Shown here: positions 1 through 32,000 of the stretch, piece after piece
Layout: each line of letters starts with the position of its first letter
Numbering within the stretch: position 1 is the first letter of the stretch
From: an uncultured archaeon
GTDB taxonomy: Archaea > Asgardarchaeota > Thorarchaeia > Thorarchaeales > CAZPUN01
Length of the DNA stretch: 32,000 nucleotides
Assembly (NCBI GenBank): GCA_964589775.1
Contig: CAZPUN010000023.1
Location: forward strand, 128,456 to 160,455
Direction: 5' to 3'
Position numbers and translations under genes: made by a program
The notes under the pieces: model-generated
Told to the model about the DNA's origin: nothing
The model's input: the letters and a program-made list of their open reading frames with translations, nothing else
Database searches by the model: none

Positions 1-1078
1 GGTCAAAAAGGAGTTCTGCGAACTCTTTGGGATTACCAATTGTTGCGGAAGCACCAATAGTTTGTAGGGGTCCTGTAAGCCTTTCAAGACGTTTTAATAT
101 GAAATATACGTTAGTGCCGAAGGAACCATTATACAGATGGATCTCATCAAATACAATTATTCTAACGGTAAACAGCAGTTCTCTTAGGCGTGAGTCCAAT
201 CTTCCCAAATGGTAATGAAGTACATCTGGATTTGTTATCAATATATCTGGTGGGCTATCATAAATTCTCTGCCGTTCTCTTTCAGGGGTATCTCCATCAA
301 ATATTGCAACAGATATTCCAGTTGCCCTAGCAAACGTTTTGATTTTTTCAAATTGATCTCGTGCAAGTGCCTTTGTAGGATAAATAAGTATTGCTTTAAT
401 TTCGTGGCTGAATATATTATCATCCAGCATATTTATAATTCTCGTAAAAATTGGCAAAATGAAAGCTTCTGTTTTACCTTGTCCTGTGGGTGCTACAATG
501 ACTACATTTTCGCCTTTAGTAATCGCATTATATGAATCTTCCTGGAATTTGTATAATTTACGTATTCCACGTTCTTTTAAAACCTTCAATAAGGGTGCGG
601 GCAATTGCAAGTCTTTTGTATCGCATCCATATTCTGCATCTGTAGGCCTAAATTGCTTATATTTTACAATATAATCCATTCGTGTTGAGAGTATCTGTTG
701 TAATGCTTTGGGAAGGTCTTCGAAATCTGCCCCCTCTTTTTTAACTTCATTCATTATGCTTCTTATACTTCTTATTAATTCATCAATTCCTGGTTGTCCT
801 TCACTTACTTCTTCAATAATTTCTATTGGTGTCTCTTCAGCTATTATTTCATCATTTTCAGTTATTTTCACTGCCTGTCCTGGCTCGAGAATTTTGTTTT
901 CTACAAGATCTACGAATCGAAAATAAGCATCGAGCAAGTCATTCGGGCGTTTTTGTTCTTTTATCTCAATTGCAAGAATTAGTGACATTTCACAATCGCG
1001 GCAAACAACATTCCACGAGCCATTTTCTTTTTTAATACGTAATCTGTTCCCACATATTGGGCAATGTAAGACAGGCAT
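1..1078 (-). CDS. DEAD/DEAH-box SF2 helicase, Hrq1/MrfA/SftH-like, with N-terminal Zn ribbon (3' end runs off the window)
   Basis: Not in the ORF track; translated by hand from ATG at 1078 (upstream AGAGGA SD). MPVLHCPIC...CRDC Zn ribbon, Q motif LYKFQ, motif I APTGQGKTEAF, Ia IYPTKALARDQ, FDGDTP, ILITNPDVLH, II VFDEIHLY, III GASATIGNP. Open to the window edge. Confidence 0.9.
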   Translation of the reverse strand, partial: MPVLHCPICGNRLRIKKENGSWNVVCRDCEMSLILAIEIKEQKRPNDLLDAYFRFVDLVENKILEPGQAVKITENDEIIAEETPIEIIEEVSEGQPGIDELIRSIRSIMNEVKKEGADFEDLPKALQQILSTRMDYIVKYKQFRPTDAEYGCDTKDLQLPAPLLKVLKERGIRKLYKFQEDSYNAITKGENVVIVAPTGQGKTEAFILPIFTRIINMLDDNIFSHEIKAILIYPTKALARDQFEKIKTFARATGISVAIFDGDTPERERQRIYDSPPDILITNPDVLHYHLGRLDSRLRELLFTVRIIVFDEIHLYNGSFGTNVYFILKRLERLTGPLQTIGASATIGNPKEFAELLFD

Positions 1079-1213
1079 AATTATTCCTCTAGTTTTCTTA
1101 TTGTGTTTGGGATATTAATTTTTTTCATGTGGTTCTATGTTCCTTATGTTAAGGCTTAAATAATAATATGAGTAATAAGTCTTTGAGGTGAAATTTAATG
1201 GAGGATTCCAACA

Positions 1214-1801
1214 GTGATTCCAGTAAGTCCAGAGGTTATCCGCATTTTGAAAGAGACCTTGCCAGCAACAATCATTGCAACAATTGGCGAATTAGTTGCC
1301 GGAGCATTTCTAGGTAATATGACTAATATTTTCAGAATGTTTCCGGGTTTGATGATTCTTGTGCCCTCAATTTTAGATCTTCGTGGCTGTTTGAGTACTG
1401 CATTATCATCAAGATTGGGTACTGCATTGCATCTTGGTGTAATCGGTAAAGAACTTGGATTCAATGATGAATTAAAAGAAAACCTAATTGCACCGTTGAT
1501 AAATAGTGTTATGCTCTCTACTATTCTTGGAATTATTGCATATTTTGTAAGCTCACAATTAAATGTTGAAGGTATTGGATTATTCACATTCGTGTTTATC
1601 AGTCTCTTAGCTAGTGTGATGGCTACATTGTTCCAAATGTCGATTACAGTCTATTTTGCATTTACAGCACAAGAGAAAGGTCTTGACCCTGATAATGTAA
1701 CTATCCCCGCACTTGCCAGCTTGGGTGACATCATTGGCATTATTTCCCTCTACATCGCAACTATTATCATCATGAGCATAGGAGGCGTTTTTATTGGCTA
1801 A
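1214..1801 (+). CDS. MgtE-like divalent cation transporter, single membrane-domain half (COG1824-like)
   Basis: About 5 TM segments. MgtE motifs LVPSILDLRGCLSTALSSRLGTALHLG and GLDPDNVTIPALASLGDIIG. GTG start with GGAGG at 1200-1204. Confidence 0.85.
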   Translation: MIPVSPEVIRILKETLPATIIATIGELVAGAFLGNMTNIFRMFPGLMILVPSILDLRGCLSTALSSRLGTALHLGVIGKELGFNDELKENLIAPLINSVMLSTILGIIAYFVSSQLNVEGIGLFTFVFISLLASVMATLFQMSITVYFAFTAQEKGLDPDNVTIPALASLGDIIGIISLYIATIIIMSIGGVFIG

Positions 1802-2351
1802 GTTTTACAGTTACAAGCGTATCATTCGAGAAAGCTTTCCGATATTAACAATCATCCTTATGCTTTCTATAATTAGTGGTAGTGTTCTTGATCATGCTGA
1901 GGAAATCATTTTGGCTATTCCTGCATTTCTATTAGCCATTCCTGCCTTTGCGAATCAAGCAGGAGATCTTGCAGCGGTTTTCTTCGCCAAGTTCACAACT
2001 GAGCTTCGCACTGGTACAATCGAGCGTGCCTTATCTACTTCATCGACATTAAAAGCAAACTTGATCGGAATTATATTGACCGCATGTATTGGATTTACAT
2101 TTCTCTCCGGCGCAATATCTCTCATCTCAATAGTTGCTGGTATTCCGAGCTTGGAACCTTTCAAGCAATGGTTTATTATATTTACCTCTGGAGTAACAAC
2201 CGTTATACTCCTAATTATAATTGGTATGCCCGTTGCTATAATATCCTCCAGAAAGGGTTTAGACCCCGATAACTTTATGTCTCCAATTCTCACTACGCTT
2301 GGTGATGTAATTGGAATGTTACTCTTAGTGGGGTTGATTATCCTAATATGA
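1794..2351 (+). CDS. MgtE-like divalent cation transporter, second half (COG1824-like)
   Basis: Paralogous motifs IPAFANQAGDLAAVF and GLDPDNFMSPILTTLGDVIG. Overlaps the previous stop; SD GGAGG upstream. Confidence 0.85.
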   Translation: MAKFYSYKRIIRESFPILTIILMLSIISGSVLDHAEEIILAIPAFLLAIPAFANQAGDLAAVFFAKFTTELRTGTIERALSTSSTLKANLIGIILTACIGFTFLSGAISLISIVAGIPSLEPFKQWFIIFTSGVTTVILLIIIGMPVAIISSRKGLDPDNFMSPILTTLGDVIGMLLLVGLIILI

Positions 2352-3592
2352 GGGAGTCAAAATTGAAGTTAAAAAGGAAACGTTTAGTTAAACCGATATC
2401 ATATGAACCATTATCAGTACGTGAATCTCTAACTCGTATGAAAAACATATCTGAGTTGATGATAGATTTAGCATATTCTTCTGTAATCTTTAATAATGAA
2501 GAACTTGCCGAAGAAGTCTTTACACTTGAAGAAGAAATTGATAATTTAGTATATTTGACAATCATGAACATTTCGCTGGCTATTCGCGATAAAGATGATG
2601 CGGAGCAGCTGCTAGGTCTTTATGGACTTTGTATTGGTACAGATGAGGTTAGCAATGCGGCTGCAGATATTGCATCAATTGTGCGTATGGATGTTCCACC
2701 ACATCCTCTAATTAAGATGATCAATGAAGCGGCTGAAGAACGTATAGAAAAATATTCTATATCACCAAAGTCATGTGTTTGTGACAAAAAGCTTTCAGAA
2801 TTAGAATTTGAGTCCAATTTGGGAGTTCATATTTTGGCTATTAAGCGAAATGGCAAATGGACATTTGATCCTTCTGGATCTACAGAACTCAAAGCTAATG
2901 ATATTGTACTTGCGATCGGTGCAGATCTAGGTCTTAAACAGTTCGAAAAAATTGTCCGGGGTGAGTCTACCAACATCGATATAGTTTTGCCAAAGAAATC
3001 TAAAGTGGAAGATATTGAATTAACTGAGGAAGGTAAAATCCTGCTTAAAATGAAAGAAATTTCTGAATTCATGGTATATCTAGCATATTCCAGTCTAGCC
3101 TTATCTGACTTTAGTATTGCAGAGGAAGTGCTATTTCTCGAAAATTATGTAGATTCACTGCTCACAAAATTCCAGATTCAAATTCTTGAAAAGCCATACG
3201 GCGCAACTGCTGAGCAAGCTATTGGACTTTTGCGCGTAGCCTCTGCTTCTGAGAACATAGCTGATGCTGCAGTACGAATTGCCAGCTTGGTTGAAAGTCT
3301 ATCAACAAAAACGCATCCAGTCATAAATTTAATTGCTAGTGAGACCGAAGAGGTAGTTCTTAAAGTCACTCTATCCCCAGAATCTATTTTGGTCGATAAG
3401 CCTCTATCTAAGCTCAAGCTAAAAGATACTGTAGGTATGACAATTCTTAGCGTTCGAAGATCTGACGAATGGATTCATCGGCCTCCAGAAAATTTCGTTT
3501 TGCGTGATGGTGATGTGCTTCTGCTTTATGGATACAAAGATAGCATTGAACGTATGAAACGCTTAGCCGACGGTTCTGAAAAAGAATTATAG
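2348..3592 (+). CDS. Tandem (PhoU-like + TrkA-C/RCK-C) x2 regulatory protein (COG3273-like)
   Basis: Two repeats: MKNISELMIDLAYSS / MKEISEFMVYLAYSS, each followed by a TrkA-C unit (GVHILAIKRNGKW..P / GMTILSVRRSDEW..P..LRDGDVL). ATGA overlap with the MgtE gene. Confidence 0.85.
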   Translation: MRESKLKLKRKRLVKPISYEPLSVRESLTRMKNISELMIDLAYSSVIFNNEELAEEVFTLEEEIDNLVYLTIMNISLAIRDKDDAEQLLGLYGLCIGTDEVSNAAADIASIVRMDVPPHPLIKMINEAAEERIEKYSISPKSCVCDKKLSELEFESNLGVHILAIKRNGKWTFDPSGSTELKANDIVLAIGADLGLKQFEKIVRGESTNIDIVLPKKSKVEDIELTEEGKILLKMKEISEFMVYLAYSSLALSDFSIAEEVLFLENYVDSLLTKFQIQILEKPYGATAEQAIGLLRVASASENIADAAVRIASLVESLSTKTHPVINLIASETEEVVLKVTLSPESILVDKPLSKLKLKDTVGMTILSVRRSDEWIHRPPENFVLRDGDVLLLYGYKDSIERMKRLADGSEKEL

Positions 3593-3808
3593 CACTCTCT
3601 TTTTCTTTCTTATTATCTTATGAGGTCCTAAATTTTCAAAATTCAGTGATTTGATGTCCGGATCATTTGGTAACTTTCCAGTGAGCCGGTACAATGCATA
3701 ACTACGAACAAGTTTAATCTTATTTGCTATTTCATTTTCTTCGGATGCTTTTTGAAGTAGTTCTTGTTTCGGACCAAAAAGACCAATAATACGATTTAAT
3801 ATTCCCAT
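3587..3808 (-). CDS. Small hypothetical protein with N-terminal amphipathic helix and polybasic C-terminus
   Basis: 73-aa ORF filling an intergenic gap. N-terminus MGILNRIIGLFGPK, C-terminus IIRKKKRVL. Confidence 0.55.
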   Translation of the reverse strand: MGILNRIIGLFGPKQELLQKASEENEIANKIKLVRSYALYRLTGKLPNDPDIKSLNFENLGPHKIIRKKKRVL

Positions 3809-3931
3809 TTGTGATCACTGATTCCTTTTATTGATGTTTTCTATTTAACTTTTTATTTTTGTAATAATGAATTTTTATATATCCTTTAAATCCTATATTA
3901 TATTAGCCTAGTGAAGTTTGAGGTGTATATT

Positions 3932-4591
3932 ATGAGTTCTCTTGAAGAAAAAAGTACTGACTTGTTATGGGGATTGCTCTTTGAAGGAAATGCAGGGCCT
4001 GTCCAATTGGATGTTTGGAAAATATTAGCTAAAAGGTCTACCGAGAAACCTGATGAAGTTCTTAAGGCATATAAGGAAACTTTGGATAAAGTAATTTCAA
4101 AAAAGATACCCGATGAAGTAAAGTGGGGTCTTGAAAATTGCCCATTATGTGGTAATCCCGTTTTATCATGTGGTCCAAATTGGCAAGTTGAGGGAACTGG
4201 AGATTGTGATGAAATGTTTACCTGCACTTATTGTGCAGTTAGTTATACTTATGAAATTCGTGGTGTGAAAGGAAAGCTTATGCAATTTTCAATTCGATTG
4301 GGCCCTGAAAAGAATTGGAATGGTAATTCCCTATTCCTTAGAGTATTTGGTAATGATCCCCAGAATGATTTTGAGCCCATATTTGATATCGTAAATAGTG
4401 ATGGGCGCTGGATTGGAAGCTATAGCTTTAAGACTAATCAGTGGCGCTCCGGTGAATCCATGAAAGATCCTTCCAAGAAGTCTGATTCTAGTTTATGGTC
4501 TGAACCACCGGAAGAAATCGTGAAAGTTATTAATAGCGCTAAAACCGAAGTTTCTGAGTTGACCAATTTGTTGAATTTGCTATTTACGTAA
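3932..4591 (+). CDS. Hypothetical protein with Zn-ribbon (CPLC...CTYC)
   Basis: Start moved to ATG 3932 because SD GAGGTG lies at 3920-3925. Two CxxC pairs; no family recognised. Confidence 0.7.
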   Translation: MSSLEEKSTDLLWGLLFEGNAGPVQLDVWKILAKRSTEKPDEVLKAYKETLDKVISKKIPDEVKWGLENCPLCGNPVLSCGPNWQVEGTGDCDEMFTCTYCAVSYTYEIRGVKGKLMQFSIRLGPEKNWNGNSLFLRVFGNDPQNDFEPIFDIVNSDGRWIGSYSFKTNQWRSGESMKDPSKKSDSSLWSEPPEEIVKVINSAKTEVSELTNLLNLLFT

Positions 4592-4652
4592 TTTATTTAT
4601 AGGGGTCTGAGTAATACAAATTCCTATACTTTATTTTTTTAATATATATTGT

Positions 4653-4847
4653 ATGGATGGGATTGACTTGGAGCCTAGATTGGTGGAATACCTTAAAGAT
4701 AAAGAAATCGTGGCAATGGGGATTGTGAAACGAAAGTTTCCAGATATAAGCTCAAACCTAATTGCGACATATTTACGTAAAATGGGATTCAAAAAAACTA
4801 CAGACAAACTCTGGGAGCGAATAAAGCGAGACTTAAACGTAAATTAG
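4653..4847 (+). CDS. Small hypothetical protein, possible winged-helix
   Basis: 64-aa ORF in a gap. Three short helices then LRKMGFKK..LW, a pattern typical of small wH domains. Confidence 0.45.
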   Translation: MDGIDLEPRLVEYLKDKEIVAMGIVKRKFPDISSNLIATYLRKMGFKKTTDKLWERIKRDLNVN

Positions 4848-4923
4848 AAAAACAGAAAAGTATACATAGTATACTAATTGCTTAATTATAATAAATTAAG
4901 TTATCATAGGAGCTATAAATATC

Positions 4924-6303
4924 ATGTCTGGAACTGCAGGGCGTATTCTGTTTGATGTGACCCAAAACGAACGTGGCAGAATTTCTACTACATATAAGGC
5001 TTTAGCGAAGCTATTACGCGACCATGGATATGTTGTTGAAGAATACAATGAATTCTTAATTTTGCCGGATAAGATTTCAAAGGCAGATGTTATTGTTTTT
5101 GCATGCCCGAACGGTTCAAAACTTAGAACTGCAGAAATAAATACTTTAAGGCATTTCGTAGAACATGGTGGAAATCTTCTTTTGTTAAGCCATGCGGGTG
5201 GCGACCGTGGTTTAATGAGTAATTTGGGTGTTTTAGGTGATACATTTGGTATTCGATTTGATAACACACAAGTAATTGACGATCGAAATAATTTGAATAT
5301 AAAGACGATCCCAATCATTAGCGATATTAAAGATCATCCGATTGTTCGAAATGTATCTAGAATTGCATATCCCGCTGGATGTAGTCTTATCGTTGAAAGA
5401 AATGCACGTGGAATAATTTTTACTTCTGAGACTGCCGAACCGAATCGGGCTCCCGTACTTGCTATATCAAAATTAGGGAAAGGTAAAGTTGTTGCAATGG
5501 GTAGCTACGAGATATTTCGTGATGATGTCAATGGTGGTATTGATGCTGAAGATAACGAAAAGCTTGCATTAGGTATATTTGAATGGCTTACATCTAAGGA
5601 AGAAGATGAATATCTTTCTGCAAGGCCTGCCACACCAACAATCTCTACGATTCGTCCTGTGCGACAACCCCGACAAGCAGCAAAACAATCTCATGATACA
5701 ATTAACATGGAAGAAATGAAAAATATACTTGCGCGATTAATTAATTTAGTATTTGATTTATCAAAACAAATTGACGTTGTATCGAAAAAAGTTTCTAAAG
5801 TTGAAAAGGATGTTCTTGATTTCAAGCGAGTGTTTGTTAATTTCGCGCAATCTATGAATCAGCAGATTGGAGTAGTTATTCCTCAAACTACAATATCAGG
5901 TGAAGCAACTTCTCGTGCTAGTTTGGAAAGAAAGCTCAAAGCACTTAATGCTGAGAAGAAATCTATTACTGATATGCTGGCATACATTGAACGTAGGGTT
6001 GTAAAAGGTGCGATTTCACAAGAAGAATATAAGAATCAAACTTCAGTCCTCAAAGAAAAATTGAAAGGTATTAATGTAAAGATCAAGGAAATTCAAGCTC
6101 AACTTGAAAAGCTCGAAACAAAATCAAAAAATCAGTCATCACATGAAGCATCACATGAAGCATCAAGAGATACGTCTAATGAAGAAATAAATGAACAAGA
6201 ACAAAATTCAAATAGCTCAGAAGAGAATTCAAAATCCGACAATAGTAAGGAATCCAAAAATTCTGATGATCTTGATGAAACTCAACAAAACTCAACAACA
6301 TAA
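4924..6303 (+). CDS. GldG/IFT52-like (GIFT, class-I-GATase-like fold) domain protein with coiled coil, helical hairpin and acidic tail
   Basis: ILFDVTQNE...YKALAKLLR..Y, DVIVFACP, EINTLRHFVEHGGNLLLL, GKGKVVAMGSYEIF.D...DN match the GIFT/IFT52 N-domain pattern. No signal peptide. Confidence 0.75.
   Translation: MSGTAGRILFDVTQNERGRISTTYKALAKLLRDHGYVVEEYNEFLILPDKISKADVIVFACPNGSKLRTAEINTLRHFVEHGGNLLLLSHAGGDRGLMSNLGVLGDTFGIRFDNTQVIDDRNNLNIKTIPIISDIKDHPIVRNVSRIAYPAGCSLIVERNARGIIFTSETAEPNRAPVLAISKLGKGKVVAMGSYEIFRDDVNGGIDAEDNEKLALGIFEWLTSKEEDEYLSARPATPTISTIRPVRQPRQAAKQSHDTINMEEMKNILARLINLVFDLSKQIDVVSKKVSKVEKDVLDFKRVFVNFAQSMNQQIGVVIPQTTISGEATSRASLERKLKALNAEKKSITDMLAYIERRVVKGAISQEEYKNQTSVLKEKLKGINVKIKEIQAQLEKLETKSKNQSSHEASHEASRDTSNEEINEQEQNSNSSEENSKSDNSKESKNSDDLDETQQNSTT
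6137..6165 (+). repeat. 12-bp tandem repeat (CATCACATGAAG x2.4) encoding SHEA-SHEA-S
   Basis: Direct repeat visible in the low-complexity tail of the GIFT protein. Confidence 0.8.
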
Positions 6304-7652
6304 TATCCCATTTTTCTATTTTTTAGGATGTATTCTATAATATATGTCACCGCAATTAATAGTCCGCCTAATAAATAAAAATATCTGGATGGTATCATAA
6401 TTAATAAACTAAACGAAATAACCTTAATGAAGCCAATTATGGCTCCTGGAACGTTTGATTTGGCCATGTCTAAAGATGTTGGAAAATTAAATAATGCCCA
6501 AAACGGTACTAATGCTACCCAATAATATTTGTAACATCCCCGTGGCGAAAATAGATGTACAAAGATAAACATAATCATTGTTATGAATAATAATTTTCTA
6601 TAATATATTGGGTCTAGCATTTCGTCCTTTTTTATAATTAGCATAAAGAAGAATGAATTTAGGATTGTAATTAACAATAGAAAATTCGTACCTACTAATA
6701 TTGCAAGAATGATTGTAATATCTGGTGGGGCTCCTAATGCTATAAATGGTACTTCAAACTGTATTGGAACTGAATAATTTGGTAATTTTGTAATATCCGT
6801 ATAAATAAAGCCCGATGCTTTTGATATTATATCTGATATGTACTCGACATTTATGAAAATATATGGTGTGGATATAATCAAGACTACAGCTGCTAAAATG
6901 ATCATTGTTTTTAAGAATCTAAATACATCAATTTTATCATTATCTTTCTTAATTGCTGATGCGATTAATGGGAGAACAAGAAAGAATGCAATTTGTTTGC
7001 TCATTGCCGACAACCCAATAAAGACTGCCGCGATTCCATACCTCTCCTTTGTCATAAAATAAAATCCCATGAACCAAAAGAATACAAAAACTGGTGTATT
7101 TAGCCAAAGATATGTTGAGTAATAAAGATTGATCGGGTTGAATAATACACAGGATGCAGCGATTAACGCATATTTTTTATTATTAAATATATTCTGAGCG
7201 ATTCCGTAAACTGGTATTGCAATTAAAAAGTCAAAAGTTGCTAAAACCATTCCTATACTCCAAAATTGAGTTGGCAAAATTAGTTTGCCGAGCGTTATTA
7301 CATAAATATACATGGGGGGATAGAAATACCAAAGTTTATCCATACCTGAGCTGTACGGTATAGTTCCTTTTAAGAATGCATCGACCCATTTTACATAATA
7401 AAAGTCATAATCTGTATACCCTTCAAATTGAATATTTATAGTAAATCCAAAAAATGAGTATGTACCACTCCCTAGCCAAGGAAAGCCACTTTTTGTAATG
7501 TCTAATATTGCCATATTAAAAACATAGATGCGAACCGCTGCAGCTATTATCAAAATAATGGCAATTTCTCTATGATGTTTTATTATGTCTATGCTTCTCC
7601 TTACGTTTGAAATTAATAATTCTTTCATAAACTTTTTCGGTCCCATTCTCAT
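6282..7652 (-). CDS. Polytopic membrane glycosyltransferase, GT-C fold (GT87/DUF2029/PIG-M-like)
   Basis: About 11-12 TM segments. TDYDFY...G.IPY...YFYPP.Y, LFNP..LY, GLSAMSKQIAFFLVLP, YKYYWVALVPF. Confidence 0.7.
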   Translation of the reverse strand: MRMGPKKFMKELLISNVRRSIDIIKHHREIAIILIIAAAVRIYVFNMAILDITKSGFPWLGSGTYSFFGFTINIQFEGYTDYDFYYVKWVDAFLKGTIPYSSGMDKLWYFYPPMYIYVITLGKLILPTQFWSIGMVLATFDFLIAIPVYGIAQNIFNNKKYALIAASCVLFNPINLYYSTYLWLNTPVFVFFWFMGFYFMTKERYGIAAVFIGLSAMSKQIAFFLVLPLIASAIKKDNDKIDVFRFLKTMIILAAVVLIISTPYIFINVEYISDIISKASGFIYTDITKLPNYSVPIQFEVPFIALGAPPDITIILAILVGTNFLLLITILNSFFFMLIIKKDEMLDPIYYRKLLFITMIMFIFVHLFSPRGCYKYYWVALVPFWALFNFPTSLDMAKSNVPGAIIGFIKVISFSLLIMIPSRYFYLLGGLLIAVTYIIEYILKNRKMGYYVVEFC

Positions 7653-9739
7653 GTAAATTCAGCCTTTGCTCTTATAAGCTCTGCAACGCTTGCATCATCT
7701 TTCTTATCTATTTTTATTGTATTTAAGTTATCGAATTTTCCGGTATCTGTATGCGTAATCAGAAAAATCTGTTGGAATGAAGAATCATTCAGCAATGTTT
7801 CAATTACTGCATTGCGGCGTTTTTCGTCTAATTCTCCTAATGGTTCATCAAGGAGTACGCATCGTATTCGTGGTTGTTTTTGGGTACTGTTCTTCATAGG
7901 TCTTATTCTATTCATAGTTTTACTGATTCCTAATCTTAATGCAAGTCCTAGCGAAATCTTGTCTCCAAAACTCAATTCATCTATTGTTTTCTTACGCTTA
8001 TCGCGTTCATCGTATACTTCTATCTGTAATCCTTTTTTGTCTTCGGTTGCACTAATGTTTACGTTAACATATTGTCCCGCTGAAAACATCTTTATATAAT
8101 CAGAAGCTCGCTTACTGATCAATTTTAATAGTTTTCGTTCAAAAACATAGTTTGTAATAAACGGTTTTATAATGTAGTTTCTTATGTATTCAATATGTTC
8201 TATAATCCTTTCTAATTCCTCTTTTTCTTTCTTCATCTTTTTGGAATTTCTTAATTTTTCTTTCTTTTCCTCCAAAAGTTGAGATTCCTCATCAATATCT
8301 CGCTTTATTCGTTTAATATCGTCAAGTGTTCGTCTAATCTCATAGTCTATTTCCTGTATTTTCTTAATAAGTTCATCAATGGTCTTTACATCATATTTCT
8401 TTAAAATTTCTTCAATCGTATGTACATTGAACGTCATAAGAGCTTGTTCTAATTCCTTTTCTTTTTGTTCAATTTTATTTTTCTGTAATTCTAAATCTTC
8501 ATAATTTTTTATACGGTCCTGCAATTTGGCTTTCTTTCTTTCAAGATCGCGTTGCCTTTGTTGTGCAGATCTCTTTTTATCTCTTGCAGTTTTAATCTTT
8601 TTATTGTATTTTATTATGAGCTCTTTATTTTCCTTAATTTCCTCTTTATATTCTTTTATTATTTTTTGAGCATGTTCTTCTGTTAGTTCTGAACCACATA
8701 CAGGGCATCGGTATTGTTTATCGCCGGTCTTTTCAATTAGACTGAATTTGTCAAGTTTATCGTTAAGCTGTTCGTTATTGGTTTTAGCGGTTTCCAATTT
8801 ACCAGCTAACATTTCGATTGTTGATTGTAATGCCTCAATTTCTGAGTTTATCTCTTCTATTTCTTTATCATATTTCTGTATTAGTTCCTTAACCTGTGAT
8901 ATATCCTCTATGTTATATTCCTGAAATAGTTGTTTAATCCTCTTTTTATCACGTTCATATATTCTTCTTTCTACTTCCACATTATTTTTCTTGAGCTTAA
9001 TCTCATTCATTTGTTCATATGTCGGATATTCTTTTTGTATAGTCTGTAATTCTTCGAGTCGCTTCTTTGAATTCTCTAATTCTTTTTTATTATCCTCAAG
9101 CCCCTTCTTAATTCGCGTTATATCTTTCTCAATTTCCTCCGGGGGTAAAAATTTAGAGTTTATATCCTGAAGTTTCATCTTGTATTGCTTATATTTTCCA
9201 AGTAAATATTTGTCAATCTTGTTAAAGATTTCAATACTATATATATCCTCAATTTGCTTTCGTAATGTGGATGGCGTAGCTACTGCTAGTGAAGTGACTT
9301 TTCCTTGTTGGACTAAAATCGTTTCTAGTGCTTGATTATCATCTATATGAAGGATTTCTTTCAAACGTCTTTTTACACTTGTGGATTTATCCGTGATTTT
9401 CTTTTGTATCAGTTTCCCATTGGATTTGATCATCTCATATAATACAACTGAAGGACCAAAGCCTTTGGAATATTTTCGTTCTATCTTGTACTGTACGTTC
9501 ATTACTTCGAAACTAATAGCAACACGTGTTTCTTGCTCTCCATAGTGAATTAGTTTATCATTTTTATATCGTCTTTCGGAACCCCATAATCCCCATATTA
9601 TGGCATCGAATAATGAACTCTTTCCCGTTGAATTTGGTCCGCGGATAACTGTTAGACCTTCTGGTAGAATACCGTGTTCGGGTAATTTGATGTTTTTAAA
9701 TGGTTTGAAATTTTGTATTTCAATCGTTAGAATTCTTAT
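7649..9739 (-). CDS. rad50: Rad50/SbcC SMC-like ATPase (about 696 aa, putative ATA start)
   Basis: The frame stays open 79 codons upstream of the track's ATG: (I)RILTIEIQNFKPF...GLTVIRGPNSTGKSSLFDAI (Walker A). Q-loop LVQQG, Zn hook CPVC, signature LSFGDK, Walker B/D-loop LLDEPLGELD, H-loop LITH. Confidence 0.92.
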   Translation of the reverse strand: MRILTIEIQNFKPFKNIKLPEHGILPEGLTVIRGPNSTGKSSLFDAIIWGLWGSERRYKNDKLIHYGEQETRVAISFEVMNVQYKIERKYSKGFGPSVVLYEMIKSNGKLIQKKITDKSTSVKRRLKEILHIDDNQALETILVQQGKVTSLAVATPSTLRKQIEDIYSIEIFNKIDKYLLGKYKQYKMKLQDINSKFLPPEEIEKDITRIKKGLEDNKKELENSKKRLEELQTIQKEYPTYEQMNEIKLKKNNVEVERRIYERDKKRIKQLFQEYNIEDISQVKELIQKYDKEIEEINSEIEALQSTIEMLAGKLETAKTNNEQLNDKLDKFSLIEKTGDKQYRCPVCGSELTEEHAQKIIKEYKEEIKENKELIIKYNKKIKTARDKKRSAQQRQRDLERKKAKLQDRIKNYEDLELQKNKIEQKEKELEQALMTFNVHTIEEILKKYDVKTIDELIKKIQEIDYEIRRTLDDIKRIKRDIDEESQLLEEKKEKLRNSKKMKKEKEELERIIEHIEYIRNYIIKPFITNYVFERKLLKLISKRASDYIKMFSAGQYVNVNISATEDKKGLQIEVYDERDKRKKTIDELSFGDKISLGLALRLGISKTMNRIRPMKNSTQKQPRIRCVLLDEPLGELDEKRRNAVIETLLNDSSFQQIFLITHTDTGKFDNLNTIKIDKKDDASVAELIRAKAEFT

Positions 9740-9740
9740 T

Positions 9741-10994
9741 TTACTCTCCCCCTAATATTTCGTTTAATGCGTCTGTAATTAGTTCGACCAAAAAGTCTTC
9801 ATTATATTCTTCAGGAATTGTAAGCTCTGATATGAATTCTCGGACTTCCTCTTCTGGGTCCTCAATTAAATAATCTGTATCTTCTGTTGGATTTATTATA
9901 TCGCCCATATCTTCTTTATATACCTCGTAGTCCCATGTAAATTGTACAATATTATATTCGTCTGATTTCAAAATATCTGTTACATAATAACTCAAACGTG
10001 ATTCTATTTCCCAAGATTTTGTAAGGCTTGTTTTTCCTTCAATTTTAATTTTCAGGCGTGCTGCAGTTTGAGGGTCAAAGGGTGCTTTCAGTCCAAGTTG
10101 TTCTAATATCTTCTCGATTCGGTTCAATATATTTTCTGCAATATCTTTATTCGTTATTTCAATCTCTTTGACATACATTGGTCTTTGAGTCGGAATTATT
10201 ATCTTTTCCACAATTGGTTTCTTGCCCTTTTCTGCATTTACTAATAGTATTCCTTTTTCATGTTTATATTCATCAAATCGCCATTTTTCTATTGAACCTG
10301 CGTAATATCCATTTGCTGTATACTGGTGCATGTGATGGTCATGTCCCAATGCTAAATAATCATAATTATGTTGCTTAATCTCAGGTGGTAGTGTTTCATC
10401 TAATTCCATTCCATGCGCAACAGCAATCGATGTTTTAGTTCCCGGTTTTTGCTGCGTTAATATCCATTGTTTATATATTTCACGTAGTTGTGGATTTTGT
10501 AGAGTGTCTCGCGATACATATGGAAATGCAAAAACTTCGAAATCATCAAATTCGAATTTTAGTGGTTTCCGTTTATTTAATGCATCTTTAAGATCCACAT
10601 AAGTTGCTATGTATATTTCTGGGAATGCATACTTAAATGATGAAAGTAATGATGCATCAATTCCCTTGTATAATCCATGATTGCCTTCAATAATTATTAG
10701 GGGCTTGCCTACTTTTTTGAAGTATTTTTCAAAAGTATCAAATGCGATTTCCCTTGCAACTTCACTAACCGGATACGGATTACGTTCCCATGGTGCATCG
10801 AATAAGTCTCCAGAATGAACTACAACATCATATTTATCTTTCATCTCAATTATTTTGTCAAATACTCTCTGGAATTGCTTATAGAAATCATCCTCAACCC
10901 ATCGTGATCGTAATGTAACTGCCCAGCCATCTCTGACGCCATTCCGCTCTTTATGCCCTAAATGTGTATCTGATAAGTGAATTAATCTAACCAT
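9741..10994 (-). CDS. mre11: Mre11/SbcD nuclease
   Basis: Phosphoesterase motifs HLSDTHLG, HSGDLFD, EGNHG, VAHG, YLALGHDH, YAGSIE. Adjacent to rad50. Confidence 0.92.
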   Translation of the reverse strand: MVRLIHLSDTHLGHKERNGVRDGWAVTLRSRWVEDDFYKQFQRVFDKIIEMKDKYDVVVHSGDLFDAPWERNPYPVSEVAREIAFDTFEKYFKKVGKPLIIIEGNHGLYKGIDASLLSSFKYAFPEIYIATYVDLKDALNKRKPLKFEFDDFEVFAFPYVSRDTLQNPQLREIYKQWILTQQKPGTKTSIAVAHGMELDETLPPEIKQHNYDYLALGHDHHMHQYTANGYYAGSIEKWRFDEYKHEKGILLVNAEKGKKPIVEKIIIPTQRPMYVKEIEITNKDIAENILNRIEKILEQLGLKAPFDPQTAARLKIKIEGKTSLTKSWEIESRLSYYVTDILKSDEYNIVQFTWDYEVYKEDMGDIINPTEDTDYLIEDPEEEVREFISELTIPEEYNEDFLVELITDALNEILGGE

Positions 10995-11006
10995 AAAACT
11001 TCCCCA

Positions 11007-12848
11007 TTAAAATTGAACATCTGGTTCATTATTATCTGTTAGTTCAAAATTATTTAACTCTTGTTGTATCATTTCAAATCTGTCTGGGAATCTAGGAACA
11101 TTAAATGGTAATGGTGTACTGCGATAAGATGCTGTAAGTATTCCATGCCCAACTTCAAGGGTATTATATTCTTCAGTAAATCCCGATAATGGTGCGCTTG
11201 CACTTTCTATTGCCGCACGTGCTTCTCTTTCATTGCCTAATCTTAAAAAGAACTGTGTATTTATTTGTGATAATATATCTGCATCTATTGTGCTCACCTG
11301 CTGGCTAATCACAACTAAACCTATACCAAACTTACGGCCTTGTCTAGAAATGTCTTTGAATAATGAACTTTGCCCTAATATTTCAGAATTCAAAATTTGT
11401 GGGGCTTCTTCAATTGTAATCAAGATAATCGGTAATGTTCGAATTTCTCTTAAAGTGTTATTTGATTCCCGATATATCTTCAGTGCTTTAGGTCTAAAAT
11501 TATCCCAAAACTTTGCAGTCAGTCCCATTTTCGCTTTGTTTGTAAATGAGTCTATGGAATCTGAACTTGCTAATGCTTGCCTTAAATTAAAAAGAATTCT
11601 TGCGACAATGGTTGTTACTAAGAATTGTTCATGTACTGACAAAAGTGATGTATTTATATCAATGATTCTTCCACTTTCTAATGCTTCAATGATTTGTGGT
11701 AATATCGATTCTTGAACTGGAATGTCCTTGAATATTCGTGACCTGCGCAGGAAATATAATCTTCTCTGTACTGCATTATGAGTTTGTTTTGTCTCGCCCT
11801 CTATAGGGTCATTATTGTTTAGAATCTCATTAATCCAATTATCTCCGAAAATTCCATATGCTCGATTCATATACGCTATTTGTAATGGATTTAATGAAAG
11901 GATAGATATGATATCCTTTGGCAGGATCTCTGTCCATGCTATTTGTAATTTACGACCATAATTTTTTAATTCATGTGGCATTCTTTCAGTTGAAGCTGTG
12001 AGATAGAAAAAGTCTCCAATTACATTATTTCGATCATTTGAGCTCATTTCGTTTACAATATGTGCAATTCCTCTTCGATCTTCATCAGTTCCGGATCCCA
12101 ATGCATATTCATCATGTGGATCAATTATCAAACTTCCAATTCTCGGAATATTAATCGTAGATGATTTAAGCGATCTAAAGTTCGACAGAATCATAGATGA
12201 AATTAGAACTTGCATCAAATTGCTTTTTCCAGCACCAGTTGTTCCAAATATTCCCATATGTGTTGCTAGATTTCGGACTGGTAAATTCATTTCTACATTT
12301 AGAACCGATTCTCCGGAAACTAGGTTTCCAAAATAAAGTTCGCCTGCAATCTGGGTCCCTAACAAATCACGAATAAAATCATCACTTATGCCCGCTTGCG
12401 GTACATATACTCGTGCGAGATGGTTTGGTATTCTACGTGGGCGTTTGAATTCCCATTTTCTTTTATTTATGTTGTATTCAGAGTATCCAATGAAGCTTCC
12501 CCTTATATCTAAAATCAAATATTGATTTGCATCTACAAAATAAGTATCGTTCCTTCTAAGAAGATCTGTAGCAATATCTTCAAGATTTTTTATGTATGTG
12601 ATACTAGGTGAAATTGAAATTGCTCTGAAGAAAAACACTCGCTCTATGCCAATATCTTCATCCTTTGATGTTCTAATATAACTTGGAATAATAAATATTT
12701 CACCAATACTTGAATCATATAAATTCCCGATTACTTGCATCATAGATTGGTCTCCGGATGCAAGCCTTCCGAAATAGTATCCTAATTCATCTTGGTGAAG
12801 TCTTAATTCGGGACCTAAATCTTGTTGGATATACGTGTTGTCTGACAT
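11007..12848 (-). CDS. herA: HerA bipolar helicase/translocase (FtsK-HerA ATPase)
   Basis: THMGIFGTTGAGKSN, IIDPHDEY, Walker B IEEAP, ISRQGRKFGIGLVVISQ, ILSQINTQFFLRL. Confidence 0.92.
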   Translation of the reverse strand: MSDNTYIQQDLGPELRLHQDELGYYFGRLASGDQSMMQVIGNLYDSSIGEIFIIPSYIRTSKDEDIGIERVFFFRAISISPSITYIKNLEDIATDLLRRNDTYFVDANQYLILDIRGSFIGYSEYNINKRKWEFKRPRRIPNHLARVYVPQAGISDDFIRDLLGTQIAGELYFGNLVSGESVLNVEMNLPVRNLATHMGIFGTTGAGKSNLMQVLISSMILSNFRSLKSSTINIPRIGSLIIDPHDEYALGSGTDEDRRGIAHIVNEMSSNDRNNVIGDFFYLTASTERMPHELKNYGRKLQIAWTEILPKDIISILSLNPLQIAYMNRAYGIFGDNWINEILNNNDPIEGETKQTHNAVQRRLYFLRRSRIFKDIPVQESILPQIIEALESGRIIDINTSLLSVHEQFLVTTIVARILFNLRQALASSDSIDSFTNKAKMGLTAKFWDNFRPKALKIYRESNNTLREIRTLPIILITIEEAPQILNSEILGQSSLFKDISRQGRKFGIGLVVISQQVSTIDADILSQINTQFFLRLGNEREARAAIESASAPLSGFTEEYNTLEVGHGILTASYRSTPLPFNVPRFPDRFEMIQQELNNFELTDNNEPDVQF

Positions 12849-12863
12849 GATTTTTATCCTCCC

Positions 12864-14171
12864 TCATCTAATATGTATGAGCTCTCGTTGATTTAAAAAC
12901 AGATTTGAGTTAAATCCGAGTCCGGTTGCAATTTCAATTAGCATATTATATAATATGCGTTCAGTATCTCGTGATATCTTACAATTATTGTGAGCAACTG
13001 CAAGTGGAGCTGGATATCCTACCCAATATATACCTCGCGACATGAAATCTAAATCTTGGAATATTTGATGTTCATTCTCATGCAATGTGTTAATATCTTC
13101 ATCATAAATATTTTCTCGCCACCATAACGCATCGAAATCAACTCGTAATGTTGGCTTGTTTGGATCAAGCTGGACTAAATACGGAACTGTTAATGGTGGT
13201 GGGATATATCTGCGATTTTCTAAAATTCTAAGGCCTTGCTCGCTTGGTATTCCTCCCGGCAGTCGAATATACCATCTGGAATTATTGCCAAAAATCTCAT
13301 TTGCAATTGCTATAGCTTCATTTGTAAACGGAATTGTATGTGTTTTTGAGACCGCCATAACTATTACATTGTGGTCTCTCGCTGTTTTTAGTATATCTCT
13401 TAATAAATATCCAATTATGTCCGTGGGTAGCATAGTTGTTGGATCATATTTAAAGCTTAATGAACCATCTAGTAGCATATATCGTAAATTGCTACCTTCA
13501 ACTATTGCTCTCTTTGCGATTCCTAATTCTCCAATTCGCATTGAAGTTGAAAATAGATTTGCGGCTGAAATTGTAATTCCTTCAATTAGCATATCTTCAT
13601 TAAATAACGGTTTATTCTCTATATTATAGTGTTTTTTCATTTCTTCATAATATGTATTGATAATTTTTTGAAAATCTGCAGCTGTTGGTTCTTCAATTCG
13701 GTTGTTTGTATCATCATATACAGGATAATATTCAATTAATTGTTCATGAATATATCTAATAGGTTCTCCATCATCTTGGCTAATCCATTTTGTTTCTAGA
13801 TGGCCTTTACTAAAAAAGTTAGGATTTTCTTCTTTTGATACATTATGGAACAAGTTTCGTTCATTTGTTCCCGTATTATGTACCGCTAAATAATAACTTT
13901 CAACAATTATATCAATATCTTCAATTGTGACCAGTGGGTATACACCAGAGCCATCTACAGCTGCAATATTAAAATCATCTGGTTTTCCGAGTTCATTTGT
14001 GTATTTATGAGAAATCTTTAGTGGTTCGATTTTTTGGATTAATTCATTCATAATGCGTTCGCGGTCTAGTTCAAATCTTTTCTTGTTTTGCTCTCGTGTC
14101 CGCCTAATATCCAATAATGTTGCAGTAATTTGTCGTCTGAACTCATTTTGAAAAATTCTTATTAGTGACAT
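12864..14171 (-). CDS. nurA: NurA 5'-3' nuclease
   Basis: IAAVDGS, LLDGSL, VMAVSKT, GYPAPLAVAHNNCKI. First gene of the herA-mre11-rad50 run. Confidence 0.88.
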   Translation of the reverse strand: MSLIRIFQNEFRRQITATLLDIRRTREQNKKRFELDRERIMNELIQKIEPLKISHKYTNELGKPDDFNIAAVDGSGVYPLVTIEDIDIIVESYYLAVHNTGTNERNLFHNVSKEENPNFFSKGHLETKWISQDDGEPIRYIHEQLIEYYPVYDDTNNRIEEPTAADFQKIINTYYEEMKKHYNIENKPLFNEDMLIEGITISAANLFSTSMRIGELGIAKRAIVEGSNLRYMLLDGSLSFKYDPTTMLPTDIIGYLLRDILKTARDHNVIVMAVSKTHTIPFTNEAIAIANEIFGNNSRWYIRLPGGIPSEQGLRILENRRYIPPPLTVPYLVQLDPNKPTLRVDFDALWWRENIYDEDINTLHENEHQIFQDLDFMSRGIYWVGYPAPLAVAHNNCKISRDTERILYNMLIEIATGLGFNSNLFLNQRELIHIR

Positions 14172-14275
14172 TACCCACTCAGCTCCAATGTAATAATTAA
14201 AGCAGAGAAGAGTTTAAAAGAATAACAGATATCCGAAAGTATTTTAAAAAAACGTAATACTTGATGAAATATCAA

Positions 14276-14290
14276 GAGCTTTTATATACG
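14276..14290 (+). promoter_or_regulatory. Putative archaeal TATA box (CTTTTATATA) in the divergent nurA / MBL intergenic region
   Basis: TTTATATA consensus with a purine-rich upstream flank, about 65 nt before the MBL start. No TSS data. Confidence 0.35.
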
Positions 14291-14354
14291 AGTAAAACAA
14301 ATAGTTATAGTGGAGTAAATCTTTTTGTAATTTAAGAATAAAAGGGTGATAAAA

Positions 14355-15050
14355 TTGATAATAACATATTATGGACATACGGCATTCAAAATAGAATCAT
14401 TAGGTCATACAATATTAATTGACCCGGGTGTAGTTCAAGGAAATCCATTAATCTCAAGCGATGAACATGCGGATCTCATACTCATTACAGTAGATCAGGA
14501 AGAAAGCCTAGGTAATGCTGTTGAAATCTCCACAAAATCTAAAGCATGGATCCTAGGTAATGATAAAGTTATTGAAAAGCTTAAACTTAAGGGTGCGAAG
14601 CCATGGTTGCTACACGAAATCAAGCCTGAAGAAATATATGAATTACCTTGGGTAACAGTGCATGCATATGGTCTTGAGCGTGGTCCATTAAATAGTGGCT
14701 CAGAGAAAAGTATCTTGGGTTACTTTATCGATTTTGATGAAATGAAAATTGCACATATGGGCGAGTCCATTACCCGTGGCTATTTCGAAGACTTGAACAT
14801 GAATATTCTAATGATACCGATTGGTGGTGTTGAGTCTTTTGATGTTAAGAGTGCAGTCAGCTTGACAGTAGATTCCAAACCAAATCTTGTAATTCCTATG
14901 CGATGGACCGAAGCTATACATAGAACCAAGTTCCGTAAATATATCAATCAATTTGCTCCGGATATTGGGGTTGCTGATATTGAACCCGGTGAATCTATTG
15001 AAGTTCTCTGGGCTGCAGGTAATGAATTCCGTTGGTTAAAGAATGAATGA
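14355..15050 (+). CDS. Metallo-beta-lactamase-fold protein (UPF0173-like) with degenerate metal-binding motifs
   Basis: ITYYGHTAFKI...ILIDP, LMIPIGG, VIPM are family motifs, but HxHxDH is replaced by VDQEES. Start set at TTG 14355 behind SD GGGTGA. Confidence 0.8.
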   Translation: MIITYYGHTAFKIESLGHTILIDPGVVQGNPLISSDEHADLILITVDQEESLGNAVEISTKSKAWILGNDKVIEKLKLKGAKPWLLHEIKPEEIYELPWVTVHAYGLERGPLNSGSEKSILGYFIDFDEMKIAHMGESITRGYFEDLNMNILMIPIGGVESFDVKSAVSLTVDSKPNLVIPMRWTEAIHRTKFRKYINQFAPDIGVADIEPGESIEVLWAAGNEFRWLKNE

Positions 15051-15167
15051 AACTTTTTTATAATTCATTTATAATATATATTTACAAAACAATAAAATAA
15101 CGTCGTAAAAATCCATAAATAGTTGTTTGAATATATTTATATTACGCAATATGTAGGGGTGAGAAAA

Positions 15168-16946
15168 TTGTCCCAAGATGAAGTAAAAAAAGTGATTATT
15201 GATCTTGAAGAAACTGAAGAGACGGAAATCGGCGAACACAGCGAGCAGCTTGGTATAGCTGTTGAGGGTGTCCTGACCGTAAAGAATGTCTCTGAGCAAC
15301 ACAGAATCTGGAATACCAAAGTAGATGTATCTGAAGGCCGAGATTCCACAGACTTTGATGCTGACAGTCTGCATGTTGGAGAAATAAATCCACAAGATAA
15401 GTGGTCTACAAATTATGGTGTGAAATCTGAGGCACCAATACTCAAAGTAACTGAAATATTCGATGCATGTAGAACTGTAGAGTCAGAGGATCCGCATTAT
15501 GCCTATGTGTATGGTTTTACAAATCCTGTAAAATTTACAATTACTCTCAAGAACGAAATCGATGTTCAGATTGATGACATTGTGCTTAAAAAAACCATTC
15601 CTCCTGAAATTACCTCTGTAAAAGTTGAAAATGCAAGTGTAGGTAATGCGGTGTTTGATGAAGAGAATCATGTTGTAACATGGAGTGACTTCATTCTATT
15701 TCCGGGCGAAAGTGCTACTTTAGAGCTTGTTGCGGATGCTGAGATGCCTGATGTATCTGTCAAGAATGCCGGTGAAATCGTTGTAACGTACAAGGCAGAA
15801 AATGCCCAGAAAAGCAGTCTCAATCCTGACTTGACAGCATTAACAGAAGTTCTTGTAGGTATCGATAAAGAAGAAACTGAACCAAATCACTGGGTATGTA
15901 CTCTTGAATTCGAAAACACAACTGATATCCTTGTGCGTCTAGATAAGGCTGAAGTGTTCTATACTGATGAAAGTGGAAATACACAAAAGATGATTGATGA
16001 GGAACCACATTTAGAAATTCCACCAGGTGAGACATGGAGTAAATCTTTTGAACTTGATTCAAAGACACCTCCAGAATGCAGTCACAATGTCGTACATACA
16101 CCGGTAAAAACCATAACTAAGCGTGTAATTGGTACTGTAAAGAAAGTTGCCCAGACTGTGCCTGTCTATCGCGTTGAGCTGAACAAAGTATTTGATCCAC
16201 CTGAAGTAAATAGCTTCGATAAGACTCCAGTTGATGTCACCCTAGAAGCAATTAATGCTGGAACCGCACCGTTGAACAAGGTTGTCATTATTGACACAAT
16301 TCCTGAGGATGTCATGCCACCAAAGAAAGAACATATTACCATAATGATTGGTGACCGTGAATACGATGGTGAATTCGATTTCCTTCTGGATCCAAATGAT
16401 GAAAATCCTGAGAATGCTCATACTATGACAATTACACTAAATCTAAGTGATGATTGGATTCTCCAACCGGACCAGAAAGTTGTTGTTAACTATGCAATTA
16501 TGGCTTGGAAACCAAGACCTGAGAAAACTTATCCTGCGCCTCTTACTGTAAAAGGTAATGTGCTTCCTGAGGGAATCTTTGCTGAGGTTTCTACTCCTGA
16601 AGAAGAACCCAAATTACTCATCAAGTATCGAAGACGTCGTATCAGCGCATTCAAAGCAATCAATAAGGGCAGTCAGTCCGGTCAATTTGTCATACCATTA
16701 CGAATTGAAAACCGCGGTGAAGTTACTATTGAAAATGTAGTAGTCAAGGATTGGATTCCAAAAGGCTACAAGTTAGTATCAGTTGAGCCTGACGATTTGC
16801 AACCCGAGACACAAGCAGTCGAAGATGGTACACTACTTATTTGGACCTTTGTTAAGATGTTCCCAGGCGACAAGAAAGAGATCAAATATGTTGCAGAGGG
16901 TGAAGGCGAATACGAACGCCGTGATCCTGAAGTAAGTGGAGATTAG
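15168..16946 (+). CDS. Acidic cytosolic multi-Ig/beta-sandwich protein; N-terminal half resembles a mu-homology domain
   Basis: Repeated units [F/V].L.I.N.G...I.NVV..D.IP...W....L.PG (DUF11-like Ig). No signal peptide or TM. Start set at TTG 15168 behind SD GGGGTGA. Confidence 0.65.
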   Translation: MSQDEVKKVIIDLEETEETEIGEHSEQLGIAVEGVLTVKNVSEQHRIWNTKVDVSEGRDSTDFDADSLHVGEINPQDKWSTNYGVKSEAPILKVTEIFDACRTVESEDPHYAYVYGFTNPVKFTITLKNEIDVQIDDIVLKKTIPPEITSVKVENASVGNAVFDEENHVVTWSDFILFPGESATLELVADAEMPDVSVKNAGEIVVTYKAENAQKSSLNPDLTALTEVLVGIDKEETEPNHWVCTLEFENTTDILVRLDKAEVFYTDESGNTQKMIDEEPHLEIPPGETWSKSFELDSKTPPECSHNVVHTPVKTITKRVIGTVKKVAQTVPVYRVELNKVFDPPEVNSFDKTPVDVTLEAINAGTAPLNKVVIIDTIPEDVMPPKKEHITIMIGDREYDGEFDFLLDPNDENPENAHTMTITLNLSDDWILQPDQKVVVNYAIMAWKPRPEKTYPAPLTVKGNVLPEGIFAEVSTPEEEPKLLIKYRRRRISAFKAINKGSQSGQFVIPLRIENRGEVTIENVVVKDWIPKGYKLVSVEPDDLQPETQAVEDGTLLIWTFVKMFPGDKKEIKYVAEGEGEYERRDPEVSGD

Positions 16947-16964
16947 AGGAAATTATTTCCTCAA

Positions 16965-18788
16965 TTATTTTTTACTTTTTGTATCAACAAAATAATATTG
17001 TCCAGTTGCTTTTTGTTGTGTATCCATCTGGCTTCCTTCTTTGTTAATTCGTGGTCTTCCTGTTTGTGGGTCTCTTCTGAATGTTACTCCCATATCTTTC
17101 AAGAATTTGTTCATTCCTACTTTTAGTGGCAGTACTGAAGATGCATGTCCTTCAACACCGGGAGTTCCATCGAATACTACAAGACTATCACTGATATAAT
17201 CCGCCGTAATCATAGAATGTTCAACAATGAATGCCGCGGCAAATCTGCTTTGGATTACCTTTCGAATGGCGCGTGCAGCTTCTAATCTTTGTTCAACGTC
17301 CAAGAATGCAGATGGTTCGTCCAATAGATATAAATCTGCATCTCTCGCAAGACAACCTGCAATGGCTACACGCTGTAGTTCGCCTCCACTTAGCTCCGGA
17401 ACTGGGCGCTCCATTAACTTATCAAGTTCTAATCTTTTTATGACGGTTGTTTGAAAATCTGCGGTGGATGCGTATTCGCCCCCTATCTTTGCAAGAAACA
17501 TTCTCACTGTACCATCAAAATCTGCTTTGAGATATTGTGGTTTATAACTAACTTTTAGCTTTTCTTCTTCTTCTTTTGAAATTGGTGAATCGCCCTTATC
17601 CGGTGCGAGCACGCCTGCAAGAATTTTTACAAATGTTGTTTTTCCAATTCCATTTGGTCCTAAAATTCCAATAATTTCACCTTTATGAACTCTGCCCGGA
17701 CTGATCTTGAGCTTGAATTTTTCAAAATGCTTTTCCATTTCTCCATATTCTAGCAATACTTCTTGTGCGGAAAAATCAGTTCCCGCACCACTTCCATGAT
17801 GGAAGTAAATCTTTGTATCTCGAAATCGGATATTTTCGTCGGGCAGGAATCCATCTAAATATATGTTTATACCAACTCTTGTCCCGTGAGGATTTGATAC
17901 AATACCGTATACACTTGGCTTGCCATAAAATATAGAAACATAATCTGAGACATAGTCTAATATAGATAAGTCGTGTTCGACTACAACTACGGTTTTTCCT
18001 TTTTCGGCTAGTTTTCTGATCGCTTTTCCCGTCTTTAATCTTTCAGCTACATCCAAGTATGCTGTTGGTTCATCAAATAAGTATATATCGCCTTCTCGTA
18101 CGATTGCTGCAGCTATTGCTATTCTTTGCAATTCTCCTCCACTAAGATGCTTTATTTTTCGATTCCATATTTTATCTAATGTCAACATATCTTTTACTTC
18201 ATCAAGTCTTCCGGAAGTATTTACTTTCTCTAATAGCTGTCCTACGGTTGCTTCTGCTATGCTTGGCAGTTTTGGTAAATCCGTAATATTCTGAGGTTTG
18301 AAAATTGCTTTTATTTTTCCATCTCTCATCTTTTCAAAGAATGGTTGGAGCTCTGAACCTCTGTAGTATCTAATTATCTCATCCCAATCTGGTGGATCAT
18401 CAAATTTACCTAGATTTGGCTTGATTTCTCCTGCTAATATTTTCATTGCGGTTGATTTTCCTACTCCATTTGGTCCTACAAGTCCTAATACCTTCTGTGG
18501 TTTTGGAATAGGAAGTCTAAATAGCTTAAAGCTATTGGCACCATATCTATGGGATGTATCACTATCTAATTCCTCTGGAAGATTAATTATAGTTATTGCA
18601 TTAAATGGGCATTTCTTAACACAAATTCCACAACCCGTACATAATTCTTCCACGATGACTGGTGGTTTTCCTTCGACTGGAAATACAACAGCGTCTGAAC
18701 CGGTTCGGACAATTGGACAGAAACGTCGGCACTCTTGAGTACAATCTTTTACTTTACATCTATCTTTATCTACTATTGCTAACCTCAC
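16965..18788 (-). CDS. rli: Ribosome recycling ATPase ABCE1/RLI
   Basis: N-terminal 2x[4Fe-4S] Cys pattern (C..K.C..EC..FCP; CTGCGICVKKCPF), two NBDs (GPNGVGKST, GPNGIGKTT, LSGGELQR x2), hinge TFRRDP.TGRPRINK. Confidence 0.98.
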   Translation of the reverse strand: MRLAIVDKDRCKVKDCTQECRRFCPIVRTGSDAVVFPVEGKPPVIVEELCTGCGICVKKCPFNAITIINLPEELDSDTSHRYGANSFKLFRLPIPKPQKVLGLVGPNGVGKSTAMKILAGEIKPNLGKFDDPPDWDEIIRYYRGSELQPFFEKMRDGKIKAIFKPQNITDLPKLPSIAEATVGQLLEKVNTSGRLDEVKDMLTLDKIWNRKIKHLSGGELQRIAIAAAIVREGDIYLFDEPTAYLDVAERLKTGKAIRKLAEKGKTVVVVEHDLSILDYVSDYVSIFYGKPSVYGIVSNPHGTRVGINIYLDGFLPDENIRFRDTKIYFHHGSGAGTDFSAQEVLLEYGEMEKHFEKFKLKISPGRVHKGEIIGILGPNGIGKTTFVKILAGVLAPDKGDSPISKEEEEKLKVSYKPQYLKADFDGTVRMFLAKIGGEYASTADFQTTVIKRLELDKLMERPVPELSGGELQRVAIAGCLARDADLYLLDEPSAFLDVEQRLEAARAIRKVIQSRFAAAFIVEHSMITADYISDSLVVFDGTPGVEGHASSVLPLKVGMNKFLKDMGVTFRRDPQTGRPRINKEGSQMDTQQKATGQYYFVDTKSKK

Positions 18789-18875
18789 GGGATGGCACGC
18801 TCACATAATCTCTACTTTCTCATGTTTACTCTTTTATTATATGTCTTATTGTTAGTGTTAATTTGTTATATTTAA

Positions 18876-18991
18876 CAAGTTTCCTCGCCGAGATATAGCG
18901 AGTATGTTCATGAAACACCATCACAAGGCAGCCTGTACGCAGAACTCTCGCTTTTTAATGCAGCGAGTATGTTAGGACTGATCTGTGGTCC
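18876..18991 (-). ncRNA. Candidate structured RNA / duplicated hairpin element between cofE and rli
   Basis: Two copies of AACATACTCGCT-loop-RGCGAG (minus strand) 65 nt apart, plus a GGAC/GTCC hairpin. Confidence 0.3.
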
Positions 18992-19060
18992 TTAAATATG
19001 TTTATTTATAGAAAAATAATGAAACTGGGGACGTTCTCCTTTTTCTCTCGACCCGACATG

Positions 19061-19873
19061 TCATATCCGACCCTCGTCCCCAGAACTTTTCTCCTTGTAT
19101 GCTTGATGCCATTGTTCAAAAATATTCATATACATACATTGATCTGGCGGCATCCACATATCTTTTGATTCAAATGTTTTATCTACAAATCTAACTGGTG
19201 CACCACGAATAATAACTGCTGGAATAGACTCATTTGATTCCCCCATAAGAACTTCTGCAGCAGAAGTCAAATTATCTGCGACGGCTCTTCGTGTTATTCT
19301 TAATGGTTTTCCAAAAAGATCTTTTCTTCCTCGTTCATCTTCTACTGGAACAAAACCTGATACCGCAAGTGCCATACCAATATTTCCAACACGTAATGGT
19401 TGTGTTCTACTGTCTGCAATTATAACTCCAATACTTTTTCCAGTTTTTTCTTTTACGATGCTTCTTATTTTTTCAGCACTTCCTGCAGGATCTTTAGGAA
19501 GTACTTGTGCGTATCCCTCCGGAACATTAGATTTATCTACTCCTGCATTTGCCATTAAGGTGTTATATTTGATTGTTAGAATAACATGCGGTATTCCCCC
19601 AAGAATTTCATCTGATTCATCAAGAACTAATTGTGCGATTTCAGGTAATAATTCATATTTTTCTGCCATTTTGATAGCTTCTTCTGATGGTTTAATGTCT
19701 GTCAATTTAATAGTACATCCTTCAGTTGTTCCTAGAGGTGTTTCCGCAATTACTAAAATATCCTTATCTTGAAAACTCAGATTTTGTTGTTTCATTGCTT
19801 CAAAAATTACATCCATTAGATCATCATCAGGAGTTATAATTCGAGTTTTTATAGGGAATAGTTCCATTTTCAT
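19061..19873 (-). CDS. cofE: Coenzyme F420-0:L-glutamate ligase
   Basis: DILVIAE...EG, LMANAGVDKSN, LPKDP..SA..IR, GVIIADS..PLR.G, DERGRKDLFG.PL..T..AVAD.L.SAA..LMGE..E.IP. Confidence 0.92.
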   Translation of the reverse strand: MKMELFPIKTRIITPDDDLMDVIFEAMKQQNLSFQDKDILVIAETPLGTTEGCTIKLTDIKPSEEAIKMAEKYELLPEIAQLVLDESDEILGGIPHVILTIKYNTLMANAGVDKSNVPEGYAQVLPKDPAGSAEKIRSIVKEKTGKSIGVIIADSRTQPLRVGNIGMALAVSGFVPVEDERGRKDLFGKPLRITRRAVADNLTSAAEVLMGESNESIPAVIIRGAPVRFVDKTFESKDMWMPPDQCMYMNIFEQWHQAYKEKSSGDEGRI

Positions 19874-19886
19874 TATTGTCGCCCCT

Positions 19887-19908
19887 CAAAAAAGAAAAAA
19901 ATGAAAAT
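19887..19908 (-). terminator. Putative oligo-U archaeal terminator after thrS
   Basis: Minus strand ATTTTCATTTTTTTCTTTTTTG about 10 nt after the thrS stop. Confidence 0.4.
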
Positions 19909-19917
19909 ATACCTGCT

Positions 19918-21759
19918 TTATCTATATCCAGGTCTCTGAGATAATAATCGAGGTATCGTAAGTTCTCGTTTTGGATATCCTTTTGTTTCTTCGGTTATTT
20001 TCTCGATTAATTCGTCTTCTGTAATTTTGATATTTTCTCTAGTTGCTCTAACACGTACTGATAGTTTTCCGGATTTTATCTCTTGCTCTCCAAGAACCAC
20101 AATAAATGGTATCCATTTTGTTTCGGCTTCTCTCATTCGATATGATAGTTTTTCATCTCTATCATCTATATCTACTCGGAATCCCGCTTGTTCAATTTTA
20201 TCTGCGAGTTCGTTCGCCTTTGATAGCATTTCTGAGCCCATTGGAATTATTCGAACTTGAACTGGTGAAAGCCAGACTGGTAGCATTGGTTTCTTACCTT
20301 GTTTCTCCATTAATACAATGCTATCTAGAACTGTGTACAAGTATCGTTCGATTGTTCCAATTAAAGCTGTATGTATTATGGGTGGATATTGCTTCTGATC
20401 GTTTTCATCTCTGTATGTAATTTCAAATCTCTTTGCATTACCAATATCGATCTGGAATGTGCCAATTTCTCTTGGGCGTTTCATAGTATCAACAATGCAG
20501 TATTCGATATTAATTACCCAATAGAATTTATTTTCTGGAACAAAGTGTAGTAATACTGGTTTGCCTTCCTTCTTCACAAGACTCATAATATAATCCTTTT
20601 CTTTCTCAAAATATGATTTTGTTAAATTATATAATGATACATATTCACGTCCAAGGTTCTTTGCTTCGTTTAGAATTATTTCATGTAATTTCAGAGTGAC
20701 TTCTTGACTATCTTTTACGTCTTTTGTGAATACATGAAAGTCAGGCATATGCAGCTTTCTAGTCCTAAAGGACAGCATCAATTCTCCTTTTTGTTCAAGT
20801 CTATATGAATCTGCTACTTCAAAGGCTCCAAATGGTAGATTCTTGTAGCTAATTATCCAGTCTTTTACCATTGCGAATTGTTGATGACATGCTGCATATC
20901 GCATAACAAAATCTTTCTCATCCACTGAAACTTTATACAATCTATCTCCGAACAATTCTGCATGTGTTCTTACTGGTGGTGCTGATAAATCAAACATGTT
21001 TGTTCCCTTGACCATCATCGTGGGAACGCCTGATTTCTTTACGACAGTCCATGCATAATCTGCAATCAAATCAAATATGATAGTTCCCTCAGGACCATAT
21101 CTCATATGGCCCGCATCTGAAAGTGGTTCCCACTCGATGCCAAATTTTTTCAAATATTCTTGATATTTCGGAGTACCCTTTACTTCAAATGGTTCCTTGA
21201 AAACTTCTTTTGCGACAAGTCTTTCAAAGTCTTTGTCTTTCTTTGTAAACTTGTATTCCTTAGGATCGTACGTTTTCCCATCAGGTGTCAAAATTAGAAA
21301 TTCTTCTGCTGCTTCTTCTGCTTTTGCAGTAATCTTTTTTGGTTGTATGTGTCGGGATAATTCTGATAATGGATGCCCTTTACACGATACTGTAAAGCTC
21401 TTATACCAACCAAACATAGCTCTATGTACCTCAAATTTTTCAGCTTTGAGTGCTTTCTCAAGTTCCTTTAGCACCCGCAATGCAACATCTGGAGACGAAA
21501 GATCTGAGGATATGTGGGCAAAGGGATAAATGACTATTTTTTCTGCATTAACTTGCTCAGCAACTTTCTTGATTTCTGTTACAGCATTTTCAATAAGTGC
21601 AGGTTCATCTCTTGAATCCCCTTTTTCCACAGCAGTGAATACTACAAGGCATTCATCAATTCGCTGGGGTTCCATTGAATCAATTTCTTCTGCACTATCA
21701 ATAGCTTTTTTCTTTGGTTGGAACTCTAAGAAATCTGAATGTATTAACAATATTCTCAA
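19918..21759 (-). CDS. thrS: Threonine--tRNA ligase, archaeal type (N-terminal DTD-like editing domain)
   Basis: (M)RILLIHSD start at TTG 21759. IYPFAHISSDL, FGWYK.F..SCKGHPLSELSR, MRYAAC, SYRLEQ.GE, MPDFH, LPVWLSPVQVR anticodon domain. Confidence 0.97.
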   Translation of the reverse strand: MRILLIHSDFLEFQPKKKAIDSAEEIDSMEPQRIDECLVVFTAVEKGDSRDEPALIENAVTEIKKVAEQVNAEKIVIYPFAHISSDLSSPDVALRVLKELEKALKAEKFEVHRAMFGWYKSFTVSCKGHPLSELSRHIQPKKITAKAEEAAEEFLILTPDGKTYDPKEYKFTKKDKDFERLVAKEVFKEPFEVKGTPKYQEYLKKFGIEWEPLSDAGHMRYGPEGTIIFDLIADYAWTVVKKSGVPTMMVKGTNMFDLSAPPVRTHAELFGDRLYKVSVDEKDFVMRYAACHQQFAMVKDWIISYKNLPFGAFEVADSYRLEQKGELMLSFRTRKLHMPDFHVFTKDVKDSQEVTLKLHEIILNEAKNLGREYVSLYNLTKSYFEKEKDYIMSLVKKEGKPVLLHFVPENKFYWVINIEYCIVDTMKRPREIGTFQIDIGNAKRFEITYRDENDQKQYPPIIHTALIGTIERYLYTVLDSIVLMEKQGKKPMLPVWLSPVQVRIIPMGSEMLSKANELADKIEQAGFRVDIDDRDEKLSYRMREAETKWIPFIVVLGEQEIKSGKLSVRVRATRENIKITEDELIEKITEETKGYPKRELTIPRLLSQRPGYR

Positions 21760-22006
21760 GTGACACACTTCCAGATCTTTTATTTTGTTAATTTATTCTT
21801 TTATTTTTAAAATAATATTGTATATCTTGTGACCATTTACATCTTAAGAACGTTGCGACTTGTTCTACCATGAAAAAAAGCTAGTTTTTTATATAGAATT
21901 TCATATATATTATATTTAAAATAGCAATATGCATTTAAGTAGCGTTTATAATTATTTAAAATTGAATTATTTTATTCAAAAATTAAAAATTTAATGGGTG
22001 GCCACA

Positions 22007-22879
22007 TTGATAAGAGAATTACACGTCTTTGATAAAGAAAAATTGGTCTTCAAGGATTCAATAGTTCCTACAAAAGGAATTGATTTGGAAAAGATTCTTT
22101 ACGTTACAGTAAGTTCTGCATTTCAGCAAAAGGAATGGCGAATTGATAGTCTTGAAATTTCACGCTATAGATTTACTTACACAAATGCCCATGGGTATGC
22201 TTTTGTTATGACGTCTGATAGGGCCGCCACAAAAGAGAAAATTGAAGAAGCTTTTATGAAGGTAATTACTGAATTTGTCAAGATTTGCATGGATTCAAAA
22301 TGCAATGATGAAGATACAAAAGAAGACTTTAAGGATGCTTTTAGACGGATTGCAGGACGATTGCCCATTAAATTCTGTCTTGCAGGACATGGTGGAACTG
22401 GAAAAACTACATTGTTAGAACTTGCTATTCTGCCTACAAAAGGCCCCCCTCAGAAATATGTTCCTACATTCTTTGGCGATAAAGCCATGTTAAAATCAGA
22501 TTTTGATCCATATGTACTTTCACTATTTGACCTTGGTGGTCAGGATCGATTTGTACAAGAATGGAGCAAAATAATTCGAGCGAGTAGTGGCGTAATTGTT
22601 GTAAGTGATTCTACACCCGCAAATATATCTTGGCTACGAAGAGTTGCATTGCCAGTTCTCAAAGCGAATTTGCCATATTCTCGTGCAATTGCTCTTGCGA
22701 ATAAGCAAGATCTGCCCGGTGCATTATCCCCTGAAGAAGTAGAGCGCCGTCTCGGAATTCCCGCATATCCTATGATTGCGAATCGGAAAGAAAATCGCGA
22801 TAAATGGCTGAAATTGCTAAAGGATTTATTGTTCGAGAATTTAAGATTTATAGTTATAGGAGATGTTCCCGATGAGTGA
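22007..22879 (+). CDS. Longin domain fused to Arf-related small GTPase
   Basis: N-terminal about 115 aa has a longin pattern (IRELHVF...YRFTYTNAHGYAFVMTSD + helix). G1 GHGGTGKTT, G2 YVPT, G3 FDLGGQ, G4 ANKQDLPGA. Start TTG 22007 behind GGGTGG (GTG 21998 is the alternative). Confidence 0.88.
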   Translation: MIRELHVFDKEKLVFKDSIVPTKGIDLEKILYVTVSSAFQQKEWRIDSLEISRYRFTYTNAHGYAFVMTSDRAATKEKIEEAFMKVITEFVKICMDSKCNDEDTKEDFKDAFRRIAGRLPIKFCLAGHGGTGKTTLLELAILPTKGPPQKYVPTFFGDKAMLKSDFDPYVLSLFDLGGQDRFVQEWSKIIRASSGVIVVSDSTPANISWLRRVALPVLKANLPYSRAIALANKQDLPGALSPEEVERRLGIPAYPMIANRKENRDKWLKLLKDLLFENLRFIVIGDVPDE

Positions 22880-23438
22880 TGAATTGTCTTCAGTGATTTC
22901 AAAAATAGAAGACGCAACAAGAGAGTTACGACAGAAAATCACAGTGGAGCAGGATACAGAAATTAATAAAAAATTAGATAATATCATTGAGGACATTTCT
23001 ACACTTAAGATTACTATTAATCGTATAGCTTCGACCATTGCAACAATATCTACAAAAAATGACCAAATACTTAGTATTCTCTCAAGTAAAAAGATTCCTG
23101 TTGTTGAAGAAAAGCCATCTGAGCCTGAAATGCCAGAAATTCATATTGAAGAGTCTTCTATGGCCAAAAACGTTGAGGCAGCTACTGAAGAAGTATCTGA
23201 AGTATCCGAAGTCTCAGAACTTTCAGAAAAAGAACGTACAAGGCTTGAACAAGAACTTAGAACATTAGAAAGCAATCGTGATATTCTACAAGAGCGATTA
23301 AATGAATTATATGAATTGAGTCTTTCAGATCCAACATCTGAAAGCGAATATGAAGCTGAAATTGAGGAAAAAGAATCATCATTAAAAGAAACGAAAAAGA
23401 AAATACGATCAATTAAAAGAAAGCTTGGGAGGTCGTAA
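22872..23438 (+). CDS. Coiled-coil / acidic linker / C-terminal helical-hairpin protein
   Basis: SD AGGAGA then ATG 22872, overlapping the GTPase stop. Heptads, E-rich linker, hairpin LNEL...DPTSESEY. Confidence 0.75.
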   Translation: MSDELSSVISKIEDATRELRQKITVEQDTEINKKLDNIIEDISTLKITINRIASTIATISTKNDQILSILSSKKIPVVEEKPSEPEMPEIHIEESSMAKNVEAATEEVSEVSEVSELSEKERTRLEQELRTLESNRDILQERLNELYELSLSDPTSESEYEAEIEEKESSLKETKKKIRSIKRKLGRS

Positions 23439-23440
23439 AG

Positions 23441-23776
23441 TTGGGTATTTTTGATTCATTGTTAAGAAAGAAATACAAGAAGAAAATGGTTCATATTGAG
23501 CCCAAAGAATCCGAAGTTGCCCCTAAAAAGGAAGAAGTAACTAGCAGTGAAGAGATTGATACTCTTCTAAAGCAATATCAAGAGCTAATTAAAAAGCGTG
23601 ATGCATTAATAAAAGATCGCCAAGAATTAACCGAAAAGCTAGATCGCGGTGAAGTCACGCCTACCGAATTTAGAAAGATTTTGATAGAGAAGATAAAAGA
23701 AAACACTCAAATCTCAATGCAAATTCGGGATATTTCTGCAAAATTAGCTAAATTAGGACATCCTGTAGTTGGATAA
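23441..23776 (+). CDS. Small protein with N-terminal amphipathic/basic helix and steadiness-box-like helical hairpin
   Basis: TTG start with SD GGAGGT. MGIFDSLLRKKYKKK; LTEKLDRGEVTPTEFRKIL. Confidence 0.75.
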   Translation: MGIFDSLLRKKYKKKMVHIEPKESEVAPKKEEVTSSEEIDTLLKQYQELIKKRDALIKDRQELTEKLDRGEVTPTEFRKILIEKIKENTQISMQIRDISAKLAKLGHPVVG

Positions 23777-23795
23777 CACATAGGTGAAAATCAAT

Positions 23796-25004
23796 ATGAG
23801 CGCAGACAAGAGTTCCGATACGATTCAGCGAATTTCAGAGAAGTTTTCCTCAATGATAATTAATGAGGAGGTCATGTTTCAAAAAACGCAAGACCGTTTA
23901 AATAACAGTCTTGAGATTCTTAGTGGTGCAATTCAAAATCAAGGTGACTTTATAGAATCTCAGAAAAAAGCTATCAAGGATACATTATCAAAAAGATTAA
24001 TGACTGAAGTAGGACTCGGTGTGTTTGCATCAAAAACAATCAAGGTTGTAAATGAGGAAATCGAGCGACATCTATCCGCCAAAGAAATTATCAATCCATT
24101 TGAAAATATAATTCATCAAAATCGTGAAGAAATATCTGAAATTCTTGAAAAGACAAAAAATAATATTGTCTCTTTAACTAATACCACTAAAGATCAAATT
24201 CTAAATATAATTTCAACACTACTTGAACATAATAGTTCGCTAAAGTCTGAGATTACTGAGAAAAACAATGAATTAAAGAAAGCTAATGAATCCATTGCAA
24301 ATCTAAAGGCGACTATTGTATCACAAAAACAAGAAATCGAGAGTCTTACAAAAAAGACAGTAGATTTGCAGAATGAAATAAAATTACTAGAATCCCAGAT
24401 CACAAAATTAAGTCAGAAAAACATACAGCTCATGACTTCATTAGAAAATACCAAACAAGCCCTTAAAGAAGCTCAAAAATTGATTGAAAGTATGGGTGCG
24501 GGTGAAATAAAGGATGCTCTTCAACGTGAAATCAAGAAAAATGAAGAGCTTAAATCTGAATTGGCAGACCTCGATAAGAAACACACAGATTTATCTCAAA
24601 AGTATTCCAAATTGCTTGAAGAGAATACCAAGCTGAAAGACAAACTAAATATCGCGACCATTGAAATTGAAAATAAGAGTAAAGCGATCAGTGAACTTGA
24701 AAAAGATGTACGTGATAAAACCAGTCGAATAGAGCAGTTAGAACAAGAGATTCGTGATTTTCAAGAACGCTGGAACCGGTTGTATAATCTTGCAGAACAT
24801 GAACTTAATTTCAGAATTTACTTTATGATCGAAGATAAAGGCGGCGATTGGGTGGAATTAAATCAAATTTCTAAGGCTCTTGGTATTCCACGTGCTCGTG
24901 TGGCTGCACTTATTAAGCAGTTTGCAGATAGTGGTCTAGTAGAAATATCTGGAAACAAAGCTCGTGCAGTTAAATTTATACGACCTGAAGGAAGCTTTGT
25001 ATGA
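23796..25004 (+). CDS. Long coiled-coil protein with C-terminal winged-helix domain
   Basis: SD AGGTGA then ATG 23796. About 190 aa of continuous heptads; C-terminus FRIYFMIEDKGG.WVELNQISKALGI....VAALIKQFADSGLVEI. Confidence 0.8.
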   Translation: MSADKSSDTIQRISEKFSSMIINEEVMFQKTQDRLNNSLEILSGAIQNQGDFIESQKKAIKDTLSKRLMTEVGLGVFASKTIKVVNEEIERHLSAKEIINPFENIIHQNREEISEILEKTKNNIVSLTNTTKDQILNIISTLLEHNSSLKSEITEKNNELKKANESIANLKATIVSQKQEIESLTKKTVDLQNEIKLLESQITKLSQKNIQLMTSLENTKQALKEAQKLIESMGAGEIKDALQREIKKNEELKSELADLDKKHTDLSQKYSKLLEENTKLKDKLNIATIEIENKSKAISELEKDVRDKTSRIEQLEQEIRDFQERWNRLYNLAEHELNFRIYFMIEDKGGDWVELNQISKALGIPRARVAALIKQFADSGLVEISGNKARAVKFIRPEGSFV

Positions 25005-25014
25005 GGGGATAAAA

Positions 25015-26496
25015 ATGCCAGCAGGAATTGCATTATGTTCATGGAATGAAAAAGAAGGATTAAATACACACTTTTACTTTCCAAGTACTTTAAAAATTCC
25101 AACTGTGTTGGTATCTGAACTTCTAACTAGCGAAGAAGAAAATAAAGAAACCGTAAAAATAATTCAATCAGGACTATCTGAACTTAAGGGCCTTGCTATT
25201 CCAATAGATTTAGAAACGAATCTTTATTTAATATTGTTTTTAAATAATGATGAAAGCCCTGAAACTTACCGAAAGTCATTTCTGAAGGAATTTGAAGGAA
25301 TTCCTAAGAAGTATCTATCTCTGCATGCGATTGAACGAAAGAGCAATCAAGAGAAAATCAAACAAATCATTGAGGAAATTTTCTGGGATCTCACATCACT
25401 TGAAAATGATGCAGTGTTGGCACAAAAATTATATGATGAGATTTTTTCAAACAGTCTTCAGTTTGTGCAAATCCTGACTGGCATTACTGTCGAGGGGTCT
25501 GAACTCGTTTATGGTGTTCACATAACGAATCATTCTGGAATGAAAATTGAGCAAATTACATTCCAATTAGATTTACCTGAGGGAATTATCCGTGCAGATC
25601 CAAAATTCAATCCAAACGATGCAGACCTTCAAAAATTAGACCCTAATGAAACTCATGTTTTTATGTTTAATTTGCGATATCGTGGAATGCCTCTTGGAAC
25701 GATAAAAGGCTATGTCTCCCTAAAGATGACTGATGGGATTTATGTTTTCGAGTTACCTCCCGCTCGCTTGAGCGCTTATAATCTAATTGAATACCCTCAA
25801 AATGAAATTGAACCCGATTATACAAATATTTCTTACAACTTTCTAATAACTGATAGTACTGACATAAGTCGAATTATTGAGGGCTTAATTCTAAGATTGG
25901 ATACTGAAATTGTTGATGAAGTTCACGCAAAGCATGAAAATCTAAATGTTGATATGTGGATCTTGCAAGGAAACTGCGCTTATGGTTTCTCAGTTGAAAT
26001 TGGTATCTTTGCATTCACTGATATGAATAAAACAATATCCCTTATTCAAGTTGCAGGCGGCTCTTACGAATTTAACAGGTCCATAGGTTCTGATATTATT
26101 AATGCAATACGTGCAGCAGCTGCTCTGGATGCAAAAAGTATACTGTCTTCAGAAGAACGATTTGTCGATAATCTCTCTATGATTCTAATTCTATATTTGT
26201 ATGTACAAATAATTAATAATTTACCTCCTGAAGAACTTATTGTTAAATTAAAAGATATAACTCATAAATTACGTGCTCTAAAATTAATTGCTTTAGAAGA
26301 TCCAAAATATGAAAATTTCATACTAGCACCTACCGAACCTATAAAACAAAACATCGAACTAATTATTCGTGAAATTTGGCGATATTCATATGAAACCAAT
26401 GAGGAGATTAATTTTATTGATTATCTTGAAAAAATCTCCACAATATTGAAAATATCTGATAAAGCATATTCATCATTACGAGAAGTTTTTGAATAG
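25015..26496 (+). CDS. uDENN/longin-like domain + coatomer/adaptin appendage-like (Ig ear + platform) domain + helical tail
   Basis: SD GAGGGG then ATG 25015. GIALCSWNEKEG.....YFP; VHITNHSG..IEQITFQL.LP...L.P.E..VF.F.L...G.IKG.V; platform-like alpha/beta segment ending IQVAGGS...SIG..I. Confidence 0.6.
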   Translation: MPAGIALCSWNEKEGLNTHFYFPSTLKIPTVLVSELLTSEEENKETVKIIQSGLSELKGLAIPIDLETNLYLILFLNNDESPETYRKSFLKEFEGIPKKYLSLHAIERKSNQEKIKQIIEEIFWDLTSLENDAVLAQKLYDEIFSNSLQFVQILTGITVEGSELVYGVHITNHSGMKIEQITFQLDLPEGIIRADPKFNPNDADLQKLDPNETHVFMFNLRYRGMPLGTIKGYVSLKMTDGIYVFELPPARLSAYNLIEYPQNEIEPDYTNISYNFLITDSTDISRIIEGLILRLDTEIVDEVHAKHENLNVDMWILQGNCAYGFSVEIGIFAFTDMNKTISLIQVAGGSYEFNRSIGSDIINAIRAAAALDAKSILSSEERFVDNLSMILILYLYVQIINNLPPEELIVKLKDITHKLRALKLIALEDPKYENFILAPTEPIKQNIELIIREIWRYSYETNEEINFIDYLEKISTILKISDKAYSSLREVFE

Positions 26497-26512
26497 CTGG
26501 GGGAATTTCTAA

Positions 26513-26854
26513 TTGTGGAGACGGCGTAAAAGTGATGATAAAAACAAAAAAGAGGTTCAAGAAGTATTAAAATATTTGTCAGATCTTACAAGTTCATGGT
26601 ATTCATGGTTAGTTATTATTCTATTATTTAAGAAGAAGGGAACCGCACATATTGATGACGTCCGCGAAGTTATGATGAAAGAAGGTTTTGCTCCAACAGT
26701 GTTGAATAGTATAATTCAAGATAATATCATTAGACTACGTGGTGTTGTCAGTTTTGATGGGACCATTCTAAAATTAACTCGAGATACTCATGTCATAAGA
26801 TGGTTAAGAAAGCAATTGCCGAATGTTTCGCGCCGCTTGTCTTTTCCACAATAA
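26513..26854 (+). CDS. Small hypothetical protein, probable winged-helix
   Basis: TTG start with SD GGGGGA, 16 nt after the previous stop. IILLFKKKGTAHIDDV...LRGVVSFDGTILKLT fits a helix-helix-helix-wing pattern. Confidence 0.65.
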   Translation: MWRRRKSDDKNKKEVQEVLKYLSDLTSSWYSWLVIILLFKKKGTAHIDDVREVMMKEGFAPTVLNSIIQDNIIRLRGVVSFDGTILKLTRDTHVIRWLRKQLPNVSRRLSFPQ

Positions 26855-26903
26855 GAGTTTTGTAATTTATACAGACAATGAAAAATAGATGATCTTTTAT
26901 AAG

Positions 26904-26975
26904 TGTGGGCCTGGCGTTTAACCAGGCCCGTGATGGCAACGATCCCAATGCATTGGGTCGAATGTTGTGTTGAGG
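26904..26975 (+). ncRNA. Candidate structured RNA (two GC-rich hairpins) downstream of the GTPase operon
   Basis: GGGCCTGG/CCAGGCCC 8-bp stem (26907-26929) and CCCAATGCATTGGG core (26944-26957), both extendable by G-U pairs on the + strand. Confidence 0.3.
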
Positions 26976-27100
26976 GGTGATATGTGAGGGTGTGTTGAGG
27001 CTAATTATCGTAATTAATACGTAATTTGTAATTGTGTTACGTCTCACACAGCAAGTATTTAAGTTTTTGCTCCTTAAAAATATTTGTGGAGTGTGCACCT

Positions 27101-27463
27101 ATGGGAAAAGTGAAAGAGTCTCAGTCTGTAAATGAAGATCTAAAACAAGAATTACTTGGTCGATTCAATAAAGAGAGATTTGGTCTTCATAATCGTGAGC
27201 TGACTGTCATGACGCGTCTCTCGGCAGAGGATGTGAAAGTTCTAGATGCATTAGTTGAACTTGAGGTTTTCAAGAGTAGGTCCGAGGCCGTAGCATTTTT
27301 TGTACGTCGAATGATTCTTTCTCGCGAGCAAGAATTCAAAAAATTGACTGCACTTGTGGATGAAATTAAGCGCAGGAAATCCATGGCAATATCTACACTG
27401 ATTAAGGCGATAGAATCTGAAAAAGAAGAAGATGGAGAAAAAGCGGAAGACTCTGAAGACTAA
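27101..27463 (+). CDS. Ribbon-helix-helix (CopG/Arc/MetJ-like) DNA-binding protein with C-terminal coiled coil
   Basis: TVMTRLSAEDVKVLDALVELEVFKSRSEAVAFFVR. Start ATG 27101 behind GGAGTG; TATA-like TATTTAAG at about 27056. Confidence 0.82.
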   Translation: MGKVKESQSVNEDLKQELLGRFNKERFGLHNRELTVMTRLSAEDVKVLDALVELEVFKSRSEAVAFFVRRMILSREQEFKKLTALVDEIKRRKSMAISTLIKAIESEKEEDGEKAEDSED

Positions 27464-29187
27464 ATTATCTTAAATGCAGTAATTACGTATTGTTCTCCGC
27501 TAACATCAATTGTCGCATTGAATTTATTTCCGACCTGTGCAGATAGCAGTGCATACCAATCTTGTAATGGCATTGAACCTGGCCAGCCTTCTATGTATTT
27601 ATAAGTATCGTTATTAGTTTGTAGCACTATATGAGTAACTCCATTTTGGACATATGAGTAATATCCTGTAATATTTGCAATTAGATTTATAGTCTCTTGG
27701 ATCTGTGTTCCTCCAAATAATGCTATGTATTTCAGGCGTGCTGAGCGAACAAGATTCTCACCCGTAAGACCTCCTGTAGCTAACTCAAGAATTCTATTAT
27801 CTGATTTTGAAGCATCTACTAAAGCAAGTCCTGCAAGGCGTATCGTAATTGATGTACTTTCTTCACTACTGTACTCTTGCCAATAGACTGGAACATACCA
27901 TGTTAATTTGAAATCTCCAGGTGCTATTTCTACAGGATATAGCATTGGCATTGCGGCATAATAAAAGCCTGTTGCAGGTTTTGGTAATTCACTCTCGACG
28001 ACATCCATTGCAGTGATTCCACTGATTAAGTTCAGGTCTTTATAATCATAGTAATATACATGATTTCGCGAAATCTTGAATACGCCTGCAAGTGTTTTTT
28101 CACTTGAGACTGGATGTACAGCAACAATTGCATCGATTTCGTTAGTATCTGGATCTAAGATGTAACGTAAGTCCTCACTTATTTCAACGCGTTCTCGGGA
28201 GGGTGGGATTATCCATAGTAATCCTCCTGCAAATAAATCGAATCCGTCTCCACGTCGATAATCACCCCAACGTGAAATATCTCGTTCTAGAAATGGTTCT
28301 GCAAAAATTCGTTCTATGAATTCCGGTACATTGTCAATGCTATTATATTCCTTAATTGTACCATTTTCAAAATATACAATTGGCCCTAGCGGGTCTTCAG
28401 TAAGATCAAAATTCAGTCGTGTTCGTGTCAGTATATATGCAAGGTGTCCCAAATTATCAACTTCTACGTATGCTTGCTCATATAGAATACTTGTATCTGC
28501 TAAATAGTTTCTAAAGAATATATCATGATCCCAGAACAATCCTTCTCCTATTGGCATAGTTCGATTTATTTCAATAGGGTCTCTCGTAGGATCATTGGCA
28601 TCAATTATGAGAAATCCTTTCACATAATTTTCACTGAGCGTATTTGTTGAAACAATCTCACAAGCCCAGGAAAGTCGTCCATTATATACCATAATGTGGG
28701 CTGAATTTACAAATACATTACTACCATATGAGCTGAGATGTTGTTGTGCGATATTTGTTGCATATTCTGGAGTAATCAGTCGAACCATATTGTCTGGAAT
28801 TGTATTATTGTATATCATTCCCGATTTATATGTTACAAAACTATTGAATCGCTCCGCATTTGTAAGACCACTAGTCCATAGACCGATTCCTGAAAAAAGT
28901 AAAGGCGCAACAATTAGAACAAAGAATACCAATCCTTGCATTCTTTTGAAATGAAGAATATCTGTGAATAATACTCTTGTAAATGACCATATTATTACGA
29001 ATCCTACAATATACCATACCAGAGGTAACATGAGAAAAATTGATAATATTAACCATGCTGTAATGCCTTGGATTAATGCAAACATAAATATTTTGAATTT
29101 TGGCGGTAATGGTAGAATTATATAGGGTTTTTTAGGTGTAAGTAAGAATAAAAAGATCGTAACTATCAATAGCAATCCGACGCTCAT
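27460..29187 (-). CDS. Hypothetical membrane protein (about 4 N-terminal TM helices, large extracytoplasmic domain)
   Basis: Hydrophobic N-terminal 105 aa, then a soluble Y/W/G-rich beta domain (YNGRLSW, GFLIIDA, VPEFIERIF..WG.Y..G, MPMLY...TWYVP). Confidence 0.75.
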   Translation of the reverse strand: MSVGLLLIVTIFLFLLTPKKPYIILPLPPKFKIFMFALIQGITAWLILSIFLMLPLVWYIVGFVIIWSFTRVLFTDILHFKRMQGLVFFVLIVAPLLFSGIGLWTSGLTNAERFNSFVTYKSGMIYNNTIPDNMVRLITPEYATNIAQQHLSSYGSNVFVNSAHIMVYNGRLSWACEIVSTNTLSENYVKGFLIIDANDPTRDPIEINRTMPIGEGLFWDHDIFFRNYLADTSILYEQAYVEVDNLGHLAYILTRTRLNFDLTEDPLGPIVYFENGTIKEYNSIDNVPEFIERIFAEPFLERDISRWGDYRRGDGFDLFAGGLLWIIPPSRERVEISEDLRYILDPDTNEIDAIVAVHPVSSEKTLAGVFKISRNHVYYYDYKDLNLISGITAMDVVESELPKPATGFYYAAMPMLYPVEIAPGDFKLTWYVPVYWQEYSSEESTSITIRLAGLALVDASKSDNRILELATGGLTGENLVRSARLKYIALFGGTQIQETINLIANITGYYSYVQNGVTHIVLQTNNDTYKYIEGWPGSMPLQDWYALLSAQVGNKFNATIDVSGEQYVITAFKII

Positions 29188-29333
29188 TTTTCAGTCCTTC
29201 CCAATTATGTATGAATATTTTATCTATCTGTAATATTAATGTATGCGAACACTAATAAACATAGTTAATTTTCATTCCAAAACTTAAAATAATTAGTTGT
29301 AGTATAGATGATTAATTCAAAAGGTGACTTTAC

Positions 29334-30872
29334 ATGAGCCTTGAGAAATTTAAGACTGGAACAATCTTAGACAATACTGCGTTAGAAACCATTACAGTCC
29401 CCTCTAACATTTTACTCTCTCAAGATTCTGGTTGTGGTGCTGATATTTTATCTCTTGAAATCATTTGTAATGCCTTAAAGCATGGGCGCAACGCTATCAT
29501 TTTAACATATCCAAAGTCACCTTCAAAAATTAGGGAACAACTACGTGGTTTGTCCTGTGATGTTCGTGCAAACGAACGAAATGGCTCATTAGTTATAATT
29601 GATGGTTATTCAAAAGGGTTTGAATTTATAGATGTAAATGAAAATGCCGAGCTTATTTTAGAAAAGCCTTACGATCTAAACTATGTTTTGCATATGATTA
29701 AAACTCTATTGAATGAAAAAGGATTGGAATGGACTAAAGGTGCTGTATTTGTCTACAATGTACTGTCTTCATTGTCCGGATTAAAAGATGAAAATCTCTT
29801 AGTTAAGTTTGCAAATGGTCTAAAATTATTAAATGATCGTTTTAAAATGCTGGGTATTTATGTTATTGATATGGGTGTTCATTCCGAGCGTTTTCTTGCT
29901 CAAATCAAGCATATTTTTGACTTTTGCTATGAATTTAGACTTTCAAAAGAAAATAAGCGAATTTCCCGGTATATTGCATTAACTTCCAGTGTAAATGGCA
30001 GTGTGTCAAAAGGTTGGATACCGTATGAACTTACTAATAGTGGATTATTAATATCTGATTTTGTTGTTGAAGAAAAATTATCCGAGCTCACAATCCGTAA
30101 TAAACGGGTAAAAACTGGAATTCGCGGATTAGATGTAATGCTTAAGGGCGGGTTTAAAGGAAATACTGTAACCTTATTGGCTGGGAGTCCAGGAACTGGA
30201 AAAACTACTCTAGGCGTTCAATATATCTATAATGGTGTGGATAAATACAATGAGCCTGGTATCATAATTACTTTTGAGCAAACACCTGAAGAGTTGATTG
30301 CTGACGCTAAGAATTTTGGTTGGGATCTTGAAAAATATGTAAATGAAGGTAAAATAGAAATTATTTACACAACTCCAATTGCGCTACAGCGAGAAAATGA
30401 ACGAATTGAAAATCGTTTCTTGGAACTTGTTAATAAAATTCATGCAAAGCGTCTTTTGCTTGATAGCATTAGTCATTTTCAATTATTAGCAACAACTAAC
30501 GTGGATATACGACAAGAAATTTTCAAATTCATTCAGCAGATTAAGCGTTTTGGTTTGACTTCAATTATGACTTATGAAGTTAACGAAATTATGGGTGCGC
30601 CTTTGAAGATTTCTGGATATGGTGTTGAATTCATAGTCGATACTGTTATATATATGAGACTAGTTGAGATAGGTAGTGAAATAAGAAAGGCTATGGCAAT
30701 TTTAAAAATGCGTGGTAGTGATTTCGACAGAAGAGTTCGTGAGTATGTCATCGATGATAAAGGAATTAAAATAGCAACACCATTTACTGATGTTGAAAGT
30801 GTATTATCCGGTACAAGTTATAGATCTATTATAACTCGGCGGGCAAACGAATTCTTCAGCGAAAATAAATGA
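29334..30872 (+). CDS. Double-domain KaiC/GvpD/RAD55-family ATPase; N-domain degenerate
   Basis: C-domain: KTGIRGLD.MLKGG, GSPGTGKTT, ITFEQ, LLDSIS, ILKMRGS. N-domain P-loop reads QDSGCGADIL (no GKT). Confidence 0.88.
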   Translation: MSLEKFKTGTILDNTALETITVPSNILLSQDSGCGADILSLEIICNALKHGRNAIILTYPKSPSKIREQLRGLSCDVRANERNGSLVIIDGYSKGFEFIDVNENAELILEKPYDLNYVLHMIKTLLNEKGLEWTKGAVFVYNVLSSLSGLKDENLLVKFANGLKLLNDRFKMLGIYVIDMGVHSERFLAQIKHIFDFCYEFRLSKENKRISRYIALTSSVNGSVSKGWIPYELTNSGLLISDFVVEEKLSELTIRNKRVKTGIRGLDVMLKGGFKGNTVTLLAGSPGTGKTTLGVQYIYNGVDKYNEPGIIITFEQTPEELIADAKNFGWDLEKYVNEGKIEIIYTTPIALQRENERIENRFLELVNKIHAKRLLLDSISHFQLLATTNVDIRQEIFKFIQQIKRFGLTSIMTYEVNEIMGAPLKISGYGVEFIVDTVIYMRLVEIGSEIRKAMAILKMRGSDFDRRVREYVIDDKGIKIATPFTDVESVLSGTSYRSIITRRANEFFSENK

Positions 30873-32000
30873 ATGAGGAAATAAAATTGGTTTCGTGGGC
30901 TGCTGTAGATATTGCAGAGCTTCTGATATCATCTGTGATAGGGATCGATATAATCACAAAAGGAGTGAAAAGTACAAATAGAAAATTCTTTTTAATTTTC
31001 ATATTTAGCGTTATGATCTGGATTGCGAGTCATTTTATTTTCGTGAACAGCTTTAACTATTTTGCTTCGCGAATTTTTGCAATTCCTACTGCCACAGCGC
31101 CTTCGTTTGCTACAGCCTTTCTTTTTTTGTCTGCTTTAGACATTCGTCGTGAAGTAAACAAAAAGGATATATTGGGCGTATTAGTCATCCCTAGCGTTCT
31201 CTCTCTTGTAACAACCATTATTATCTTCTCACAACCCAACAGTATAACTATGATTTATCCAATAATAGGGAATCAACTTAATTTGCCGATAACTTTAAAT
31301 CTCATTATCATTTCGCAAATCGCATTATATTTATTTTTAACCGCAGAAGTTTTTCTCTGGTTATATTGGACTGTAGAAAGTGAAAATACAAAAATGCGGC
31401 TCATTATCATGTTAATTTCAATTATCGAGTTTGCTGTTATACCCTTTGTTGAATTAATTGAAGGTCTTATTAATCATATTCCTAACGCTAACATACTTCA
31501 TGTAGAACTTGTCCTTGCTCCTCTTCTTACATTATGGTATGCCTTTGCATTTAAACCAACACAAAATTCTGATTTATCGCCCCCACGCTGGCGAATTTAT
31601 ATCTTAACGATCACAGCAATTTTATATATTTTTGCCGTCTCTGCTATTATTCCAATCACATATTTTATTTCATTATTTATTCCTATTATTTTATCCTTTG
31701 TAATCTTTGTATTAAGCACAGGTACTTCATTCATTTTGGCATCGCGAAAAAGTGATTTGTATATTTTCTTCGGCACTCTTTCTCTAGCTTCCATAATTTG
31801 GGGAATTGAAAATATACATATAAGTATGGAAGTATTAAATAGTGAAACCATACCCTATTATTTTCTACCAACTTTAGGAATTCGTATTTCGTATATCATT
31901 CTATTGATCGGCAGTATATCGTTAATTAAGGCAGTATCAAAAATATCCATTCGTGATATTTATAGTCTTGATCTTGAAGATACGATTATGATTACATTTA
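30869..32000 (+). CDS. Polytopic membrane protein with HisKA_7TM-like sensor N-terminus (runs off the window)
   Basis: Not in the ORF track; translated by hand from ATG 30869 (ATGA overlap with the KaiC-like stop). MNEEIKLVSWAAV...NRKFFLIFIFSVMIWIASHF...; at least 11 hydrophobic segments; no stop before 32000. Confidence 0.75.
   Translation, partial: MNEEIKLVSWAAVDIAELLISSVIGIDIITKGVKSTNRKFFLIFIFSVMIWIASHFIFVNSFNYFASRIFAIPTATAPSFATAFLFLSALDIRREVNKKDILGVLVIPSVLSLVTTIIIFSQPNSITMIYPIIGNQLNLPITLNLIIISQIALYLFLTAEVFLWLYWTVESENTKMRLIIMLISIIEFAVIPFVELIEGLINHIPNANILHVELVLAPLLTLWYAFAFKPTQNSDLSPPRWRIYILTITAILYIFAVSAIIPITYFISLFIPIILSFVIFVLSTGTSFILASRKSDLYIFFGTLSLASIIWGIENIHISMEVLNSETIPYYFLPTLGIRISYIILLIGSISLIKAVSKISIRDIYSLDLEDTIMITF

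Follow-up and report, generated by a model that had tools for sequence, protein, structure and literature searches.

The window, 32,000 nt of DNA from an Asgard archaeon of the order Thorarchaeales, contains six tightly spaced open reading frames on the + strand (g1 to g6, 22007-26854) that form one operon, with successive junctions of -17, 2, 19, 10 and 16 nt. Gene starts were refined from alignments of homologues and from SD-like motifs. For g1 (22007-22879, +) the start is a TTG, at the residue where the alignment of homologues begins; g2 runs from 22863 or 22872 to 23438 (+, 188-191 aa, with GGAG ahead of its start), and is followed by g3 (23441-23776, +, 111 aa, GGAGGT), g4 (23796-25004, +, AGGTGA), g5 (25015-26496, +, 493 aa, GAGGGG) and g6 (26513-26854, +, 113 aa, GGGGGA), each motif again lying ahead of the respective start. 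A longer GTG frame for g4, from 23784, is less likely than the start at 23796, and a 510-aa GTG frame for g5, from 24964, gains no support from homologues. Upstream, the region 21769-22006 (20.6% GC, with TATA-like runs) is shared divergently with the threonyl-tRNA synthetase gene, thrS (- strand), and is presumed to be the promoter region of the operon. At the other end, a GC-rich hairpin with a 9-bp stem (26907-26929, +; folding energy -19.4 kcal/mol for a 55-nt context; no Rfam family matched) stands after a T-run, 52 nt past the g6 stop codon, and possibly marks the operon end. The co-directional, closely packed arrangement (junctions of -17 to 19 nt) and the AT-rich divergent region had both been pointed out in a first-pass annotation, correctly so. 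In comparison with the closest relative, L001, where synonymous sites are close to saturation, pN is far below pS in all six genes, with dN/dS of 0.016-0.17; the six frames are therefore real coding genes, and all are under purifying selection. None of the six proteins has a Kyte-Doolittle transmembrane segment.

The product of g1 is a longin domain (aa 1 to ~120, in the numbering of a 293-aa GTG frame) fused to an Arf-like small GTPase, in keeping with the first-pass assignment, which both folds and motifs bear out. The G-domain motifs are G1 GHGGTGKTT, G3 DLGGQ and G4 NKQD, the catalytic Gln and NKQD being intact; the GP motif is absent from the longin. The whole model matches ESM Atlas clusters of Thorarchaeota and Promethearchaeota at TM 0.81-0.82, and delta-COP with mu and sigma adaptins are among the best matches for the longins of both g1 and g5.

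The next two genes encode helical proteins whose earlier description as paralogues is not upheld, any such relationship being undetectable (hhalign E 0.15). That of g2 has an acidic linker and gives sub-threshold matches only, all of coiled-coil type; its positional orthologue is a 185-190 aa protein of the long-form Thorarchaeal operons, with which BLAST matches are marginal (3e-4 to 0.04) and the alignment (A7) collinear at 21-27% identity. The g3 protein opens with an invariant MG[LI][FL]D and a polybasic run, beyond which a linker leads to a conserved helical hairpin at the C-terminus; M1, G2, D5 and R9 are invariant among 12 aligned sequences (A4). Homologues (E 1e-15 to 1e-25) occur in every examined Thorarchaeaceae locus, the minimal g1-g3-g6 form included. 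The short MGIFDSLLRKKYKKK with which g3 begins is what had been read as a membrane-type N-terminal helix; it is not a Kyte-Doolittle transmembrane segment, and g3 is a candidate membrane tether.

In g4 a coiled coil of 250 residues, with SMC/Rad50 coiled-coil matches and, around aa 77-81, the conserved motif GLGVF (alignment A6), is joined to a C-terminal winged helix-turn-helix at aa ~340-400. Pfam TrmB and MarR_2 both match aa 347-401 at 6e-4, sub-threshold in each case, and in other Asgard families short proteins whose genes neighbor g1 homologues match the winged helix too (1e-11 to 1e-14). The single-copy g6 protein, with the lowest dN/dS of the six (0.016), shows no HTH by sequence, but in its ESM Atlas model (pTM 0.71) the fold matches the winged helices of DUF7344, MarR and ArsR (TM 0.50-0.65). 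The first reading of g4 as coiled coil plus winged helix, and of g6 as a small winged-helix protein, is thereby sustained. A profile search found g6 in 43 of 77 Thorarchaeaceae genomes and in G000; it co-occurs with g1 orthologues and, one marginal match (E 8.5e-4) apart, is confined to Thorarchaeales.

A longin followed by an appendage-like module was also foreseen for g5, and Foldseek and ESM Atlas matches agree, with the models being of low confidence (the AF2 model, built from three sequences, has pLDDT 50). The longin occupies aa 1-130, an Ig-like sandwich aa ~148-258, a platform-like subdomain aa ~270-370 and a helical bundle of ~120 aa the remainder (373-493). Alpha-adaptin, beta2-adaptin and COPI appendages are the top Foldseek matches (E about 1e-5), and residues 131-370 of the ESM Atlas model align to the C-terminal domains of beta-COP and alpha-adaptin; on rigid superposition the ear aligns in its sandwich half only. 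Sandwich and platform together probably form an adaptin/COPI-appendage-like module. For the longin, GATOR1, Mon1-Ccz1, FLCN and C9orf72-SMCR8 match with scores equal to those of adaptins, GATOR1 and C9orf72-SMCR8 chains being among the top structural matches. No Pfam match links the C-terminus to Vps28-C, and hhalign against the genome's own Vps28 gives E 0.13.

Distribution separates g5 from its neighbors. Orthologues of g1 (E < 1e-100) are present in 38 Thorarchaeaceae genomes, and the distance from the end of g1 to the start of g6 is 2.3-2.6 kb in 25 genomes, 0.4-0.5 kb in 9 and 3.67 kb in G000 only. Where gene content was inspected (L009, L010 and L023-L030), the Thorarchaeales operon is g1-g2-g3-g4-g6 or a minimal g1-g3-g6; g1, g2, g3, g4 and g6 constitute an order-wide conserved operon. 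The neighborhood that these genes share in other genomes does not extend to g5, and the six do not make up a single conserved unit. From all 34 Thorarchaeaceae loci with g1 and g6 placed on one contig g5 is missing, and it has no detectable homologues beyond the window's lineage among 1.8 billion representatives. It is known from three sequences of that lineage, always between g4 and g6 (with the position constant in L001 and L041, and identity down to 66%), and is a recent insertion restricted to this family-level lineage. Some 44% of the species genomes in Thorarchaeaceae yielded no copy of the operon, which is therefore dispensable. Shortly after the operon comes one more conserved gene, g7, for an RHH protein.

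The commonest neighbor of g1-type GTPases across Asgard archaea is a second longin-type protein, chiefly represented by a family encoded outside the window, here termed A3 (A3/A8; 219 of 301 Asgard genomes). Its members, of ~350-400 aa, have an N-terminal domain with a C9orf72-like WD-x3-G[P/T] motif, followed by tandem winged helices. They match TrmB (4e-9) and HlyU, an ArsR-type regulator (5e-6); their database names are those of ArsR or HxlR regulators. P2, W10, D11, G15 and P23 are invariant, with a spacing that equals that of C9orf72 W33-D34...G38-P39, residues needed for the Arf-GAP activity of C9orf72-SMCR8 (PMC12290439). The N-terminal domain has no Pfam match and is a putative longin. 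A3 genes often adjoin g1 homologues, being directly upstream in families f7, f8, f13 and f15 and in short-form Thorarchaeaceae, and about 7 kb upstream, beyond a giant surface-protein gene, in long-form genomes; contig C34 of G000 carries a paralogous pair of A3 and longin-GTPase genes. In the window's lineage the A3 orthologue is on another contig, C55 of G000, away from g1. A3 is an older conserved partner of g1-type GTPases than g5, whose own N-terminus (W10-N11-x3-G15-L16) appears to be a diverged copy of the A3 N-terminal domain, to which it is weakly related (hhalign E 7e-4 across 85 columns). Because g5 has N at the essential D of C9orf72, and L where GAP longins have P, a C9orf72-like GAP role is doubtful for g5 itself; no conserved arginine-finger candidate was found in A3 or g5.

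Given that g5 is a recent, lineage-only insertion, the operon is better seen as a GTPase switch module than as an ancestral vesicle coat. We put at about an even chance a membrane-proximal small-G-protein switch on a paired-longin platform, with a lineage-specific ear subunit. The g1 G domain would cycle nucleotide on a platform made of its own fused longin and that of a second protein, which in most Asgard lineages would be the A3 protein encoded beside it and in the window's lineage g5, in place of A3. The evolutionary context, i.e. the second-longin neighbors of g1-type GTPases, speaks for such a g1-g5 heterodimer. Arf proteins have their membrane anchor in cis; here the MG[LI]FD and polybasic N-terminus of g3 would provide it in trans, and g4 and g6 could act as scaffold, effector or exchange-factor-like partners, for which the DUF742 GEF of actinobacterial conservons is a parallel (there the winged helix is the GEF and the roadblock the GAP; PMC11343762, PMC13621833). 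The ear of g5 would contribute a peptide-docking hub, on an accessory subunit gained in this lineage. Since g4, g6 and A3 have winged helices like those of DNA-binding regulators (TrmB, MarR, ArsR/HlyU), transcriptional output is possible.

Taken further, that resemblance would make the locus a transcriptional or DNA-linked regulator under GTPase control, with g4, g6 and A3 binding DNA, g7 part of the output, and GTPase and longin only the sensor. The HTH-type matches of all three proteins, the nearby RHH gene and the control of gene expression by conservons, the closest analogue in bacteria (PMC8510531), are in accord with this. Nevertheless it is unlikely: no HTH match of g4 reaches its Pfam cut-off and at the sequence level g6 has no such match, contacts between proteins are a frequent task of winged helices in GTPase systems (DUF742 GEF, PMC11343762; ESCRT-II-like, bioRxiv 10.1101/2024.02.06.579148), and it is not obvious what the invariant membrane-type N-terminus of g3 and the long coiled coil of g4 would do in a simple repressor. 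A different proposition confines itself to g5, as a shuffled longin-ear protein that uses the operon promoter and does not interact with g1-g4 or g6. Its absence from every other operon copy examined would fit, as would the shuffled, lineage-specific domain architectures of Asgard ESPs (bioRxiv 10.1101/2020.10.19.343400). Yet all three lineage members retain its place in the operon, its SD-like motif and its junctions of 10 and 16 nt, dN/dS is 0.07, its N-terminal domain is of the kind that g1-type GTPases have as their standard partner in the genome, and A3 is gone from the g1 neighborhood in exactly the lineage that has g5, all of which make a mere passenger quite unlikely.

Very unlikely is the proto-coat or adaptor favored at first pass, in which the six proteins are an Arf-recruited adaptor, with the g1 and g5 longins mimicking sigma/mu or zeta/delta pairs, the ear recruiting accessory factors, and g2-g4 providing membrane attachment and a rod. 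The Arf-like G domain, the adaptor-type longin matches and the appendage matches of g5 are as it would have them, and in relatives the operon adjoins a gene for a giant type-I surface protein whose long acidic cytoplasmic tail makes it possible cargo. Against this, the sole adaptor-like subunit occurs in one small lineage and is missing from an otherwise conserved operon, which has no HEAT/ARM trunk, MHD, or clathrin- or COPI-cage-like partner; the longins match GAP and GEF complexes as well as adaptins, and the N-terminal motif of g5 ties it to A3 rather than to sigma/mu subunits. AP clathrin adaptors and the COPI F-subcomplex do share with the operon an Arf-type GTPase and longins (sigma/mu, zeta/delta), and the sandwich plus platform is as in alpha, beta2, gamma-COP and beta-COP, but the mu-homology domain and trunk are lacking, and the ear is on a longin protein outside the conserved gene set and not on a large subunit.

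In the SRP receptor the SRX longin of SR-alpha is bound to Arf-like SR-beta; other members of the Arf family match just as well, and the operon has neither an SRP-type NG domain nor a GTPase with a transmembrane anchor. In C9orf72-SMCR8-WDR41 (an Arf GAP), FLCN-FNIP and GATOR1 NPRL2-NPRL3, longin GAP complexes of eukaryotes (PMC12290439), two longin-bearing proteins likewise face an Arf/Rag-type GTPase. The beta1-beta2 loop of the A3 family has W-D-x3-G-[P/T], spaced as in C9orf72, and the W and G are present in g5 too; here, however, there is no DENN module, no arginine finger was found, one longin is fused to the GTPase, and GAP activity is putative.

The first-pass remark that no such system had been described is right only in part. 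Longin-Arf-like fusions with the architecture of g1 (N-terminal longin, then Arf/Rag-like G domain) are published for Asgard archaea (Klinger et al. 2016, as reported in PMC4917890; Liu et al., bioRxiv 10.1101/2020.10.19.343400; Tran et al. 2024, PMC10933270), as are multidomain proteins with longin, adaptin appendage region and Vps28-C (Makarova et al. 2024, bioRxiv 10.1101/2024.02.06.579148; Liu et al.); the fusion papers describe the fusion and not the g1-g6 operon. Like those multidomain proteins, g5 has a longin, an Ig-sandwich/platform region and a terminal helical bundle, but it is in a GTPase operon and not an ESCRT locus, its C-terminus is not tied to Vps28-C, and its sequence homologues are all within three MAG-level relatives. 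According to Tran et al. 2024 (PMC10933270), MK-D1 as a rule does not have its GTPase genes in one operon with those for longin or roadblock proteins, whereas g1 is in a conserved operon with g3 and g6 and, in most lineages, has an adjacent second longin-type gene. MglA-MglB and the conservons (GTPase, roadblock GAP, DUF742 winged-helix GEF and sensor kinase; PMC13343842, PMC13621833, PMC11343762) resemble the operon in an operon-encoded small GTPase, a regulator of the roadblock/longin superfamily, small winged-helix partners, patchy distribution and dispensability; they differ in that g1 is Arf-like and not MglA/Ras-like and that no histidine-kinase subunit is encoded. At a g1-type locus of another Asgard family there is a winged helix resembling DUF742 (5.5e-6, narrowly missing the cut-off).

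The six genes at issue (g1 to g6) were called as co-directional open reading frames over window positions 21998-26854. Refinement of their starts by homologue alignments and SD-like motifs places g1 at 22007 (a TTG), g2 at 22863 or 22872, g3 at 23441, g4 at 23796, g5 at 25015 and g6 at 26513, all on the + strand, with g6 ending at 26854 and successive junctions of -17, 2, 19, 10 and 16 nt. The 238-nt intergenic region 5′ of g1 has a GC content of 20.6% and is divergent, being common to the threonyl-tRNA synthetase gene. From g1 to g6, amino acid identity to the closest relative (NCBI GCA_053940065.1) is 92, 65, 74, 65, 76 and 91%, and in the same comparison dN/dS is 0.016-0.17 with synonymous divergence nearly saturated. 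Because non-synonymous divergence is far below synonymous, all six are real, constrained genes, and the tightly spaced, co-directional operon of the first-pass annotation is borne out by reading frames, junctions, SD-like motifs and constraint alike. No transmembrane segment was found in any of the six products. The genome itself (2.16 Mb, 97% complete) has a family to itself among the species representatives of GTDB. Within its order it stands closest to 77 sampled genomes of one family, Thorarchaeaceae, whose proteins are labelled Candidatus Thorarchaeota by NCBI. A search of sequencing runs yielded one strong DNA match, a hydrothermal-vent metagenome from which the genome may come, with no RNA run listed.

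At the head of the operon is an Arf-like GTPase, its catalytic motifs intact, which is joined to a longin and encoded together with a conserved set of partners. The C-terminal domain of g1 matches Pfam PF00025 (Arf) with E 3.9e-11 (43.2 bits, cut-off 22.3), its best PDB sequence matches are Arf1 and Arf2, with Arf1 the best solved relative, and there is no variation among 46 homologues in G1 (GHGGTGKTT), G3 (DLGGQ, including the catalytic Gln) or G4 (NKQD). In the AlphaFold model built on the 46-homologue alignment (pLDDT 79.8, pTM 0.81) the N-terminal domain runs beta-beta-alpha-beta-beta-beta-alpha-alpha, and the beta2-alpha-beta3-alpha2 sandwich of residues 1-120 superposes on solved longins, which places it in that fold; R56 and R58 are invariant in it. 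The longin plus Arf-like reading of g1 thus holds on the Pfam match, the motifs and the topology of the model. A profile search with the longin against PDB sequences gave non-significant matches only. The amphipathic N-terminal helix of Arf proteins, as a rule myristoylated and inserted into membranes when GTP binds, is not present, the 120-aa longin being there instead. Residues 16-92 (window approximately 22043-22273) give phmmer matches of E 0.5-1.5 to the switch I/interswitch/switch II region of Arf1/Arf3, with a PT.G...E motif in common, a likeness that is probably due to chance.

The start MG[LI][FL]D followed by a polybasic run, invariant in 12 of 12 aligned g3 sequences, is comparable, as an MG-hydrophobic-polybasic start, to the Arf N-terminus, and is here carried by a protein separate from the GTPase. 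Both g2 and g3 are helical; the paralogy once proposed for them finds no support in profile comparison (hhalign E 0.15). The g4 product is a long coiled coil leading into a C-terminal winged helix, with a conserved RW...FKxYF...GIP core. TrmB, MarR_2 and HTH_24 match that winged helix at E 6e-4 to 0.013, all below Pfam cut-offs. For g6 no family match was found at the sequence level; its ESM Atlas model (pTM 0.71) resembles winged helices of archaea and bacteria, with matches to DUF7344 (TM 0.65), MarR (0.56) and ArsR (0.52). Model and sub-threshold matches together agree with the winged helices initially assigned to g6 and the g4 C-terminus. A relationship between the two was considered and dropped (profile comparison E 0.48).

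Conservation divides the operon into an older part and a recent addition. There are more than 200 full-length g1 homologues at 53-60% identity, and nine of ten Thorarchaeaceae loci examined have the order g1-g2-g3-g4-g6, the tenth having g1-g3-g6. A g6 profile finds one copy in 43 of the 77 Thorarchaeaceae genomes, representing 15 of 16 genera, in approximately the same genomes as the g1 orthologue, and a single marginal match in 223 other Asgard genomes. The g1-to-g6 spacing is 2.3-2.6 kb in 25 genomes (the long form, g1-g2-g3-g4-g6) and 0.4-0.5 kb in nine (the short form, g1-g3-g6), and reaches 3.67 kb in the window's genome only. The minimal core of the older operon is g1, g3 and g6. The survey of neighbourhoods thereby upholds a conserved gene order in Thorarchaeaceae, one from which g5 is absent. 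A word-index search recovered g5 in two relatives (76% and 66% identity), in both placed between g4 and g6, and an exhaustive HMMER search of 1.84 billion representative proteins returned g5 itself only. With just two relatives, none found elsewhere, and the other loci lacking it, g5 was inserted in this lineage alone, the operon around it being older. No paralogue of its residues 131-493 was found in its own genome. Weak matches in three Thorarchaeaceae genomes (E ~1e-4) were set aside, as they involve only the Ig sandwich that ends a small membrane protein.

The first-pass annotation made of g5 a 'uDENN-type' longin joined to an appendage of ear plus platform, and this has fared unevenly. 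No Pfam or NCBIfam family, Alpha_adaptinC2 and Coatomer_b_Cpla included, matches at E up to 1, so sequence gives no membership. In a model built from three sequences (pLDDT 50 overall), residues 1-130 reach pLDDT ~70 and have longin topology, sufficient for assignment to the longin fold. With the whole model, the top Foldseek matches are the complete appendages of alpha-adaptin, beta2-adaptin, COPI and gamma-COP (E 1e-5 to 1e-3, ~240 columns), and in the ESM Atlas model (pLDDT 0.63) residues 131-370 align over 222-235 residues with C-terminal regions of beta-COP and alpha-adaptin that include the platform Pfam families. The predicted Ig-like beta-sandwich superposes on ear sandwiches; the platform part, at pLDDT ~35 in the AF2 model, gives no rigid superposition. 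The agreement of two low-confidence models suggests that residues ~148-370 form an ear-like module of sandwich and platform, the platform half being the weaker. Longin and Ig sandwich accordingly stand, the platform being tentative. The 'uDENN' label does not, as the sandwich and platform-like subdomain follow the longin directly with no DENN module, and the motif W10-N11-x3-G15-L16, invariant in the three sequences, keeps W and G of the GAP-type longin motif and changes its essential D to N and its P to L. These two changes disfavour a catalytic contribution of the C9orf72 type. Residues 373-493 are predicted to be helical and have no Pfam VPS28 match; hhalign of this C-terminus with the genome's own Vps28 gives E 0.13. 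The Pfam family is insensitive in this order, detecting a single canonical Vps28 in the genome and next to none across the order. No other gene is as adaptor-like as g5, itself a young domain shuffle confined to one lineage, and the operon is therefore not readable as a relic of a proto-coat; the earlier reading, founded on real genes and on fold calls that were largely right, over-read the insertion of g5.

Beyond the operon, g1-type genes are repeatedly paired in genomes with a second longin-type gene. Distant Asgard families have full-length g1 homologues at 30-39% identity, preceded by a gene for a 350-375-aa protein of what is here termed the A3/A8 family, the two often overlapping stop/start. 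The family is present in 219 of 301 sampled Asgard genomes, often in several copies. In short-form Thorarchaeaceae the A3 gene immediately precedes g1. Long-form genomes have it ~7 kb upstream, the gap being occupied by the gene for a giant type-I surface protein of 2,360 aa, which has a signal peptide, a single transmembrane helix and, on the cytoplasmic side, an acidic tail of 240 aa. The window's genome has its A3 orthologue on another contig, C55, immediately after a homologous giant gene. Adjacency of the two genes is constant in this genome (− strand of locus L038, A3 at 8089-9252, giant gene at 9255-13670) as it is in Thorarchaeaceae of the long form, whose pair lies just upstream of the g1 operon (for locus L009, 513-1679 and 1680-8762), with acidic tails of 150-240 aa. 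A further contig of the window's genome, C34, has a co-directional paralogous module (L040) of an A3-like gene (6925-8064), a longin-GTPase of 314 aa that shares 35% identity with a g1 homologue from another family (8188-9132) and a 184-aa Rab-like GTPase (9450-10004).

The C-terminal two thirds of A3 proteins are tandem winged helices (TrmB 4e-9; ArsR-type HlyU 5e-6), and databases list them as hypothetical or as ArsR/HxlR regulators. Pfam finds nothing in the N-terminal 150 aa of seven members, and a profile search against PDB sequences matches solely ArsR/HlyU winged helices. The N-terminal domain, with P2, W10, D11, G15 and P23 invariant, aligns collinearly with the g5 N-terminus (hhalign E 7e-4, 85 columns), and from this similarity it is inferred to be a longin, followed by winged helices and not by a DENN module. 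The family motif WD-x3-G[P/T], in Thorarchaeal orthologues W-D-D-E-L-G-P, has the spacing of W33-D34 and G38-P39 of C9orf72, residues described as essential for longin GAP complexes, or as diagnostic of them, and also as occurring in a class of Asgard longins lacking known GTPase partners (PMC12290439). Over the first 110 residues, as aligned, neither A3 nor g5 has an invariant Arg that might serve as an arginine finger. Comparison of g1 with the A3 family showed no relation.

Longin/roadblock pairs regulate G domains in C9orf72-SMCR8, FLCN-FNIP, GATOR1, Mon1-Ccz1 and MglB (PMC10933270, PMC12290439), and the conservons of actinobacteria have a DUF742 winged-helix protein as GEF and a roadblock protein as GAP (PMC11343762, PMC13621833). 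By analogy, two longins would form a platform regulating the g1 G domain, and the winged-helix proteins could be scaffold, effector or exchange-factor-like partners. The membrane anchor, in Arf proteins part of the GTPase's N-terminus, would here come from g3. In the window's lineage g5 may take the position of the second longin and add its ear and helical bundle as docking surfaces. Complex prediction with full-length g1 and g5 residues 1-135 scored 0.00, which by the rule of the tool is evidence neither way. Taken further, g1, g3 and g5 might constitute a prokaryotic cargo adaptor, in which GTP-bound g1, anchored via g3, would pair its own longin with that of g5, and the ear and helical bundle would bring in partners, or else the acidic tail that the giant surface protein, linked to this module in the genomes of relatives, has in the cytoplasm. 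In a less radical variant, longin-fused Arf-like GTPases would Asgard-wide have A3/g5-type longins as their cognate GAP subunits. The odds that are to be shared between adaptor and GAP variant are long. Were the former correct, longin plus ear logic of AP/COPI type would have been assembled independently, and Arf-driven, inside an archaeon; were the latter, A3/g5-type longins would be the prokaryotic root of the C9orf72-SMCR8/FLCN/GATOR1 complexes.

The AP/COPI heterotetramer has two HEAT/ARM trunks, a medium longin with MHD and a small longin, a composition that the operon does not match: g1-g6 have no HEAT/ARM or MHD matches and just two longin-bearing proteins. Nor is there the conservon/MglAB combination of GTPase, roadblock GAP, DUF742 and sensor histidine kinase in one operon, with neither a kinase nor a DUF742 match present, and the resemblance, drawn by analogy, is one of function and not of membership. 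At a g1-type locus of another Asgard family (L017, 7561-8472, − strand) a 303-aa protein has a winged helix that is DUF742-like (5.5e-6, 26.6 bits, cut-off 27) and also matches NPR2 faintly (E 0.012), which hints at a conservon-like or NPRL2-like component.

Reports of longin-Arf-like fusions go back to the first Lokiarchaeum re-analysis (PMC4917890 quotes five), with later ones from Liu et al. and from Tran et al. (PMC10933270); Makarova et al. (bioRxiv 10.1101/2024.02.06.579148) describe Asgard proteins in which longin, adaptin appendage and Vps28-C are combined. A literature search of limited scope found no paper on this operon, on the g3 or g6 families or on the A3-g1 pairing. The initial view of an undescribed gene set therefore holds for the operon and not for its fusion types, and the locus is most aptly classed as a variant on the known Asgard GTPase/longin modules. 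The 'eukaryotic signature proteins' of Asgard archaea include longin-fused Arf-like GTPases and ear-bearing proteins, and genome layout rarely reveals the partners of Asgard GTPases (Tran et al., PMC10933270). The practical value of the locus is that concrete candidates can be named: the g1-g3-g6 core, the almost pan-Asgard A3 longin-type protein with its C9orf72-like WD-x3-GP, and an ear-bearing replacement in one lineage. This bears on which of the Asgard GTPases are targets of GP-motif longins, the question raised in PMC12290439.

Several features of the flanks deserve mention. In the spacer between g6 and the downstream gene g7, a perfect 9-bp GC-rich hairpin (GGGCCTGGC...GCCAGGCCC, 26907-26929) is followed by a G-rich stretch. 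An Rfam scan found no family anywhere in the window, hairpin included, and sigma-70 promoter/intrinsic-terminator counts, from a type of scan inapplicable to archaea, equalled shuffled expectation. The g7 product (27101-27463, + strand) is ribbon-helix-helix-like, its match to the C-terminal region of AbmR in NCBIfam (1.3e-7) falling far short of the cut-off; ~250 nt from g6, it probably has its own promoter. It is kept 3′ of the operon in Thorarchaeaceae, there with an OB_ChsH2_C zinc-ribbon gene between. On the − strand, 27460-29187 encodes a 575-aa protein with hydrophobic N-terminal helices and no Pfam/NCBIfam family, which is 80% identical in one relative and adjoins the operon in all three members of the lineage. 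A 184-197-aa protein starting MP[IV]LEYL[ML][IV]YT gave no match in the window's genome with that query. It is encoded 1.5-2 kb 3′ of the operon in several Thorarchaeaceae loci (L025 7411-7977; and, on the − strand, L027 3954-4547, L028 5904-6458 and L030 4003-4557), and its start pattern is somewhat reminiscent of small longin proteins.

Follow-up and report, generated by a model that had tools for sequence, protein, structure and literature searches.

The closest described counterparts of the hairpins reported here are the steadiness boxes of ESCRT-I (the Vps23/TSG101 core, PF09454, the Vps28 N-domain, PF03997, and Vps37 Mod(r)), which are likewise helical hairpins, some 60 residues long, whose tight turn contains Gly and leads into [STD]-x-x-x-[YF]. 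Hairpins resembling steadiness boxes have already been published from varied Asgard proteins; multidomain proteins containing a steadiness box were described in Asgard archaea and proposed to dock to ESCRT-I (Makarova et al. 2024, PMC10936438). In SHOCT (PF09851; Eberhardt et al. 2013, PMC3581485) and in GvpG (PF05120, C-terminal part), two amphipathic helices are joined by a short indel-free turn with a conserved Gly and Glu, a pattern that the ORF3 and GIFT hairpins resemble, and the module is frequently C-terminal on diverse proteins. SHOCT is about 28–30 residues long, whereas the present units are 64-residue coiled-coil hairpins, and since SHOCT was not found to oligomerise in the experiment of that study (PMC3581485), a function cannot be transferred from it. 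The window analysed here, a stretch of 32,000 nt from an uncultured archaeon of the Thorarchaeales (contig CAZPUN010000023.1), encodes three hairpins, labelled A (ORF2 residues 125–188), B (ORF3 residues 39–102) and C (GIFT protein residues 331–394). A first-pass annotation had read them as an ESCRT-I-core-like module that could tie the GIFT protein into a GTPase-operon complex.

The GTPase operon, the GIFT gene and their hairpins

Hairpins A and B are encoded within an operon that begins with a longin-Arf-like GTPase gene:

21998–22879, plus strand: longin-Arf-like GTPase, first gene of the operon (Pfam Arf, E 3.9e-11; weak Fuz_longin_1 match)
22863–23438, plus strand: ORF2, 191 aa, second gene of the operon, with a 17-nt overlap with the GTPase stop
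23235–23426, plus strand: hairpin A, family consensus LFEKENE..EM.LNDPAsA.EY, D32 and P33 invariant
23325–23351, plus strand: turn of hairpin A, S-D-P-T-S-E-S-E-Y, D32 and P33 invariant, E38 and Y39 nearly so
23441–23776, plus strand: ORF3, 111 aa, TTG start 2 nt past the ORF2 stop
23441–23485, plus strand: N-terminal segment of ORF3, MGIFDSLLRKKYKKK, family motif MGLFDxWRRKK, M1, G2, D5 and R9 invariant in 9 orthologues
23555–23746, plus strand: hairpin B, consensus LVAEYERL..RR.ELQ.ER.ELT.RLDxGELx.xEFRKELM
23642–23671, plus strand: turn of hairpin B, D-R-G-E-V-T-P-T-E-F, E33 invariant, G32 and F39 nearly so

The GTPase gene adjoins ORF2 and ORF3 in every same-order locus examined, and in another Asgard family it directly adjoins an ORF3-like gene (L088). 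The ORF2 product is composed of a helical N-terminal region, an acidic linker and the C-terminal hairpin, and in 22 related loci the gene immediately preceding ORF3 encodes an orthologue of about 190 aa. Profile comparisons and a genome HMM search detected no relatives of hairpin A beyond these orthologues; hhalign gave at most 5.5% against the other families, and the 28% obtained with a merged profile of C and family D (described below) lies inside the controls. The sole recurring Pfam lead was the ABC-F C-terminal coiled-coil hairpin (ABC_tran_CTD, PF16326), a subthreshold match in 8 of 23 members (best E 1e-3), and the ESM Atlas model of ORF2 residues 117–190 has this same hairpin as its nearest structural neighbour. 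Unlike ABC-F proteins, ORF2 has no ABC ATPase domain, and the likeness is probably just one generic to antiparallel coiled coils. The ESM Atlas provided no usable feature match for ORF2.

The ORF3 product features a basic amphipathic N-terminal segment, a disordered linker, the hairpin and a C-terminal LGH/YxG tail. The N-terminal segment is probably a membrane-binding amphipathic helix. AF2 predicts helices at residues 31–69 and 74–104 (pLDDT > 90), and the break at residues 70–73 corresponds to G32–T35 of hairpin B. The ESM Atlas record of ORF3 begins at residue 16 (a Met16 start), so the N-terminal motif is lost from it, and the nearest clusters are unnamed Thorarchaeota proteins (scores 0.86–0.89).

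Hairpin C is encoded upstream in the window:

4924–6303, plus strand: GIFT protein, 459 aa (Pfam IFT52_GIFT, E 1.7e-24)
5914–6105, plus strand: hairpin C, consensus K.L.KE.KSVEQL..HIE.RHSSGAMP.E.Y.EQ..KLD.
6004–6030, plus strand: turn of hairpin C, K-G-A-I-S-Q-E-E-Y, AF2 break at residues 361–365, G32, A33 and Y39 nearly invariant

The GIFT domain (about residues 1–225) is followed by a linker, a long helix (262–315), the hairpin and an acidic Ser/Asn-rich tail. Foldseek matched the protein to the IFT52 N-domain (7e-18) and to OST48/Wbp1 (1e-11 to 1e-9), and homology among its orthologues extends through residue ~400. AF2 places helices at residues 331–360 and 366–426 (pLDDT 84–92). The text and available supplements of the 2024 ESCRT survey (PMC10936438) contain no mention of GIFT, ThuA or DUF4350, and the combination of a GIFT domain with a hairpin was not found in them.

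The translations quoted in the first-pass annotation match the sequence exactly, and a helical hairpin with the same turn location holds for A, B and C. Within each family (23–33 orthologues) the segment is free of indels and its turn is formed by invariant or nearly invariant residues. The three segments are thus predicted to be conserved two-helix hairpins; for ORF3 and GIFT this is supported by AF2 helix-turn-helix models (pLDDT 84–94) that break exactly at hairpin positions 32–35, and for ORF2 we infer it from the invariant Asp-Pro at the turn.

Mutual resemblance and the coiled-coil background

Recounting confirmed 16/64 identities for A-B and 15/64 for A-C, as well as the presence of L4, L11, E38, I57, I60 and L64 in all three hairpins; B-C shares 9/64 in the same gapless register. 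The common residues occupy heptad core columns plus the helix-capping position E38, and the hydrophobic columns 4-8-11-15-18-22-25-29 and 34-39-43-46/47-50-53-57-60-64 are found in all families, including a bona fide Vps28-N hairpin. The turn [G/D]-x-x-[S/T]-x-x-E-[Y/F] that had been ascribed to all three is seen in the ORF3 and GIFT families as a G-x-[IV]-[ST]-x-x-E-[YF]-type turn, a type that also occurs in the N-terminal hairpin of the clade's own Vps28; ORF2 has Asp-Pro rather than Gly.

In-register shuffles gave z values of 3.9 (A-B), 5.4 (A-C) and 3.5 (B-C), which drop to 2.5, 3.4 and 2.2 respectively when heptad phase is preserved. When all 2963 genome ORFs of at least 100 aa were scanned over 64 residues without gaps, other ORFs came out level with or above two of the pairs: 23 other ORFs equal or exceed the A-B score of 37 when A is the query, and 7 do so when B is, and the B-C score of 25 is exceeded by 31 and 43. 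A-C (score 60) is the reciprocal best match, only 3 points ahead of long coiled coils without a shared hairpin (57 and 57) and just ahead of the family E protein (55). BLASTP without composition correction ranks six other coiled-coil proteins above A-C; with the correction, A-B, A-C and B-C are all missing from the 12 best matches listed for every query, and phmmer likewise ranks other coiled coils higher. The motif GE-I-N-P-E-D is matched as well in an unrelated enzyme-sized ORF (C57:39535-40305).

Profiles built from orthologues (23 for A, 33 for B and 30 for C) gave hhalign probabilities of 3.7%, 5.5% and 1.2% among the three families. The scores of 13–17 lie inside the range of 9–24 obtained with windows of ORF4, an unrelated coiled coil. 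Around the turn, the highest-scoring local profile alignments of A-C and B-C, and those with hairpins D and E2 (described below), keep the register. The family HMMs produced no cross match at E < 0.1 against 7699 genome ORFs. The first-pass annotation had named alignment no better than that of random coiled coils as evidence against its reading, and had suggested a shuffle control; at both the sequence and the profile level, the similarity does not exceed that background. By these comparisons, the mutual resemblance of A, B and C is no greater than that of ordinary coiled coils, and their common descent finds no support in hhalign, family HMMs, BLASTP or the gapless scan.

Two further proteins of this genome (G000) carry related hairpins:

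C20:42273-42914: family E protein, ~200 aa, with tandem hairpins E1 and E2
C21:16306-17103: family D protein, 266 aa, with a C-terminal hairpin

In-register hhalign probabilities were 97% for B-E1, 94% for B-E2, 96% for E1-E2 and 88% for C-D, so the profile method has the power to detect real links. From these profile matches, the ORF3 hairpin is homologous to both family E hairpins and the GIFT hairpin to that of family D. D-E2 reached 51%, and the merged profiles of B with E and of C with D reached 46%, which is above the controls for the former and inside those for the latter. The family D hairpin matches Pfam CdvA (PF18822) with 23.5 bits (E 6e-5; cut-off 30 bits), and its gene lies 2.3 kb from that of an 810-aa protein bearing a Vps28_C domain. 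B, C, D and E all have subthreshold matches to one and the same region of Pfam GvpG.

Comparison with ESCRT-I, SHOCT and CdvA

The ESCRT-I-core-like fold proposed earlier is borne out for the predicted ORF3 hairpin, which superposes on the Vps23/TSG101 steadiness-box chains 2f6m_C, 6vme_F/B, 2caz_D and 2f66_A with an rmsd of 0.8–1.3 Å over 57–62 residues (21–24% identity). This superposition is not discriminating, because Foldseek gives the steadiness-box chains an E of only 0.4–0.9, designed hairpins come out ahead of them, and Z >= 8 against the same model is attained by 271 solved chains. Foldseek returned no match to the model at E <= 0.001, and VIA-align gave hundreds of equally good hairpins, with ESCRT-I chains included and not standing out. 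The model also resembles the CdvA-like hairpin (PF18822) and ESCRT-III alpha1-alpha2 (S. islandicus CdvA, Z 10.3; CHMP4B, Z 10.1; Snf7, Z 9.5); these values are equalled by seryl-tRNA synthetase arms, bMERB domains and designed hairpins, and hairpins A, B and C differ from these proteins in having no PF18822 or Snf7 match. Profile searches of solved structures yielded nothing relevant for the ORF2 and ORF3 families, and for the GIFT family they yielded yeast Vps28-N chains (E 0.08–0.16) amid designed coiled coils.

Profile comparison with Pfam Vps23_core, Mod_r, VPS28 and SHOCT, which the first-pass annotation had put forward as a check, gave no match at threshold, and membership in the steadiness-box family was not upheld. 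The window's copy of hairpin C alone scores 18.1 bits with Vps23_core (cut-off 26.8) and 15.6 bits with VPS28 (cut-off 24.5), and is the second-best genomic match for both; GIFT orthologues do not have these matches, a difference from ESCRT-I. The ORF2 and ORF3 hairpins did not match Vps23_core or VPS28 at E up to 10, and none of the three was matched in a genome scan with Mod_r (PF07200). Scans of the organism's own genome with Vps23_core, VPS28, Mod_r, SHOCT and UEV were subthreshold except for a canonical Vps28 on contig C64. The Vps28 family model finds only 8 of the 87 genomes of the class; the Vps28 protein of this genome recovers 86 of 87 and was therefore used instead. The resulting profile of the clade's Vps28 N-terminal hairpin (30 orthologues) gave hhalign probabilities of 0.36% (A), 0.37% (B) and 0.20% (C), with scores of 9–11 (9–12 over all the hairpins compared) against a control maximum of 15.7. 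Hydrophobic columns make up 23–30% of the hairpins in families A to E, consistent with a single core seam, versus 33% in Vps28-N.

Matches to SHOCT were likewise subthreshold: 10 of 33 ORF3-family members reached E <= 1 (best 1.8e-4), and 15 of 33 gave subthreshold matches to GvpG. Hairpin C scored 12.1 bits with SHOCT and 20.8 bits with GvpG, the ORF2 family gave no SHOCT match, and nothing in the genome exceeded the 27-bit SHOCT cut-off. The ORF3 and GIFT families conserve G32 and E38 or E33 without indels; the units span 64 residues, not about 30, and in ORF2 the Gly is replaced by Asp-Pro. In scans of the 64–65-residue segments, DUF7310 (PF23991, a coiled-coil region of unknown function; cut-off 40 bits) gave subthreshold matches to 25 of 30 GIFT-family hairpins at E <= 1 (best 7.3e-7) and the window's hairpin C with 14.5 bits.

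Genomic linkage and alternative explanations

The GIFT protein is present in 85 of the 87 genomes of the class and ORF3 orthologues in about 47 of 87 (46 of the 86 same-order genomes at E < 1e-15); about 15 genomes that are at least 90% complete have GIFT and no ORF3 match. Where both loci are on one contig, they lie 184 kb (G009), 0.89 Mb (G002) and 1.09 Mb (G058) apart, and elsewhere among relatives they are on different contigs. The GIFT gene adjoins genes for a PMT_2 glycosyltransferase and for Rad50, Mre11 and HerA, and the last three separate it from the operon in the window. No ESCRT genes were found near the GIFT gene or the operon in this genome, in which a cluster of Vps28, ESCRT-III-like and Vps4 genes is located on contig C64. 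A conserved GIFT-Vps28 spacing of 11–17 kb in a sister family was considered as a functional link and rejected, since other conserved genes lie inside it, none of them ESCRT-related by best match in this genome, where the spacing is broken. Co-folding of A, B and C with the GIFT hairpin as scored partner, run without controls, returned 'no answer' (0.00 versus a mark of 0.32) and says nothing either way on binding. No link between the GIFT protein and the GTPase operon was found, and the proposed complex joining them is not supported: their distributions differ, and their loci lie 0.18–1.1 Mb apart where they share a contig.

Probably, then, A, B and C are three distinct coiled-coil hairpins, each made of two antiparallel helices and conserved within its own family. 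They share a physical design; their common descent is not demonstrable, and the roles of the operon and of GIFT would be independent. The gapless alignment could follow from the design itself: a first helix of about 30 residues would be stopped at positions 32–33 by Gly or Asp-Pro, and a standard helix start would follow (hydrophobic 34, Ser/Thr/Asp 35, Glu 38, Tyr/Phe 39). Such a helix start is the 'hydrophobic staple plus capping box' of helix-capping studies. The tight turn would fix the register of the heptad core positions, and a composition rich in Lys, Glu, Leu and Ile would add to alignability. Each hairpin may be a rigid stalk through which its protein self-associates or docks to a partner. 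Those of ORF2 and ORF3 would act within the GTPase-operon assembly, which ORF3 may keep at the membrane via its N-terminal amphipathic helix, and the GIFT hairpin, working apart from the operon, would serve the oligomerisation or docking of the GIFT protein itself. A purely compositional resemblance of segments that are not structural modules is hardly credible; the composition and the loss of BLAST matches on correction speak for it, but the near-invariant turns, the indel-free lengths across 23–33 orthologues per family, the confident AF2 models and the homologous hairpins in other families do not fit it. Scarcely more probable is the six-helix 1:1:1 heterotrimer of the first-pass annotation, in which an ESCRT-I-headpiece-like core recruits GIFT into the GTPase-operon complex. 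The gapless alignment, the shared turn and the reciprocal A-C match are all that favour it, against the difference in distribution between GIFT and ORF3, the unconserved linkage in relatives and at least three further hairpins of the same design (D, E1 and E2), of which E1 and E2 are nearer B than A or C, and D nearer C than A or B. Hydrophobic residues at a/d core positions only would also leave little surface for a six-helix core.

Considerably more plausible than these two, yet on balance unlikely, is that A, B and C, or at least B and C, are diverged members of one ancient steadiness-box/CdvA/SHOCT-like superfamily of the class described by Makarova et al. (2024), acting as docking modules, possibly for ESCRT-I components. 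The turn G32-x-h34-[STD]35-x-x-x-[YF]39 is common to the clade's Vps28-N hairpin, B is connected to C through E2 and D (94%, 51% and 88%) and by the merged profiles, and family D matches CdvA and sits close to the Vps28_C protein. The GIFT-family match to Vps28-N structures at E ~0.1, the close superposition of the ORF3 model on steadiness-box chains and the Asgard multidomain proteins already reported (PMC10936438) point the same way. However, every link to a curated family is subthreshold, the same-order Vps28-N profile stays below 1% with every hairpin, and the E2-D link and the merged comparison fall within or near the coiled-coil controls. The ORF2 hairpin is unlinked at its 5.5% maximum and 28% control-range match, the fold match is generic, and families A to E have one core seam with fewer hydrophobic columns than Vps28-N. 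B and C may nevertheless have a very old common origin, given the reciprocal A-C match, the in-register profile alignments, the BE-CD and D-E2 values and the weak matches to Vps28-N, Vps23_core, VPS28 and GvpG. The widest form of this idea, which we regard as improbable, is that B, C, D, E and possibly A form one fast-evolving, Asgard-wide superfamily of docking hairpins related to the steadiness box and CdvA, plugging machines into a common hub as a prokaryotic forerunner of the ESCRT-I hairpin assembly; its partners would be the longin-Arf GTPase module, the cytoplasmic IFT52/OST48-type GIFT protein and the Vps28_C multidomain protein.

Were the heterotrimer true, an Asgard archaeon would have a GIFT protein of the IFT52/OST48 type physically joined to a longin-Arf GTPase module, with a bearing on how eukaryotic trafficking complexes arose; the evidence does not back this. 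Coiled-coil hairpins can be expected, from their geometry and helix capping, to align in register without gaps, and a claim of homology among them needs coiled-coil controls. The genome does encode at least two genuine hairpin families, one comprising ORF3 and family E and the other GIFT and family D, and these are open to experiment.

Genes that carry the hairpins

The source genome is an Asgard genome bin of 2.16 Mb in 64 contigs (96.75% complete), in which the window occupies C23:128456-160455; the nearest ESM Atlas clusters come from Thorarchaeota. Three proteins of the window carry a 64-residue helical hairpin (A, B and C).

5914-6105: hairpin C, residues 331-394 of the 459-aa GIFT protein
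21998-22879: longin-Arf-like GTPase, operon gene 1 (Pfam Arf, E 3.9e-11)
22863-23438: ORF2, 191 aa, operon gene 2
23235-23426: hairpin A, at the C-terminus of ORF2
23441-23776: ORF3, 111 aa, operon gene 3
23555-23746: hairpin B, inside ORF3

The GTPase, ORF2 and ORF3 genes form a tight, co-directional operon, followed 3' by a gene for a coiled-coil protein, in which a C-terminal winged-helix-type (TrmB/MarR) match is weak and subthreshold, and then by more genes. The order GTPase-ORF2-ORF3-coiled-coil protein is kept in the sister family, which belongs to the same order. With a TTG start, ORF3 opens MGIFDSLLRKKYKKK (window 23441-23485), and its orthologues open MGLFDxWRRKK. This basic, amphipathic N-terminus resembles that of Arf-family GTPases. 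It sits on a separate small protein, and the adjoining GTPase has a longin domain as its own N-terminus. In the ESM Atlas, ORF3 begins at Met16 and consequently lacks the amphipathic segment. Other Asgard families, at loci L088 and L083-L086, also have small proteins like ORF3, with an amphipathic N-terminus, a linker, a hairpin and an LGxP tail. At L088 (G089:C213:7700-10000) the gene is directly 3' of a longin-Arf GTPase homologue, without an intervening ORF2. Loci L083-L086 belong to genomes of 1.3-1.4 Mb (G386, G388-G390), and at L083, L084 and L086 (G388-G390) its neighbours are a ferredoxin-like gene and what seems to be an aminoacyl-tRNA synthetase gene.

The GIFT domain makes up the N-terminal 225 residues of its protein (Pfam IFT52_GIFT, E 1.7e-24), and Foldseek matches it to the IFT52 N-domain (7e-18) and to OST48/Wbp1 (~1e-11), the latter an oligosaccharyltransferase subunit. 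The protein is cytoplasmic. At window 4924-7652 its gene is convergent with a minus-strand gene (6282-7652) for a membrane glycosyltransferase of PMT_2 type, whose 3' end it overlaps, and in relatives (L180, L181) it adjoins two paralogues of this transferase.

The AF2 model of ORF3, run with alignments, has helices at residues 31-69 and 74-104 (pLDDT >90), and that of the GIFT protein at 331-360 and 366-426 (pLDDT 84-92); in both, the interruption between the helices lies at positions 32-35 of the hairpin. For ORF2, an invariant Asp-Pro suggests a C-terminal hairpin, and residues 117-190 of its Atlas model align to ABC-F C-terminal hairpins.

Similarity among the hairpins and the design of the turn

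The first-pass annotation had described the same hairpin in all three proteins. Its translations and hand counts are correct (16/64 identities for A-B and 15/64 for A-C; B-C has 9/64), and L4, L11, E38, I57, I60 and L64 are indeed common to the three. In-register shuffling gave z values of 3.9, 5.4 and 3.5, which fell to 2.5, 3.4 and 2.2 when heptad phase was kept, both sets of values being uncorrected for the choice of the best register among many coiled coils. In a gapless 64-residue scan of 2963 ORFs of at least 100 aa, the A-B score of 37 was matched or exceeded by 23 ORFs with A as query and by seven with B, and the B-C score of 25 was exceeded by 31 and 43. The A-C score of 60 was a reciprocal best, closely followed by two long coiled coils without the shared hairpin (57 each) and a protein of family E, described below (55). 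BLASTP without composition correction placed A-C at 27.7 bits (E 0.035), with six other coiled-coil proteins ranking higher; with correction, none of the three pairs was among the 12 best matches listed per query. The sole phmmer cross-match was C to A (E 8.8).

Orthologue alignments (n=23 for A, 33 for B and 30 for C) show that each family is conserved, with different residues kept in each: LFEKENE..EM.LNDPAsA.EY in A, LVAEYERL..RR.ELQ.ER.ELT.RLDxGEL....EFRKELM in B and KSVEQL..HIE.RHSSGAMP.E.Y.EQ in C. Profile-profile comparison gave hhalign probabilities of 3.7% for A-B (out of register), 5.5% for A-C (helix 2 only) and 1.2% for B-C. Against fifteen 64-residue control windows from the unrelated ORF4 coiled-coil family, the A, B and C profiles scored up to 22-24, versus 13-17 among themselves. 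Run over the genome's 7699 ORFs, the family HMMs matched only themselves, with A to C at E 0.4 and B matching neither A nor C. Alignment scores no better than those of random coiled coils, the outcome that the first-pass annotation had named as refuting its proposal, are therefore what was seen.

The hydrophobic columns are the same in every family, the clade's bona fide Vps28 N-terminal hairpin included (4-8-11-15-18-22-25-29, 34, 39, 43-46/47-50-53-57-60-64). A tight turn sets the heptad register in both helices, so that hairpins aligned on the turn match along the core; of the residues shared by all three, L4, L11, I57, I60 and L64 occupy such core columns. E38 belongs to an [ILVM]34-[STD]35-x-x-E38-[YF]39 pattern after Gly32 (or Asp-Pro). 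In the light of established helix-capping work, the turn pattern reads as a Gly C-cap closing helix 1, with a hydrophobic staple/capping box opening helix 2. Short links between helices are generally solved in this way. The ORF3 HMM also matched KGEINPEDIDE in an unrelated 257-aa ORF (C57:39535-40305).

The null result for A, B and C is informative because the same method recovers real links, to two further hairpin families of the source genome.

C20:42273-42914, minus strand: family E, ~200 aa, two tandem hairpins (locus L101:474-1085)
C21:16306-17103, plus strand: family D, 266 aa (locus L100:507-1301)

Family E, seen in many genomes of the order, was picked up by the ORF3 profile in many relatives. 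Its hairpins E1 and E2 (with VEYTALRKS... and VEWTALKSS... among them) are clear internal duplicates (hhalign 96%), and B matches both in register (E1 at 97%, E 2e-11, across 63 columns; E2 at 94%). Family E matches to SHOCT and GvpG were subthreshold. The best match of the GIFT hairpin is the C-terminal hairpin of family D (88%, in register), a family kept in 75/87 genomes. D-E2 (51%) and D-E1 (37%) are marginal, and A reaches at most 5.5% with any other family and 28% with merged {C,D}, within controls. At the level of sequence profiles there are thus at least two real hairpin families, B with E and C with D, with a possible link between the two, and the ORF2 hairpin stands apart.

The N-terminus of family D is a helical region with a weak Syntaxin match (E 6e-4), and a Pro-rich linker leads to the hairpin. 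An 810-aa protein with a Vps28_C-like domain (C21:19446-21875) is encoded 2.3 kb away, a pairing seen again in relatives at ~4-5 kb. The pair resembles a steadiness-box-type hairpin and a Vps28_C domain divided between neighbouring genes.

Comparison with ESCRT-I and other named families

The description "ESCRT-I-like" is fair as to shape but does not discriminate. Foldseek gave nothing at E <=0.001 for the ORF3 model; ESCRT-I headpiece chains superpose on it at 0.8-1.3 A, interspersed with designed hairpins. VIA-align returned 271 chains at Z >=8, with ESCRT-I ranking 43rd and CdvA, CHMP4B, Snf7, seryl-tRNA synthetase arms, bMERB domains and an Asgard ribophorin-I cytoplasmic domain also included.

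Pfam matches of the window's GIFT hairpin were all subthreshold (GvpG 20.8, Vps23_core 18.1, VPS28 15.6 and SHOCT 12.1 bits); among its orthologues DUF7310 recurs (25/30, best E 7e-7) and Vps23_core does not. The ORF3 family matched GvpG (15/33) and SHOCT (10/33) below threshold, and the ORF2 family ABC_tran_CTD alone (8/23). Against the PDB, the GIFT-family profile reached yeast Vps28-N at E 0.08-0.16. In the most direct test, a profile of the Vps28 N-terminal hairpin from 30 genomes of the same order scored <1% against every hairpin. SHOCT was defined as a two-helix unit, ~30 residues long, in which a Gly and a Glu are conserved, and the experiment of the defining study did not show oligomerisation (Eberhardt et al. 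2013, PMC3581485). A, B and C span 64 residues.

Asgard multidomain proteins with a steadiness box or Vps28_C have been proposed to dock to ESCRT-I (Makarova et al. 2024, PMC10936438); in the same study, HHpred connected the steadiness box with the hairpin of CdvA. GIFT, IFT52, ThuA and DUF4350 are unmentioned in the main text of that paper, as are IFT52, DUF4350, ThuA, GldG and SHOCT in the available part of its supplements. The canonical ESCRT cluster of the genome (C64:32106-34782) encodes Vps28 (265 aa; 24.6 bits against Pfam VPS28), a Vps4-like ATPase whose N-terminus is MIT-like, and a 224-aa product on the opposite strand. Orthologues of this Vps28 occur in 86/87 genomes of the class; the Pfam model alone detects 8/87.

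The GIFT protein and the GTPase operon

A heterotrimer tying the GIFT protein to the operon, as had been proposed, is not supported by distribution or location. The GIFT protein with its hairpin is kept in 85/87 genomes of the class, versus ~47/87 for true ORF3 orthologues (E <1e-15), and ~15 genomes at least 90% complete have GIFT and no match to this ORF3 query. On shared contigs the two genes are separated by 184 kb in G009, 0.89 Mb in G002 and 1.09 Mb in G058. In the window the distance is 17 kb, taken up by the PMT_2 glycosyltransferase, Rad50, Mre11, HerA and other genes. The minus-strand run at 7649-14171, encoding Rad50 (zinc hook), a Mre11-type phosphoesterase, HerA helicase and a 435-aa protein without a Pfam match, presumably NurA, resembles the archaeal DNA-end-resection gene set. 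Vps28-N packs in the six-helix headpiece. Its hydrophobic columns amount to 33%, versus 23-30% in hairpins A-E (a/d seam only), which speaks weakly against six-helix packing. A GIFT-Vps28 spacing of 11-17 kb in the sister family, not kept in the source genome, was rejected as an ESCRT tie; the interval is occupied by further conserved genes, and judged by best match in the source genome not one of them is ESCRT-related.

That the ORF3 and GIFT hairpins share a very ancient ancestor, as members of a steadiness-box, CdvA or SHOCT-like class, is possible but less probable. The family D hairpin matches CdvA at E 6e-5, and merged {B,E} against {C,D} reaches 46%, which exceeds the BE controls and lies within the CD controls. 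What stands of the original proposal is that the hairpins are real and conserved; their sameness is not supported over coiled-coil controls. The favoured reading, of moderate probability, is that the three are distinct coiled-coil hairpins built to a common design, in which case ORF2 and ORF3 would probably act in an assembly of the operon products and the GIFT hairpin would serve an independent role.
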